Made by a program: the position numbers and the translations under genes. Positions 1-64,000 of a DNA stretch of 64,000 nucleotides are shown here, in pieces. How positions within the stretch are numbered: the first letter of the stretch is position 1; each line of letters starts with the position of its first letter. Source of the DNA: Trypanosoma brucei. Lineage: Eukaryota. The notes under the pieces are model-generated. The model had not been told where the DNA came from. It saw nothing but the letters and a program-made list of their open reading frames with translations, and searched no databases. Location of the stretch: assembly GCA_000002445.1 (NCBI GenBank), contig CP000071.1, forward strand, positions 1,792,001-1,856,000. Reading direction: 5' to 3'.

Positions 1-741
1 TGCGGCGGTAGAAATAGCAACAGGCGCCTCAGTGACCTTTTTTGCTTCAATTTCTCCACGGAGCAATGGTTCGAGTGCCCACAGCTCGGCACGAGACCAA
101 CTGCCCGCTCCGCCCACGCTGCTTTTACGTGTGGACGGAATATGATTGTATTTGGTGGTCGTAATGCCGATGGCGAGTGCTGTGAGGATATGTACTCGTA
201 CAATTATGACACGTTTATGTGGCGAAAGATTGAAGTGCCCAACGGTGGAGCATTTTTGGGGCGGGCACGTAACAGCGTTGTAGTGCATCACGGCAGGGTA
301 GTGGTCTTCGGCGGGTGGAATGGCCGCAAGAAGCTCAATGATCTCTTTACTTATTTGGTAGACGCTAACATGGTGGAATTGTCACGTGATATGGAGGAGA
401 ATTGCCCCTCACGACGGGAGTGCCACGTGGCAGTGGTTTGCAAGAATACGATGATAGTGTTCGGTGGGCGGTTCCGTGGAGACTTCATGTCTGACACAGC
501 AGAGCTTGATTTGGGGCCTAAGTCACTGAAACAAATGTGCAGAGATTGGATTCTCGACGGCACCCTGTGCGATGATGACGATTCCACGGGCCTCAAACCC
601 TTGACGCAAGGGCTTCGGCGGTTCGTTATAAGGTGGAAGGAACTGACAACGAAAACAGATCCCAATTATAAGAAACCGCAGTCGACGTATGGCCTTCATA
701 CTGAAGCACTCTCATCTGACAGCAACTCTCAGCATGAATGA
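1..741 (+). CDS. Kelch-repeat protein, C-terminal portion (5' end upstream of window)
   Basis: Frame 1 is open from position 1 to the TGA at 739-741. Kelch blade signatures recur about every 50 aa (…NMIVFGGRN…, …RVVVFGGWNG…, …NTMIVFGGR…). The track ORF 142-741 is the downstream part of the same frame. Confidence 0.6.
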   Translation, partial: CGGRNSNRRLSDLFCFNFSTEQWFECPQLGTRPTARSAHAAFTCGRNMIVFGGRNADGECCEDMYSYNYDTFMWRKIEVPNGGAFLGRARNSVVVHHGRVVVFGGWNGRKKLNDLFTYLVDANMVELSRDMEENCPSRRECHVAVVCKNTMIVFGGRFRGDFMSDTAELDLGPKSLKQMCRDWILDGTLCDDDDSTGLKPLTQGLRRFVIRWKELTTKTDPNYKKPQSTYGLHTEALSSDSNSQHE

Positions 742-1584
742 GTTGTATGAAAGGTATAAGTAATACACAGGCGCATACGATCCAAGCACAGGTATGTGTG
801 GATGGCATATGAGAGAGGTGAAAAGCGTGAGGGAGAGTACGCCAGCATTTGAAAATAACGGCTGTTTGCTTTCATGGTCCTCTTTTCCTCCCTTGTTATT
901 ACCATCTCCCTTCAACCATTCCTTCTTCACAGCAGTTACATGCCCCGTGCACATTACTTTTAGCTTTTTGTGTGTGCGCAGTAGAGTGAATGGGTGCATG
1001 GGAAGGTGAGGAGGGGGAGTGGGAAAATGCTGCGAGCAGGATCGGAAGCCACATCGCTGGATTGCGCCTTTCTTGTTTTTTGTTTTGTTTTTTTGTAAAA
1101 AAAAAAAAAAGAAGAAGGGGAGGAGGGAGAAAAACAAAAAAGGCAAAGGAAGGGAGGGCGCACACAATGTTGTTTCAGCGCTCGGCCCACGTTAATAAGT
1201 CACATGTCCGACTGTGCGTAGATGTGCGTATGCCGACGGCATTAGCAGAGTTGGTGGAATCGTTTTTATGTCATGGTAGAATGTCGACGAAGTATATATA
1301 CTATTGGATTGCGCATATTTTATTTCCTTACATATTCCAGATCTATCTCTTTATACATTTTCTTTCTTTCAATTGTAAAAAAAGGGGGGAGGGAGAAGAA
1401 GAAAAGAAAAGAAAAGAAAAGGAGGCGGAATGTAAATTTACGCAATTATGGGGGAAAAGAGAGGGATAAACAAGCAAACAGGAGAAAGGAATGGTTGGTG
1501 AGGTGAAGGGAACTGCAAAACGAAAAGAAAAAAAAGGAAAAATTGTGTAGAATGTGAAATGAGGGAAATTTGTGTATACGTATG

Positions 1585-1622
1585 TATATATATATATATA
1601 TACATTTATTTATTTATTTATG
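1585..1622. repeat. (TA)9 followed by (TTTA)4 microsatellite
   Basis: tatatatatatatatatacatttatttatttattta. Confidence 0.8.
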
Positions 1623-3535
1623 GGAGGGGGGGTGGTACAGCCACTATCATGAGTTTGTTCTTATGGAAAGAAGGGCAAGTCAGGTGAAAGGAGTTTTTGT
1701 TTTTGTTTTTGTTTTGTTTCTAATGTGTGCGCCAAAAGGTGTACGGGTGCTGGTGGGCGCGGGAAGAGGAAAAAGGGAAAAGGGAAAGTGGTGGATTCCC
1801 ATTCATTGAAAGAAGAGGAGAAGGAGAGCCAAACACGGCTCCCACGTTTTGCGTTTCTGTTGTGATGTGAAGATACACATGTTATTATACCCTAGTCTTG
1901 TACTTCTTTTTTGTTTCCGTATCATTTACCTTGAAAAGGTGAAGAAAAAGAAAAGGGAATTAACAATATAAGAATGTGGCATACTCTTTGCGTCTCCCTC
2001 TCTTCCCCATTGTTTCCTAACCTACTCGCCCACCTGATTTGCCTTCCCCCTCCCTTCGGACTTTGAGTCTGACGTTTTCAGTTCGATCCTCTTATGTTGC
2101 ATTCTTCTCATTTTTTTTTCTTTCCTGAGGGCGGGGAATAGCGGGGTGAAAATGTTTCGTACATGTGAGGCACGTGACGAATTAACTGCAGGAGAAAATA
2201 GTGGTAAGATGACAAAGGAGAAAATCCTAGTGAATTAGTGGACCCTGATCCAGGGGTCTTAGTGTTGTCATTCTTTTTTTTGTTTTTTTTTGATCTCTCC
2301 TCATCGTCATTTTGTTTCATGTTCGTATCTTGTCCGCGTTGAAACTTGCAACGCCGCAAACCCCCACAAGCCCCCACACACATACGTTGGTAATGTAATG
2401 TTGTGTTGCACATCTTTCGGTTCTGCATGCGGAGCTCTCTCTCTCTCTTTCTTTTTTCTTTTATTCTGTGCCCCTTTGGTTATTTTTAATTTCGTCTTTC
2501 TTCTTTTTGGAGCGTTTGCCGCGCGCTTCTCTCCCTCCCGTCTCCCCCTCATCTTTTGGTTCGGTTTACTTTCCCCTCTCTTTATGCGCAAAAATCCCTA
2601 AATTTTTTCCTTTTCCTCTTCGGGCGCAGCCGGGAGGATTGTCACACGTGGGCGCAAAGACTTACCCTTTTACTCATATATATATATATATATATGTGCT
2701 TTAACTCTGTTTTGTACGTGTGCCTCTTTTTTGTGTTCCCATCGCTGCACTTCCCTAATCCCTCTTGTGCGCGTTTTGGGGATGATATGGGAGGTTTCGT
2801 GTCATCGAGTAGGTGAAAGGAATACGGGATGTGACTCGCCCGATTCACTTCTATCCCTTTCGCTTTCAGGTGGTCACATTCTTGACGGCATGTCGGCGCA
2901 AAAAAGAAAAAAGAAAAAAAAAAGAGCGCACACACATGTACACGCATCACATCGCCACTGGGGGAAGATCGATTGGTGATGTTATGTGCCGGACGGAAGG
3001 GAAAGAAGGGGAAGCTAAAATAAAAGTATGACTTTAAAGCGATGAAAACACGTGTTAGTCTTCGAGTGGGTGGTGTTCAGGTGGAAAGCTATGCGACTGT
3101 TTGCTGATTATTTCGGTTTCTTCCTCTGTCGTTACTACTACTGCTGTTATCGACGTTGTTGTTGCTGTTGTCGCCTCCACTTCTTCTGCTTTAACTTGGT
3201 GCCCACTTCCCTTTTTCTCCCTTTCCTTTTTGCCCTACTGTCATAAGTCTAAACAGGAACAACTATCACCACCACCATTGCTACTCGAGGTGTAGCTTGA
3301 TCTGTCAACCACCATGGAACGCTCGAAGCACGTAACATCAAATTAGCAAAAAAAATTAACTTGGAAATGGTGTTCCCCCCCTTATCTAAGAGCAAATATT
3401 ATTGACAAGGTTGTTGTGTTACTTGAAGGCGGCTAATAGTTGCGATGGCTGCTATTCCTATACTTGATATGTTACTGCTTTATGCAAACTCTGCTCTTCT
3501 TGACTTATAACTTGTTTCGATTTCTTTATTTATAA

Positions 3536-3560
3536 TAATCTCCATTCTTTTTTTTTTCGT
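3536..3560 (+). promoter_or_regulatory. Polypyrimidine tract upstream of RPS8 copy 1 (candidate SL-acceptor signal)
   Basis: ctccattcttttttttttcg followed by AG dinucleotides before the ATG at 3601. Confidence 0.5.
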
Positions 3561-3600
3561 GACTAACACAATTGCAACAAGAGTAGGAGAGACCGAAACC

Positions 3601-4263
3601 ATGGGAATCGTTCGTAGCCGTCTGCACAAGCGGAAGATCACCGGTGGAAAGACCAAGATCCACCGGAAGCGCATGAAGGCTGAGCTTGGCCGTCTTCCCG
3701 CTAACACGAAGCTCGGTCCTCGCCGCGTCAGTCCCGTGCGTGCCCGCGGTGGTAACTTTAAGCTCCGCGGCTTGCGTCTCGACACCGGCAACTTCGCGTG
3801 GGGAACTGAAGCTTCTGCCCAGCGTGCTCGTATTCTTGACGTTGTATACAACGCTACATCTAATGAGCTTGTGCGTACGAAGACGCTCGTTAAGAACTGC
3901 ATTGTGGTTGTGGATGCAGCGCCCTTCAGGCTTTGGTATGCCAAACACTACGGTATCGACCTTGGCGCTTCCAAGTCGAAGAAAGCTACGCAGAAATCGA
4001 CAGAAAAGAAGTCCAAGAAGAGTGCTCACGCCGCTGTTGAAAAGTATGACGTGAAGAAGGCGTCCAGCAAGCTGAAGCGCAAGTGGGAATACCGGAGGAA
4101 GCACCACAAGATTGAGAAGGCATTGGCTGATCAGTTGCGTGAGGGTCGTCTTCTCGCCCGCATCACGAGCCGCCCAGGTCAAACTGGCCGTGCGGACGGT
4201 GCGCTTCTGGAGGGCGCTGAGTTGCAGTTCTACCTGAAGAAGCTCGACAAGAAGAAGCGTTAG
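3601..4263 (+). CDS. RPS8: 40S ribosomal protein S8 (S8e), copy 1
   Basis: The 220-aa translation MGIVRSRLHKRKITGGKTKIHRKRMKAELGRLPANTKLGPRRVSPVRARGGNFKLRGLRL…KKR is diagnostic of eukaryotic S8e. The ATG sits in an accATGG context. The track start at 3559 is a GTG. Strong GC3 codon bias. Confidence 0.9.
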   Translation: MGIVRSRLHKRKITGGKTKIHRKRMKAELGRLPANTKLGPRRVSPVRARGGNFKLRGLRLDTGNFAWGTEASAQRARILDVVYNATSNELVRTKTLVKNCIVVVDAAPFRLWYAKHYGIDLGASKSKKATQKSTEKKSKKSAHAAVEKYDVKKASSKLKRKWEYRRKHHKIEKALADQLREGRLLARITSRPGQTGRADGALLEGAELQFYLKKLDKKKR

Positions 4264-4602
4264 GAGGCGTTATGAAACCATGGTATCTTGTTTGGGCGCT
4301 CACCCGCTCGTATTTTTGTTTTTTTCTCTTTTCGTAAATCATTTACGTCGGTACTTTTTATCTTTATCACTAATGACTGTTTTAAACGTAACAGACATAT
4401 GATAAGATAATTTCGGTGCTTTGTGTGGATGGGCCGGCCTCTAAAGGCGGCTTATCATCGGAAGATACTAACATGTTATAGTGGCATTCTTGCCGGGTTA
4501 CATACGCATTGTCCCCTTTCTTTTCTACATTTTTTTCCTTCGTCACTGCACCCACTACTTGGTAATTAAAACCTTTAAAACAAATAATTGACAAAAGAAA
4601 CC

Positions 4603-5265
4603 ATGGGAATCGTTCGTAGCCGTCTGCACAAGCGGAAGATCACCGGTGGAAAGACCAAGATCCACCGGAAGCGCATGAAGGCTGAGCTTGGCCGTCTTCC
4701 CGCTAACACGAAGCTCGGTCCTCGCCGCGTCAGTCCCGTGCGTGCCCGCGGTGGTAACTTTAAGCTTCGCGGCTTGCGTCTCGACACCGGAAACTTCGCG
4801 TGGGGAACTGAAGCTTCTGCCCAGCGTGCTCGTATTCTTGACGTTGTATACAACGCTACATCTAATGAGCTTGTGCGTACGAAGACGCTCGTTAAGAACT
4901 GCATTGTGGTTGTGGATGCAGCGCCCTTCAGGCTTTGGTATGCCAAACACTACGGTATCGACCTTGGCGCTTCCAAGTCGAAGAAAGCTACGCAGAAATC
5001 GACAGAAAAGAAGTCCAAGAAGAGTGCTCACGCCGCTGTTGAAAAGTATGACGTGAAGAAGGCGTCCAGCAAGCTGAAGCGCAAGTGGGAATACCGGAGG
5101 AAGCACCACAAGATTGAGAAGGCATTGGCTGATCAGTTGCGTGAGGGTCGTCTTCTCGCCCGCATCACGAGCCGCCCAGGTCAAACTGGCCGTGCGGACG
5201 GTGCGCTTCTGGAGGGCGCTGAGTTGCAGTTCTACCTGAAGAAGCTCGACAAGAAGAAGCGTTAG
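4603..5265 (+). CDS. RPS8: 40S ribosomal protein S8 (S8e), copy 2
   Basis: The protein is identical to copy 1. Only two nucleotide differences, both synonymous, separate the two 663-nt CDS. The track start at 4588 is a TTG; the true ATG at 4603 again sits in accATGG. Confidence 0.9.
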   Translation: MGIVRSRLHKRKITGGKTKIHRKRMKAELGRLPANTKLGPRRVSPVRARGGNFKLRGLRLDTGNFAWGTEASAQRARILDVVYNATSNELVRTKTLVKNCIVVVDAAPFRLWYAKHYGIDLGASKSKKATQKSTEKKSKKSAHAAVEKYDVKKASSKLKRKWEYRRKHHKIEKALADQLREGRLLARITSRPGQTGRADGALLEGAELQFYLKKLDKKKR

Positions 5266-5667
5266 GAGGCGTTATGAAACCATGGTATCTTGTTTGGGCA
5301 GTCATTTTGTTTGTTGTTCTTTTTTTTTCTCTCCACTGAAACAATCTGATGCGCCATTTCTTTTTCTCTCATACTTTCAAACAACTTTTGTGACCTCACC
5401 GTTCCTTCGCCCTCCCACAGGGGGAGCAAAGTCTTTTCAACGTTCCGAGGGCATCTATGAACGAAAGGAGTGCAAAAAAATCAGCTGGCTGTTTTCCCCC
5501 TTTTTCCTTTTTCATTCTGTTGATCGTGAACGCGTGTGTGGCGTTGTGAAAATTGCAAAAATAAGGACAGACACGAGCATATACACCAACACACCCGGAA
5601 AAAAAACCTTGTACTTAAAAGGAATATCACGTACTGAACACAGAGCATTGACCAAAGACGATTATTT

Positions 5668-7677
5668 ATGTCGTTTAATGATAACCTGGCCACCAACAGC
5701 ATTCGCTGTCTCGCCGCTGACGGCGTCCAGCAGGCAAAAAGTGGGCACCCGGGTGCGCCTATGGGAATGGCACCTATCGCATATGTTCTGTGGTCTGAAG
5801 TAATGAAGTTTGACAGCAAAGACCCGGAGTGGATCGACCGTGACCGCTTTGTCCTTTCTAACGGGCATGCGTCCATGCTTCAGTATGTCATGCTGCACTT
5901 GAGCGGTTATGATCTTTCCATGGATGATCTCAAAAAGTTCCGTCAGTTGAACTCTCGCACGCCTGGTCATCCCGAACGCGGTGTGACGCCTGGAGTTGAG
6001 GTTACCACCGGTCCACTTGGACAGGGCATTGCTCAAGGCGTTGGACTTGCCATTGCAGAGGCCCAACTGGCGGCAACGTACAACCGTCCAGGCTACAACA
6101 TCATAGATCACTGGACGTATGTGTTCTGTGGTGACGGTTGCCTCATGGAGGGCATCGGGCAAGAGGCTCTTTCTCTTGCGGGTCACCTCGGTCTTGAAAA
6201 ACTGGTCGTTGTGTATGACTCGAACCGTATCAGCATCGATGGAAGCACTGATATTGCCTTCACCGAAGATGCAGCCAAAAAGTACGAGGCACTCGGCTTC
6301 CACGTTATTCCGGTGAGTAATGGGGATTCAGACTTCACTGCACTGCGCGCGGCATTTGCTGAATGCAAGCAAATCAAAGGACGCCCTAAGTTGGTGATAG
6401 TTAACACAACCATCGGGTACGGTTGCCGGTTGGCGGGGTCTGAGAAGGCACATGGTGCACCTCTTGGTGATGACGAAGTGGCACGTGTGAAAGAACAGTT
6501 TGGTCTTGATCCCACCAAGAAATTCCATGTGCAACCGGAGGTTTACGGGATATTCGGTAAGAACGCTGAGAGGGGTGCCTCCCGTCATGAAGAGTGGCGT
6601 GTGCGAATGAGGAAATACACCGAGGAATTTCCACAGGAGGCGGATGCTCTGCAGAACCAACTTGATTTCAAACTGCCCCCCGACTGGAAGTCGAAATTGC
6701 CACTCAATGACAAGTCCATTGCCACGCGGAAGGCTAGTGAGAATGCCCTTGGAGCCCTTTTAACTCTGACCCCAGCTTTGGTAGGTGGTTCCGCAGACCT
6801 ATCTCCCAGCAACCTCACACGCCCGGGTTCAGCCCAGATGGTTGACTTCCAAAAGGACACTCCGCATGGGCGCTACATCCGGTACGGTGTACGTGAGCAT
6901 GCGATGTGCGCTGTCATGAACGGCATGCACGCTCACGGAGGCTTTGTTCCATATGGCGGCACCTTTCTGAATTTCATTGGCTATGCCCTGGGTGCTGTGC
7001 GCCTTGCCTCACTGGCTCACCATCATGTTGTGTACGTGGCTACTCATGATAGTATTGGTGTCGGGGAGGACGGCCCGACTCATCAACCGGTGGAACTGTT
7101 GGCACTGTTGCGTGCCACACCCAACTTATTGGTATTCCGCCCAAGTGACCAGACGGAGACAAGTGCAGCGTGGGCCCTGGCTCTGGAGAACACAAGGGGC
7201 CCGTCCATTCTCTGCTTGAGCAGGCAAAATACCGTGCCGCAGCCGACCTCTAAGCTGGAGGGTGTGGCGAAGGGAGCTTACATCCTGATCCCGGCAGAGA
7301 AGCCGCAGCTCATCATTGTTTCAAGCGGTTCGGAGGTTTCAATTGCAGTTGATGCCGCGAAGGCCCTCAGTTCGGAAGTGCGCACCACCGTTGTGTCGAT
7401 GCCTTGCCAGGAGTTATTTGAGCTGCAGCCAGTTGGATATCAGCAAAAAGTATTCCCTGAAGGCGTGCCTGTTATCTCCATTGAGCCGTTTGTTAGCACG
7501 GGTTGGGAAAGATATTCGCACTACCACATTGGTATGGAGGGCTTCGGTGCCTCTGCGCCAGCCGATCAACTGTACGAGTACTTCAACATCACCGTTAATC
7601 ATGCCGTTGAGGTTGGCCGAAAGCTCGCCAAGAAGTACGTAGGGGGTACAGCGCCAGCGAAGCGGTCCCATTTGTGA
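5668..7677 (+). CDS. TKT: Transketolase (thiamine-diphosphate dependent), C-terminal PTS1 -SHL
   Basis: 669 aa. N-terminal GHPG thiamine-diphosphate pocket (…AKSGHPGAPMGMAPIAYVLW…). Core GDGCLMEGI TPP-binding motif. Full-length colinearity with eukaryotic transketolases. Ends …AKRSHL. Confidence 0.93.
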   Translation: MSFNDNLATNSIRCLAADGVQQAKSGHPGAPMGMAPIAYVLWSEVMKFDSKDPEWIDRDRFVLSNGHASMLQYVMLHLSGYDLSMDDLKKFRQLNSRTPGHPERGVTPGVEVTTGPLGQGIAQGVGLAIAEAQLAATYNRPGYNIIDHWTYVFCGDGCLMEGIGQEALSLAGHLGLEKLVVVYDSNRISIDGSTDIAFTEDAAKKYEALGFHVIPVSNGDSDFTALRAAFAECKQIKGRPKLVIVNTTIGYGCRLAGSEKAHGAPLGDDEVARVKEQFGLDPTKKFHVQPEVYGIFGKNAERGASRHEEWRVRMRKYTEEFPQEADALQNQLDFKLPPDWKSKLPLNDKSIATRKASENALGALLTLTPALVGGSADLSPSNLTRPGSAQMVDFQKDTPHGRYIRYGVREHAMCAVMNGMHAHGGFVPYGGTFLNFIGYALGAVRLASLAHHHVVYVATHDSIGVGEDGPTHQPVELLALLRATPNLLVFRPSDQTETSAAWALALENTRGPSILCLSRQNTVPQPTSKLEGVAKGAYILIPAEKPQLIIVSSGSEVSIAVDAAKALSSEVRTTVVSMPCQELFELQPVGYQQKVFPEGVPVISIEPFVSTGWERYSHYHIGMEGFGASAPADQLYEYFNITVNHAVEVGRKLAKKYVGGTAPAKRSHL

Positions 7678-8614
7678 GGTGGAGTGTTTGCCTTGTGAAC
7701 GTGCCATGCACGCACGCCCATCGAAGTTCAATCTTGTTTTATGTCGTCATACGTACGTATAAGTTGTTTTATTTATTTTTTAAAAATCCTAACGTCTACA
7801 CGTTTTCCTTGCTTAATGGTTTGCTTTTGCCATGTTTTATCGACAATTATCTTCACCACCACCATCATTCCAGGGCTGGAAGGCTCTGTGTATGCGCACC
7901 CGGTTGCCACCCATTGGAGGGAACATATCTGTGGAATATGGGCGGCAAGACGCAAAACCAAGAAAACAGGAGAAGGGGAAAGATTATGATTCATGTGCTT
8001 GCTGTTACAACCAATATAATTACGATGGAAGCATCATTAAAGGGTGTAACTGGAAGAAACTGAGGAAGTGAACGAACTCAATTAAGAAAGGGGTAAACAA
8101 TGTAGACATGGGCGGGGAAAGGGAGAGGAGCGAGGTTGTGTGCAATACATTTCGTTCGTTAGGCACACAAAACGATTCAGTTTATGTATTTTTTTTCTTC
8201 TTTTGATTTTGTTGATTTATTATCGAAGTACACCTTTGTTGCTTTCGCTTTTGACTATTATGCTAGCGCTGAGGAGTTAACTGAGCGTCACGAGTTTAGC
8301 GCCTATTAAACTGTCTATTTTTTCTGTTTAATTATATTTTTCATTTCTACTCTCCTTTCCTTCAGCCCCTGCACACACTCCTTTGGGGAGCAGTAGGGAC
8401 GGAAAGGATTAGCGATGCGTTTTTTTTTTCCTTTTTTGATTCTCCAGGAAAACGGAGGAAACCGACTTCCATGTGTTCAAATGAATACATGAGGTTTGTG
8501 TAAGCCAGAAGGAGGCACGTCCAGGTTTGCGGTTGCCTCTTACATCAATCTGTTCCACCACGGAATGCTGCTGCAGCCATCGCAGTAGTTAACTTTGCAT
8601 GTTGTAATTGGCTG

Positions 8615-8700
8615 CAACCTCTTGTCGTATTTTCTCCCTTCCTCCCTTCCCTCTTTCTTTTTTCTTTTTTGTCTTTCCCTTTCGCCTCTTAACTTTATGC
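8615..8700 (+). promoter_or_regulatory. Polypyrimidine tract plus downstream AG: candidate trans-splicing/polyadenylation signal for RPL26
   Basis: cttgtcgtattttctcccttcctcccttccctctttcttttttcttttttgtctttccctttcgcctctt lies about 50 nt upstream of the ATG. In trypanosomatids such tracts direct SL addition and upstream polyadenylation. Confidence 0.55.
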
Positions 8701-8752
8701 ATCTGGCAATCGGTATTATCATCTTCCTTTAGCGCCGCACAATCAACCATAT

Positions 8753-9184
8753 ATGGTCGGCATTAAGTGTAGGAACCGCCGAAAGGCCCGTCGCGCACAC
8801 TTCCAAGCGCCCAGTCATGTCCGCCGCATCCTCATGAGTGCCCCACTCTCTAAGGAGCTACGCGCCAAGTACAACGTGCGCTCGATGCCTGTGCGTAAAG
8901 ACGACGAGGTGCGTGTTAAGCGTGGGAAATTCAAGGGCCGTGAGGGCAGAGTCACCGCATGCTACCGCCTCAAGTGGGTTATTCACATTGACAAGGTGAG
9001 TTGCGAGAAGGCGAATGGCACCACTGTTCCCGTCGGTGTACACACCTCCAACGTGGAGATCACGAAACTGAAGCTCAACACCAGGCGGAAGGCAATCCTC
9101 GAGCGCAAGGACCGCAGCACAAAGGCCGACAAATCGAAGGGTAAAGTTACCGCCGCTGAGAAGGCCATGCAGCAAATGGACTAA
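8753..9184 (+). CDS. RPL26: 60S ribosomal protein L26 (uL24 family, KOW domain)
   Basis: 143 aa. [67 protein letters not shown]… matches L26/uL24. Strong polypyrimidine tract upstream at 8615-8700. Confidence 0.85.
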
Positions 9185-9628
9185 GCGAATCAAAGGAAAA
9201 CCAGAGGCCCTACCAGCAGTGCCAAATTGGAAATCAATAACCCGAAGGGTGGGGAAGCGGCGAACTTTGGAAGACTGTAAACCAAGATTGGTTGCGTAGT
9301 GTGCTGCGTTTGCTTTTTTTTTCTTTCGTTTTTATTTCTTAAATAATGTCGTTTTTTCATTTTCATGAAAGCTGACAAATTATTTTAAACAAAAAATAAA
9401 GGGAAAGGGGGAAATGAGTTTCCTTCATATCCAATGCATGTTATGGGATACCGCCATTTCTTACGGCACGCAGCAGTTGTTGCTCAATCACTGTGAAATC
9501 TTCTTTCTTTTTTTTTTCCACCTGCCTTCACGCTACAACACATAAATCATTTCGCTATGGCGTATATTTTGTCCATGTGCGTGGCAGAGAAGCAAAAGGA
9601 AGAAGGATAGGCCCAACCACTTCCGGCA

Positions 9629-9892
9629 ATGTTTCGCATGACTCGGCTGCGCATGGCCATTACTGCAGCTGATATTGAGGCGAAACTAAGAAACAGCGAG
9701 AAACTCAAACCCGTGCATGGCGTAAAAGTAGTGGACGTGAGCGGTGGTTGCGGGAGTTTCTTCAACATCACGGTAACATCTGCAGCATTCCGTGACCGGT
9801 CGTTGGTGCAGCAACATCGTCTGGTAAATGAAGTGCTGAAGGGAGAAATTCCCCTGATTCATGGTTTTTCACTCACGACTAAGGTGGAATGA
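9629..9892 (+). CDS. BolA-like protein with a possible basic N-terminal mitochondrial presequence
   Basis: 87 aa. BolA fold signatures: …KLKPVHGVKVVDVSGGCGSFFNITVTSAAFRDRSLVQQHRLVNEVLKGEIPLIHGFSLTT. The N-terminus MFRMTRLRM is basic and lacks acidic residues. Confidence 0.6.
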   Translation: MFRMTRLRMAITAADIEAKLRNSEKLKPVHGVKVVDVSGGCGSFFNITVTSAAFRDRSLVQQHRLVNEVLKGEIPLIHGFSLTTKVE

Positions 9893-10669
9893 GAATGGAG
9901 GCGGAGGATGGCAAAATAAATAGAGAAAGAACACATGGAAAAGCAGAGCAGTGCCTTGTTTGTGCACGTATCGCTGTGTGTTTGGAAATTTTTGTCCGTA
10001 GTTGAGAGAATTCAGCCCCTCCTTTTCCTCTCACCTGTGCTTCGACTTCAATTCACAATGCCATTTTCTACCTTCGGTTAATGGCATGTGCGGAAGTTGC
10101 CTTTGGGATGCTGCCGCTTCTAATCATCATTATCATCACTGTTTATCGTTATCTATTGATGCATTTTAAACGGTACGCAATGGCTTATATGTTCCACAAA
10201 GCAGTGGGATCGAAGAGGAATAGGCACGTCATTACATGAGTTATGGACTGAATTTGCGCTTGTTTGTGCTGCCATTCGCTGACTTTTTTGTGCGTGTTTG
10301 TGAGAGAGTTTGTCGGCACGAAAGATGAATGAGTGGTGGCCTTCAGGCGTTAACATCATCAACCATCAGCGTTGTTATCATCATTATTGCTATCGTTGTA
10401 TAATTGGTTTTTTGTTCTTGTTTTTGTTTTCGTTGTTGTTTTGATTCACGACCTGTCGGGTGACACACATTGGCAACAAAATGCAGCGTTCGATGATATG
10501 AAGAGACGGGCTGCAAAACCTTTCCTTTGGAAAGAGATTCTGTACTTTGTGAAAAGTGCGATTAGGGCACTGTTGTAACCAACACCTCGGCCAAGCACTG
10601 AAGATTGGTGAATTAAAGTGACGAAAGAAAAGAAGTAACAAAGTTAAATGAACTGACCTTCTTCACGTC

Positions 10670-10770
10670 GAACACCTACCGTTTCCTTTTTTTTTTGCGT
10701 TTACTGTCCGCTTTTGTTACGGCGTTCCGCAGTCCTATTTCGTCTGTTTCAAGTTGTATTTCCCATCACC
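10670..10770 (+). promoter_or_regulatory. Polypyrimidine tract upstream of the TBCD-like gene
   Basis: cgtttccttttttttttgcgtttactgtccgcttttgttacggcgttccgcagtcctatttcgtctgtttcaagttgtatttccc. Confidence 0.45.
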
Positions 10771-10874
10771 TAGTTCCCCAAACATACACACATACAAAAA
10801 AAAGTGGGGAAAGTAACGAATTAAATAAATAAATAAATATATATATATATATAGGTTTTACCCGCCACTTAGCG

Positions 10875-13800
10875 ATGGATGGTGAACAATTAGAAACAGA
10901 TCCCCTCACGGCACCATTGGGTGGAAGGAATGAAGATGAGGACATACCGGTGGAAGGAACCGACAAGGAGGGCGATAACGACTGCGGCCCGGCATTTTTT
11001 GAGGAAGAGGAAGAGTGTGCACAGCTTCTCGCGCGCGTACACGAAGCATGGAGGAATGAATCCAAACTCGAGGCACCACCGCATGCGGATGAAGGGGGAA
11101 AGACGTGGAATAAAACACTTCCCACCGCTGCTGAGGATCCGCAGGGTGTTGCAGTTGCATTGGAACGTTTTGAACGCATCATATCTGTATATCAAGAATC
11201 CCCACATTTGCTGCACAGCTACCTCGAGGAACTTCTTGGGCCACTTATGGTACTGTTGCAAGATTTGCTTACTGGGGCAGCAACCATCTGGCGCGCAGAG
11301 CAGAGGACGGAAGTTTGTACTGGTCCTCAGGCGGTAGGTGGTGAAGTGGTTTCACATGGTTTGGGTAGAAACTATGATGAATACGACGCGGATGCACCAA
11401 AGAGCTTCATACATCATGTTTGTCGTGCCATCTACGTAGTGGTTAAAACGGCTGGGGAGAAGTGTTGCACATCTTATTTTTCCAATGATGTGAGATTGTA
11501 TGAAGATGTCTTTTACGCACTGCGATGGTGGCAAGAGAGCGGTGAGGCACAACGGGAGTGGGAGGTACGCTACTGTTTGCTTCTCTGGCTATCTAACCTT
11601 GTACTTGTGCCCTTTTCCCTTACCATAATCGACTCTTCCACCAGTGGCAGTGGCTCCCTTTCCGATACGGTGCTGCAAACTGCTGTGGCGTTCCTGAGGG
11701 ACACATCGAAGTGTCGGGAGGGGGCTGCACTTCTCGTGGCGCGTTTATTGACCCGACCGGATAGTGAAGATCACCGTGTTTATTTTTTTGCTTACGCACA
11801 AAAGGTTGTAGCGGATCCCGCTAGTACCAACCTCCTCGTACACGGTGTTTTACTGGCACTAGCGAAGACCATGAAACTTGGGCAGCGAGGTGAGTTGGCT
11901 CCACATGCACCACAGCTTATTCCTAGCGTGACAGCTGTTTTCTCTAGAAGTGGGAGTGACACACTGCTGTGCAAGGCGGCGGTAAAGGTTGTGCAGAGGC
12001 TCGCGCTTTCCTTGCTTAGGAGTCGATCTGCACCGTGGAAATATTACAGGCATGTGGCTTCCCTATATCAAAACCTGAGCGGCTCAGACGGCCATGAGGC
12101 GACCGGTGGTAACAAGAATGATGAGGTGAATAATAATAATATGATTCATAGCAATGAGGAGGAAGGCGGGGAGGGATGTGAAGAGGACGATTACTTGCCT
12201 GAGGATTGTGGTTTGGAGGAAGCAATAGGATTGCTGCTGGATGCAGTGGGCCATAAGGACACGGTGGTGCGCTGGAGCGCTGCGAAGGGCATTGCGCGTG
12301 TTTGTGGGCGGCTCCCTCGTGCGATGGCGGGGGATGTCGTTGACGCACTCCTCGATGTGTTTAGCAACGAAAATTCGGATAGTGGTTGGCACGGAGGACT
12401 GCTGGCTTTGGCGGAACTCTGCCGCCGGAGCCTTCTTCCTGTCCAGAGGCTCGCAATGGTAGTTCAGTTTGCAACGAGAGGATTAGCGTTTGACTTGAGC
12501 AAAGGGACGTATAGCGTAGGGTCACACGTACGGGATGCCGCGTGCTACGTCTGCTGGTCAATTGCCCGCGCGTACAATGCGGTTGATATCGAGGAGCATG
12601 TACACAAACTGAGCACCTGCCTTGTTGTCACCTCCCTCTTTGACAGGGAAGTTCATGTGCGGCGTGCGGCGGCGGCGGCTTTTCAGGAATCTGTTGGCAG
12701 GTTAGGTAACTTCCCTGATGGTATTCGTCTGGTCACGACAATGGACTTCTTTTCCCTCGCCTCATTGCAGAATGCCTACCTTCATGTTGCACCGATCGTT
12801 GCGGAAAACGCGTCATATAGAGGCCGGATGCTCGAGGAGCTGGTGGCCGTTAAGCTTTTGCACTGGGACCGACGTGTACGGTGTTTTGCCTCACAGGCAC
12901 TCGGCCAGATTGGCGTCTTGGAGAGCCGAACAACTCTGGACGAGGTAACGCTGCAACTTCTGGGCCGGGTTACAAACGACACGGTGGCCATTCGGCACGG
13001 TGCTATCCTCGGCATAGCGGAACTCGTCAACCACTTGGATGTGCATTCATGGTCAAAGGAACTTATTTGTCAAATTGCGGGAATCATACCGCGGCTGGAT
13101 GCAGCGCGTTTGTTTCGTTCTCGTGGAGGTGAATATGTTCGACAAGCGTGCTGTCACCTGCTTGCGGCCGCTTCTCGTCGACATATGCCGCTGCCCGAAA
13201 CCGTTGAGGTGCAGAAGATGGGTGGAATGGTTGGACGTGCTAATACTTTGGCAAAAATGCAAGAGTTCTTTGAGGACACGTGGAAACAAATACTAGAATG
13301 GCTACAGTTTGATGCCGTGAATGCGTATGAAGAGTTTGCAGCAGCGTACTACACTGTGTTTGCCAACCCTTTCCATCATCAGGTACTGCACAAAATGTTG
13401 AGCGGATGTGAAGAAGGCCGCAACCCGATGGAGCGCCGTGGTAACATCCTTGCCACCGGAGCATTGCCATGGTCGGTGATATCTAAACACTCGAACCAAC
13501 CAAAGGGGGATGATGATGGCGTAGACGAAAGTGAAAAGGCTTATTTTATGATGATACTGAAAACAGCTATGGGTGCTACCAAGTTAGAAAAGTGCAAGGA
13601 GATGCAAGATGCTGAATCCCGAAGGAATGCTGTTCGTTCCCTGCGCACAACTTTGACGCGCATCCCTGAGGGAACCCCTCAGATGACCGTAGGTCTTTAC
13701 GAGTCTGTTGTGCAGCATATCGTTGCCACACTGGATGATTATGCGGCGGATCGGCGTGGTGACGTGGGGTCGTTTGTGCGACAGGAGGCTATTGGATCTC

Positions 13801-14906
13801 TTCCTGCTGTTGTGGAGTATGGGTTGAAAGTGAAGTGTTGCTCCAGTGCGTTGGTGGTGCGTGTAATACAGGCACTGCTAAAGCAGGCTATGGAGAAGTT
13901 GGATCGGTTGCGTGGGCGGGCTGTTGAGGCATTACAACAAATTGTATTTCTTCCAGGTGCGCTACCAAGCGAGGGCGGCAACAACACGGGGCTTACGCAT
14001 ATGGACAAGCAGGGCACATTTATTAGCGAAGAAGCGAACAGCGCTATGAGGAACAGTGAAATGATTTTAGCTGAAGAGGGGGAAAATTTACTTAACGACA
14101 CTAGCGTATTGGCCAAAGTGGTAACAATGGATCCCGCAGCAGACAAGTGCTCACCACAAAACGTTTTTACGGCTGTGGGACGCCCGTTACTTCTTACACG
14201 ACTGTTTGCATCATGTGTGGTCGAGGGTCTGGTTGTTTCCGCTGGATCCCTCTCTGTGCACATTATGCAACCAGCTGTTGACGCACTTCTGCATGCCTTC
14301 AGGGCATCGACAGAGGAAAGTGTCTATCTTTCATGGGTGTTAATTACGGTTGCTGCAAAACATGCGCACAACGAACGTGTTGTTGTGCCGCTTTGCGTTA
14401 CCGTGAGCCGCCTCATCAACGCATGTGTCTTCGATGAAGATCGTCATATAGATGTGGTGGAGATACTAAGGAGTGAATTGAAGTTTTTCGCCACGAACAT
14501 CCACGCACTGCTCCCACTTATTGGTGTGCTTGGGGACCTCTGTCGTAGTCCTGTTACTGCCGCGCGGCACGCCGCCTGGGGGCTAAGTCTTGTGATGCTC
14601 GCTAGCCGTTACCCGAAGGTCCGCGCTCGTATGGGGACTGACATGTACACTTCTCTCCTCGTACTTTCTGCAGCGGATACGACCCTCAATCTTGATAGGG
14701 CCATACAGCAGCTCACTGCGACACCGTGGGATGGAAACGATGCCACCAAAGTGCGTAGTGCAAGGGATGAACTGTACGGTGCACTCGGTATCGAAAAACC
14801 CTCAAAAGATGCTGCGACAGGCGATGCGGTGGAACATGAAAAGAAAAAAACAGCTCGAATGGTAGCCAGTTCATACCTTCATCTCGTACATGAGGCAGGG
14901 TACTGA
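10875..14906 (+). CDS. Large HEAT/ARM-repeat protein resembling tubulin-specific chaperone D (tubulin folding cofactor D)
   Basis: 1343 aa, helical-repeat throughout. The central block …DTVVRWSAAKGIARVCGRLPRAMAGDVVDALLDVFSNENSDSGWHGGLLALAELCRRSLLP… matches my recollection of the conserved TBCD core. This needs HMM confirmation. Confidence 0.5.
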   Translation: MDGEQLETDPLTAPLGGRNEDEDIPVEGTDKEGDNDCGPAFFEEEEECAQLLARVHEAWRNESKLEAPPHADEGGKTWNKTLPTAAEDPQGVAVALERFERIISVYQESPHLLHSYLEELLGPLMVLLQDLLTGAATIWRAEQRTEVCTGPQAVGGEVVSHGLGRNYDEYDADAPKSFIHHVCRAIYVVVKTAGEKCCTSYFSNDVRLYEDVFYALRWWQESGEAQREWEVRYCLLLWLSNLVLVPFSLTIIDSSTSGSGSLSDTVLQTAVAFLRDTSKCREGAALLVARLLTRPDSEDHRVYFFAYAQKVVADPASTNLLVHGVLLALAKTMKLGQRGELAPHAPQLIPSVTAVFSRSGSDTLLCKAAVKVVQRLALSLLRSRSAPWKYYRHVASLYQNLSGSDGHEATGGNKNDEVNNNNMIHSNEEEGGEGCEEDDYLPEDCGLEEAIGLLLDAVGHKDTVVRWSAAKGIARVCGRLPRAMAGDVVDALLDVFSNENSDSGWHGGLLALAELCRRSLLPVQRLAMVVQFATRGLAFDLSKGTYSVGSHVRDAACYVCWSIARAYNAVDIEEHVHKLSTCLVVTSLFDREVHVRRAAAAAFQESVGRLGNFPDGIRLVTTMDFFSLASLQNAYLHVAPIVAENASYRGRMLEELVAVKLLHWDRRVRCFASQALGQIGVLESRTTLDEVTLQLLGRVTNDTVAIRHGAILGIAELVNHLDVHSWSKELICQIAGIIPRLDAARLFRSRGGEYVRQACCHLLAAASRRHMPLPETVEVQKMGGMVGRANTLAKMQEFFEDTWKQILEWLQFDAVNAYEEFAAAYYTVFANPFHHQVLHKMLSGCEEGRNPMERRGNILATGALPWSVISKHSNQPKGDDDGVDESEKAYFMMILKTAMGATKLEKCKEMQDAESRRNAVRSLRTTLTRIPEGTPQMTVGLYESVVQHIVATLDDYAADRRGDVGSFVRQEAIGSLPAVVEYGLKVKCCSSALVVRVIQALLKQAMEKLDRLRGRAVEALQQIVFLPGALPSEGGNNTGLTHMDKQGTFISEEANSAMRNSEMILAEEGENLLNDTSVLAKVVTMDPAADKCSPQNVFTAVGRPLLLTRLFASCVVEGLVVSAGSLSVHIMQPAVDALLHAFRASTEESVYLSWVLITVAAKHAHNERVVVPLCVTVSRLINACVFDEDRHIDVVEILRSELKFFATNIHALLPLIGVLGDLCRSPVTAARHAAWGLSLVMLASRYPKVRARMGTDMYTSLLVLSAADTTLNLDRAIQQLTATPWDGNDATKVRSARDELYGALGIEKPSKDAATGDAVEHEKKKTARMVASSYLHLVHEAGY

Positions 14907-15012
14907 AGGGGAGAGGATCCCATGCACATCCTATAGTGGAGCTATATTTTTTAAAGGGGAAAGAGATAAAACAGGTAAATAAAACAGTTAAGCCTATTTG
15001 TTCTTCTTTCCA

Positions 15013-15036
15013 TATATATATATATATATATATATG
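15013..15036. repeat. (TA)12 microsatellite
   Basis: tatatatatatatatatatatata in the TBCD-VPS34 spacer. Confidence 0.8.
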
Positions 15037-15394
15037 GTGTCGTTTCCTTATCGAATTCTTAATTTGTTGTTGCTCATTCCCCCTTTTCCTTGTTATCAGC
15101 GCTGGATTCACGTTGGTGGGCCTTTAAGTAATGGACGAAAGGGGACATGGTCAAAAATAACGAAGCAACTATCATAAACAATGAAAGACAGAGAGGAAAC
15201 TGTGGAACAGTCCCATCTGTCGAAAAGACACTTCGCCGCTCCGACGAGTAACGTTGCCAATCGCAAAGGTGAGCTCTTGTGTGTAAAGGTGGGTTTGCAT
15301 TACACTGTCCAAACGCGTTTCATAAATCATAATTCTTTTCTTATGAGTGCCTCGCGCATATAGTGCACTGACACCACCTTCGCATGCTCCGTTT

Positions 15395-15560
15395 GTTTCC
15401 CTTTTTGCTGTTTTATACTTCCCTTTTTTTTTTTGCTTTCTAAATGCCAGTGCTTTTGCACGTCTGGCGGGGTAGCGTACTGCCGGGCCAACACTGTACA
15501 CAACCCTTAGCGGTCCGCCGGCGTTTCCCCCTTTTTTTCTAGTAGCATTTGTCCTTGTTA
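15395..15560 (+). promoter_or_regulatory. Extended polypyrimidine region between the TBCD-like gene and VPS34 (candidate polyA/SL-addition signals)
   Basis: …ccgtttgtttccctttttgctgttttatacttccctttttttttttgctttc… and …cgtttccccctttttttctag… lie within the 683-bp spacer. Confidence 0.5.
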
Positions 15561-15589
15561 GGGACGGAACTCTTTGCGACTCAGCTAAC

Positions 15590-18439
15590 ATGGCCACGAA
15601 CGAGGACACCGTTGCTTACACACTGAAAGAGGAAAACTGCGGCACGCTTCGTGGGGCGCCACCCAGCAATGAGTTTTTGCTTGCGAACGACATGGAAGAA
15701 CCGTTTATGGTTCACCTTTGCGCAGTTGATGGGTACGCAAGATGGTGTCGCAGAAGAAATGAAGAGACCAGACGACGGTGTAACGGTAACGGTGGTGAGG
15801 GCGAGGGGAGGAATAATTCCTCTTTCAATAGTGCTTTTACCCCCTATGGGCAGCTTGTTGGGTCTATGTCATCTTTGCCGCTGCGTGGCGAGGCGCACTA
15901 TCCGAGTTACAGTGAAGATGATACACTGTGTGTCACTCTCCAGATGTTCCACATGGGGATGCCCATCACACCGATCCTGCAGTCGTCCCACACATATGGT
16001 TGTCACCAAAGGTTGGAAGAGTGGATTATCTTTCCCATAGCCATACAAGATATCCCACTTGACGCTTTGGTTCACTGTCATGTGTATGCACCCCACGGCC
16101 TGGTAGGGCGCACATCTTTTCACCCATTCACGGCTTGCGGTGAGTTAAAGACAGGTAGGCGGCGCTACGAACTTCAGGCGGGTACTGCTGCTGGTACCGA
16201 ACGTGCTGACCACGACGATTCCGATAGTGTCAATGGTAATAAGCGCGCGCCAAGTCGCATGGGGATGAACCCACAAGAGCTGATGCTACGCGATCTTCGG
16301 CGCGGCCTCGTCCCTCAAATACCGTGGATGGACAAGATGATTAAGCGGCAGGTGGGAGAGCTGCAGACAAAAAACGACGAGACCACAGGGTCACAGTCAA
16401 TAGCGCTTTCAGTGTTGTTTCCATCAACAAATGGTGATCAACGGGTGTTTCTTCTCTCAGCACCGCGGGATAAACTTCCGGCTAGCATTGTTTCACTTAT
16501 CCCTCCCCCGGATAGAGTGGTAACAAGTCGGACTTCCCCGTTCGCCGCACTTGCAGCTACACCTAAACAACCTTACGTTGATTTGTGTGTCGACGACGAG
16601 AATCTTTGTGAGGCTAAGGTGGCCGCTCTGTCCAATCCGAGGCTTTTTCTTTCCAGTGCGAACACACAGCCTGGGCCTGTTGAGCGGGCTCAACTGAAAG
16701 AAATTGCTCAAAAACCACTGATTCACCTTGAGGAACTGAAGTTAGGCGAAAGGACTCTTCTTTGTCGGTTCCGACATTTCCTCACACGAGATCCAGCTTA
16801 TTTTGTGCCTTTTATGCGGTCGGTGAATTGGGATGATAAAATTGAGAAGCGAGAGGCCTTGAAGGTTATGCAGCAGTGGAAACCTATCGGTTTCACTCAG
16901 GCGTTGATTTGTTTGTCCTTTTACTTTCGCAAGGTGGTGGACGTCCGTATTTACGCAATTAATGTGCTAGACAAAAGTTCGGATGACCGTCTGTTTCGAT
17001 TCTTGATCCAACTTGTGCAAGGTGTGAGGTACGATGTTAATGGCGAACTGGAAACGTTTTTGCTTCGGCGGGCCGCGAATTGTTGGGAAATTTGCTCCAA
17101 TCTATTCTGGTATGTGCTGACAGAGGCCTCATTGGGTAGCGGAAACTCCCAAGGAGATGGGCAGCGCTATGGAGATGGGCAGGAGGAACGGTACACTACC
17201 TTCCTTCAGAATATCAAGGCTACGCTGCAGCGGACAAAACCGTGCTTCCTTCAGCGGATTCATCAACAGGTGAAGCTTATGGGTACGCTGCGCACGTTAA
17301 ACAAGTCACTATTGAAGGCCAGTGACCGGGTCAAACGAATGGAACTTGCCACGTCACTCATTGACAGCAAAGAATGCGGTATTCGGGAGCTATTCTTCCC
17401 ATCTCCCATCTCCTCCCTCTCCGAGGACCCGAGAGAGACGGCAGCAGTGCAGGGACGCATTGTCACCCTGCCAACGCACCCCAGTGCAGTAGTGGAGGAT
17501 ATCATCTCAGAGGGGTTTTATATGTTCAAGAGCGCCATGATGCCCATCAAGGTCCCTTTTGTCCTCCACCCAGAACCCCTAGGCAGCAACACTTGTCACC
17601 GCAGTCCAGTAGTGGAAGATGGAACAAACACGGGACCAAGCACTGTCCCAGTAACAGTTTCTAGGCCCGAAGGTGGGTTGCTGTTCAAAGTGGGTGATGA
17701 TGTGCGACAGGATCAACTCGTCGTTCAACTCGTGCAGCTCATTGACATGATACTGCGACAGGATGGGCTTGACCTCTGCCTTTGCCCGTACCGCGTTATT
17801 GCCACAGGCCCAACAGAAGGTTTGGTAGAGTTAATCCCTAACGTTGTTACTCTCCAAAGCGTGCAGCGTGATATCACAGGGTTCATTCGTTCGCGCAATC
17901 AGAGTCAGGAGGGATACACAGCGGCTATGTCACGTTTCACCAAAAGCTGCGCTGGTTATTGTGTTCTAACGTTTATATTAGGTATCGGCGATCGGCACCT
18001 TGAGAACATCCTGCTAACACACGATGGTCGCCTACTGCACATCGACTTCGGCTACATCCTTGGAAACGACCCCAAGCCGTTCCCGCCTCCAATGAAAATC
18101 AATAAGGAAATGGTGGAGGCACTCGGTGGCCCGCAGAGTACCGGCTATATGGAGTTCAAGTCGTACTGCTGTAGTTCGTATAACATAATTCGAGAGCATG
18201 CACAGGTTATTTTGAGCATGCTCTTGCTCATGGTAGATGCCTCTATTCCGCATATATCAGGCGATGGTAAGGTGGATCCGCGTGTCAACCTGTTGAAGGT
18301 GCAGGAGAAACTAAGGTTGGATCTCTCCAATGCAGAAGCATCGCAGTACATCCAAAATGTCATAGCTGATAGTGTGGGGTCTATTTTCACTAACCTCTGG
18401 GATGTTTTACATGCCGCCGCTCAGGCGCGGCGGGCCTAA
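15590..18439 (+). CDS. VPS34: Phosphatidylinositol 3-kinase, class III (Vps34)
   Basis: 949 aa. C-terminal PI3K/PI4K catalytic domain with …FKVGDDVRQDQLVVQLVQLIDMIL… (the conserved GDD(L/V)RQD motif), the catalytic loop …GIGDRHLENILL… and the activation loop HIDFGYILG. The helical (accessory) domain lies upstream of the kinase domain. Confidence 0.85.
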   Translation: MATNEDTVAYTLKEENCGTLRGAPPSNEFLLANDMEEPFMVHLCAVDGYARWCRRRNEETRRRCNGNGGEGEGRNNSSFNSAFTPYGQLVGSMSSLPLRGEAHYPSYSEDDTLCVTLQMFHMGMPITPILQSSHTYGCHQRLEEWIIFPIAIQDIPLDALVHCHVYAPHGLVGRTSFHPFTACGELKTGRRRYELQAGTAAGTERADHDDSDSVNGNKRAPSRMGMNPQELMLRDLRRGLVPQIPWMDKMIKRQVGELQTKNDETTGSQSIALSVLFPSTNGDQRVFLLSAPRDKLPASIVSLIPPPDRVVTSRTSPFAALAATPKQPYVDLCVDDENLCEAKVAALSNPRLFLSSANTQPGPVERAQLKEIAQKPLIHLEELKLGERTLLCRFRHFLTRDPAYFVPFMRSVNWDDKIEKREALKVMQQWKPIGFTQALICLSFYFRKVVDVRIYAINVLDKSSDDRLFRFLIQLVQGVRYDVNGELETFLLRRAANCWEICSNLFWYVLTEASLGSGNSQGDGQRYGDGQEERYTTFLQNIKATLQRTKPCFLQRIHQQVKLMGTLRTLNKSLLKASDRVKRMELATSLIDSKECGIRELFFPSPISSLSEDPRETAAVQGRIVTLPTHPSAVVEDIISEGFYMFKSAMMPIKVPFVLHPEPLGSNTCHRSPVVEDGTNTGPSTVPVTVSRPEGGLLFKVGDDVRQDQLVVQLVQLIDMILRQDGLDLCLCPYRVIATGPTEGLVELIPNVVTLQSVQRDITGFIRSRNQSQEGYTAAMSRFTKSCAGYCVLTFILGIGDRHLENILLTHDGRLLHIDFGYILGNDPKPFPPPMKINKEMVEALGGPQSTGYMEFKSYCCSSYNIIREHAQVILSMLLLMVDASIPHISGDGKVDPRVNLLKVQEKLRLDLSNAEASQYIQNVIADSVGSIFTNLWDVLHAAAQARRA

Positions 18440-18912
18440 AGGCTCACACTTGGTGGACGATCTTTAACCGGTGACGGGTTGAGAAAAGAATGAGGCTGAA
18501 CAGGTCGTGTGCACACGTGGAAGTGTGCGGCTCGCTACATATGTTATTTCTTTCAGTGCAGTTTTGAGGAGTGTTGTTACGGGGAATGGTGTCTGGAAGA
18601 CTGAGTGTTGGCACCGAATGTGCCACCCTGTGCTCAGAAACTTGTGTGAAATCGCTTGTCTCTTTTGCTAACATTGCCACATCCGACGTACGCATTTTCA
18701 TGCCTACGGAGTTGTCAACATGGAAACGGAAAAGGGTGCGTTTGTCTTCCTAAGTGCTACTTCACCCGGCATACATCGCTTTGCATAGTCAGCAGGTGTT
18801 GTCAAATGTGTCTCTCTTTGCTCGCGTCACCTCTCTGCCTATGTTCCTTTCGTCATGTTGTTGATTGCTCATCCATATTTGGGTAAATGATAAAGGTTTC
18901 TGTCAATTCTTT

Positions 18913-20631
18913 ATGAAACGGGGTAGTGATGGATGTGGTCCGGATGCTTCCCACCCCAGTTTGTGTTTTCATCGCGAAGTACTGACTTGTCTACAGTGGT
19001 CTGTCATCCGCCGTGACTTTCTGGAGAAATTACGATTTACTCCACTGCTTCGGTTCGCTGAACCAAATAAGCTGTGGCGCCACAGTAATGAGGCGCTCGG
19101 AAAGTGGATCCTCTCACAGGTGGCACGGGACACATCCAATGGGATGACATCAAACGATATTATTGCATCCACTTCAAGCAGTTGCATCACACCCTCACTC
19201 AGTTGTGCGATGTCGTCTTTCTTTCCTTCCGATGATGCGTTATCACGTGGAACTTATGATGAGCAACTCATTCGTGACCTCTCGATGAAGTGTACAACCC
19301 CCAGCAACCAAGAAACCATTAAGTGCATCACACAGCTAGTGAAGGAGTTCAACCTTGCGGAGCGTTGCAAGAGAGCCACATCAGAGGTCCAGAGACAAAT
19401 GGCGAATGTAACCCTTTCATCGGTCTGCGTTCCAGTCATCCGCACCATAGCAGCAAACGATGAGAAGAACCGCACGGCTGTGCAGAGGCGTATACAAGGT
19501 GCGATTGCCACTATTGACGTGGTGTGGTCCAGGAACATTCCAAGGGATGCTCGATCGGGTTGTCCCCAGGTTTCTATCCCACTTGCCGCGTACAAAAAGC
19601 TTGACATGAGTTATCGCCAATTCGGTGGCAAGAGCGATGAGGAAAAGTATCCACGACTCAGTTATGAAAAGTGTTTTACTTTGCGAGCAGCAACATTGGC
19701 GCTTCGGTATGAGTGTTGCTTGGCAACGGGATCTCTGCAGCTGTGTGCAGACCTGCGATTGAAACAACACCTTCACGCTAACGGTTACCGAGTCATAGAT
19801 TTATGTGCTTCGCCCATCAACGCGTATATGGGGGAACCCAAGGAGGGTTCCTATCTTGTAGGCGAGAGTCGCGCTGAAGAGAAATCATCCAGTGAGGTCA
19901 ATGACTCCTTTATTGGGTGTGAAAACACCCCAAATCACTTCTGTAGTGCATTTCCCGATACGGACTGCTACTTTGGAAGTCTGGGGAGTGTGCTCAAATT
20001 TGACGTTGTACAGGCGTATAATACGCCCCAAATTAACCCGGATAAACGTCCGCTCCTTCTTACCCTTGATGTTCCGTACGACGAGGATCTCTGTGAAAGA
20101 ATCTTTCTAAAGTTGGTCAGTGATATGAAGCGCGTCGAGACCGAATTGGCAACGATGGAAGGAAGTGTTAACACCGACTTGGTTGTTGCAGATTATGTGT
20201 TGGTGTTGCCTCTTTGGTGGGAAGTTCCACTAGAGATCAAGAAGCGGCTCTTTTCGTGTCCAAATGGTAGCGGGGAAGAGGCCTCGGCAACCGGTAACAT
20301 TGAGGGTAAGGAAGATGAGGAAGAGGTACTTAAGAGAGTTATTAGGGAACGCAGTGCGTTGTTGAAGGAGGGTCATGTGCTTCCTTATGAATGGCCGGTG
20401 AAGTTGGCGGCAGCGGCTGGTGAGAAGTGGCCGTGTTTTGACGGTGTTTTCGTGGGAGGTAGTTATGAGTACTTTTGCACCATCACAAACAAGCGCCTCT
20501 CCGGTGTGACGGCTACGGAGGTGATTGGGTTGGAGCAACCGCGGAGTGTTCGTGGCGGTAACTCGTTGCCTTCGTTGCGTACCTCACTTGACAGCTTCTA
20601 CGGACGGCAGGTGACGGCGGCCGGACGGTGA
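18913..20631 (+). CDS. Hypothetical protein (about 573 aa)
   Basis: Long + strand ORF. The track start at 18865 is a TTG; the first in-frame ATG is at 18913 (MKRGSDG…). I recognise no domain. Cys-rich N-terminal third. Confidence 0.5.
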   Translation: MKRGSDGCGPDASHPSLCFHREVLTCLQWSVIRRDFLEKLRFTPLLRFAEPNKLWRHSNEALGKWILSQVARDTSNGMTSNDIIASTSSSCITPSLSCAMSSFFPSDDALSRGTYDEQLIRDLSMKCTTPSNQETIKCITQLVKEFNLAERCKRATSEVQRQMANVTLSSVCVPVIRTIAANDEKNRTAVQRRIQGAIATIDVVWSRNIPRDARSGCPQVSIPLAAYKKLDMSYRQFGGKSDEEKYPRLSYEKCFTLRAATLALRYECCLATGSLQLCADLRLKQHLHANGYRVIDLCASPINAYMGEPKEGSYLVGESRAEEKSSSEVNDSFIGCENTPNHFCSAFPDTDCYFGSLGSVLKFDVVQAYNTPQINPDKRPLLLTLDVPYDEDLCERIFLKLVSDMKRVETELATMEGSVNTDLVVADYVLVLPLWWEVPLEIKKRLFSCPNGSGEEASATGNIEGKEDEEEVLKRVIRERSALLKEGHVLPYEWPVKLAAAAGEKWPCFDGVFVGGSYEYFCTITNKRLSGVTATEVIGLEQPRSVRGGNSLPSLRTSLDSFYGRQVTAAGR

Positions 20632-20958
20632 GTAATGTGAAAGCGAAGACTGAGAGGGGTCGTGTCACCTCACCGAACGTAGGTGTTGTGTGCACATACA
20701 TGGGGAGGGCTATTTGATGGTGGTGTGATTTTCTCTCTGTTTGTTAACCCCTCCAGTATATAAGCCACGAGAGAGGTATGACGAGAACAACGTTTGGTCA
20801 TTCCCTTCCTCCTCCTTCAACTTTTTTTCCGTTATTTTCTTTTAGGTGTTTAATCGTTGCTAGTCGTTGCGCCTAGGGCCTCAAAAGGAAGTGAAATTGG
20901 TGAAAGTCACTGCTGAAAGGGTCCTTCTTTTTGTCGTCGCAGTTAAGCAAAGGCACAC

Positions 20959-21948
20959 ATGGTCCGCTGGGGTGGTCCACGCTTCGAGTTCTACTTCACC
21001 CGCGACTTCTTGAACCACGAGTACCTTATAAAAAAGGAGGAAGCGCAGCGCGCGGCATTCATCCATAGTAAGCGGGAACATGAAAGGGCAAAAGAGGACG
21101 CTCGGTTTGCTGAAGCTGAACAGAAGAAGGCTCAACTCCAGGAAGAGGCCCAGCGACTAATGTCTGCAGAGGTGGAGGAGGCCGCCCGCCGCGCTGCTGC
21201 GGAAGCCGCAGCTCAAAACACTGCACATGCACGGCGACTCCGACGCCTGAAGGAATTGGCGGTTCCTGTCATTCGCGGGAGCTCTGCTCATTCCGCTGGA
21301 AGCCACGGTTGCGTGATGTACCCAACTCCGAAAGGTGTGCCTCTTCCTATGGGTCGCGACAGGGCTCCCTACACTCCAGGGGTTGATCGTCACCGTATTG
21401 TGCCACCCCCACCGGAACCTGGCGCCCATAAACCATGGCAAGGCAGTGGAACGGCATGGATGACGGATAAGAACAATGACTGGCAGAAACAGTACTACTT
21501 CACCAAGTCCAAGCGACCCGCGGAAACTCTGAGGGAGCGGAGGGCGTGCATTGATAAGATGGAGCGGTGTCACACCAATGAAGGTGCAGCAAAGAAGCCA
21601 CCAGTGAACCAAGACGAAAGTCCCGCAAATGACCAACGTGAAATTCCCACATTTGGGACAGAGAGGCAGCATGATGAGATGGGATCGGAAAGTGAATCAG
21701 AGCGCCCACTTTCAATCTTCTCCCACGGAAGTTCCAATGCTCCCATTAGGGCGTTAGGTACGCAGCACATGGGGGATATTTCCACGAAGGAGGAGGTACG
21801 AGAGTTCCTAAGGCGGTACCCAACAGGTGTGGTGCCGCCCAGGGACCGGAGGGCAGCTCCACCTAATTTCAATGGCATGAATCTCACGGAGCTCACATCT
21901 TCCCTAATCAAAATGCAGAAGTGTAATTTGTGCGGTGGACATCCGTAG
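20959..21948 (+). CDS. Hypothetical protein with a charged/coiled N-terminal region and a Pro-rich middle
   Basis: 329-aa ATG-initiated + strand ORF between polypyrimidine tracts. …KEEAQRAAFIHSKREHERAKEDARFAEAEQKKAQLQEEAQRLMSAEVEEAARRAAAEAAAQ… predicts a coiled/charged helix. Confidence 0.5.
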   Translation: MVRWGGPRFEFYFTRDFLNHEYLIKKEEAQRAAFIHSKREHERAKEDARFAEAEQKKAQLQEEAQRLMSAEVEEAARRAAAEAAAQNTAHARRLRRLKELAVPVIRGSSAHSAGSHGCVMYPTPKGVPLPMGRDRAPYTPGVDRHRIVPPPPEPGAHKPWQGSGTAWMTDKNNDWQKQYYFTKSKRPAETLRERRACIDKMERCHTNEGAAKKPPVNQDESPANDQREIPTFGTERQHDEMGSESESERPLSIFSHGSSNAPIRALGTQHMGDISTKEEVREFLRRYPTGVVPPRDRRAAPPNFNGMNLTELTSSLIKMQKCNLCGGHP

Positions 21949-22347
21949 TAGAGATATTTGTACCCTTTCACCCCCTCTTCATGTATTATACTCAACGACA
22001 GTGGTAGAAGAAAAACTGTTTCTCTCGACACCTACGCTGACAAAGTAGGGGATGTGGTGTGCCTTTGGAATCATCCATGAAGAAAAGGTAGCGATACCGA
22101 AGTTAGGTAGAAGAGTTTCGGATATATATTTTTTATTGTTGGTGGTGGTTCACTCTTTGTTCATCCCGTTTGTTCTCTTTCTCTACGCTTCACTTCTGTA
22201 CGATAGAGGATAAGCAGCTAGATAGCGCCAATCAGTGACATCGACACGTCACATACGGCACACGCGTAATCCTTGAAAAAAGTAAAAAAAAAAGTTCGCT
22301 AGAAGGATACAAGAGACAAACACCCATACAATTACAAAACCAAAAAA

Positions 22348-23148
22348 ATGACAACATTGCACACTATTTCCAGCCTTGACTACGGTGATGGGCGGACATG
22401 TGTTTGCCGTATCTGTGTCTGCGGCAAACACAGGTGTACTGACCCAAAGTTGCCCTTCTTCGGGGAAACCACCTACAGAGATGAGTACGTCCCAAAGAGC
22501 ACCGTGCGTGATATTGGCCGCGCAAGGCCCTCCACTGTATTTCCCATGAAAGCGGACCCGGGCCACTTCAAAACCACCAAGCAGGAGGCGTGGGAGCCAC
22601 TTGAGGGCAAAATAGTGCGCCCCGCGGAATCCTTCAAACCGCGCACGGTGCTTGGGGAGCCTCTTCCCTTTAATGCCACCACCACACACCGCAATGACTT
22701 TCCGGGGCACCTCCCCGATCACCACCGAGCCCGCTACAAGCAGGAACCGTTGCCTAAACTGAAGGGGACCTATGAGACAACCAACCAGGCAATGCAGGAG
22801 CCCCTGAACAAGCACCTCGAGGCGGGAGAAATGCCGAAACCACCACAACCGTTCCGTGGCGATGCTACTTTGTTGCGCTCCCTGCCGTTTGACGCTATGG
22901 CAACGTACACTGTTGACTACCCACCAAAGGAGGCTCTGCAACAGCCGCGTCCGCCGCAGAAACAACCGTTTGAATCGATGCCCGACGTTCGTGACTTTGG
23001 TACAACACACTCTGAATCGTACAAGGTGCCGCCTCACCGCGTACGCCGCGTTTGTCCTGCGTCGCAATTGGCACCGCGTCCGCCGTCGGTAGATGGGCAC
23101 TACAAGCTCTCCGTGTACGCTATCCCCTCAGGAGAAATTGCGGATTAG
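22348..23148 (+). CDS. SAXO: SAXO / MAP6-related axonemal microtubule-stabilising protein (Cys-rich N-terminus plus repeated Mn-like motifs)
   Basis: 266 aa, about 30 kDa. N-terminal CVCRICVCGKHRC cysteine cluster. Motifs of the form T-x-Y-x-x-(D/E)-(Y/F)-x-x recur: TTYRDEYVPK, TTHRNDFPGH, ATYTVDYPPK, SESYKVPPH. From memory, the identification also rests on the position right after VPS34 plus two small genes. Confidence 0.6.
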   Translation: MTTLHTISSLDYGDGRTCVCRICVCGKHRCTDPKLPFFGETTYRDEYVPKSTVRDIGRARPSTVFPMKADPGHFKTTKQEAWEPLEGKIVRPAESFKPRTVLGEPLPFNATTTHRNDFPGHLPDHHRARYKQEPLPKLKGTYETTNQAMQEPLNKHLEAGEMPKPPQPFRGDATLLRSLPFDAMATYTVDYPPKEALQQPRPPQKQPFESMPDVRDFGTTHSESYKVPPHRVRRVCPASQLAPRPPSVDGHYKLSVYAIPSGEIAD

Positions 23149-23560
23149 AGTCCGTAGTGTTTATGATTGCGACTGTCTACGTTGTTTCGGGGATATTCTC
23201 CTATCCTTTCCATTTCATCTTTCTCCACCGTTCACTCGTTCTGTCGTTCTGTTTTGTTTTGTTTTTTCGTCTCTTTCCAGTGCTGTGAAAACGCTGCATG
23301 TACGTATACGCGGCTGTCCTAGCCGCCTCACCTTCTGCATTCGACTTATTATGGTAACTACACCGAAAGAAGAAACAGAGAAAAGAGGCGAAAACGGGAA
23401 TGGGACGGCGGAAATAAACATCGTTTTCAAACTGGATTTAGGAGCGACTAGGTGGAAGAGTGTCCGTGTGTAAGGGGAAATAAGCGAAGGGAAAGTGAGG
23501 AAAAATATCCTGTTTTTGCATGTATGTCCAGAGACGACTGAACGACAAAGATTCACTTGT

Positions 23561-23596
23561 ATGTGTGTGTGTGTGTGTGTGTGCTTGTGTGCGTGT
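23561..23596. repeat. (TG)n microsatellite
   Basis: tgtgtgtgtgtgtgtgtgtgtgcttgtgtgcgtg downstream of SAXO. Confidence 0.8.
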
Positions 23597-24215
23597 TTTT
23601 TTTATTGTTTTTTTTTTCCTTCTTCACGCGTTCCCGTCCCTTTCTTCTCCCTTTCCCTTCGTGTTGTTTACTGTAACCTGTTGCCACTCCTTCACGCACT
23701 TGAGTTTAGATAGTACCTGTGGTTATTGTCCAACAACTCCATTCTTACGAGCAGCATTCACTGCAGGCCCCCGGGGTACTTTTCTTTCTGATTTCGACCC
23801 GGATTTCCCTTTAATGTTTAATGTTTGGAAGTTGGCCAATTTATTATTATTATTTTTTTTACATTGTTGCTATCATCCTCAGCTTCCGTGGTGCATTCCA
23901 TCTCCTCCCTATTGCTTCCCCTTCCCGCCCATGAGAACCCTTTCTTTTTTTTCTTTTTAAGAAAATGATTCTCATCACAGTCCCTTATTAAACATATTTA
24001 TCATCTCGTGTTCGGGCACTTCCCGCCAACCTCGTTTTCTGGGAATGCTGAAATGTGGTGGAAAGGGGAAGTTTGTGGTTTGTGGGAGATTTAAAAAAAA
24101 AGGGAGTGGAGTAAAGCAGTAGAGAAATATTAAACACTCATATAAAGAGGAAAGAAAGCAGCAGAAATATTCAATGGGATTACAGTCAACAATTTGCTAT
24201 GTCAAGGTGGAGTTG

Positions 24216-24275
24216 AAGAGAGAGAGAGAAAGGGAAAGAAAGGTGTGTGTGCGGTAGAGAGAGAGAGAGAGAAAA
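24216..24275. repeat. (GA)n / purine-rich microsatellite
   Basis: gagagagagagaaagggaaagaaaggtgtgtgtgcggtagagagagagagagagaaaaaaagg. Confidence 0.75.
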
Positions 24276-24924
24276 AAAGGGGGGTTGTAAGAACGCACAA
24301 CAGAGGAGAAAAACAAAAAATACTTTTCAAGAATGCTGCATGTTTTAGCGAGGGGATTGCGTAGAAAATCATCAAAAATGTATACTGAGAAGGATGTATG
24401 TTTACATAAAAGAAAAAAGGGTTGTAAATAAATGACCATTGACCAAACCAATCACGGAAAGGCAAAATAGAGGACAGAGGAAGTCAAAGTGTGAGGTGAT
24501 AGAAGGTATTATTGCAAGAAAGTAGAGGTGAGACGTTTATGTCATGCTTCTTTTTTTATTTTTCTTGTATGCCCTCTTTTTTTCTCTTTTTGATCACTCG
24601 TTTGTTTAAGTTGTGTAGTTGCTGCCCATTCATGGGGTTACTGCTACGCATCTCCTCCCTCTTAGTTCTGTTTTTCCTATTGCCATACATTATCATTCAC
24701 TTTTTTTTTTCGTTGCTATACTTAATTTTTACGGTTAGCTGAGAACACAGATTGAATTCGTCGTGAACCCACGCGAGCGTCTGCTGTGTACCTATTCGTC
24801 GGTGCTGAAGAGGCGACGAGACCTTCACGTTCGAAAAAGAAAAAAAAAGTAGCGAACTGAGCACAAGGCTGGAGAATATAAAATCAGCAGGAAGAAATTA
24901 CCATCCAGAGTAAAAGAAGCATCT

Positions 24925-27000
24925 ATGCGCTCCAATGGCGCAGTTCATATTTCTAATGACACCTTCGCGGCCAGTACACGAGATCATACCAATGGCGTGT
25001 TTCTTGTGACGAGTAAAATAGTTGAGGGACGTGTTTGTCACAGGCCACTGGAACGGCACGTTTGCTTTGGCCACTGCGGCGACAGAGAAGAAGGAAAACA
25101 AAAAGACAGTCAATATTCTTTCCATGCCTCCTCCGATGGAAGCCGCGTCGTGTCTATTAGCGCGAACGGTTCAAAACACTATTGTATTGGCGTAGAGGAT
25201 GGGCGTGTTTGTGAGTTCACCGTGCAACATCCTGTAGTAAGTGTTGGTTGGCATCCAGTCAGCAAGTCGTTGCTACTGCTGTTGCTTTCCGGGGGCAAAC
25301 TTCTTTTATTAGACACGGACAAGGTGACACTCGGTGTGGGATTCCAAGGGGACGAATGCGTGTGTCTGCATTCTCTTGTGGCGACCTGCAGGCAAGGCAG
25401 TGGTAAGAGGGATAGCCAAGAAACAGCAAAAGCGGGGACACTCGTGAAGGCGCCTTTTAACTTAAATAGATGTGGTTTGTCAACGCCCGATCCCACAAGT
25501 GAAGGAACAGTAAGTAAGAAATTACATGGAACGATAGAGGGGATGAGGTCTGGCTTAGGAGGGCAAGTCCAGGAGGTGGTAACAAAGAACAGAAGGGGAA
25601 AAAAAGGAATAATAAAGAGAGGGGAAAGTGCGAACGAAAGATATGCGTTAGCGCAGATTGATGCCACACAGTCCCCGCGCGTTGATGGTTGTAGTGACAT
25701 AGTCGGCATGTGTATCATTCCTCCTTCACGCAGCCTCCCTGTAATGTTGGTGTTGCTCTGTCGCAACGGTGATGTCTTCTCCGTGAAGCTCAACAAAGAC
25801 GGGATGCCAGCTTCACTGTCAAAAGAATATGACGGTAGTGTGGGAGCTGCGTTCGGTGAGGCACAGGACATGCAGATGGATTCTGTCTTACGCCCGTGTG
25901 TTCACTATTTGGTTCGTCGTGATTCTTCGTCATGTGGCCTCGCTGGAGTCCCCCTGGCGGTAGGCACCTCTCTGTTAGACGAAGACGTTGGACTACGCAT
26001 TATATATGTCATGTACAGCAGCGGAACGTTAGGCGGTTATCTCTTTGACGAACCCGACGTCCTCTGTCGTGATCCCATGCGGCAGCAGGCGGACGTGTCG
26101 GTCGTCCTGGGAGCTGCAGTCCCTTGTGATCACAGATTATTACATGACCATGTTAACGCGTGTCGTCTCGTTAGCATACATAGTTGCGGTAATGCAACCC
26201 TTATTAGGTACGGAGATGAGGTGTACTTGTGTGTGTGGCCCGTGTGGTCGCGTGCTGCCGCGGGTTGGGTGTATAGAACTGAAAACACGGAAGGTTTCCA
26301 ACGGTTACCGACCATTGCCCGTGATGCTAAAGTGCCGGAGCCTGTTGCCCTTCGCGTGCCCTATAGTACCCACGGTGCGAATATTGCGGTTGGTGTGAAC
26401 GACATTCTCATCTTCCCTGAGATGACAGAAACGGCAGCCATGTGTGATTTTGAGAAAAAAGTAACGATTGTTAAAATATTGAGTCTTGTTCTTATCGCGA
26501 TATATGCACGAAGTGAGAAGTTTGTGTTGGCACCCGACTCCACTGAGGATGCTGTTGACGAGGGAAACGACAACGAGGTTGATGGGAGCAGAAGTAAGGG
26601 CGGCAATGTGGTGCAGACCAGCCTCGAGGAGCTACTTGGGCTGATACCTACCTTATGTCGACAATGGCTGTGTGGATATCCCCGTGAGGTCGTCGATAGC
26701 AGCACCGCCGCGGTGGTGAAGGGGGTTCACAACATGCACATGAGGTTCCGCGAGCGGCAAACGAAACAGCTGGAACGGGAACAGCGGCTTTGGAAGCGGG
26801 TTGAGGCTCTCCAACAGAAGCGTGACGAAGTTGCCGATGCAGTCGCGGAGTCCACTGACACGCTTTGCGACGCCATAGTTCACCGCGGCGGGGTAAGTGA
26901 GCTCTACGCTGCGAATAAGAGAATGGGGAAAATTCATGAAATATTGAGTACTCTCAACTCGGAGGTGGAGCGGCGGCGAAAGGAAAAGAGTAAGGTGTGA
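24925..27000 (+). CDS. Hypothetical 691-aa protein: N-terminal beta-rich region plus C-terminal charged coiled coil
   Basis: Uninterrupted ATG-initiated ORF. The C-terminal 120 aa (…RERQTKQLEREQRLWKRVEALQQKRDEVADAVAE…EVERRRKEKSKV) is heptad-like. Confidence 0.55.
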   Translation: MRSNGAVHISNDTFAASTRDHTNGVFLVTSKIVEGRVCHRPLERHVCFGHCGDREEGKQKDSQYSFHASSDGSRVVSISANGSKHYCIGVEDGRVCEFTVQHPVVSVGWHPVSKSLLLLLLSGGKLLLLDTDKVTLGVGFQGDECVCLHSLVATCRQGSGKRDSQETAKAGTLVKAPFNLNRCGLSTPDPTSEGTVSKKLHGTIEGMRSGLGGQVQEVVTKNRRGKKGIIKRGESANERYALAQIDATQSPRVDGCSDIVGMCIIPPSRSLPVMLVLLCRNGDVFSVKLNKDGMPASLSKEYDGSVGAAFGEAQDMQMDSVLRPCVHYLVRRDSSSCGLAGVPLAVGTSLLDEDVGLRIIYVMYSSGTLGGYLFDEPDVLCRDPMRQQADVSVVLGAAVPCDHRLLHDHVNACRLVSIHSCGNATLIRYGDEVYLCVWPVWSRAAAGWVYRTENTEGFQRLPTIARDAKVPEPVALRVPYSTHGANIAVGVNDILIFPEMTETAAMCDFEKKVTIVKILSLVLIAIYARSEKFVLAPDSTEDAVDEGNDNEVDGSRSKGGNVVQTSLEELLGLIPTLCRQWLCGYPREVVDSSTAAVVKGVHNMHMRFRERQTKQLEREQRLWKRVEALQQKRDEVADAVAESTDTLCDAIVHRGGVSELYAANKRMGKIHEILSTLNSEVERRRKEKSKV

Positions 27001-27638
27001 GCAGAATGGCGAAAAGTCCCCGATGCCGTTTTTACAAAACTAAGTGGGGTACGCTTCCCTCCAGTGAACACCATTAAGAGGGGGTTGGTCAGACCGGGGG
27101 AAAATAAGAAATAAGGTTTTGAGGTAAGATGGGCAGTCTTCCACGTGGCAGGCATATGCACAGGTACCGTGGACCGGCAGCGATGTTGCAAAATATGTAC
27201 AAACATATATACGCAATAAGTGCTCGCACAAGGGTCGAAGGTGCGTAAACAAAAGAGCTATTAAAAAAAAAAACATGCGTAGCTGGTTGTGCTTTAGGTG
27301 CCAAGCAGTGTTGTTGAATTTTGTCGTCGATGCTCCAATTTCTCTTCCTTCCCTCCCTCCCCTCTTTCTGGGGTATTCGACCTTCTGTGAGGGAAATGGA
27401 AGAAATGTTAACTGTGTTACTACCCCATTCCTCCTGCTTTTCGATATTTTCCCCCTGAACTGTTCCGCTCCCTTTGGTTTTTTGTCCTTTTCCTTTTAAT
27501 CAAAGGTCTCGCCTTCAGTTCTCCTGTTGGTGTGGCGAGACTAAGCGCCAGCCCAATTTTTCCGTGTTGAGTTGTAAAAGCACATAGACGCACACAAGCA
27601 TATATACATATATTAGTAAAAGCAAAAAAAAGACAACC

Positions 27639-30482
27639 ATGATAGAAGTAGTGAAATCAACCACAAACGCCGATCGCAGCGTAGATAACCAAAAGGAAGT
27701 GATGTCAGTAGATGGTGCAAGTGAGGTAGAAAGAGAACGTGTTTCTCAACTACTCGAGGAAAACATGCGATTACGGGCGAAGCAATCACAACTGCAGGAC
27801 CAACTAGCGGACTTAAAACGACAGCTAATTTCTGAGAGGAGTGAGCGTCAGGGGTTGGATGTTGAGCTTGACGACGTTAAGAAAAGCCTGCGACTCACGA
27901 GGGACCAACTCGACCAACACAAGCGGGAGAAGAGCGAGCTCTCCTTGAAGTTGTGCACCATGACAGCAGAGAGGGATGAACTTGAGGAAAAGTTAAGCGA
28001 GGCGTGGAGTAACGTAGCAAATCTTCAAGAATCAGCGAATGCAAAGGAGGCAATCAATAAATCGTTGCAGGACACCATCCATCGCGAAAGAAGGGAACAA
28101 GACGCACAAAAGGTGCTGATGCAGGCGATGGTTTCGCAATTGTCAACTTTGGAGCAGCAAGTAATTACAGGCGCCTGCGCAGAGGAACAACAGCGCCAAA
28201 CAAGTGATGAAGTGTGGCGTGCCACCGAAGAGGAAGTCTTTCGCTTCTCCAGTATACTTGAGGAGTTGGCGGACAGTCTGACTTTTTCAGGTAGCTTCGG
28301 TCCCTCCGTGGATCGTTGTCGCGAGCTCCTGCAGTTACAACCACGTCCGGCTAATGGGGAGAGTATGGCTGCTGCGGACATTGTGTGTGACCAGGACGGG
28401 CTCAACATTTCTCATGGGGACGAGCCGAGCCAAAGGGTGAATGGCCGCCTGTTTGCCCCCGCTTACTATGCGCTGCGTTATCTGCATCAGAAGTTACAAG
28501 AACAGAGAAACGAATTCTTCGCCTCACAACAAGAGCAACGCGTGCTTGAGGCCCACGTTTCCTCGCTGAAGGAAGAAATTAATCAAGTGAGTAGGGATGG
28601 AGACGGAGTGAGGGAGCGGCTAATGAAAAGTGAAGCGCAGCGTGCTCGGGCGGAGGCACTGTTGCAAGACTCGCGCCAGACGCGTGACGAAGAGGTCGCC
28701 CAGGCCTTAGAAACGCGGCGACGTCTAGCTAAACTTCTAAAATGCATGGATGATTGGTTTATGATTGAACATTGTATCTCTGACAGCTTACAGGAAGTGA
28801 TACAGTTGCGTCAGGCAGTTGAGGAGAATAGGCGATTGCACGAGCAGTACGTGATGCGCAAAGAAGAGGAAATGGATTGCTTGATTGAAACTCACCAACG
28901 GGAAATGGACGAGCAAAGAGGACAGCTTGAACAAATCCGGCGTGAATGCGAACGACATAAGCGTGCAGCTGCATCCACTACCCCCAGTATGTTTGTCCCC
29001 TCCCCAATTCCCCTCTCCACGGGTTCTACAGGTGATGATTCCACCGTGATGGAGCTGGTGCGTGAGCGTGATGCTCTGAAGGTAAAATACGATGATCTTC
29101 AGCGTTATGTTGAGACGGAGTTAGAGCCACTCATGGCAGAGCAAGACAAAGCAATGCAAAGAGAAAAACAACGTGTGGAGGAACTTTGTCGCCTGAGTGC
29201 GGAGATGAAACTAGAAATGAAGCTTTTCCGGGGTGTGTGTAAGGTGTGCAGTCGTAATACAGACGGTGAAGCCGAGGAAAAGGTTATGTCCACATTTGAG
29301 GCCCTCGTGCTGACCCTCCGTGTGCTTTCGGGTGCACGAAAGGACGAGCAAGAGATGATGCAGCAACGCAAGGCTCTATTGCAGTATATATCAGAATATG
29401 AGAGGAGATTTGGAACGCTTAATAGTATCACTGAATCCACTCGACTGCGTCCACTTCGCTACTTTCGTAGGGCTGTTGTTGCAGTGATAGCCGTGAACCG
29501 ACTGGCTGCAACCTACAGAACGAGTTGGCAACATTCGTGCGGTAACAGTTTGAATATCCCCCTTGGTGACACTATTGTTCCCGTCACTGTGAGGTCAACA
29601 GGTCCACAGCGTCCCATGCGAATCCGACTACCCCGCGAGACACGCTGCATCGCGCATGGTGGCCTAATGCACATTCCTCTTCAAAATGTGATCAACACTG
29701 CAAGCGAAGAGGAAGTCACACAGCGCTTGGAATCCGAGTGTCAGGCCATATTTGTGACGGAACAGGAGTTGTGGCAAGTCATGCGCCCTCCTCATGTACC
29801 CCGCACTCTTGTAGGTGAGGTCGCTCTGCAGAGTTACAAACTACGGAGTTTAGTGGACTCCCTAATGTTGTTTATAACGGTTCCCACTGCACCGCAGCTG
29901 GTCCCGGATCCAATTCCTCTTTTGTGGCAAGGCCTCGAAAGGGGACTTAGCGCACTGCGAGCGACACCACGTGAATGTCCACCGTTGAAAGAGGAACAGC
30001 GACGGCTTTTTCACACGCCGCAACTTTCCGTTCGCAGAGGTGATGATAAATCACCACATTCTTGCAGTTGGTTGAACGATGATGCGGTCACACCAAATCA
30101 AATGACGTTTTCTTCGGAGGAGTGGCTATACGGCGGTAACCGTGACGGGCACGCACAGGCGAACATAGCAACGGTACCTGTCCTCTCTCCTTCGTACATT
30201 CTCGGGAACGGTGGTTTAGGGGGAGCACTCAGTGGAAACGGCCCTAGCGCTTATCCGGTTCCACAGATTAATGATGAGTGTACACATGACGATGAAACAT
30301 TGGAGGACGCCGTACGGCAGTCGCTGATGCGGGACGTATACGAATGCAACGGGTTACGGGAGGACCAATTAGGAGAGGGTTTTGCTGCGCATATACTGAA
30401 CGTCATTCAGGCACTCGATCAGCGGGTGATGGGCGCTTTAGAACGCCGATCAAAGATTGGTGAGCGCCGGCCATACCGCTGA
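27639..30482 (+). CDS. Large coiled-coil protein (947 aa)
   Basis: Dense E/K/R/Q/L heptad-like sequence over the first ~650 aa (…LRAKQSQLQDQLADLKRQLISERSERQGLDVELDDVKKSL…). I recognise no catalytic motif. Confidence 0.6.
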   Translation: MIEVVKSTTNADRSVDNQKEVMSVDGASEVERERVSQLLEENMRLRAKQSQLQDQLADLKRQLISERSERQGLDVELDDVKKSLRLTRDQLDQHKREKSELSLKLCTMTAERDELEEKLSEAWSNVANLQESANAKEAINKSLQDTIHRERREQDAQKVLMQAMVSQLSTLEQQVITGACAEEQQRQTSDEVWRATEEEVFRFSSILEELADSLTFSGSFGPSVDRCRELLQLQPRPANGESMAAADIVCDQDGLNISHGDEPSQRVNGRLFAPAYYALRYLHQKLQEQRNEFFASQQEQRVLEAHVSSLKEEINQVSRDGDGVRERLMKSEAQRARAEALLQDSRQTRDEEVAQALETRRRLAKLLKCMDDWFMIEHCISDSLQEVIQLRQAVEENRRLHEQYVMRKEEEMDCLIETHQREMDEQRGQLEQIRRECERHKRAAASTTPSMFVPSPIPLSTGSTGDDSTVMELVRERDALKVKYDDLQRYVETELEPLMAEQDKAMQREKQRVEELCRLSAEMKLEMKLFRGVCKVCSRNTDGEAEEKVMSTFEALVLTLRVLSGARKDEQEMMQQRKALLQYISEYERRFGTLNSITESTRLRPLRYFRRAVVAVIAVNRLAATYRTSWQHSCGNSLNIPLGDTIVPVTVRSTGPQRPMRIRLPRETRCIAHGGLMHIPLQNVINTASEEEVTQRLESECQAIFVTEQELWQVMRPPHVPRTLVGEVALQSYKLRSLVDSLMLFITVPTAPQLVPDPIPLLWQGLERGLSALRATPRECPPLKEEQRRLFHTPQLSVRRGDDKSPHSCSWLNDDAVTPNQMTFSSEEWLYGGNRDGHAQANIATVPVLSPSYILGNGGLGGALSGNGPSAYPVPQINDECTHDDETLEDAVRQSLMRDVYECNGLREDQLGEGFAAHILNVIQALDQRVMGALERRSKIGERRPYR

Positions 30483-30880
30483 CTGAGTGGTGCGGGGGGG
30501 AAGGGGGAGAACTGCCAATTGATCATCAACCAGTGGAGCAAAAACCGACGCGTTTGATCTCCCAGACGTTTTGTAACTGCTGTCAGATACGTACGTTACG
30601 GGCTTACGGTGATCCACATTTGTTGGAATGACTTTTTTGAATTCATAACTTTACTTCCTATTCTTTCTGTGTAAAGTCCCTAATCCATTTTTTTCTTTAG
30701 CCGACGCCCTTTAATGTCAATGCTGTGTGCCGGTTCGACCCTCATTGCGTAAGGGTGTTCTTATTTCCTTCTTTTCTGCACGATAGTATCGCTTCATTTT
30801 CATTTCTCTTTCCTTTTTTAAAAAAAAGAGGGAAAATAATACAATTATTTGGGTTGCTTCTCTACATGATTTAGTGTCGA

Positions 30881-32698
30881 ATGCGGGGAATATCAGCTCT
30901 GTACTACGTGGCCTGTGAACGCGAAGGATGTTTGGCCAACTCACTCTTCGTTCATTTTTGCATAAACCTCGATTCCTCTGATGATTGCCCAAAAAATATC
31001 GACCTCTGTTCGAACTATTTAGGTGACGCGGGTTGTGCTGCAATCATTAGGACGGTAGCCGTTATGGCCTGGGTTCATCGCGTGGAAATGCGGGGTTGTG
31101 GGGCTGGTGAGAAAGCGACACGAGCGCTTGTGGAAGTTGTAGCTGACCATCCGAACCTCCGCTGCGTTGACTTTCGGGGTGAGAACAGCACAGTGTTTGC
31201 CGTATCGGGAAGATTGCTACTTCGCTTGCTGGCTCGCTTAAAAAGGCTTGTGGTGCTCGTAAACTATGACGATTTTCCTCCAACGATGGCTAATAGACTT
31301 CGGGCATACAATGAATGTCACGACCAGCTGCAAAGAGAGGAAGAAGAACATGAGAAGGCGGTCCAAATGGGTATAGCCAACTCGTATGAGTCCCTCCGAG
31401 AAGAAGAAAGAATACGCAATCTTCTTTACATTCCTACACTAGATAGCGATGGTAACCAACTTTACAGCGAAGGAAGTGACATTTTACACCTTGTCGACGG
31501 CCTCAATACGCATATGGAAGACTACTTGGAGGCGTATGCCTATGTTGGACGGGCGGCCGCGCAACTGGCGATTGACCTCGGGCCAACGATTCTACCGTGC
31601 ATCCGTGCAACGGCTCCCGCAGCGCCGGTGTGCTTGTCAGCACCCAGCAGACTTGTGTACCCTGTAGGTGTTGCATCGTCACTACGGGCAATCGATGCCC
31701 TTTTTACTGGATTGCGCGCCAACCCATTCCTTCGTCAGGAACTAGAAGAGGCCCGCGGATCAATACTTGGCATGTACATCACCAAATTGCAAGAGCTGCG
31801 TGGCGAGTACGAGTCATTGGTAGCGAAGCGAATGGGGCCATTTCCCTCCTACAAGGAGTGGAAGTTGGAAAAAGAGATGCGACCACTTTACAACAGGATT
31901 GTAGCTGGTATCACACAAGGCTCCATGTTGGATTTGCCGTCAATGAAACATATCGAGGAGCGACTTCGAGAACTCCGTCAGTTGGTTTTAGACAGTCTTC
32001 TCGAGGGACGGGAGCGAGCGCTTCAAGTCCCGCTCTTGCAGTTGCGTTACTTCGCTTATAACCACTCAACGGAAACTAAGGCGTGGACTGTAGATTACAT
32101 CAAAGGCACGCGGGCGTACATGCACCAAAAGCAGAAGGAAAAAGAACCAAAGTTGCGTATTCGTGTGGATGACGATGACGACGAGAATGAACAACGGGGG
32201 AAGGAGGACTCCGGTGTGGAGTCGGACGAGGAGCAGTATGACAATGAAGTGGTGAAACGACTAGGCAGTGGGTCTCCAAAGCACACTCGGTTGTGCCTGA
32301 AGGCCTTGCGTGAACTTCGTGAAATGATTTCAGATCCGTACATACAAGCGCGGTATGCAGTGACAAAGGCTCTTAGCGACCTACTTCCGCCAGAGTTTAA
32401 GTTCTTTTTGTGTGATTTGGTACTTCGGAGAGCTGCTCTTCTCTACACCCCACGGATATTTGTGCTGGATGGGGACGACAGGCGATCTTCGTGGCATGTA
32501 CAGGGTGTCTGGAACATGGGGAATGAATCCGATGATCCCTATGATATTGTGGGCATATTCCAACGGGTACTCGGAAGGAGAGAATTTTCTGAAGTATTGT
32601 GTGCCTTTGAGGAGTGGTATCGCTTGCATCAAGTGGAGCGATATGACATCACGTATGTCAGCCGCCAGGAATTGCTCGCCGTCATGACGGATGCGTAG
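30881..32698 (+). CDS. Hypothetical protein with an N-terminal RNI-like leucine-rich-repeat region
   Basis: 605 aa. …LCSNYLGDAGCAAIIRTVAVMAWVHRVEMRGCGAGEKATRALVEVVADHPNLRCVDFRGEN… resembles ribonuclease-inhibitor-type LRRs. The rest is acidic or helical. Confidence 0.5.
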   Translation: MRGISALYYVACEREGCLANSLFVHFCINLDSSDDCPKNIDLCSNYLGDAGCAAIIRTVAVMAWVHRVEMRGCGAGEKATRALVEVVADHPNLRCVDFRGENSTVFAVSGRLLLRLLARLKRLVVLVNYDDFPPTMANRLRAYNECHDQLQREEEEHEKAVQMGIANSYESLREEERIRNLLYIPTLDSDGNQLYSEGSDILHLVDGLNTHMEDYLEAYAYVGRAAAQLAIDLGPTILPCIRATAPAAPVCLSAPSRLVYPVGVASSLRAIDALFTGLRANPFLRQELEEARGSILGMYITKLQELRGEYESLVAKRMGPFPSYKEWKLEKEMRPLYNRIVAGITQGSMLDLPSMKHIEERLRELRQLVLDSLLEGRERALQVPLLQLRYFAYNHSTETKAWTVDYIKGTRAYMHQKQKEKEPKLRIRVDDDDDENEQRGKEDSGVESDEEQYDNEVVKRLGSGSPKHTRLCLKALRELREMISDPYIQARYAVTKALSDLLPPEFKFFLCDLVLRRAALLYTPRIFVLDGDDRRSSWHVQGVWNMGNESDDPYDIVGIFQRVLGRREFSEVLCAFEEWYRLHQVERYDITYVSRQELLAVMTDA

Positions 32699-33048
32699 TC
32701 TGCCTGCACACCGTTGTCGCTTAATCTCTTACGTCACTTTTGTCCTGAGTTTTTAATGTGACACTCTGTCTCGCGTATGTATACCATTTCCCGTTAGATC
32801 GGCGTAGCACGTGCAGGCAGTCACCCTTGCTGGTGGAAGAGACGGGAAAAGGCAAGAAAGGGGAGCACTGGCCTTTTAAAAAACTACTACAGCACTACAC
32901 CGCAATGTCCCGATGCTGTTTCGTCTCTGTTTCGGGGTCTAACCCCCCCCTCCCATTCTTATTGTAATTACTATTACTTCCTATCACTTTTTTTCTTACT
33001 TTAATCTCTTACTGGTTGGTTTGGTAACCATGGTGGACGTAGACGCAT

Positions 33049-33798
33049 ATGAGCGGAAAACATCTTTTGCATCGTGAGCCATTGGGCACACCGCATCGAG
33101 GAATTGCTCTGGCACACAACTCGAATCCAGTTGTGTTTCTAGAAATACAGTTTCCAAAAAGTGAGAAGGTTACGGTAGCCGGCGTACAGCAGCAATCGCA
33201 ACCCGTCCGCTTACTATTTGAGCTTTTCTTCGACTTAGCGCCCACACTGGCAACCAACATGTATGGACTGTGCATCGGGAGCTGCACTCGGTTAGTAAAT
33301 CACCGTGTGCAAGCAGCGGGTTACAAGGACACCGTGCTGCACGATGCCTTCGTTGGTCAGTATGTTGTTGGGGGTGATGTGATGGGTGCGGCTGGAAGTG
33401 GTTTCTTTTCCGCACTCGGAGAACGGCAGGGCCCGCTGCAAGTGCCTCAAAATGAACTTGAGTCCCTTAGCAAGATGGCTCCGGAACGCTGTCGGCAGCA
33501 GCTTGGTATATACTTGCAGTATTGGAATCATACGCAGCAGCCGGAAGGGGGAGCCCCCAGTACGGCGAAAGTTGCGTCTACTTTTCGTATTGATACCGTG
33601 GCGCGTGGTGCAGCGGCCAAAATGTCGGATGATGGTGTTCTTATCGGCCGCCTGGTCGCTCGCGATGCCGAGCAGCGTGCAGTGGCTGAGCGACAGCTTG
33701 CCGAGTTAGCTCGATCTGTGTATCATGCACGGCGCGTCGGCTCACCGCAGGAGCAGTCGCAACTTTTCCCGGTTATCACTCTGTGCGGAGAGATGTGA
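33049..33798 (+). CDS. Possible hypothetical protein (249 aa); the coding status is uncertain
   Basis: ATG-initiated + strand ORF filling the gap between two confident genes. It is GC-rich with several overlapping antisense ORFs and shows no recognisable motif. An unannotated gene is expected here if the locus numbering is continuous. Confidence 0.35.
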   Translation: MSGKHLLHREPLGTPHRGIALAHNSNPVVFLEIQFPKSEKVTVAGVQQQSQPVRLLFELFFDLAPTLATNMYGLCIGSCTRLVNHRVQAAGYKDTVLHDAFVGQYVVGGDVMGAAGSGFFSALGERQGPLQVPQNELESLSKMAPERCRQQLGIYLQYWNHTQQPEGGAPSTAKVASTFRIDTVARGAAAKMSDDGVLIGRLVARDAEQRAVAERQLAELARSVYHARRVGSPQEQSQLFPVITLCGEM

Positions 33799-34054
33799 GG
33801 TTGCGTATGGACATGCCACATTACACTTTGTGCATGTGTACAGTTTGTGCATATTTGTTGTGATTCTCTTATTTTTCGCTTCTGTTCCTTTCTGTGCTGC
33901 TTTTTCTTCCGCCGTATCTTCCGCTGTCCACCCAACTGTTCTCTGTATTATTATTATTTTTTTTGTGGGGGCACTCCCTCTTATCTGTACGTGATGACCA
34001 GGACAACTCCACTGGTGGCGAGCTTAGGTGGAGAGGTGCCATTTGTCGGGATTC

Positions 34055-35320
34055 ATGGAAGACGCGGTAGAGGCGCACCGCACTGGGTTGGTGGTGGCCC
34101 TCTGCGGTTCCGAAAAGAAACACCGACAGTCGTTTGAAAAAATCCGACGGTACGCTGAAGGCATAAGAAACGAAAGTGGTAAGAATGGTACACCTACCTT
34201 TGGCGGTGGACGCACCTTTGTCTTTGTTGATATGAAGTACGATGCCCACAACCGCGAGATGATCACCGACGATGATGATATGAAAGTGGATGTAGTTCTT
34301 CACAAGTTGAGTACGCTGCCGCCAGAGGCCTTCGGTGCGCTTTTGAAGTGGTGTGAGGCAACATCAGCAAAGCGACGACAGAAACGGTTACCACCCGTTG
34401 TTGTAATCGACCCTCCTAACGCGGCGCGAGTCGTTATGAAGCGTTCCACATTGGCCAAAGCTCTTGAGGGTCGACCGGTACCATCACTTTTCCTGACACC
34501 CCGTTCGTGGTTTTGTTCTTGTGGTGGTGGAGCGCTGGAACCACTTGGGTGGCGGGACACTGATTCCACCGTGACCCCCGATACCACAGAGGGCAGCTGT
34601 GAGTGGTGGATCACCAAAACAGATCTTAGCACAGGTCCATCCTACACTCATCGCATGGTCGTATGGCAGGGACCAGTTCCAACAAATGGCATACCCCAAG
34701 CAGTGATGAAACTCCTGCCCTCTGAGTCGCAAACGTACATTGTCCAGAAGTTTTTCTTGAGTGCCCTTCCCTTTGTTCTGAAGGTGTACTGTGTGAGAGA
34801 ATACGTGGCCATTCGAGCGGTTTCAGCCTTTTCATTGTTACGTGCTTTGCTGGACGGCTATTCTTCCATAAACAGCAACAGTGAAGGTTTTCAACCTGTC
34901 TGTATCGATTCCCAAAAGATATTTGCAAATAAGGATGTGTGGGATCAGCAAAACCCACAGTTAGCGCAGCATTGGCAGCGTTATCTTATTGAGGGCGGGG
35001 AAGCCCACACCCAGTGCAAGGCGATTGCTGCTCAACTGTCGCAGACGTTGCAACTGTCGCTTTTCGGTTTTGATTTACTATTGTTACCTAAGGATTTACC
35101 TTCCGGTAATCAGCCTATACTTGAGAGCCCCATAACTGCGGAAGCAGTGGGGGCGCTGCTGTTTGAAGAAAAAGGTGTCGGTTCCCCTACAATTCTTCTA
35201 CGCACTGCGGTGCCGATGGTTGTAGATGTTAATTACTTCCCGGGTTATGCTGGGATGTCCGAAGTGGAACGCCGTATAACGGAAATGATCGAGTCAAGTG
35301 TTGTTTCAAAAGATTGCTAA
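34055..35320 (+). CDS. Inositol-1,3,4-trisphosphate 5/6-kinase (ITPK1)-like ATP-grasp protein
   Basis: The track start at 34028 is a GTG; the first ATG is at 34055. N-terminal …GLVVALCGSEKKHRQSFEKI… resembles the ITPK1 N-terminus (…GYWLSEKKIKKLNF…). Central …YIVQKFFLSALPFVLKVYCVREYV… resembles the ITPK1 ATP-grasp (…VVQEFINHDGVLFKVYVVG…) motif. Confidence 0.4.
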   Translation: MEDAVEAHRTGLVVALCGSEKKHRQSFEKIRRYAEGIRNESGKNGTPTFGGGRTFVFVDMKYDAHNREMITDDDDMKVDVVLHKLSTLPPEAFGALLKWCEATSAKRRQKRLPPVVVIDPPNAARVVMKRSTLAKALEGRPVPSLFLTPRSWFCSCGGGALEPLGWRDTDSTVTPDTTEGSCEWWITKTDLSTGPSYTHRMVVWQGPVPTNGIPQAVMKLLPSESQTYIVQKFFLSALPFVLKVYCVREYVAIRAVSAFSLLRALLDGYSSINSNSEGFQPVCIDSQKIFANKDVWDQQNPQLAQHWQRYLIEGGEAHTQCKAIAAQLSQTLQLSLFGFDLLLLPKDLPSGNQPILESPITAEAVGALLFEEKGVGSPTILLRTAVPMVVDVNYFPGYAGMSEVERRITEMIESSVVSKDC

Positions 35321-36070
35321 GGCGGTGTGGGTGGTAGCAGAATCATCTCAGTTCTTTGGACTGTTATGTCACTGTACTTGATGCGGTAAAGGTCCGTGCA
35401 CGGAGAAACACTGGGGGAAGATGGAGTGTGTTTGCGTGCGTGTTGCTTCCTCCTCACTTGAAATTTGATACAATGGTTGCACGACCGTAATACACGTGCG
35501 ACAGGTTTACTGCTTGTATAACCACCCAACATCACGATCTTTGAGTGTGTGAACAGTGCGACAGTTATTTCCGTGTGACATAACAATACCACTGCGGCAT
35601 TTTTTTTTTTGAACGGAGACAATCTATATTATTGTTGCAATAATTTTTATCCCTTACTATCGAACGAAGGCAACTCCCCTTTGCTCTGCAGGTGCATCAC
35701 TTTCACTTTGTTCCGACTTTTACTCCTTTATAAGAGGCTGACTGATAGGTATAGCGCAAGGTACGAGGTAACAAGGCGAGGAAAACTCAACTAAGCATTG
35801 CAAAAACCTACAGGCTGTTATAGAGTGTGATACACACTCCTATTTTTTTTTTTCCAGAAAGCAAGGGCAGTTTAGCGCAGGTGTCTTGTGGAAGGCACAG
35901 AGCAACAACCCGGTAAGTAGATACTGTACGAAGCAGAAGGACAGGTCGGTAGGTGGGAGGGGGAAAGATCAAAGCGGGTCAGAGGAAAACAACAGGTATA
36001 TTTATATATTGGGAACGATCTTGCATAGGGTGGAAAGGAGTCATAGAAAAAGAAAGGGAGGGGAACCTTT

Positions 36071-37528
36071 ATGATAGCTGCAACTCAGGTGCCAGGCTTG
36101 AATGAAATATCTCGACAGGCGGCCTCAGGTAGTCCATTTCCACAGGTACTACCGCCAAGGTACCCTGCCAACAAAGTCAGCACGGCGGGGCTGCAGTCAA
36201 GCAACCACGGCGCCGCACAACTCGTGCACGACGTGAACAATGTGGCTGCTGAGATTCATCATCCGCTTATAACTGCTGCTGACTACAGCGACCGTAGACA
36301 ACTTCTGTCACACATAACGGTGTTGAGTGGTCAACTGCAGCGGGCGCAGCTACTGCTTCGCAACACGCCAAGCTGCGTCGTGTCTGACGCTGATATCGCA
36401 CGTTTCGATCCCCTTATTGCGCAAGCTGAGGTGGAACGTCTTGACAGCGCACTTGCGCAACTGAGCCTCCTTCACGAAATGGAACGTGCCCGTAGTGGCT
36501 CCTTAGAGGCAGAGCAACAACAACTTCGCGAGGAGCGCAATCAGCTTGTAGCACGAGTGGACACTTTGGAGTCCCGTTCAGTGGCGCTAGAGACGGAAAA
36601 CGTGCAGCTTCGCAGTGCTTTGGAAGTGGCCCAGCAGGAATTACAGGTACTGCGCGTGGGGGAGTCCGCCCTCGGAAACAAACTACATGCAATTGAACAG
36701 CTTCAGCGTGACGGAGGGCGCTTTGACGGTGTTAATGTTGTCATAGCACCACCACGCGCAGTCTGTAGTACAGCGGCAAAGGAACTGCAACTGCAGGAAA
36801 ACATACAGCGGCTGTCGCTGCTGTTGGACATGATGATGGATCCCATGTACATTGCATTTGACGCCGGGGTAGTGTGGATAACAGAAACGGAGCACCATCG
36901 CGCTGGTGGGCAAGTTTGTGGGGCGGCTCTCAGCAATGCACCTCATGACAGCGAAGAACTGACGACGACGGTTGGTGGAAACAGCCCTCTTGGTAATGCG
37001 AGCGACGCGACACTACCGCAAGATGTCGTCGCTAATCCCCCTCATGTTGTTGCAAGTGAGGTGGATATATCTCTACTTCAGCAACAACAGCAGGAATTGT
37101 GCCGTCAGTTGGACGCAGTAAGGGAGAGCTGCCGTGTTGCCGAACGAAATCAAGAGCGGTTACAGGATCTCTTGTTGGAGGAACAGCGGCGTACAGAAGC
37201 AATGGCCCAGGAACACTGCAAGCAGTTGCAGTGTGTGCACGACAGGGTGGTCCATGAGCGCCGCCAGGTGGTGGAGAGCCTCGTGGCAGAGGTGGAGGAA
37301 AAGATGCGGAATGCCTTCCGTGATGGCCGCTTATATCAGAAGCAGTTGGACGAGAGGTTGATTCACAGGCGTTCGTCAAGTACATTCCAGTCACGGAGTG
37401 GGCATTCGTCAGCGCGAAGCACCCCTTTTGCGTCACGGCACAAGGCGTTTGGTGGCAATGGGACGTGTAAAGGAGATGGGGACGCGAACAGCAGTCGTAG
37501 TGCTCGTTCGCCGATACTCGGTGGATGA
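36071..37528 (+). CDS. Coiled-coil protein (485 aa)
   Basis: Heptad-rich segments (…LAQLSLLHEMERARSGSLEAEQQQLREERNQLVARVDTLESRSVALETENVQLRSALEVAQQELQVLR…) and a second coiled segment near the C-terminus. Confidence 0.55.
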   Translation: MIAATQVPGLNEISRQAASGSPFPQVLPPRYPANKVSTAGLQSSNHGAAQLVHDVNNVAAEIHHPLITAADYSDRRQLLSHITVLSGQLQRAQLLLRNTPSCVVSDADIARFDPLIAQAEVERLDSALAQLSLLHEMERARSGSLEAEQQQLREERNQLVARVDTLESRSVALETENVQLRSALEVAQQELQVLRVGESALGNKLHAIEQLQRDGGRFDGVNVVIAPPRAVCSTAAKELQLQENIQRLSLLLDMMMDPMYIAFDAGVVWITETEHHRAGGQVCGAALSNAPHDSEELTTTVGGNSPLGNASDATLPQDVVANPPHVVASEVDISLLQQQQQELCRQLDAVRESCRVAERNQERLQDLLLEEQRRTEAMAQEHCKQLQCVHDRVVHERRQVVESLVAEVEEKMRNAFRDGRLYQKQLDERLIHRRSSSTFQSRSGHSSARSTPFASRHKAFGGNGTCKGDGDANSSRSARSPILGG

Positions 37529-38136
37529 ATACACAGGAGTCGAAAAGGAAATTAAATGCTTTTCAAGGGGTATGTTTGTATACTCTGTGATGGGTTTGTT
37601 GTGTAACTTGCAGTCTGGTGTACGTTTAAGTTTTACTGGGTTATTCTTGGCTTATTTCGTATTCTTTCCTCCGTGCGCTTGTGCATGCATTCTTTTTTTT
37701 TTTTTGCCTGTACGTGGGTATGTACTATCGTACTTTCGTATGGCTCCGCTGCATTACCGTATACTTTCAATCATAGACTTATTCCAATCGTGAAGGGGTT
37801 TCTTAGGAGCACATTGGTTGAGTTGACGGGGAACTATCTCTTTGTTTTTTTTCGTACCCAACTTGGCTGGTGTGCACATGGCCATGGAAACTCTTCTTCA
37901 GGCTTACAATTGTTGGTCTTTTCATCTCGTCCCGTAATTACCACTTTACATACTCAGTTACTTTTGACGTTTTACTTTTTATTTGTCTCTTATTTACTTC
38001 TGCCCCCTGTCCCTTATTTACTCATTGTTTTTTTTTCTTAAGTCGTGGTCGCTGGTTTGGCACGATCTCCAACACAACCACTGCTACCACTGGTTGCAAG
38101 AGGGTTTGGCACCAAAGTAAATTCTAAAATAAAGAT

Positions 38137-38499
38137 ATGGCGGCACCACTAGCAGCGTTGGTCCTACTGGGTGGTGCGTATTACATTTTTAGGTTGGCTC
38201 CGCGAATAACGCAGCGTGTTTCAATGGCACAAGGCCTAACGTGCGCGGCAAATCGGCAGCTGCGACCGTACCGCCGATATGAGGGGGGTTTCGAGAAATC
38301 CATGACGAAACGTGAGGCACTACTGCTGCTTGGCTTTACTGAAGATGTTGCCTCCGGTGGATTCCTTTCCCTTCCATCAGATGAGGAAATAAAAACACGG
38401 TATTATGGTTTAATGAAGCAACTACACTCGGACGTGGATGGCAGTCCGTATATTGCAGCGAAGTTGAATGAAGCACGGGACATACTGGGGAAGAAGTAA
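38137..38499 (+). CDS. PAM18: Pam18/Tim14-like J-domain protein with an N-terminal transmembrane helix; HPD motif replaced by HSD
   Basis: 120 aa. N-terminal AAPLAALVLLGGAYYIF is a TM helix. The C-terminal domain …KREALLLLGFTE…YYGLMKQLHSDVDGSPYIAAKLNEARDILGKK aligns with the Pam18 J-domain …[21 protein letters not shown]. Confidence 0.65.
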   Translation: MAAPLAALVLLGGAYYIFRLAPRITQRVSMAQGLTCAANRQLRPYRRYEGGFEKSMTKREALLLLGFTEDVASGGFLSLPSDEEIKTRYYGLMKQLHSDVDGSPYIAAKLNEARDILGKK

Positions 38500-38966
38500 C
38501 ATGTCATTTAACTATCGCTTAGCAAATTCCAATCTGATATGTGTAGTCCGTGCTTCAGTGTGATATACAAGTCAGCTCAGCTTTCATCACTGAGTAATGT
38601 CCCCCTCTCGAACGCTGAACAAAAAAAAACCGTTCGACAACATTCGACAACATAGTGCCCTTGCAAATATCGTACAGTACCTGGCGAGTGGAAGGTTTGA
38701 ATGCATCCGAGTACGCACATATATTCTTCTGTGTGCATTAGGCCTCAAGTGTGTTACTTCCCCTTCTATCACTTGTATCTACGAAACAAAGTTTTTGTAG
38801 GGCCCACGCGGCTGTGGTGAATAGGTGCCGGACGCTGCTGTGCGTGTGCGAGGTAATCAAGTGGGTTAAAACTAGCGAACAAACTTAGCGTCGCGTGTTT
38901 TGGGTACTTGAAAGGTGAGCAGAAGGTAAAGTGCACAAAGGGGAAAGGAAGAGGCAGTTGTGTTAA

Positions 38967-40220
38967 ATGATGTCATCCTCAGCTTTTACGGCGGCGGCAA
39001 TCGGTGAACGGCTACAAGTAGCACTGGAAGAAGCAACACGTCACCTCGAATGCGGTTGCTCCATAAAATGCTCGCTGGCAATATTACCAGACATCGCTCT
39101 GCAGGGGATGGCACACAGTTGGGGGATCGTTGACCTTATCGAACATTCACAGGGCAGCACCTACGAGTTGGCTGTAGGTTTGGGAAAAGATGTGCTAAGG
39201 GAGGCCCTCGCAGATTTCTTACGTGAACAACAGAATTCCGATAGAAGAGAAGAGGCGCTGCCCCTCATAGCACCCGTTGTGCATAACCTGCCACGTTTCT
39301 CTGTAGTGCTGTTGCTCCTCATCATGCCTGCTCACAGCAGCCTGTGGAGTGCGAGACGACGTTGGATAGAGACATGCACTGCAAACGGTGAAGATCATTC
39401 CCGCTCCTTCTTGTTTCAGGAGGTGCTCGTAACGTCTTTACTGCTAAACTTTTATTATAAAGTGCAGGAGGTCTGGGTTTATCGGTGGTGGGTAGTAGAA
39501 CGGCTCTTATCGCATCCTGGTATAAACTTGGAGGTTTTCAACGACCACGACCGCGGTGTGCTGATGGAGGCCGCTGACAAGCATCCCATGAACTATAACG
39601 CCTGGAACTATCGCCGTCAGGTGTTCGAAAATATTTTGAACATCACACAAAACGCAAGTAGGTGCAGGTCATGCGCGTCAACACCTTCATTACTCCAGCA
39701 GGAGGTTGAAATCGCGCTGCGTTTTTTTGAAACCCACAACGGTGATACGTCTGCTGCGTCGTATCTTATTTTTCTTCTTCACAAGGCGGAGACCATCAGA
39801 AGTGACAGCGCAGAGGGTAAGTATAATCAGAATAGTGGTGTTTGTGCCGGTTCCTTAGTGCATAGTGTGTGGAAAAGGCTTATGTTAGCCAGTACACAAG
39901 AGTTGCGTCGGCACTGGGACAAGGGTCACGAAGCCGTCTGGGTGTTGCGTTTGGCACTCATTCACTGGGCGCTTCGCATCCGTCCCATGTGCGGTTGGTC
40001 ACTCGAGGATGAAATGCATCTCATATCAGTTTATATGGAATTGCCAACGCTGCATGATGAATGGGTTGGTTTGAGCGAAGTGACGTGGGTGGCGGCCTCA
40101 GGGAGTCCTTCATGGACTTCGTTTTATGCAGCACGGTACGGTGTTCAGTTGCTAAAATTAGTTACTAATGCGTGCCGTGGGAAGGGAAGAAAAGTTATCG
40201 ACTCTGATGGCCACAAATAA
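38967..40220 (+). CDS. Protein prenyltransferase alpha-subunit (PPTA) repeat-containing protein
   Basis: 417 aa. Tetratricopeptide-like PPTA repeat signatures: …HPMNYNAWNYRRQVFENI… (the N-Y-x-x-W-x-Y-R motif) and …SLWSARRRWIE…, …AVWVLRLALIHWALRI…. Confidence 0.4.
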   Translation: MMSSSAFTAAAIGERLQVALEEATRHLECGCSIKCSLAILPDIALQGMAHSWGIVDLIEHSQGSTYELAVGLGKDVLREALADFLREQQNSDRREEALPLIAPVVHNLPRFSVVLLLLIMPAHSSLWSARRRWIETCTANGEDHSRSFLFQEVLVTSLLLNFYYKVQEVWVYRWWVVERLLSHPGINLEVFNDHDRGVLMEAADKHPMNYNAWNYRRQVFENILNITQNASRCRSCASTPSLLQQEVEIALRFFETHNGDTSAASYLIFLLHKAETIRSDSAEGKYNQNSGVCAGSLVHSVWKRLMLASTQELRRHWDKGHEAVWVLRLALIHWALRIRPMCGWSLEDEMHLISVYMELPTLHDEWVGLSEVTWVAASGSPSWTSFYAARYGVQLLKLVTNACRGKGRKVIDSDGHK

Positions 40221-40610
40221 GAATAGCGGTGATGAAAGCGCGGGAGTGTCGTCACCTCTCGGGTTTGTGTAACCGCTCAGTGTTTCTTGCGCATGCGCTC
40301 GCATTGCTTTGGTCGTTCGCCACCACATTCTTCGTAGCGAGCTGCACAAAAGAAGAGATATGGACCTGCTGTCATTGTAACCTCTGTTGCTGTCAAGTTG
40401 AGCCCGTGCTGCGGATTGATATATCACACTTTCATTACCTATTTCTTTCCTTCGCAATGGAGAAACGACTAATTTACTCCCCAGAAAAGGAAAGTTAACA
40501 AGGGTAAAGGGACGGTACGTGGCGAAAAAAAAAAAGAAAAGAAAAAGCTGGCAAAGTGAACTAAAAGAAGGTGGAACGGAACGCATTAAACACACTAAAA
40601 GTTACCAACT

Positions 40611-43271
40611 ATGTCGAAGGCCCCTGAGCTGTGTTATTTGTTGCGCGCAGAGGGCCGCATTCATACAGCCGATGTTCGTCACGTTTCCTCTTCGTCGGGT
40701 CTCCTCTTAACCTCCTCGCGCGACCAGACTACTTTTGTCATTGATGCTCCAGGCACTACACCGTGGCCCTCAGGTGACGATTTTCCCACGGGGTTGACAC
40801 TCACCGGTCACACTGCTTTTGTCAACTTCGCCATAATGCATAGCGGGATACCGCTTTTGGGTGGTGAGCCATGCGTTATCACGGGCGGCAATGACAAACA
40901 TGTTGCACTATGGAACCCGCAAACAGCTGCGCTGGAAGCAGTTCTCGACAGTCACAGTCACGGTGTTTGCTGTGGTCTTGTGGTTACATCCACCGTTGCT
41001 GAAGGTGCGGGGCACGACGGTAGTGTTGGGGATATTGTGACAGGTGATTGGGGTGGTATGTGTCTCGTTTTTGATGCGACAACGGGTGATGTAAAGCAGT
41101 GCTACAGGGGACACTCAACAGCCGTTCGGAGTATCACGCAATTACCAAGGACCAGCAGCATTGTGAGCGCCTCTGGGGACAAAACCCTTCATCAGTGGAA
41201 CGTGGCGACGGGTGAGGAAATTGCCGTGTACACTGGTCATACAGATGTAGTTCAATGTGTATGTGCCATAAGCTCTACTCGGTTCGCCTCTGGTAGCAAC
41301 GATACGACGATCATAATTTGGGACACAACAGTTGGAACTCACCCCCTACGCAGCTTACTCATGCACCATAGTTTGGTCTACTCCTTGTGTTTTTGCAACG
41401 ACCGTCAGTTACTCTTCTCTGCTTCGGAAGACTGCACTGTGAAGGTGATTAGTGGCGCGAGCACTGTATCTGCCCCCACTGTAGGATCCTCGGTGGATGT
41501 TGGTGACGTGGCCGTAGTTCAGAGTATCAACCACCCATGTGTTGTGTGGTCTGTGTGCACAACGGAGGTTGGGGATATTGTGACGGGCGCCGCGGATGGT
41601 GCCGTGCGAGTGTGGACACTTAATGATGAGTTAATGGCATCTGTTGGAAAGTTGGAAGCACTTGCGGAGGCGGTTGCCACGCAGAAACTCGACATCAAGA
41701 TTACATCAATCGCCGGAACTAATATTGCTGATCTCCCCCCTGTAGAGCAACTCCATCAAAAGAAGGGGGTTCAAGAGGGTGAACGCTGCTTTGTACGCAC
41801 GAAGGGGGAAACGGTGGAAGTTTATGCATGGGACCAAGGCCGATGGGAGAAAATAGGCATCGTCACTGAGGGAACTCAGGGTCAACCGTACACAGGTGCG
41901 CAATCGGGCAGCGCAGCGCAGAAGCCCAAGGTGTATTTCAACGGGGTTCCCTACGATTACGTTTTCGATGTTGATGTGAATGGGACAATGCTTAAACTTC
42001 CGTACAACCGTGGTCAGAATATCTTTGACGCAGCGCAAGATTTCATCAATAAAAATAGCGCCGTTGTCTCCCAGACTCACAAGGAAGAGATACAAAACTT
42101 TATTCTGAATAACATCGACCCCCAGGACGCGCTGCTGCTGACCGGCTCGCAACAAGGGCTATCAGCTGCAGGGGGAGGAACGGTGTCTGGTGGTGGGAGT
42201 CATGAACCTGTTTTCTCCCAGTTCGCACGTGAAGCCATGGAGATGCGCCAAGCGGGTGCCTCGCACGTACCAAGTTGGGGTGAGGCGCTGCGAAACATGG
42301 AGAATGCCGGCGTAACTGCAAATGATGTTGCCTTCTCGGGTTATGCCCGCGAGGAGATTGAACTTCAAAGGCAGCAGGAGAAACAGCTGCCACAGGCGCC
42401 CACTGCGGGGGGAAGCGATGTCGTTGCATGGAGTAGTCATCGATACTTCACCTCCATCAACCTGGAGGGTGTGCAAAAGAAGATTAACGAACTAACAGGA
42501 GGCACGGAATTCGGAGAGCTCGTGCAACGAGTTGAGGCGGGAGCGAGGGCGGCGCCGAGTGTAGGCTTACTTCTTAACATCATGGAGCTTCACAAGCGGT
42601 TACCGGAGGCCTCGCGCTTCCCTGCGCTTGATTTGCTCAGTCGTCTACTGGCGGTGGGACGTCATCCCTACCGGTGGCTTCTGCTACTTTTAGGTGACAG
42701 CCCCGGGGAGTGGTATTGCTCCCCGCTAAAGTTTATGGAAGAATGCGTGTTGGGTGTCGACCGCGCCAGTGATGCTGAGTGTTTGGTGACTGTACGACTT
42801 TTCCTCCATGCTGCTGCAGCACTTGACGCCTTGCCGGCTAGCACCTCCATAACACCGGAACAAGCTGCGGTGCTGCTGCAGGCCTTTACACAAGCACCGC
42901 GTTCTTTCATCAAAAAGAATATGAACAACAACATGAAGAAATCAGTTAGTGCCCTGCTTCAGAATGTTTCCTTACTTCTTGCGCATGGCGCCCCAATGTT
43001 TGGTGATGAGGGTCGCCTGAACTGCACGCAGGAATGTGTGCGCATGGCATCCCACATGCTGCTACTGGAGCCCATGTCATCCCCCGTAATAGCGGAGGTA
43101 GTGGCCACGGTCTTAACGTTACTGCAGGCAGAAAGCACTGCTAACGCAGCTGCCGCTGTTGGTCGGGGCACTTTATTGCACACGATGCGTCTCCTGAAAT
43201 CTGGGTCAGAGCAGCGCTGCAGAAGGGCAGCAGATATAATCCTCCGTGTGCTAGAGGCTGATGGGTCTTGA
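40611..43271 (+). CDS. PLAA/Doa1/Ufd3-family protein (N-terminal WD40 beta-propeller, central PFU domain, C-terminal PUL/ARM domain)
   Basis: 886 aa. WD repeats (…GHTAFVNFAIM…, …GHSTAVRSITQL…, …GHTDVVQCVCAI…). PFU signature …KVYFNGVPYDYVFDVDVNGTMLKLPYNRGQNIFDAAQDFINKN…. C-terminal helical repeats. Confidence 0.7.
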   Translation: MSKAPELCYLLRAEGRIHTADVRHVSSSSGLLLTSSRDQTTFVIDAPGTTPWPSGDDFPTGLTLTGHTAFVNFAIMHSGIPLLGGEPCVITGGNDKHVALWNPQTAALEAVLDSHSHGVCCGLVVTSTVAEGAGHDGSVGDIVTGDWGGMCLVFDATTGDVKQCYRGHSTAVRSITQLPRTSSIVSASGDKTLHQWNVATGEEIAVYTGHTDVVQCVCAISSTRFASGSNDTTIIIWDTTVGTHPLRSLLMHHSLVYSLCFCNDRQLLFSASEDCTVKVISGASTVSAPTVGSSVDVGDVAVVQSINHPCVVWSVCTTEVGDIVTGAADGAVRVWTLNDELMASVGKLEALAEAVATQKLDIKITSIAGTNIADLPPVEQLHQKKGVQEGERCFVRTKGETVEVYAWDQGRWEKIGIVTEGTQGQPYTGAQSGSAAQKPKVYFNGVPYDYVFDVDVNGTMLKLPYNRGQNIFDAAQDFINKNSAVVSQTHKEEIQNFILNNIDPQDALLLTGSQQGLSAAGGGTVSGGGSHEPVFSQFAREAMEMRQAGASHVPSWGEALRNMENAGVTANDVAFSGYAREEIELQRQQEKQLPQAPTAGGSDVVAWSSHRYFTSINLEGVQKKINELTGGTEFGELVQRVEAGARAAPSVGLLLNIMELHKRLPEASRFPALDLLSRLLAVGRHPYRWLLLLLGDSPGEWYCSPLKFMEECVLGVDRASDAECLVTVRLFLHAAAALDALPASTSITPEQAAVLLQAFTQAPRSFIKKNMNNNMKKSVSALLQNVSLLLAHGAPMFGDEGRLNCTQECVRMASHMLLLEPMSSPVIAEVVATVLTLLQAESTANAAAAVGRGTLLHTMRLLKSGSEQRCRRAADIILRVLEADGS

Positions 43272-44243
43272 TAATTCGCAACGCGAAATTCAAAGATGAC
43301 CGTATGTCCATCAACACGAACTGAAGGCACTCCTTCAAAGTACCTATAAGTCCTTCATGGTACATTTTCCGGTATTCATGCGTCGTAGGTGCCTAATTTT
43401 CATTGTCGTTGCCATTATTGGTTGGCCTTCCTCCCATAACTTCAGACAGTAGTCCGTTGAACTGATGCAAGCACGCGCCTTCCGAAGGATAATGTAGCAT
43501 AACACGGTTACCTTGTCAGGTGCGAGGAGGCTCCGTGATTGAGTGGGCAAAAAAAAAGAAAAAGAATAAACAAATAAATAATGAAATGGGGAGGGAGGGA
43601 GGGAAGAGAGGCAATGGAAAGAATCTGAAGTGGGAAGTGGGAAGGAATTTGACAGGTGAGGAAAGTACGAGGAACCGTGTGACTCCCGCACACAAGTTGC
43701 ACTTCCGCGAATACTGTCAAAGTGCGCGACTTTGTTTTCTCCTCTTCCTAATGACAATTTGTGTGTCGTTTCACCTACTCTAAGGATTTTTTTTTCGTCG
43801 ACTCGCATTTGTGTCTTGCCAGAATTGGGTGTACTTCGCTCCTCTTCTTCTTCATTCTCATTTTCATCCTTTAACATCTCGCGAACAAACGTGCATACAT
43901 AAATTCCCCGCATTTTTTTTTTGGCGGACAAAAGTAACGAGCCCAAATCCAGTGTGGGAGAAAGGACAAAAGAAAACAACAGGCAAGCGAACAAGGTTGT
44001 GGTGGGCTGGAGTAAAGAAATATATTATTTTTCTATTTGGTGTATTTTATATTTCGCTTCTCCACAATAGCCATATACAAAAAAAAAACACCAATAACAA
44101 TATAAAATAAATAACAGCAAGCAATCAGCCTTTCAAACGGCAATAATCTGGAAGGGAGCAAATAAACTAATAGACAAACGGAAAACAGAAATATAAAGGA
44201 AGTGGATTACTCGAATCGTAACTTTAACTTCAGTGATATCAAT

Positions 44244-45254
44244 ATGAAGAAGGCTTTGATCTCGGATTTCTTTCGTGAGGGAGTAAATGTGGCTGCGCGG
44301 GGTGTAAGCGAATGCAATGGAGCTACTGCGCCTCAACTTCATTCTCGGTGTGATTCCAGCATAGATGATGTGGACAACCGAAGTGTTGGTTGTTGTCACA
44401 GTCGTTGCGATAGCGCAGGGAGCGAGTGGGTGTGCCCTGAACTGCATGAGAAACGCTCAGAGCGGGAAATCCTCCTCCTCACTCCATCCGTCGCCGCGCC
44501 CCAACATTACGACAAAAGAGAAAAGTTAAATGAAGCCGATTCCCTACACTTGAAACATGCAGCGGAGTATGAAATCATCGTCCCTGCTGTGGCCCGCGCG
44601 CTTCAACATGTGGTGGAGGCTCATGAAACCTGGCGGCTGGAGATGTCTTCATCTGCTGGTGGCATACGTGTGCGGAAAAGTCTCATTTCCAACAGTAGTG
44701 CCGCACATGCTGCTACAGATGTTGCTGCTGCATGTGGTTCTGAGGGCACCGTGAGAGAAAAGAAAAGGAATCACTATCCGCAGGTATTTGAATCAGCAGT
44801 GCCTCCACCCTTCACGCTCCTCCACTACGTGCAGATGCTGGCAAACCATACATTTGTATCGCCATCCGTCCTTGTTGCAGCGTGTTTATATACAGATCGA
44901 TTTATTGAACAGTGGTCCGACTTGCGGTTAACATTGAACAATGTATTCAAGATCTTTCTTACGGCTGTGCGCGTTGCCAACAAAATTCTGGACATTAGAG
45001 TACTAAATAATGAGGACTTCGCCGCTGTTGGTGGGGTGAGTAACCCGGAACTCAATGCCATGGAAAAGATATTTACATGGGGTCTACGATTTGACTTGTA
45101 CATCAGCTCAACGGAGTTTGACCGGTACGTCACCGGTCTCATGTCTCAATCTTCCACAAAACCTTTTAAGCAGGTCGGTTGCACTTGCAAAATCACGAAG
45201 TCAAACATTATGATTGAGGTACCTGCAGAGGCAGTGGAAGGCGCAGCAGTTTGA
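44244..45254 (+). CDS. CYC10: PHO80-like cyclin (probably the gene named CYC10 in T. brucei)
   Basis: The track start is a GTG; the first ATG is at 44244. PHO80-type cyclin box …LLHYVQMLANHTFVSPSVLVAACLYTDRF…IFLTAVRVANKILDIRVLNNEDFAAVGGVSNPELNAMEKIFTWGLRFDLYISSTEFDRYV…. The name comes from locus order recalled from memory and needs checking. Confidence 0.55.
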   Translation: MKKALISDFFREGVNVAARGVSECNGATAPQLHSRCDSSIDDVDNRSVGCCHSRCDSAGSEWVCPELHEKRSEREILLLTPSVAAPQHYDKREKLNEADSLHLKHAAEYEIIVPAVARALQHVVEAHETWRLEMSSSAGGIRVRKSLISNSSAAHAATDVAAACGSEGTVREKKRNHYPQVFESAVPPPFTLLHYVQMLANHTFVSPSVLVAACLYTDRFIEQWSDLRLTLNNVFKIFLTAVRVANKILDIRVLNNEDFAAVGGVSNPELNAMEKIFTWGLRFDLYISSTEFDRYVTGLMSQSSTKPFKQVGCTCKITKSNIMIEVPAEAVEGAAV

Positions 45255-46385
45255 GCAAATCTCTCCTTTTTCATACCATAATATAATATTATTGGTAGTT
45301 CTCCTTCTTATCTTATCTTCTTCATCTTTTTTTCATATTCTCTTTTTTTTTCAAGTTTTTGTCTCCTTATGAGAGGTTGGTTGACAAGTGACTGCAACGA
45401 AATGCTTAGGCAAAAGTGAGAGGGGGAAAGTTTTTAAAAAAAGAAAAGAAGTGAGATATATGTGTGAAACAATGAGAGATTATTTTAAGTTCATTACTTA
45501 CCAATTTGTTTTCTCCTTTGGGTGCGAGTTAGGTTAAGGGAGAAATAAATCAATTACCACGGGATATAAATGTTTATATTTGTGTGAGTGCTTTTGTTTT
45601 TTTTTGCTTTATTTTTATTTGTCCGTGATTTTTTCTTTCCATTTCCTCTTTGTTTTTCATTTTCTGAGAGCTTCTTCTTGTTGTTGAGCGGAAGTTTCCA
45701 ACTGTTTTGTTTTTGTTTTTACCATCATTTACTTCCTTCTATTTCTTATTTTTCATTAATTCATTCAGTTTTTTTTGTTTTTGTTACGCCTTATTTACTT
45801 CTCTTCCCCACCACTATCATTTTCTTTTTGTTGTTGTTGAAGAAAGTTTTGTTCTTTTTTTTTTTTTTGATCGATTGATTTTGTTGTTTTTAGTTTGTTT
45901 GTTTTTGTTGTTTTTGTTGTTTGTGTGTTGCAATCGGCTGTGAAGATTTGCGTTTTTGTTTTTTTTTTGTGTGTGTGTGTTTGTTTTGGGGAAAAATAAA
46001 CGCCGTGGCGGCTTCACCATGCTTTTTTTTATTGTTTTTGCTTATGAAAAGGGATAATTTTTTTTTTTTAAAAAGAAAGTGATAAGTAACAAAGAGAAAT
46101 TTTTTTAAAAAAAGGTTAAAGTGCGTGGGGTAGAAATCAAAAAGAAAATGAAGAGAAAGAAAGTTTTTTCTTCTGCTTTTGTTGTGCCACTGCGAAGCTA
46201 AATGAAAGAGGGGAAGTAAACAAGTATATAAGTATATATTTATGTTTATTTATGTATACTTGTTTAAATGTACATTTATGTACAAATGAGGCAAACCAAA
46301 AAAAAAAGCAGAGGAAAAGAGGATTTTCTTCCCTTTTTATTTTATTTTTTTCTTTTGGATTCACTCCTGTTACGCATTGTTACGC

Positions 46386-46436
46386 CTTTATGTATTATTA
46401 TCATTATCATTATTATTATTATTACTATTATTATTC
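46386..46436. repeat. (ATT)n/(ATTATC)n trinucleotide microsatellite
   Basis: attatcattatcattattattattattactattattatt; this accounts for the poly-Tyr spurious ORF 46252-46491. Confidence 0.8.
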
Positions 46437-46715
46437 GGAAAGTATGACGATAAAAGTGAGAAGGCGAGTAGGTGAAATCACTCATATTTAAAGAAAAAGA
46501 AAAGGGTTGAAGGGAAGGAAAACAGAATGTATTCAAATGTATGCTTGTGTTTGTCTCTTTTTTTTTTATATATATTTTTCGAAAAAAAAAAAAGGAAGGG
46601 AAAAAAATGGACTTGCACTGGGAAACTTACAATAAAAGCAACTTATATTTGAAAGCAATAGGACGAAATAATATTAAATGAAGTGGTAATTTAATATTTT
46701 GTTCAATGTTAAATT

Positions 46716-46748
46716 TTCCCTTCCCCTCCCCCTCCCCCTCCCCCCTCT
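46716..46748. repeat. (CCCCT)n C-rich repeat (G-quadruplex-capable on the minus strand)
   Basis: cccttcccctccccctccccctcccccctc. Confidence 0.75.
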
Positions 46749-48065
46749 TTCGATTCCTTTTCTTTTTTGCTTTATTATCGTCATAACTATAACAATAATT
46801 ATTATTACTATCATTGTTACTTCTTTTATCATTATAATAATTTTCTATTAATATCATTTATTATTATTATTATTTATATTTGTGTGTAAGGCGCTGAAAG
46901 TAGCAGGAGAAGGAAAAAATAAAATAAAATAAAGACCAAAGAAAATATCAAAGAAAATAGCGAAGCAGAGATAAAATGATGAAATTATTAAAGAGTCAAT
47001 GGGTGTATTTAAGTGAATTGAGTGAATTTGCATTTGGAAGGTTTGGGAATTGAAATAATAACGGTGAGGGAGTTTTGATGGCTAACGGTGAGAAATGGAA
47101 ATAGAGAGAGTTTGTTTTTTTTTTGGTTTGTTTTTTTTTTGGTTTGTTTTTTTTTGGTGATTTACTTTCGCGACCCCTGCAGTTATTGTTGCGACCTCTG
47201 GATTTGTTCCACAGGGCTGCAGGTTTCTTTCACCTGTTATCTTTTTGTTTTATTTTGTTTTGTATTGCTTTTCACAAAAAAAAGAGAAAAAAAATAATAA
47301 TAATAAACGAAAAACTTTTTGTATAATGGTGCGTCACGTTTCATACAAACCATATCTTTAATATTTATATTTATCCATTTATTTACAAATAAATATTTAT
47401 AGTTATTTATCCCACTTCACTTCATCATGAGGTATATTCCGCTTCTAAACATAAATGTACCGGAATTTCTACCCTCTTTTTTTAAAAAAAAATAAAAATA
47501 AAAAGAATACTGACGGTTTTCATGCGAGTAACAAACTAAAAGCAAATAATTATTACCGTTGTGTTGTATGCTCATACGGTTGTTCAAAGCGTAGAGGTAA
47601 AAAAGAGAAGAAGAATAATAATAATAGTTTTATATTATTATTTTTTAAAAAAAGAAAGAAAGAAAGAAGAGAAAAATTAAAAATAAGAATAAAATTTTTC
47701 ATACCACCGTTCTTCCTGTCCTTGTCATCCTTCACCATTGAATTCCTTCAACTCTGTCCCCAATTGCAAAAGTCGCTTTTGCTTTCGTGTGTGTTTGCGT
47801 GTGTTTTTTTTCCTCCCTTCCCCCTTTAATTTCATTATTTTAAATTTATTTCTCTACAGCAACACCTCCTCACATCTTTCATTTCATTTCATTTTTTTTA
47901 TTGAAAACGTCAACATCTTTCGGTTTATATCTTTCGTTCCATTCATCGTTTTTTTTTCTTCTTCTCGTTGTTGTTGTTGTTGTTGTTTTCGCCATGTGGG
48001 CATGCGGGTGTATTTTCCCATTTCTTTTTATCTTTTGAGAATAAAATTTTTATACCGAATTTTTT

Positions 48066-48067
<2 letters not shown>

Positions 48068-48098
<31 letters not shown>
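48068..48098. repeat. (AT)15 microsatellite
   Basis: atatatatatatatatatatatatatatatat. Confidence 0.85.
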
Positions 48099-48101
<3 letters not shown>

Positions 48102-49842
48102 TTCCCCTTTTAATTTTATTTTTCAAACTTCACACCCCACACACACCCGCCTCACACATTCAAACAGACAAATACGCGCAAGCACGCGTGGTAAAAAAAA
48201 TAATAATAATAATAAATAAATAAAAATAGAAAAAGAGACATCCACGTCTTATTATCAGTAATATTAACACTAATGATTATTATTATCGTTATTATATCAA
48301 TGGTTATAATAATTATTGTTGTTATCATTACTGATGGATCCTTTTGGCGTGTTCATAAACAAACACCCGTCCCTTTTTGTATATATTTATTATTTATATC
48401 TACTTGTGAACGTTTATTATTACTATAAGGAAAAACAACAGCAACGATAAGGTGAAAGGAAAAAAGAAAAAAATAAAGTATGAAAGGAAAAAACAAAAAA
48501 AGAATAATGATGAAAAGAAAGTCATATAGGTTCCATGTCATTTTATTACCCTTTTTCTTTTTGACGCTGCTTTATGTTTTTTTTATATGTTTATATTTAT
48601 ATTTTCTTTTTCTTTTCGTTAATTTTTATACAGGTCTTCCATAACATTTTAAATCTAATTTGTTATTATTACTATCATTACAGTTTTTTTTTTCTTTGGG
48701 TCGTTAACACTGTTTCATATCCATGCTTGGATGTTAGTGTTTGACCGGAAGCGTCATCGGAAAATCATTTTCGACCATTTTTTTTTTTACTTTTCTTTCT
48801 TTTTTTGTATTTGCATATGTTCTTTTCTTTTCTTTTTTTTTCCTCATTCTTTTTTTGTTTGCGAATTAAAGGTAATGAGGCAAAAATACTTTGGTGGTCG
48901 CCTCTTACATGTGTTCATGTTCATGTTTATGTTTATGTTTATGTGTGTGTCTGTGTTTTGACTTTATGAGTAGTTGGATGCCGATTTTACGTCAGAATTA
49001 CATTTCACAACACATTTCCCATTCACTTCTTTTTTTTTTCCTCGCTATTGTTTCGCTTACTTTTCCATTCCATAATTCGCAATGGATGCGCAAGTGCTCG
49101 TATTTTGTTTTTTTTTTGTTGTTGTTGTTGCATTACGTGCTATTGATATTGTTTACTTCTATCGGTAATGCGTGATCATCTCTTATTTAATCAATCAAGT
49201 ATTTATTCTTCCTTATTTCTTTTTTCTATCTTACTATTTTGATAATCATTTATTAGTGAAAGTAAAAGGAATTGTTGTCATTAGGAAGTATAAGTTGAGA
49301 ATCAAATAGAATAAAAAGTTGCATCAAGCTGATAAACGACCTGAGACAAACGGCACGAAGAAATAGGGAAGGAAAATACGACAATTAGACAATCACAGCA
49401 TTTGAGGTTATATATATATATATATCTCTGTGTGTGTGTGTGTGCGTTTCATTATTTCCTTTGGGATTTTTAATTCTCCAGTGAAAATAAGGCATTTTCA
49501 CTACAACTGATTGATCGATACCCACTTTTCTCTCTCTCTTTCTCTTTCCTTTCACCGTTGGGCACAAAGTACTCCGTTTATCCCCTTGTTTCCTGGGTTT
49601 TTGTTACGCAGACGCAAAAGTGTCTGAAAATAAGAGGATAGGCAAAAAAAAAAAAGTAATACAAAAGGGAAGAAATTTCTTTCCTTTTTTTTCTTTTTTG
49701 CAGAAGGGAAACAAAAAGAAGTACAAAGTTATTGATAGTATTATTTAATCTCTCTAAATCCGGTGACTTGCGCCGCTATTGTTGACTGCTTCACCGACAG
49801 CATTATTTTTTTTTTTTTGTCGACTCTCCACGCTTCGCTCAC

Positions 49843-52206
49843 ATGACTGCTCAAACCCCCTCAGGGAAGGCGCATTGCGCTGATCATCAGACGGCTGATA
49901 TGTCGTTGTGGGAACTACCAGTGGATGAACCGTTTCCCCTCGTACAGTTGGTACTTTCTATCCATACACTTTACAATCTCCCGCCGGAACTGGGCCGACT
50001 TGACCCACGCTATGAGCAATTAGAAATTGTGATGTGGCCGGTTGTGAAGTACACATATCGTGAGCGGCGAATCATGCATCTCCCATTACCGGAGCACGTC
50101 TTTCCTGTCTCTGTTACCGCCATGGTGTTGCGAGGTGACACATATTTGATTGACTTTGATGGTATAAAGAAGGATGCCACATGTGAGTCAAGCACTTCAC
50201 TGAGCAGTTCTCCATCATTGGAAGCCCCAGAGGGAAGCAGTGGCGAGCAACCCGTTATTGTAAAGGGAAACTCCGCCACGCTACAGTTCCCGTGTCCCAC
50301 TGGGTTGAGGGCGGTGGTTCGGGTCTCAATTGGAGTCCGCCAGCGCCGGTTAGGCTTCTCTGCAGTGCGGTGGATCACTGAAAACGCAAATCCACGTACC
50401 ACATCGGATGGCATTGGCGTCTTTTCAGTTGCAACGGAGGAGGTTTATCGGACGAAGTTAGTCACACGTGTTGTGGGCCACAGCGTTGGTGCCATGATTT
50501 GCTCTCTTGGGGTCAACCCGTATGATGGTCGCGACGTTATTGTGCAGCGCCTCCTACGCGACAAGGAGCGGTTTACTTCCACATACGTCTCCCAGAGGCC
50601 CGTGCTGGAAAAGGCGAATGTAGAGGCGATGCTGCGAGATGGCTACAGTGAGCAGCTGATTTACCGTCACATGCTTTTGCTTGTCGAACCCAATCACTAC
50701 AAGATGAGGTTGGAAGCCCTATTCACAATGTACGATCTCAATAGGCGCCCGAGTTGGTGGAGAGACTCGTTGCTTCAGACTGATTACATTCTGCGGGAGG
50801 AGGAACTTATTCGACGTGTGTGTGTAGAGATCGGACCTGAATGCAGTGCAACATCCCCACGCTACCGTCTGTGGGCGTTCCGCAAAAAGTATTCCCTCAG
50901 TGAGACGAGTATTGTTTCATGCTTGCGGCCCATTATCAACTCCAGTGTTACTGAAGCACTTCTCTCCGAACCGGGGACCATTTTCGCTGCACTCACTCGC
51001 CGTTTCGGGTGCGAACCGCTGCCAACGGCGTATCTCTTTCCACCGCGAAGTTACGAAGGGGAGTATCGTACATTTATCTTTGAAGCACTGAGCCTTCCGC
51101 TGGGGCCGTTTATGGGTAAGTACACTGACGTGTCACACATCGCACGGGCCAAAAGGGCCCCTTTCACATCGTCACCGTACGAGCAGCCGCTTGCAAAGGT
51201 TGCGGCGGGAAGTCCGCACGGTGGCGTGATGAGTGAAGTGGATGCACTGCGCGCGAAGCATGCACCGGAGTTTGTACAGATTGTGCCTCCTATTGCCGCT
51301 GCGTTACGCGCCGTAGTGGAGCAGAGTGGGAAGTTACCACTGGAACAACAAGAAAAGGCGAACGCGGTAACACATATCTTCTGTGAGAGGCAAATGTCCC
51401 CGCAGGGGCCCTTCCATGATTTCATGCACCGACTGGCGGATCTGACGTTTATTTCACCCGCTACACTTCTTGGAGCGGCAATACTCCTTGACCGCCTCTG
51501 TATGCGGCGGCCTGATATCCTTGTCACGGAGTTGAATGCACCACGTCTCTTCCTCACCTCTGCGCGCGTTGTGTCGAAGGTTCTGGAGCTGCGGAGCGTC
51601 AGCAACCGTTGCTTCGCCAACGCCTTCGGGGTGAATACCAAGACGCTTAACCTGTGGGAAGAATTCTTTATCAAGATGCTCAAGTTTGACCTCTGCATTA
51701 AGCCACAGGAATTCAAGGAGTACACAAACTTACTTTTTACGTCGGGTGCCCCGCCAGTGCGGGTAGCGGCTTCTCCAATATCGAGATTCCGCATTCATAA
51801 CGACAATTTGTGCACGCGGATGGGGTCTCTAACGCGGAAATGTGAAGCAACAACAGCGCTGTCGAGCAGGTCCCTCCGCTCCACAGCCGTTGAAATACCA
51901 AACATGTACACCTACAACAAAAGGTACGGCCCGAGGCAAGGCGCAGATACTGGTTTGGATGGCAGCAATGTTGTTATTGGGCGTGAGGATGATGCAAGAA
52001 ACGCTAGTGCTGCACGGGACATAAAAGCTGCAGCAGGAGGCTCGGGCGGCTCATTGAGTACTTTTGAAGCTGGAACTATGGGTTGTTTATCACACGTAAA
52101 TGACGTGGGGATCCGACGGGGTACAGAACCGACCATTTTGCCTCGAAAAATATGCAATGGAAGGAATTTGAGCCCCTGTCTGACCGTGGCAAGGCGAGGG
52201 AGTTGA
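49843..52206 (+). CDS. CYC11: PHO80-like cyclin with a long N-terminal extension (probably CYC11), paralogue of the upstream cyclin
   Basis: 787 aa. The cyclin box …FMHRLADLTFISPATLLGAAILLDRLC…LFLTSARVVSKVLELRSVSNRCFANAFGVNTKTLNLWEEFFIKMLKFDLCIKPQEFKEYT… is clearly paralogous to 44244-45254, including the preceding …IVPPIAAALRAVVEQ… / …IIVPAVARALQHVVEA… segment. Confidence 0.55.
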   Translation: MTAQTPSGKAHCADHQTADMSLWELPVDEPFPLVQLVLSIHTLYNLPPELGRLDPRYEQLEIVMWPVVKYTYRERRIMHLPLPEHVFPVSVTAMVLRGDTYLIDFDGIKKDATCESSTSLSSSPSLEAPEGSSGEQPVIVKGNSATLQFPCPTGLRAVVRVSIGVRQRRLGFSAVRWITENANPRTTSDGIGVFSVATEEVYRTKLVTRVVGHSVGAMICSLGVNPYDGRDVIVQRLLRDKERFTSTYVSQRPVLEKANVEAMLRDGYSEQLIYRHMLLLVEPNHYKMRLEALFTMYDLNRRPSWWRDSLLQTDYILREEELIRRVCVEIGPECSATSPRYRLWAFRKKYSLSETSIVSCLRPIINSSVTEALLSEPGTIFAALTRRFGCEPLPTAYLFPPRSYEGEYRTFIFEALSLPLGPFMGKYTDVSHIARAKRAPFTSSPYEQPLAKVAAGSPHGGVMSEVDALRAKHAPEFVQIVPPIAAALRAVVEQSGKLPLEQQEKANAVTHIFCERQMSPQGPFHDFMHRLADLTFISPATLLGAAILLDRLCMRRPDILVTELNAPRLFLTSARVVSKVLELRSVSNRCFANAFGVNTKTLNLWEEFFIKMLKFDLCIKPQEFKEYTNLLFTSGAPPVRVAASPISRFRIHNDNLCTRMGSLTRKCEATTALSSRSLRSTAVEIPNMYTYNKRYGPRQGADTGLDGSNVVIGREDDARNASAARDIKAAAGGSGGSLSTFEAGTMGCLSHVNDVGIRRGTEPTILPRKICNGRNLSPCLTVARRGS

Positions 52207-52770
52207 AACTATGGCAGATTATGCACACCAGAACTTTCCTCACATTTTCGTTTTTGAGTTACTGTTTTTTTAATTTATTTCCTTACCTTCCCTTCCCTCC
52301 GTTTCTCTTCGCATGAATAAACGGAAATGTTGTAGAATGACAGAGCTGCGATACTTATGGGGTATGGTGTCTCTAATAAGTGAAGTGTGAACTTGGTACC
52401 CACCCCCTTCCTCTCCAGAGTAAAATAAAGGGGGGAAAGCAGAGCAAAGTGAAGAAAGAAGAAAGAAGAAAGAAAAACGCTCATATTTGTGGTGTTTGTT
52501 CTTTTTTTACCTTTCTTTTCCTCGTCCATATATATATATATATATGTGTGTGTGTGCTTTCCTCTAGTTTTCCATGTTTGTTATTTGACTACTATCATTT
52601 CCATCAGTGTTTTATACTTGTCAACACATCGTATCGATATATCGCCATTTTATACATATTTTTATAATTATATCTTTTTTATTAAATTTGGATTTGCCAG
52701 TGTTTCTGTCCTTCTTTCTTTTTTTGTTTTTTGTTTTAATATTCACCTTCTTCTCAACACTTCCTATGCA

Positions 52771-52806
<36 letters not shown>

Positions 52807-54912
52807 GCGCACAGACAACTTTCAGTCGTTGTTATGTCAGCGCCTGCATGGCTGCGTTGTTTTTTTTTTCCTTGTTTAACTTTTGCGTGTTTTTCTTTTT
52901 TGAGAAACTCGTACTATCGGTGTAACGAAATGAATTGATAATAGCAAAGCAAAGCGAATGGGAAAAATATGCGCGTTTGAATGATTGAGAACCTCAAGTG
53001 TAAAGAAGAAAGATGAACAAAAAAAATGGGAAGTGTGGAGGAAGTGAAAAGAAAAGAAAAGAAAAGAGGGAAAGGGGATATGCAAATGGTTATATCGAGA
53101 ATTCTTTTAATTCCCCTCCTTCAGAGGTGTAACTTAGGCATTAAATAACGAATTTAGTTTAAATTTAAATTAATTTGTTGGTCCGGAAGAAAAAGGAAGA
53201 GAGAAAAATAGGAAAAGTGGGAAGTCTGCAAATTTGATGTTAATCCCCGAAAGCCCACTGAGTGTATTTATATGCACATTTGTGTGTTTGTGAGAGTTTT
53301 CATGTCGCACGACTGCGGGCTTGTATTTGGTTTTTTTTCGCCTCTCACCATTGTTTTCACATATGTGTGTATTATAAATACTCTCATTATTATTATTATT
53401 GTTATTATTTATAGATATTATTATTACTATTGCTGTTGTTGTTGTTGTTTTCGGCATTGTGCATTCCTTGGTATGTGCTACTTAGAGCCATGTCATAGGT
53501 TCCCTCTGCTCTTTACTCCCGTTCTCCCGCACTTCCCCCCTTCGCTTAATTAATTATAACAGTTATTATTTTCACGGTCTCAGGTGCAAATCTACAAAGA
53601 CTTTGTTTCATTATATATTTTTACGGTCGATTCTGTTTGCTTATGTGATAATATTGTTTTTTATGTATGTGAGTGAAGAGACTAAAAGGGATTTCAAAAA
53701 AATTTAATGCTAAATGAGTGGTCGTAGAGAATGAAATTTAATGAGTTGATGATGAAAATGTGGGAAAGAGAATGGGCAGTAAACAGAAACTAATTTTAAA
53801 GCAAATAAAAGTAAGAAAGTGAGTGTGAATACGGAAATATTGATGGAAAGATGAATAAAGCGCGAGGGAACGGCAAAGAGAAGGAGAGGAATGGCACATA
53901 AAATAATGAACCCCTCATATCTCTTTTTGTTTTGTGTGTGTGTGTGTGTATATATGGGTGTGTTACCTTTTCGTTTTCTCCTCTCCTCGTATGAGTTTGT
54001 GTACAATTGTTGTTTTCTTTCCCCCCTTTTATTGGTTCACCCCTCTGGTGTGACCCTTTGGGTTCTTGTTTAGTCTACTGCCATGTGGCACTTCGTCAAC
54101 CTCTGTGAGTTACCCTTTTACAGACATTTTAGTTTGTCCGTTCACTAGCTTTTCACGCACGCGCTGTTTGTTTGCTTCCTTTCGGTTTTTGTTTTGTTTC
54201 AGCCACGCCATTGAAACTGTAGAAAATGAGGGAAAGGGTAGAAAAGGAGTTACGGCCGTTAGCTTCATTACGTCATCCAAAATATATGCGTTTTTGTTGT
54301 TATTGTTGTCTCTGTTTTTTTTTGGGGGGGTTCCGGGAAGCGGGTGCCGCGAGGGTAGCCGCCGAGTTTTTCCAGCCGTTATCCGCGTACGTTCGTGGGC
54401 GCAAATGCTTTGTTTTATTTCAATTTTTTTTCATTTTTTTACTTTTTATTTTTCTGACTTTTTTGTTCTTGAGTGGGTTTCTGTAGTATTTGGGGTGTAT
54501 CGCCACGAAATCGCCACAACTGTTCGTTTTCCCCCAGGATTCCCTCCTTTTCAATATATGCAATACACAGCTTTACCTCCGGGAGCAGCGCCTTAGAGAT
54601 TTCGGTACGCAAAGGAAGAAATAAACATATGTGTATATGTTACTGTTCATTTAAAATATATACGTGTGGAGTGTGACTGAGTGCACGTCAGTGTCTCGTT
54701 TCAGAAGTAGTGAACGGTCTCTTGTTCTAATCCTGTCAGTAGCTTCTCTTGTGCTTTAGCCTTCACATAATTTGATCCACAGGCCCAATTCATACTACAT
54801 TATTAACCCCCGTCGAGGCGCGGACATTCACAGGAAAGGCACACGCAGAAAGGGATATAAAAGGAAAGGGAAGGGGAAAAAAAAACCGGTGCTGCAATAG
54901 CGGCTTTGGCAT

Positions 54913-57612
54913 ATGTTTTACTCAGGGTGGCAGTTTCCCACACCGCAGCGTTTGGAAGGTCGTGGTAGCGATGCGCAAAGTGGCTATCTCCTGCAGAACT
55001 CACAAAACTCAAGCATATCTTTCGTGCATTTTCTCCCATCTGGCGACAGACGCCAGTTGGTCCGACAGCGTGAAACCGGCTCCCGAATTCATCTCAAGAG
55101 TGACGTCTCCATCCACCCGAACAGCGGCGTGTTTTACTTCGAGGTTGAGGTCCAATTTTCCGGCGCCGCTGGAGGAGGAGGAGGTGGTGGTGGTGGTGGG
55201 GCGTCGGAACCGGCGTTGGTAATCGGCGTGTGCCGCCGGTCCCTCCCATCGAATGGGCTCCCGGGAGAAGAGGCCAATAGTGTCGGACTCTTCACTTCAC
55301 AGCGCATGGTGTATGCCAATGGGAAACGGGAGGGAGAAGTCGTACGGTTCCCTACAGGTACACGCGCACGAAGCATCGCAGGAAATAATGTCGACAGTAT
55401 CAACGGTGATGCCGCGGCAAGTGGGGAAAATGGAACTGCTGAAGGTGAGGAACAAGAAGGGCGGCGTTTTAGGGGACTTCGAGTAGGCGACACGGTGGGA
55501 TGCATTGTCAATTTGTTGGATGGAACAGTGCGCTTCACATTCAATGGGGAAATCCTTGACTTTACGGCTGTTTTGAGCCGTCGCACACCAAAACATGGGT
55601 ACTACGCCGCAGTCGGGGTCTTTCGGCGCGTTCCTCCCGTTGCGGTGCGAGTTATTTTTCCGTCGGTAGCACGGCAAACGCCCATTCCTCAGCCAATTTC
55701 CGCAACCGGTGCTGAAAAGAGAGAGGATGATGAGCAGCGGAAGGCGGAGCCCGCGGTGGGTTCTGTGCTTAATGAGGCTGCATCACGCGGAGGTTATTTT
55801 AATTTTGACATCGACGGGTACTGTGAGGACGTTACGAAGAAATTGGTGTTGGCGCACCTCCTAGGGAAAGCGAAGGGGCCCGTGGTTGAGCTGAAAGAAA
55901 ATGAATGCACGTGTCGTGACACGAGCATCGTAGCGGCCATATGCAAGCATTTAGCAGCGCGTGGCATGACAAGTGCCCTTTCTGCCTTCGAAAAGGAGCA
56001 ACAGGAACTTACCTGTGCCAAATGTGGCTGCGGAGCTGAACCCCCTGAAAAAGCAGATGCGGCCATTCCAAAACATGTTGATCCGACAAGTGAAATGCTG
56101 GGGGCCGGAACCTACAACCGCAGTAACGGGGACAGTTTAACCAGCGGAACTTGCACAGAAAGTGAATCACGCACCGTCACCTACAGTGCACACATCAGGC
56201 GACTTCGTGAAGATGTGGGCAATGGTAGAATGTCCGCTGCTGTGGAGCGCACGCTTAGCTTTGGGCTTGTTTCCCCGGGGGTGCTCGAAAAGGTGAGGAG
56301 TTGCGTTGAAAATGTTGACGCACTTCTCCCTGACTTCTGGGGTCTTCTTTTTTTCGCCCAGCGCTGTGATATCCTCTTTCTCCTTCGTGTTACTCATTTG
56401 GTGGAACTTTCGTTTGACACTATGCAAAGAAGACTCGAAATTCTGCTCCGCAATGTTAGTGGTGAAGGGAGCATCGGTAGGAATGCAACTGAGGACGCCC
56501 ATGAAGCAGAAACTACTACCGCATGCCCATTCACAACCGCCGCTGAGCTAATGGAGTTCGCACACCGCTTCCTTCTTGAGCCTATGAGAAGCGTTGCTTC
56601 CACTATTCGACAGCACCGCAACAGCACAACAAAGGGACCATGGACCAGTGAAGTTCTTGCCTTCGGTTCTTTTGAAAGCAGCGCCGACGAGGGTACTGAT
56701 TCGTTCGAAGAGCTCGCAGCGCATCTATTCGTGAGCGGCCGGGACAGCTCTTGGTCAGGACCTGAGGCTCCTGCAACACTTCTGGTGCGGCACAGTGTAC
56801 CCAACGTACCGGCTCCAAAATCCCAACAGCAGCGGCGCATCGTGCAGACACTTGCAACGCTCATCTCCCACCAACGTGCAGTTTGCGCGCGGGCAGAGCG
56901 ATACCACAAGCCGGGCATGTCATACAAGTGGGCGGAGGAGTGGCTGGTTCTCGTGGAGGACACTCGGCGGGAGTGCCGCACCCGTTGTACATCACTCCTC
57001 CTTCATGCGATTGAGGATTTCAACGGTGCGTTAGAGCATCGTCTGGTGGTGTGGACGCAGCGGCAACAGCAACGCACGAGGGGGGTGGCATTTGGTGGTA
57101 GCTTAGAGCAACATGGTGCCCCGGTTGTGCCTTCAAAAAGTGGTGGCAAGGAGGGAGAAAACGCGGCGGTGGAGACTAGGGAAGTTCTATTCCCTTCACT
57201 GCGCTCGGCGTGGCGGCACGTGCATGCAGCTGCTGCGTTGGAACCACTTCTTCAGGTTGTAACAAAAGCCTTTAGTGATCAGCTTAATCGGGTAGTTGTT
57301 AATGCGCGACTGATGGCAGAGTCCATTTCAACGAAGGAACCGCCTTCCACTTTCTGCAAGGGCCCCAAGCGCGGCATTCTTCACTCACCCGAGTTGAGCG
57401 TAAGCGGTGCAGACAAGAAGGTTGCTGAAAGCAACGGAAGTAGTGCTTCCTCATGTGAGCCATCCGTGGGTTCCCGCACAGCACCGGTAGAAAGCGAGAG
57501 GGAATGTGTCAGTAACAACAGCGTATGCCAAAAGAGAATGGCATGTTATACGGATGACTTACGTATGAGTTTCCTGTATATGAAGAGCGTTTATAGGGCG
57601 GTTTTTGCCTAG
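54913..57612 (+). CDS. SPRY (B30.2) domain-containing protein with an internal Gly10 insertion
   Basis: 899 aa. SPRY signatures: …GVFYFEVEVQFSG…LVIGVCRRS…VGLFTSQRMVYANGKREG…LRVGDTVGCIVNLLDGTVRFTFNGEIL…YYAAVGVF…. A (GGN)n run at 55168-55200 encodes G10. Confidence 0.6.
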   Translation: MFYSGWQFPTPQRLEGRGSDAQSGYLLQNSQNSSISFVHFLPSGDRRQLVRQRETGSRIHLKSDVSIHPNSGVFYFEVEVQFSGAAGGGGGGGGGGASEPALVIGVCRRSLPSNGLPGEEANSVGLFTSQRMVYANGKREGEVVRFPTGTRARSIAGNNVDSINGDAAASGENGTAEGEEQEGRRFRGLRVGDTVGCIVNLLDGTVRFTFNGEILDFTAVLSRRTPKHGYYAAVGVFRRVPPVAVRVIFPSVARQTPIPQPISATGAEKREDDEQRKAEPAVGSVLNEAASRGGYFNFDIDGYCEDVTKKLVLAHLLGKAKGPVVELKENECTCRDTSIVAAICKHLAARGMTSALSAFEKEQQELTCAKCGCGAEPPEKADAAIPKHVDPTSEMLGAGTYNRSNGDSLTSGTCTESESRTVTYSAHIRRLREDVGNGRMSAAVERTLSFGLVSPGVLEKVRSCVENVDALLPDFWGLLFFAQRCDILFLLRVTHLVELSFDTMQRRLEILLRNVSGEGSIGRNATEDAHEAETTTACPFTTAAELMEFAHRFLLEPMRSVASTIRQHRNSTTKGPWTSEVLAFGSFESSADEGTDSFEELAAHLFVSGRDSSWSGPEAPATLLVRHSVPNVPAPKSQQQRRIVQTLATLISHQRAVCARAERYHKPGMSYKWAEEWLVLVEDTRRECRTRCTSLLLHAIEDFNGALEHRLVVWTQRQQQRTRGVAFGGSLEQHGAPVVPSKSGGKEGENAAVETREVLFPSLRSAWRHVHAAAALEPLLQVVTKAFSDQLNRVVVNARLMAESISTKEPPSTFCKGPKRGILHSPELSVSGADKKVAESNGSSASSCEPSVGSRTAPVESERECVSNNSVCQKRMACYTDDLRMSFLYMKSVYRAVFA

Positions 57613-57646
57613 GCGGTTTTTGCCTAGGCGGTTTTTTTTTTTAAAG
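57586..57646 (+). repeat. 15-bp tandem repeat (gcggtttttgcctag, about 2.7 copies) overlapping the stop codon of the SPRY gene
   Basis: agggcggtttttgcctaggcggtttttgcctaggcggttttttttttt; the first TAG is the CDS stop. Confidence 0.8.
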
Positions 57647-58869
57647 TCCGACGCCTCAGTGAGTATATGAATATGCAGACAAGCACGTATATACATATAT
57701 GTATATTTATCGGTGGTGTGCAGGCGCACAGTGTAGTTTTGGGGCAGATGCTACGTATGCGCTGTTTCATCACGCTTCTCAATCATTTCTCTCTCATTTT
57801 TCCCCCCTCCATTCACATGATCACCAGTATTGGCGTGTTTCTGTGCGTGCGTTGAATGGTGAGGCGTCGTGTTTCACACCGCCCCAGTCCCTGAGGCCGC
57901 TACCGGTGCTCTGGTTTAGTTAAACTTTAGTGCATTATTGTTATTATCATTTTCACTTCGCTGTGTACAATGAGTAGTGATTGTGAAACTTTTGTGTTTA
58001 CTCACTCGGTTGTCTCCCTTTTCAACTCTTAGTGAGCATTTTCCCCTGTTACGTCAAGTGTGGGAACTTTCTCACGTTCGCGCTTCATGAAAAGTGGCGA
58101 CCTTTTTGTTTTGTTTTTCTTTTCTTTTGCGCTGCGCTGCGCTCGCCATTGAAATATGAAGGAGTATGTGCAAAGGCAGTAGGGAGAGGATTGTCGTGGT
58201 GATGCTAACGGTGGGAAGGGGAGACCAAAGTGGTAATTCTTTGTTGTTGTTTCTTTGCTTTCACTCATTTACGGTCAAATGTGTATGAAATTAACGGTTG
58301 TTCAGAGTTGCTTAGGTAGAGAAATGGCATAATGAAACCTTATGTTTTACTTTCCTTCCCATTTGCTTTTTTCCTCTTTTCTTCTTTTTTAAAAAAAAAA
58401 AAATTGTCTCCTCCTCCCCTTCCCCCGTTTCTTCGCTCTCATCAGCGTCCCTCATTTCAACTACGTCCCCTCTGGTTGAAGGATTCATTGAATATGCGTT
58501 AGTACCTGTAAATGTGATTTTCTCTTTTTTTGTCACTAAATTGTTACCCTGTTGCTTTCATTATCATTCTTATCATCGTTAGACTAATCCGTCCACTCTC
58601 CACCAAGACGCAGCTCAATAATTTAGAAAAAAAAATCTTAAGATAGTAAAGACAGGAGGGGGATACTAGAATTTCAAAAGGAAAGGGACCTGGTACGTAT
58701 ACCGGAACGTTATCTATAAGACAGCAGATATTAGTATTTGAACACTTTCCTTCCCCTCTCGTGCCTTTGCTCTTTTTTCCCCCCTGTTCTGTCTACGGGC
58801 ACTGACGGGAGAAAAAGAAAGCAGTGGCACGCAAGTGTTGGTGAAAGGCGCAACTTCATACAAGCACAA

Positions 58870-58921
58870 ATATATATATATATATATATATAAGATTCAC
58901 AAACCACACACACACACACAA
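58870..58921. repeat. (TA)11 … (CA)9 compound microsatellite
   Basis: tatatatatatatatatatatataagattcacaaaccacacacacacacacaagcg. Confidence 0.8.
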
Positions 58922-58986
58922 GCGCGTGTACGTGCATACATATAGAAAGAGGAAGTGAAGGACAACTGTGTTGAATAACAGCAGTA

Positions 58987-60321
58987 ATGAAAGAAAAAAA
59001 AGAGGTGAATTCAAGCCGTAAAGGATGGATGCCACCACGAGGTCGGCTGACGGCAACATCACGTGGCCCGGTGCCACCACCGCCTAGTCGCACACCCACG
59101 CGATGCTCGAGCATTTGTCGTGTTCCCAAAGATCGCTTTCGCGGCCCCCCGGCAGTAGCAGCAACAACAACACCGCGAAGTCGGGAAAGCGGCTCAGCTT
59201 GTCATTGTGTACCTCTTCGACGCAAGAACGCATCAAACGATAATGCCTTTGCGACACGACGCACGGCCATAGTGGATGAGAAGACACCGTCAGCGCAGAA
59301 GCCTGTTCAGCCCTATGTAGCGGATGAGCGAATAGAGAAAATGCGTAGGTCAATGAATGGTACGAATCGCCGTTCCTGTAGCGAGTCTATGCGAGATGCG
59401 GAGCCTGTGAGTTTTCATATGGCGCCGTACCCGCGAGTTCCTTTTGTACGGCAGAGTAGCAACCGGTGTGAGTCAACTCCTTCAAGCTATAGAACTCGGG
59501 TGAGTACAGCACAGCAATGTTCATTTGGGGGACATGCTGCGAGACCAACGGTTGCTGGTACGGAGCTACTTCCGCGGATGCCACACCTTCAGGGTACTCA
59601 CCGTACCTCCAAAGAGCGGGGTCGCGCGACGTTAGAGCGCTTCCTCCAAACTCAACCAACAGATGCACAAAATGAAGTACGAGATCTAATGAAGGAGTAC
59701 AAGGGTCGAGAAGAGGAGCTATGCGATGCTCTAAACATTGCATTCGGGGAGTCAGCAGGAGGTGTAGCAATGGGTCTCAGTACCAGTACTAGTGGAGGAG
59801 CCACACCGGTTCCCCGACGTTATGATATTCCACAACCATACCGAGGGCCCACGCCACTGAAACAAGAGGTGACTGACACGTCGATACTTAACACTTCACC
59901 AAAGCTTCATAGCCGCAGCGCCATGAGTGCTACTGTTAGAGTGAATAGTGAAGCAAATCCAATAGCATCGAGCGCCTCGCCTTACCGTCATGGTTGTTCC
60001 CCCCGCAGGACTCAACCATCGCGGAATCGTGTGAACCCTCGCGATGGCGTTTATTCACAACCTCCCTCTGGTATGATATCCGCCTGCACACCCATTTCCA
60101 GCCCTTCACGTGGGAGGGGAACCGGTTGGGCTAAAAGTCTCTATAATGAATTGAGGGAAGAGGGCAGTTTGTCGCCATACCTCCGTTACCTTCCCAGTGA
60201 TGTGTCAGGAGGTGAATGGGATAAACCTGATGTTGGAGACGTGCTTTGCTTTCAGGCGAAGGAGCCGCAGCGAAGACGTGTGCTCACCTCGCCCGTCCCC
60301 GATGAGTTACTCATAAAATAA
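58987..60321 (+). CDS. Hypothetical basic Ser/Arg/Pro-rich protein (444 aa)
   Basis: ATG-initiated + strand ORF, about 30% S+R+P. It is probably disordered; nuclear or RNA-associated is a guess. Confidence 0.45.
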   Translation: MKEKKEVNSSRKGWMPPRGRLTATSRGPVPPPPSRTPTRCSSICRVPKDRFRGPPAVAATTTPRSRESGSACHCVPLRRKNASNDNAFATRRTAIVDEKTPSAQKPVQPYVADERIEKMRRSMNGTNRRSCSESMRDAEPVSFHMAPYPRVPFVRQSSNRCESTPSSYRTRVSTAQQCSFGGHAARPTVAGTELLPRMPHLQGTHRTSKERGRATLERFLQTQPTDAQNEVRDLMKEYKGREEELCDALNIAFGESAGGVAMGLSTSTSGGATPVPRRYDIPQPYRGPTPLKQEVTDTSILNTSPKLHSRSAMSATVRVNSEANPIASSASPYRHGCSPRRTQPSRNRVNPRDGVYSQPPSGMISACTPISSPSRGRGTGWAKSLYNELREEGSLSPYLRYLPSDVSGGEWDKPDVGDVLCFQAKEPQRRRVLTSPVPDELLIK

Positions 60322-62639
60322 TACGCCCAACAGCAAGATTTGAGGTACTTTATATGGCCTGATGTTGGAGGTGTGTTTTACTGACATGGCAAAGGGAGGG
60401 AGAAAGGAAGAGTAGATATGTATGTGTAAATATAAGTTTAGAAAAGATGGATCGCAGGGGAGCAAACGGTGTTTGGGAGGGGAAAAAAAACAAGTGAAAA
60501 CATGCGAGCATGGATATAAAACAGTGGCGACATTAGAATTTATTAGATTTCCAGTATGTGAGGTAGCCCCATTGCAGCACTGATGGGGAAAAGGAGGGAC
60601 GAAAGGAAAGAGAAATTAAAATGCCCCGACTCTCGCCCCTCCACGCGTTTTTTTTGTTCAAAAGTTTAATTACTGGATCCATGAAAATGAAGAATACTTT
60701 TGTCTTATTATTTACAACAGTGATGATGATGATAGTAATAATAATAACGTGGCAGCAGTATTATTATTATTGTTGTTGTTGTTACTTGAGATCCCTCATA
60801 CTGTTTTGCAGAACGTAAGAAAAAGATAACTTATATTTTTGTTAAAAAGCAAGCCTACCAAGGAAAAGAAAAAGGGAAGGTGATTTGTTTTATTGTTTTC
60901 TTTAATCAATATAGAAGTCCTTTCGCATACGTGAGACAATTACGAGTGTATTTGCTTATTGTTGTTGTTTTAATTCCCCTTGTTTTATTGTTGTCCAATT
61001 GCAATTTTGTTTAATATATATGTATCACTGTTACTGTTACCGTTACGATTTTCTGTTTGTTTCGTTTTTTTTTTGATGTCGTCGTGTAAATAAGGAGGGA
61101 ATGGTGATGGATTTGAGTGTTGGGGCTGCGGCGTGTATTGCTCAAGTGATTTGGCGAGTTAATTTATTTATTTATTTATTAACTTAATATTTATAATATG
61201 GCAGTAGGGGAGGGGGTAACGGAGGAAAAAGGGAAAATGCGACATCATCGCAGTGTATCGTGAAATTTCCGTGCAGTGGTCTCATCCCGCGCGCCTGGTT
61301 TGTATGAACATTCCATTTCTTTATGTTCCCTCCTGTGTTTCATTATTCCCTTGTTTTTTGTGTAGATGAGTTGGTCCTCCTTTTTTTTTTTTTGATAATT
61401 TTCCGCCCCACTTCATTTGTCTTTTTTTTTTTCTACATTGCTTGTTCGTTCCTTTTTTTTTTTTTTTGGTATTTCCTCGATTCTGATTTCGGTCTTTTTT
61501 AAAAAAAAAAAAGAAAAATCCTCTTCCTTGAACACGAGCGCCACGACCTTCACCCACCAACCTCCGAGTTTTCATATTTTAATAGAAGGAAAACTACTAA
61601 CATCGCAAATTGCGATTTGTGTGGTGATTGACGCAGTTCAGCAAACGTTTCACTAATAAAAGGAGAAAATAAAAATAAGAAGAGGACAAAAGGGGGGATG
61701 GTGTGAAAATAAAGCAGCGGCAGGAAAGAGAATTCAGCTCCTCATCATCACACGTTCCAGTAGTCAAGTGATGAAATTTTTTTTTATTTTGTTTGTGTGG
61801 GTTTTCTGTTTGTCGTCGTATCGGCATGTTTTGTTCTGTCGAAGAGGGATTTTCCGCAAATGTGTGTGTGTGTGTGTGTATTTACCGTACCAATAACTAT
61901 TAGTTGTTGTTTTTTTAAATTCAAAATACATTTACCTCGCCTCTTTCCCCAGCTCCTCAATCCCACTAAGTGATAATAACCCAATAAGAAAATGGAAAAA
62001 AAAAAGCAGCGCACGTGGATTGTTTTGTTATTCTTTTTTTCCCTTTAATTCCCTCCTCAGTGTCATATCGTACCTCATTCAATTGCACCTCTTTGTTCCC
62101 CTTTACTTTATTTTTTGTTTAATTTTGTTTTGTTTTTTGCTTTTCCCTTCTTTTTCCCAACGGAAATCCCAAAACCACAGGGGTACAGTCGCTCCCCATC
62201 CTTTAGTTACATTACCTCATAATTTACGGGAACACACATATACCCAAATATACGAATAGACACGCACATATTTGTATATATATATATATATATTCGTATA
62301 TTAGTTGTGGTTGAAAAGGAAAGGAAAGGAAAGGGAGAGTGCGCCCCTACAGTACGTGACGGCGCTTTTGCAGCTTATTCGTTTCTAGTGCTTCAAAAAG
62401 AAAAAGAAGAAAAAAGGAGCGGAGGAACAAAGGGTTCTTCGCCCTTAGTTGTTTCTTTTTTCTTTTTTCTCTTTTTCCCTCCTCCCCCTTTCCTACATTT
62501 AAAGGTAACAGACGACTGTTCGAGGTAAAATATTCAGAAAGTACAAAACGAAGGCAACTAAAGGGGAAAAAAAGGGGGGGTGCATATAGAAACATCAGTG
62601 CAGGGCTGCGTTCCCCCCCCCCCCCCGCCATCCGAACAA

Positions 62640-63443
62640 ATGATAGTGCGGTTGCTTTTCTTTTCATATTTCCTCCTACTGTTGACTGCCACGCAACTCA
62701 CTGCGCAGGTAACTGATGAATCCACCACAATTACATTCGCACATGAAATTGGCCCAGTAGAAAAACTCAAGCAGCCACAGTTGTTGTGGTTCCTCACATG
62801 GCGCTCAAGTGATGAACAAACCACTTCAATGGCTAGTGTGAATGCGCCTGCTGGCGAACTCGCTGTAACCCTCAATACGGAAGCGCAACAATTAACGAAA
62901 TATGTCGCGGGACTGCAGTGCGAGGAGTCCCGAAAGCTTAACGCGGGATTCCGCTCGGGGCGCTGCACACTTTTGTTGACGGCCTGCGAAGCGGAAGAGC
63001 GGGCAGATGTGTTCTTCAACTACCGCGTGACTAAACATATTGAACACGATACAACTCTAGGCGACACAGCGACTCACGTTAGTAAACTATATGAAGAAGG
63101 TGACAATGAAGATGCCGTAGAGGTGGGCACAGTTACGTACAGTGTGGAAAACAGTAGTGATGATGAGCGTGATCCCAGTGTTGCATTTATTTTGGAGTTT
63201 AATTTAACAGTGAAAGCGGGTGGCTGCAAGAATTGGATTCCCTCCTGGTTGAAGGTGGAGGGACTATCACCTGATGAAGTGGAGATGCGCACCTGGCGGC
63301 GAAGGGCTGCCACTTCTGTTGTGGAACGATGGGGTTATCCGCTACTTTTGGCGGCTGCGGTGTATGGTGCGTTGCATGCCTTGACTGCAATTGCGAGACG
63401 CCACCAACAGGCCGCGGCGGAGAAGAGGAAAAAGATGAAGTAG
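62640..63443 (+). CDS. Predicted type-I membrane glycoprotein (signal peptide, one C-terminal TM helix, short Lys-rich cytoplasmic tail)
   Basis: The track start at 62580 is a GTG; the first ATG is at 62640, giving MIVRLLFFSYFLLLLTATQLTAQV, a classic cleavable signal peptide. C-terminal …GYPLLLAAAVYGALHALTAIA (TM) then RRHQQAAAEKRKKMK. Two N-x-S/T sequons (NSS, NLT). Confidence 0.5.
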   Translation: MIVRLLFFSYFLLLLTATQLTAQVTDESTTITFAHEIGPVEKLKQPQLLWFLTWRSSDEQTTSMASVNAPAGELAVTLNTEAQQLTKYVAGLQCEESRKLNAGFRSGRCTLLLTACEAEERADVFFNYRVTKHIEHDTTLGDTATHVSKLYEEGDNEDAVEVGTVTYSVENSSDDERDPSVAFILEFNLTVKAGGCKNWIPSWLKVEGLSPDEVEMRTWRRRAATSVVERWGYPLLLAAAVYGALHALTAIARRHQQAAAEKRKKMK

Positions 63444-63910
63444 TCGCAGTTGCATTTACTTACCGCAGTGTTCCTCACAATCAATCACATTATGGTTCAG
63501 AGTTGGGATGTATGGAGTTGTGCGAGTGGTGTCCATTAACTCAACTATGCAGATGTGAGACAGAAATTACTGTCGGGCTGCGCAGCATCGAAGAAACGTA
63601 TAAAAATAAGGGGTGAGAAGGTTATGAGGCGAATTTACATTACATCTCACCGTTTCCTGTAAACACAAAAGCAACTGTTGTTTTTCACATTTTTTGGTGA
63701 CCTATTGGCTTCGGCGCGAGGAACGTTGCGAAGTTGCTCGGGAGCAAGTGAAGACATCCACAGAAAAAGAATTAACACTTTATCAAAGCTATAGGAAATC
63801 TTATTATTATTTTTTTGACCCATTATTGTTAGTGCACCGTTGTTAAATAAATCAGAAGGGCAAAAAAAAAAAAGGAGAACTTACTTGTCATTTACGAAAC
63901 CTCACTGAAA

Positions 63911-64000
63911 GTTGACGATAATGTTTGGCACGCCGGTTGAGAATCTGACGGCAAATCAGATCAAGGAAGAACTGCGAACTCTATACGGTGTCAGCGACTT
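63911..64000 (+). CDS. Possible 5' end of a further + strand gene running out of the window (MFGTPVENLTANQIKEELRTLYGVSD…; SAP-motif-like)
   Basis: ATG after a long spacer, open to the window end. …LTANQIKEELRTLYGV resembles a SAP DNA-binding motif. Only 30 codons are visible. Confidence 0.2.

What the first reader, a model, noticed from the sequence alone, without database searches (positions are those of the whole stretch)
45255..49842. A 4.6-kb gene-free, AT-rich, microsatellite-laden tract inside a polycistronic unit, between two paralogous cyclins
No credible ORF exists on either strand for about 4.6 kb; all track ORFs here are translations of homopolymers or microsatellites. The region is packed with (AT)15, (ATT)n, (TTG)n, (CCCCT)n, a (GTTTGTTTTTTTTTT)3 tandem motif at 47111-47158 and long A or T runs. 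That is several times longer than typical spacers in this window, which run 0.3-1 kb. It could be an exceptionally long regulatory 3' UTR for the upstream cyclin, a non-coding RNA locus, or a decayed inter-paralogue region.
Basis: seen in the sequence. Interest (0 to 1): 0.5.

Follow-up and report, generated by a model that had tools for sequence, protein, structure and literature searches.

The report
Long UTRs between two trypanosome cyclins
The 4.6-kb "empty" AT-rich stretch is real, but published Trypanosoma brucei transcript lengths show it is mostly the long 3' untranslated tail of the upstream cyclin mRNA (CYC10) plus the long leader of the downstream one (CYC11), a known kind of feature in this parasite.

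Summary
The window is T. brucei brucei TREU927 chromosome 8. The flanking ORFs are the PHO80-type cyclins CYC10 (Tb927.8.6340, 44244-45254) and CYC11 (Tb927.8.6350, 49843-52206).

The tract is 4588 bp, 29.7% GC, and the longest and most AT-rich spacer in the window. Simple repeats cover 10.6% of it. It has no credible ORF, no Rfam or tRNA hit, and no pseudogene remnant.

Published TriTrypDB-derived lengths (Antwi et al. 2016 supplements) are:
- CYC10: mRNA 5182 nt, 5'-UTR 309 nt.
- CYC11: mRNA 5620 nt, 5'-UTR 586 nt.

Placed on the sequence, both 5'-UTR lengths land exactly on AG dinucleotides behind polypyrimidine tracts. The tract then divides into three parts:
- a 3862-nt CYC10 3'-UTR (45255-49116);
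- a 140-nt processing gap, against a genome median of 142 nt;
- a 586-nt CYC11 5'-UTR with no ATG (10.9 expected).

The CYC10-to-CYC11 spacer is also unusually long (2.4-2.9 kb) in T. rangeli, T. theileri and T. melophagium, but its sequence is not conserved.

Multi-kb 3'-UTRs on regulator mRNAs are a described class in T. brucei, and CYC10 mRNA is regulated by heat shock and differentiation. Verdict: real, ordinary, already annotated. Transcript continuity was not tested here.

The parts
43935..44243 (+). CYC10 (Tb927.8.6340) 5'-UTR, 309 nt
   Evidence: The TriTrypDB 5'-UTR length of 309 nt (column header) places the splice acceptor at AG 43933-43934. That AG lies just after the T-run at about 43913-43922. 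The UTR contains 0 ATG, against 5.6 expected (P = 0.002).
44244..45254 (+). CYC10 CDS (336 aa, PHO80-type cyclin)
   Evidence: Pfam PF08613, E = 2.7e-17. The protein is 100% identical to the Trypanozoon 'CYC2-like cyclin'. The CDS length of 1011 nt matches Tb927.8.6340.
45255..49116 (+). CYC10 3'-UTR, 3862 nt (derived: mRNA 5182 - 5'-UTR 309 - CDS 1011); AT-rich and microsatellite-laden, with 31 internal polypyrimidine tracts
   Evidence: 'Filtered mRNA length' is 5182 nt. [quoted passage not shown] Polypyrimidine tract list. Simple repeats. No ORF, RNA family or pseudogene remnant. The 3' end falls inside a T10 run, so its exact position is uncertain.
49117..49256 (+). 140-nt inter-mRNA processing gap holding most of T/G-rich tract 49103-49129 (which starts 14 nt upstream, in the 3'-UTR end), polypyrimidine tract 49202-49240, and the CYC11 splice-acceptor AG at 49255-49256
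   Evidence: Derived, with the sequence. The gap length matches the genome-wide median poly(A)-to-splice-site distance of 142 nt (Kolev 2010). It shows 0/140 substitutions against T. b. gambiense and T. equiperdum (not significant on its own).
49257..49842 (+). CYC11 (Tb927.8.6350) 5'-UTR, 586 nt, free of ATG
   Evidence: TriTrypDB gives 5'-UTR 586 nt and uORF length 0. An AG sits exactly at the predicted position, 14 nt after a 39-nt polypyrimidine tract. ATG count is 0 against 10.9 +/- 3.1 expected (0 of 2000 shuffles). ATG-free leaders also occur in T. rangeli, T. melophagium and T. theileri. A second good acceptor (tract 49676-49699, AG 49702) could give a shorter leader of about 140 nt.
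49843..52206 (+). CYC11 CDS (787 aa, PHO80-type cyclin)
   Evidence: Pfam PF08613. The protein is 100% identical to a T. b. brucei TREU927 protein. It is paralogous to CYC10 over the cyclin box.
52207..54876 (+). CYC11 3'-UTR, about 2670 nt (derived: 5620 - 586 - 2364); a second long, AT-rich UTR
   Evidence: The derived end abuts an A9 run at 54877-54885, so an internal-priming artefact is possible.
47110..47155 (+). 16-nt tandem repeat GTTTGTTTTTTTTTTG, 2.9 copies; copy number is polymorphic
   Evidence: Tandem Repeats Finder reports 100% matches. T. equiperdum has only two copies.
48069..48098 (.). (AT)15 microsatellite
46388..46874 (+). (UUA)/(AUU) repeat arrays (46388-46435 and 46798-46874) flanking a C-rich run at 46718-46744
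   Evidence: UAUUAUUAU occurs 9 times in the 3'-UTR against 0.4 expected. (UAU)n is the motif bound in vitro by ZC3H11 (Droll 2013). Binding to CYC10 mRNA is not shown.

Best explanation
The tract is almost entirely transcribed untranslated sequence belonging to the two flanking cyclin mRNAs. It is not an empty spacer and not a separate gene.

RNA polymerase II reads through it as part of one polycistronic unit. The CYC11 mRNA is trans-spliced at AG 49255-49256, behind a 39-nt polypyrimidine tract. That splicing event directs coupled cleavage and polyadenylation of the upstream RNA about 140 nt earlier, near 49116. The results are:
- a CYC10 mRNA of about 5.2 kb, of which 3.86 kb is 3'-UTR;
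- a CYC11 mRNA with an unusually long 586-nt leader that lacks any upstream ATG.

Inferred function. The long, U-rich, repeat-rich 3'-UTR is the platform for post-transcriptional control of CYC10. It would keep the mRNA at about one copy per cell through length-dependent loss. It would also offer many low-specificity protein-binding sites, including (UAU)n, U-runs and A-runs. Those sites could underlie the observed rise in CYC10 mRNA after heat shock and during differentiation. For the full-length isoform to be made, the roughly 31 internal polypyrimidine-tract/AG signals must be ignored or masked, as has been shown for other long 3'-UTRs that depend on DRBD18.

Status of each step:
- Shown here: anatomy, composition, absence of genes, exact AG matches, ATG depletion, and conservation of spacer length.
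- Taken from the literature: UTR and mRNA lengths, half-lives, regulation.
- Inferred: transcript continuity, and any regulatory role of particular elements.
For: - Antwi et al. [quoted passage not shown]
- Both 5'-UTR lengths place the splice site exactly on an AG preceded by a polypyrimidine tract.
- The derived poly(A)-to-splice-site gap is 140 nt. The genome median is 142 nt, with an interquartile range of 123-178 nt.
- Both 5'-UTRs lack ATG entirely: 0 against 10.9 expected (0 of 2000 shuffles) and 0 against 5.6 expected (P = 0.002). The 3'-UTRs have 15-19 ATG per kb.
- The tract holds no gene. There is no Rfam or tRNA hit and no Pfam domain in its ORFs. No ORF is conserved in distant species, and frames are broken in T. 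b. gambiense. No gene is called there in the T. equiperdum or T. b. gambiense annotations.
- CYC10 mRNA is regulated. It rises 16.5-fold after 41 C heat shock. It is in the core heat- and differentiation-induced set. It is higher in parasites from human and rat blood than in culture. Its half-life is 13 min in bloodstream forms and 52 min in procyclic forms, at about 1-2 copies per cell.
- The CYC10-to-CYC11 spacer is 4-9 times longer than neighbouring spacers in T. rangeli (2447 nt), T. melophagium (2613 nt) and T. theileri (2904 nt, including 926 N).
- Multi-kb 3'-UTRs on regulator mRNAs, and masking of internal polypyrimidine tracts, are described.
Against: - No RNA data were examined directly. 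The 3'-UTR length is an arithmetic derivation from database lengths.
- A poly(A) site coupled to the CYC11 splice site would exist whatever the 5' end of that RNA is. It therefore does not prove one continuous 5.2-kb CYC10 mRNA.
- The derived 3' end lies inside a T10 run. The CYC11 3' end abuts an A9 run. Mapping or priming artefacts are possible.
- The 31 internal polypyrimidine-tract/AG signals make internal processing plausible.
- Sequence constraint is weak. Divergence from T. b. gambiense is 1.26% in the tract, 0.91% in other spacers and 0.62% in CDS. Nothing aligns with distant trypanosomes. Most of the sequence may therefore be neutral.
- The RBP10 motif UAUUUUUU is not enriched (2 observed, 2.5 expected).
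Confidence: 0.75

Rival explanations
1. Independent non-coding transcripts. Internal polypyrimidine-tract/AG signals would be used, so CYC10 has a short 3'-UTR. One or more spliced-leader-capped, polyadenylated lncRNAs would then cover most of the tract. The RNA ending near 49116 would be one of these and not the CYC10 mRNA. This could also coexist with a long CYC10 isoform.
For: - There are 31 sense-strand polypyrimidine tracts of at least 18 nt inside 45255-49116, each followed by an AG within 1-137 nt.
- T. brucei has over 1,400 mostly intergenic, AT-rich lncRNAs that are trans-spliced and polyadenylated (Guegan 2022). Kolev 2010 reported 1,114 novel transcripts.
- The distal poly(A) site does not prove transcript continuity.
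Against: - The database model assigns the distal poly(A) site to CYC10.
- There is no Rfam family and no embedded snoRNA, unlike grumpy.
- No sequence block is conserved.
- The lncRNA catalogues could not be queried, because no supplement text was held.
Confidence: 0.15
2. Passive padding. The tract is physically UTR, but its sequence is neutral. Microsatellite slippage and AT-biased drift would have inflated it in the T. brucei lineage. Any effect would come from length alone, not from specific elements.
For: - Substitution rate is at least as high as in other spacers (1.26% against 0.91%).
- There are 92 indel positions against T. b. gambiense, and repeat copy number is polymorphic.
- Nothing aligns with other trypanosomes.
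- Simple repeats are 25 times more abundant than in shuffles.
- The T. brucei tract is 1.7-2.1 kb longer than in other species, and is more AT-rich than its neighbours only in T. brucei.
Against: - A spacer 4-9 times longer than its neighbours is retained across deeply diverged trypanosomes, which argues that length at least is maintained.
- CYC10 mRNA is strongly regulated. [quoted passage not shown]
Confidence: 0.2
3. A decayed gene. The tract would be the remnant of a lost paralogue, of the lost C-terminal part of CYC10, or of a retroposon.
For: - The flanking genes are paralogues.
- T. brucei CYC10 lacks a C-terminal tail of about 175 aa that five other trypanosomes share. Up to about 0.5 kb just after the stop codon could therefore be former coding sequence.
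Against: - tblastn of all window proteins, and of the orthologue tails, against the tract finds nothing better than E of about 0.6.
- No Pfam domain reaches its threshold.
- There are no internal or window-wide duplications or long inverted repeats.
- Other species already have a spacer of more than 2.4 kb here, so the long spacer is ancestral.
- Trypanosome retroposon libraries were not available for searching.
Confidence: 0.03

Closest known systems
Multi-kb regulatory 3'-UTRs of T. brucei regulator mRNAs (RBP10 7.3 kb; DRBD12 mRNA about 8.4 kb; ZC3H20/21/22 over 4 kb)
   Same: A several-kb 3'-UTR sits downstream of a gene for a low-abundance regulator. It contains many internal polypyrimidine tracts, and its mRNA is regulated by development or stress. 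Its poly(A) site is set by the next gene's splice signal.
   Different: The gene encodes a PHO80-type cyclin, not an RNA-binding protein or a kinase. No reporter dissection exists, and no evidence was found of DRBD18, ZC3H28 or RBP10 binding. The RBP10 motif is not enriched.
T. brucei trans-spliced, polyadenylated lncRNAs (for example grumpy; Guegan et al. 2022)
   Same: The sequence is AT-rich, non-coding and located between genes, and it carries ordinary splice and poly(A) signals.
   Different: No independent transcript has been demonstrated, and there is no embedded snoRNA or Rfam hit. Database gene models assign the sequence to the CYC10 and CYC11 UTRs.
Long 5'-UTRs in kinetoplastids
   Same: The CYC11 leader of 586 nt is far above the 89-130 nt median. 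Leaders over 200 nt are reported to lower expression.
   Different: It is completely free of upstream ATGs over 586 nt, and over 675 nt counting from the last ATG. That implies it is scanned and under selection. An alternative proximal acceptor at 49702 may also be used.

Membership tests
Long regulatory 3'-UTR of a T. brucei mRNA | Lies directly downstream of a CDS, on the sense strand, inside a Pol II polycistronic unit | tested here: met
   It starts at the CYC10 stop codon. All credible genes in the window are on the + strand.
Long regulatory 3'-UTR of a T. brucei mRNA | Contains no independent protein-coding gene or known structured RNA gene | tested here: met
   Rfam and tRNA scans are empty. 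ORFs are low-complexity, not conserved and frame-broken in T. b. gambiense. No Pfam domain was found. No gene is called there in related annotations.
Long regulatory 3'-UTR of a T. brucei mRNA | Mapped poly(A) site at the distal end, about 100-200 nt upstream of the next gene's trans-splice site | tested here: met
   The position is derived from published TriTrypDB lengths. The 3' end is at 49116 and the next splice acceptor at 49255-49256, a gap of 140 nt against a median of 142 nt. Caveat: the end lies in a T10 run, and no reads were inspected.
Long regulatory 3'-UTR of a T. brucei mRNA | One continuous mRNA joins the CDS to the distal poly(A) site (Northern or long read) | not testable with these tools
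   No RNA-seq, Northern or long-read data were accessible. No Logan transcript contigs carry this protein.
Long regulatory 3'-UTR of a T. brucei mRNA | The mRNA is post-transcriptionally regulated | tested here: met
   From the literature: a 16.5-fold rise after heat shock, membership of the differentiation-linked induced set, higher levels in vivo, and half-lives of 13 min against 52 min between stages.
Long regulatory 3'-UTR of a T. brucei mRNA | UTR fragments confer regulation on a reporter | not testable with these tools
   This is an experiment. No such study was found in full-text searches for the two gene IDs.
5'-UTR of CYC11 | Begins at an AG preceded by a polypyrimidine tract, and is depleted of upstream ATG | tested here: met
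   The AG at 49255-49256 lies 14 nt after a 39-nt polypyrimidine tract. ATG count is 0 against 10.9 expected. TriTrypDB gives 586 nt and uORF length 0.
Trans-spliced lncRNA (Guegan 2022 / Kolev 2010 novel transcripts) | Its own spliced-leader addition site and poly(A) site inside the tract | tested here: inconclusive
   Signals are abundant, with 31 polypyrimidine-tract/AG pairs, but their use cannot be read from DNA. The catalogues could not be searched.
Trans-spliced lncRNA (Guegan 2022 / Kolev 2010 novel transcripts) | Low coding potential | tested here: met
snoRNA or other small structured RNA cluster | Match to a covariance model, or a tRNA | tested here: not met
   There are no hits at gathering threshold across the whole window. 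The only hit at E of 1 or less in 43-54 kb is a chance miRNA-like match (23.6 bits against a cut-off of 76). No tRNA was found.
Pseudogene or decayed paralogue | Residual protein-level similarity to the flanking cyclins, their orthologues or other genes | tested here: not met
   The best tblastn E-values are about 0.6-2. No Pfam domain was found.
Retroposon remnant (ingi/RIME/DIRE/SIDER) | Similarity to retroposon consensus or reverse transcriptase/endonuclease domains | tested here: inconclusive
   No RT or endonuclease domain appears in the ORFs, and nothing repeats elsewhere in the window. No trypanosome repeat library was available.

The most novel reading that the evidence does not exclude
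The tract may be a switchable processing zone and not a fixed UTR. Its roughly 31 internal polypyrimidine-tract/AG signals would be unmasked under particular stages or stresses. Unmasking would produce short-UTR CYC10 isoforms and/or spliced-leader-capped lncRNAs that co-regulate the two adjacent cyclins. That would explain their joint induction by heat shock and during differentiation, and the retention of an oversized spacer here across the trypanosomes examined.
Probability: 0.12. Interest if true: 0.45.

Novelty: already known. Interest (0 to 1): 0.15.

Why it matters
This matters little beyond bookkeeping. The tract is an instance of the known rule that trypanosome regulator genes carry very long UTRs, because control is post-transcriptional.

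Three modest additions come from this work:
- The oversized CYC10-to-CYC11 spacer is conserved in length class, but not in sequence, across distant trypanosomes.
- Both cyclin leaders are strikingly free of ATG.
- T. brucei CYC10 has lost a C-terminal tail that other species share.

If the 3'-UTR were shown to mediate the heat-shock and differentiation response of CYC10, it would give a handle on how a poorly understood cyclin pair is tied to life-cycle transitions.

Tried and rejected
- Rfam at gathering threshold on the whole window and at E of 1 or less on 43-54 kb, plus ARAGORN: nothing real.
- Homologue searches with CYC10 and CYC11 each returned only the Trypanozoon protein. Synteny was therefore anchored on the conserved PLAA-like WD40 neighbour.
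- T. congolense: the protein has no contig on record. T. vivax: no orthologue was returned.
- The T. cruzi Sylvio and T. conorhini contigs stop just after CYC10.
- The TREU927 CYC11 lookup failed, so chromosome coordinates were not obtained.
- Sequence comparison of the tract with T. theileri, T. melophagium, T. rangeli and L. major spacers gave only low-complexity hits.
- tblastn of window proteins, CYC10 orthologue tails and tract ORFs gave nothing. Pfam on the ten longest ORFs gave nothing above threshold.
- Inverted-repeat and self-similarity scans found only low-complexity pairs.
- Supplements of Guegan 2022 and Siegel 2010 are not held as text. Kolev 2010 supplements do not contain the gene IDs. 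Fadda 2014 tables gave no UTR lengths.
- The RBP10 motif, AUUUA and the PUF core are not enriched.
- The DRBD18 papers do not mention these cyclins.


Full report
**Identity of the locus.** The 336-aa ORF at 44244-45254 is 100% identical to the Trypanozoon 'CYC2-like cyclin'. The 787-aa ORF at 49843-52206 is 100% identical to a T. brucei brucei TREU927 protein on a 2,481,190-bp contig. Both carry the PHO80-type cyclin domain PF08613. They share 30% identity over the cyclin box (E = 1e-24). Their CDS lengths of 1011 and 2364 nt match Tb927.8.6340 (CYC10) and Tb927.8.6350 (CYC11) in published tables. All credible genes in the window are on the + strand, as expected inside one polycistronic unit.

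**The observation.**
- Size and composition: the tract 45255-49842 is 4588 bp and 29.7% GC. It is T-rich on the sense strand (AT skew -0.17). It is both the longest and the most AT-rich of 18 spacers. The others are 229-3197 bp (median about 0.7 kb) with 37-48% GC.
- Repeats: the named microsatellites are present, with two corrections. The 47110-47155 repeat has a 16-nt unit, and the 'CCCCT' array is an imperfect C4-6T run. Perfect simple repeats cover 10.6% of the tract. The figures are 4.1% for other spacers, 0.2% for CDS and 0.4% for composition-matched shuffles.
- ORFs: the longest ATG-ORF (124 aa, low complexity) barely exceeds shuffles (78 +/- 20 aa, P = 0.037). Indels break its frame in T. 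b. gambiense. It has no Pfam domain. No tract ORF matches the syntenic spacers of distant trypanosomes.
- Structured RNAs: Rfam and tRNA scans are empty.
- Other gene remnants: there is no residual similarity to either cyclin or to any other window protein. There is no duplication elsewhere in the window, and no meaningful inverted repeat.

**What it is.** Antwi et al. 2016 (PMC4845500) list, from TriTrypDB, a 'filtered mRNA length' of 5182 nt for CYC10 and 5620 nt for CYC11. They give 5'-UTR lengths of 309 and 586 nt, both with uORF length 0. [quoted passage not shown]

I placed these numbers on the window.
- CYC10 leader: a 309-nt leader puts the CYC10 splice acceptor at 43933-43934. That position is an AG just after a T-run.
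- CYC11 leader: a 586-nt leader puts the CYC11 acceptor at 49255-49256. That position is an AG 14 nt after a 39-nt polypyrimidine tract.
- CYC10 3'-UTR: this is 5182 - 309 - 1011 = 3862 nt, spanning 45255-49116.
- Processing gap: the remaining 140 nt between the poly(A) site and the next splice site compares with a genome-wide median of 142 nt (interquartile range 123-178 nt; Kolev 2010).

The tract therefore splits into 84% CYC10 3'-UTR, 3% processing gap and 13% CYC11 5'-UTR.

An independent signal in the DNA supports the two leaders. The 586-nt CYC11 leader contains no ATG, against 10.9 +/- 3.1 expected (0 of 2000 shuffles). The 309-nt CYC10 leader also contains none, against 5.6 expected (P = 0.002). 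The 3'-UTRs carry 15-19 ATG per kb. ATG-free stretches upstream of CYC11 also occur in T. rangeli (323 nt), T. melophagium (291 nt) and T. theileri (133 nt).

**Comparative evidence.** I used the conserved PLAA-like WD40 neighbour as an anchor.

| Species | CYC10-stop to CYC11-ATG spacer | Other spacers in the same locus |
|---|---|---|
| T. equiperdum | 4568 nt | not measured |
| T. b. gambiense | about 4.6 kb | 260-967 nt |
| T. theileri | 2904 nt (includes 926 N) | 304-552 nt |
| T. melophagium | 2613 nt | 370-655 nt |
| T. rangeli | 2447 nt | 219-553 nt, plus 2579 nt after CYC11 |

The T. cruzi Sylvio and T. conorhini contigs end 237 and 367 nt after CYC10.

The long spacer is therefore ancestral and its length class is maintained. 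The sequence itself is not alignable between lineages. Within Trypanozoon the tract diverges at least as fast as other spacers. Against T. b. gambiense it shows 1.26% substitutions, compared with 0.91% in other spacers and 0.62% in CDS. It also has 92 indel positions, and repeat copy number is polymorphic. The extra AT-richness relative to neighbouring spacers is specific to T. brucei.

**How it most likely works.** In trypanosomes the poly(A) site of one mRNA is set by the trans-splicing signal of the next. The distal splice signal at 49202-49256 would thus define a CYC10 mRNA of about 5.2 kb. The 3'-UTR contains 31 sense-strand polypyrimidine tracts of at least 18 nt, each followed by an AG. 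These must be skipped or masked. That requirement has been shown for other long 3'-UTRs, where DRBD18 prevents recognition of internal tracts.

CYC10 mRNA is clearly regulated:
- It rises 16.5-fold after a 41 C heat shock in procyclic forms (Droll 2013).
- It belongs to the core heat- and differentiation-induced set together with CYC11.
- It is higher in parasites from human and rat blood than in culture.
- Its half-life is 13 min in bloodstream forms and 52 min in procyclic forms, at about 1-2 copies per cell.

The Clayton review notes that regulator mRNAs often have 3'-UTRs several kb long. It suggests this lowers abundance through length or allows many proteins to bind. (UAU)n-type repeats are enriched (9 against 0.4 expected) and resemble the ZC3H11 in-vitro motif. 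The same paper found no overall link between ZC3H11 binding and increased mRNA after heat shock, so this is only a lead. The RBP10 motif is not enriched.

**Limits.** I saw no RNA data. The 3'-UTR length is arithmetic on database values. The derived 3' end falls in a T10 run, and the CYC11 3' end abuts an A9 run. A poly(A) site coupled to the CYC11 splice site would exist even if internal trans-splicing produced separate non-coding RNAs. The lncRNA rival, or a mixture of isoforms, therefore remains open. The lncRNA catalogues could not be searched. The weak sequence constraint also allows that most of the tract is neutral, slippage-inflated padding whose only property under selection is length.

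**Comparison with known systems and novelty.** At 3.9 kb the 3'-UTR is about ten times the median of 388-400 nt, but within the reported range of up to about 6 kb. It is shorter than the 7.3-kb RBP10 3'-UTR. It meets the features of this class that could be tested. Transcript continuity and reporter activity could not be tested. The gene models already exist in the community database and have been used in published analyses, so the finding is already known.

Minor new observations are the cross-species conservation of the oversized spacer and the ATG-free long leaders. A third is that T. brucei CYC10 lacks a C-terminal tail of about 175 aa shared by five other trypanosomes.

**Verdict.** The feature is real, ordinary and already explained. 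Interest is low.

Noticed in passing
window 44244-45254, compared with L003 13254-14774, L004 13124-14650, L005 13093-14616, L006 13039-14595 and L007 13365-14933: T. brucei CYC10 is 336 aa. Orthologues in T. theileri, T. cruzi, T. rangeli, T. conorhini and T. melophagium are 506-522 aa and share a homologous C-terminal tail of about 175 aa (blastp 1e-6 to 1e-51 between species). T. brucei lacks this tail, and no trace of it is detectable in the 3'-UTR.
   Followed up: partly
window 52207-54912: The spacer after CYC11 is also long (2706 nt, 37.6% GC), and T. rangeli has 2579 nt at the same place. The derived CYC11 3'-UTR (2670 nt) would end at 54876, immediately before an A9 run and only 36 nt before the next gene's ATG. 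The annotated poly(A) site may therefore be an internal-priming artefact, or the UTRs may overlap.
   Followed up: partly
window 47110-47155 and the corresponding region of L001: The 16-nt tandem repeat GTTTGTTTTTTTTTTG has 2.9 copies in TREU927 but 2 in T. equiperdum. Most differences between Trypanozoon strains in the tract are length changes at simple repeats.
   Followed up: yes
L004 (T. cruzi Sylvio) 14651-14887; L006 (T. conorhini) 14596-14962: Both contigs terminate 237 and 367 nt after the CYC10 orthologue's stop codon. This suggests the downstream region is hard to assemble in those genomes too.
   Followed up: no
L008 (L. major) 16618-22487: No gene is called for more than 5.8 kb downstream of the cyclin orthologue. 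A 370-aa ATG-ORF at 20537-21649 is uncalled. The CYC11 orthologue was not located within the fetched flank.
   Followed up: no
window 7678-10874: This second-longest spacer in the window (3197 nt, 44% GC) has no ORF of 150 aa or more. It was not examined for small genes or long UTRs.
   Followed up: no
L002 (T. b. gambiense) 19234-19291 against window 49843-49902: The T. b. gambiense annotation starts CYC11 at the codon equivalent to M20 (768 aa), while the TREU927-type ORF is 787 aa. In T. b. gambiense an ATG also appears 407 nt upstream, within the leader that is otherwise ATG-free.
   Followed up: partly
window 60322-62579: This is another long spacer (2258 nt, 37% GC) with high simple-repeat coverage (8.8%). 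Repeat-rich long UTR-like spacers therefore recur in this window.
   Followed up: no
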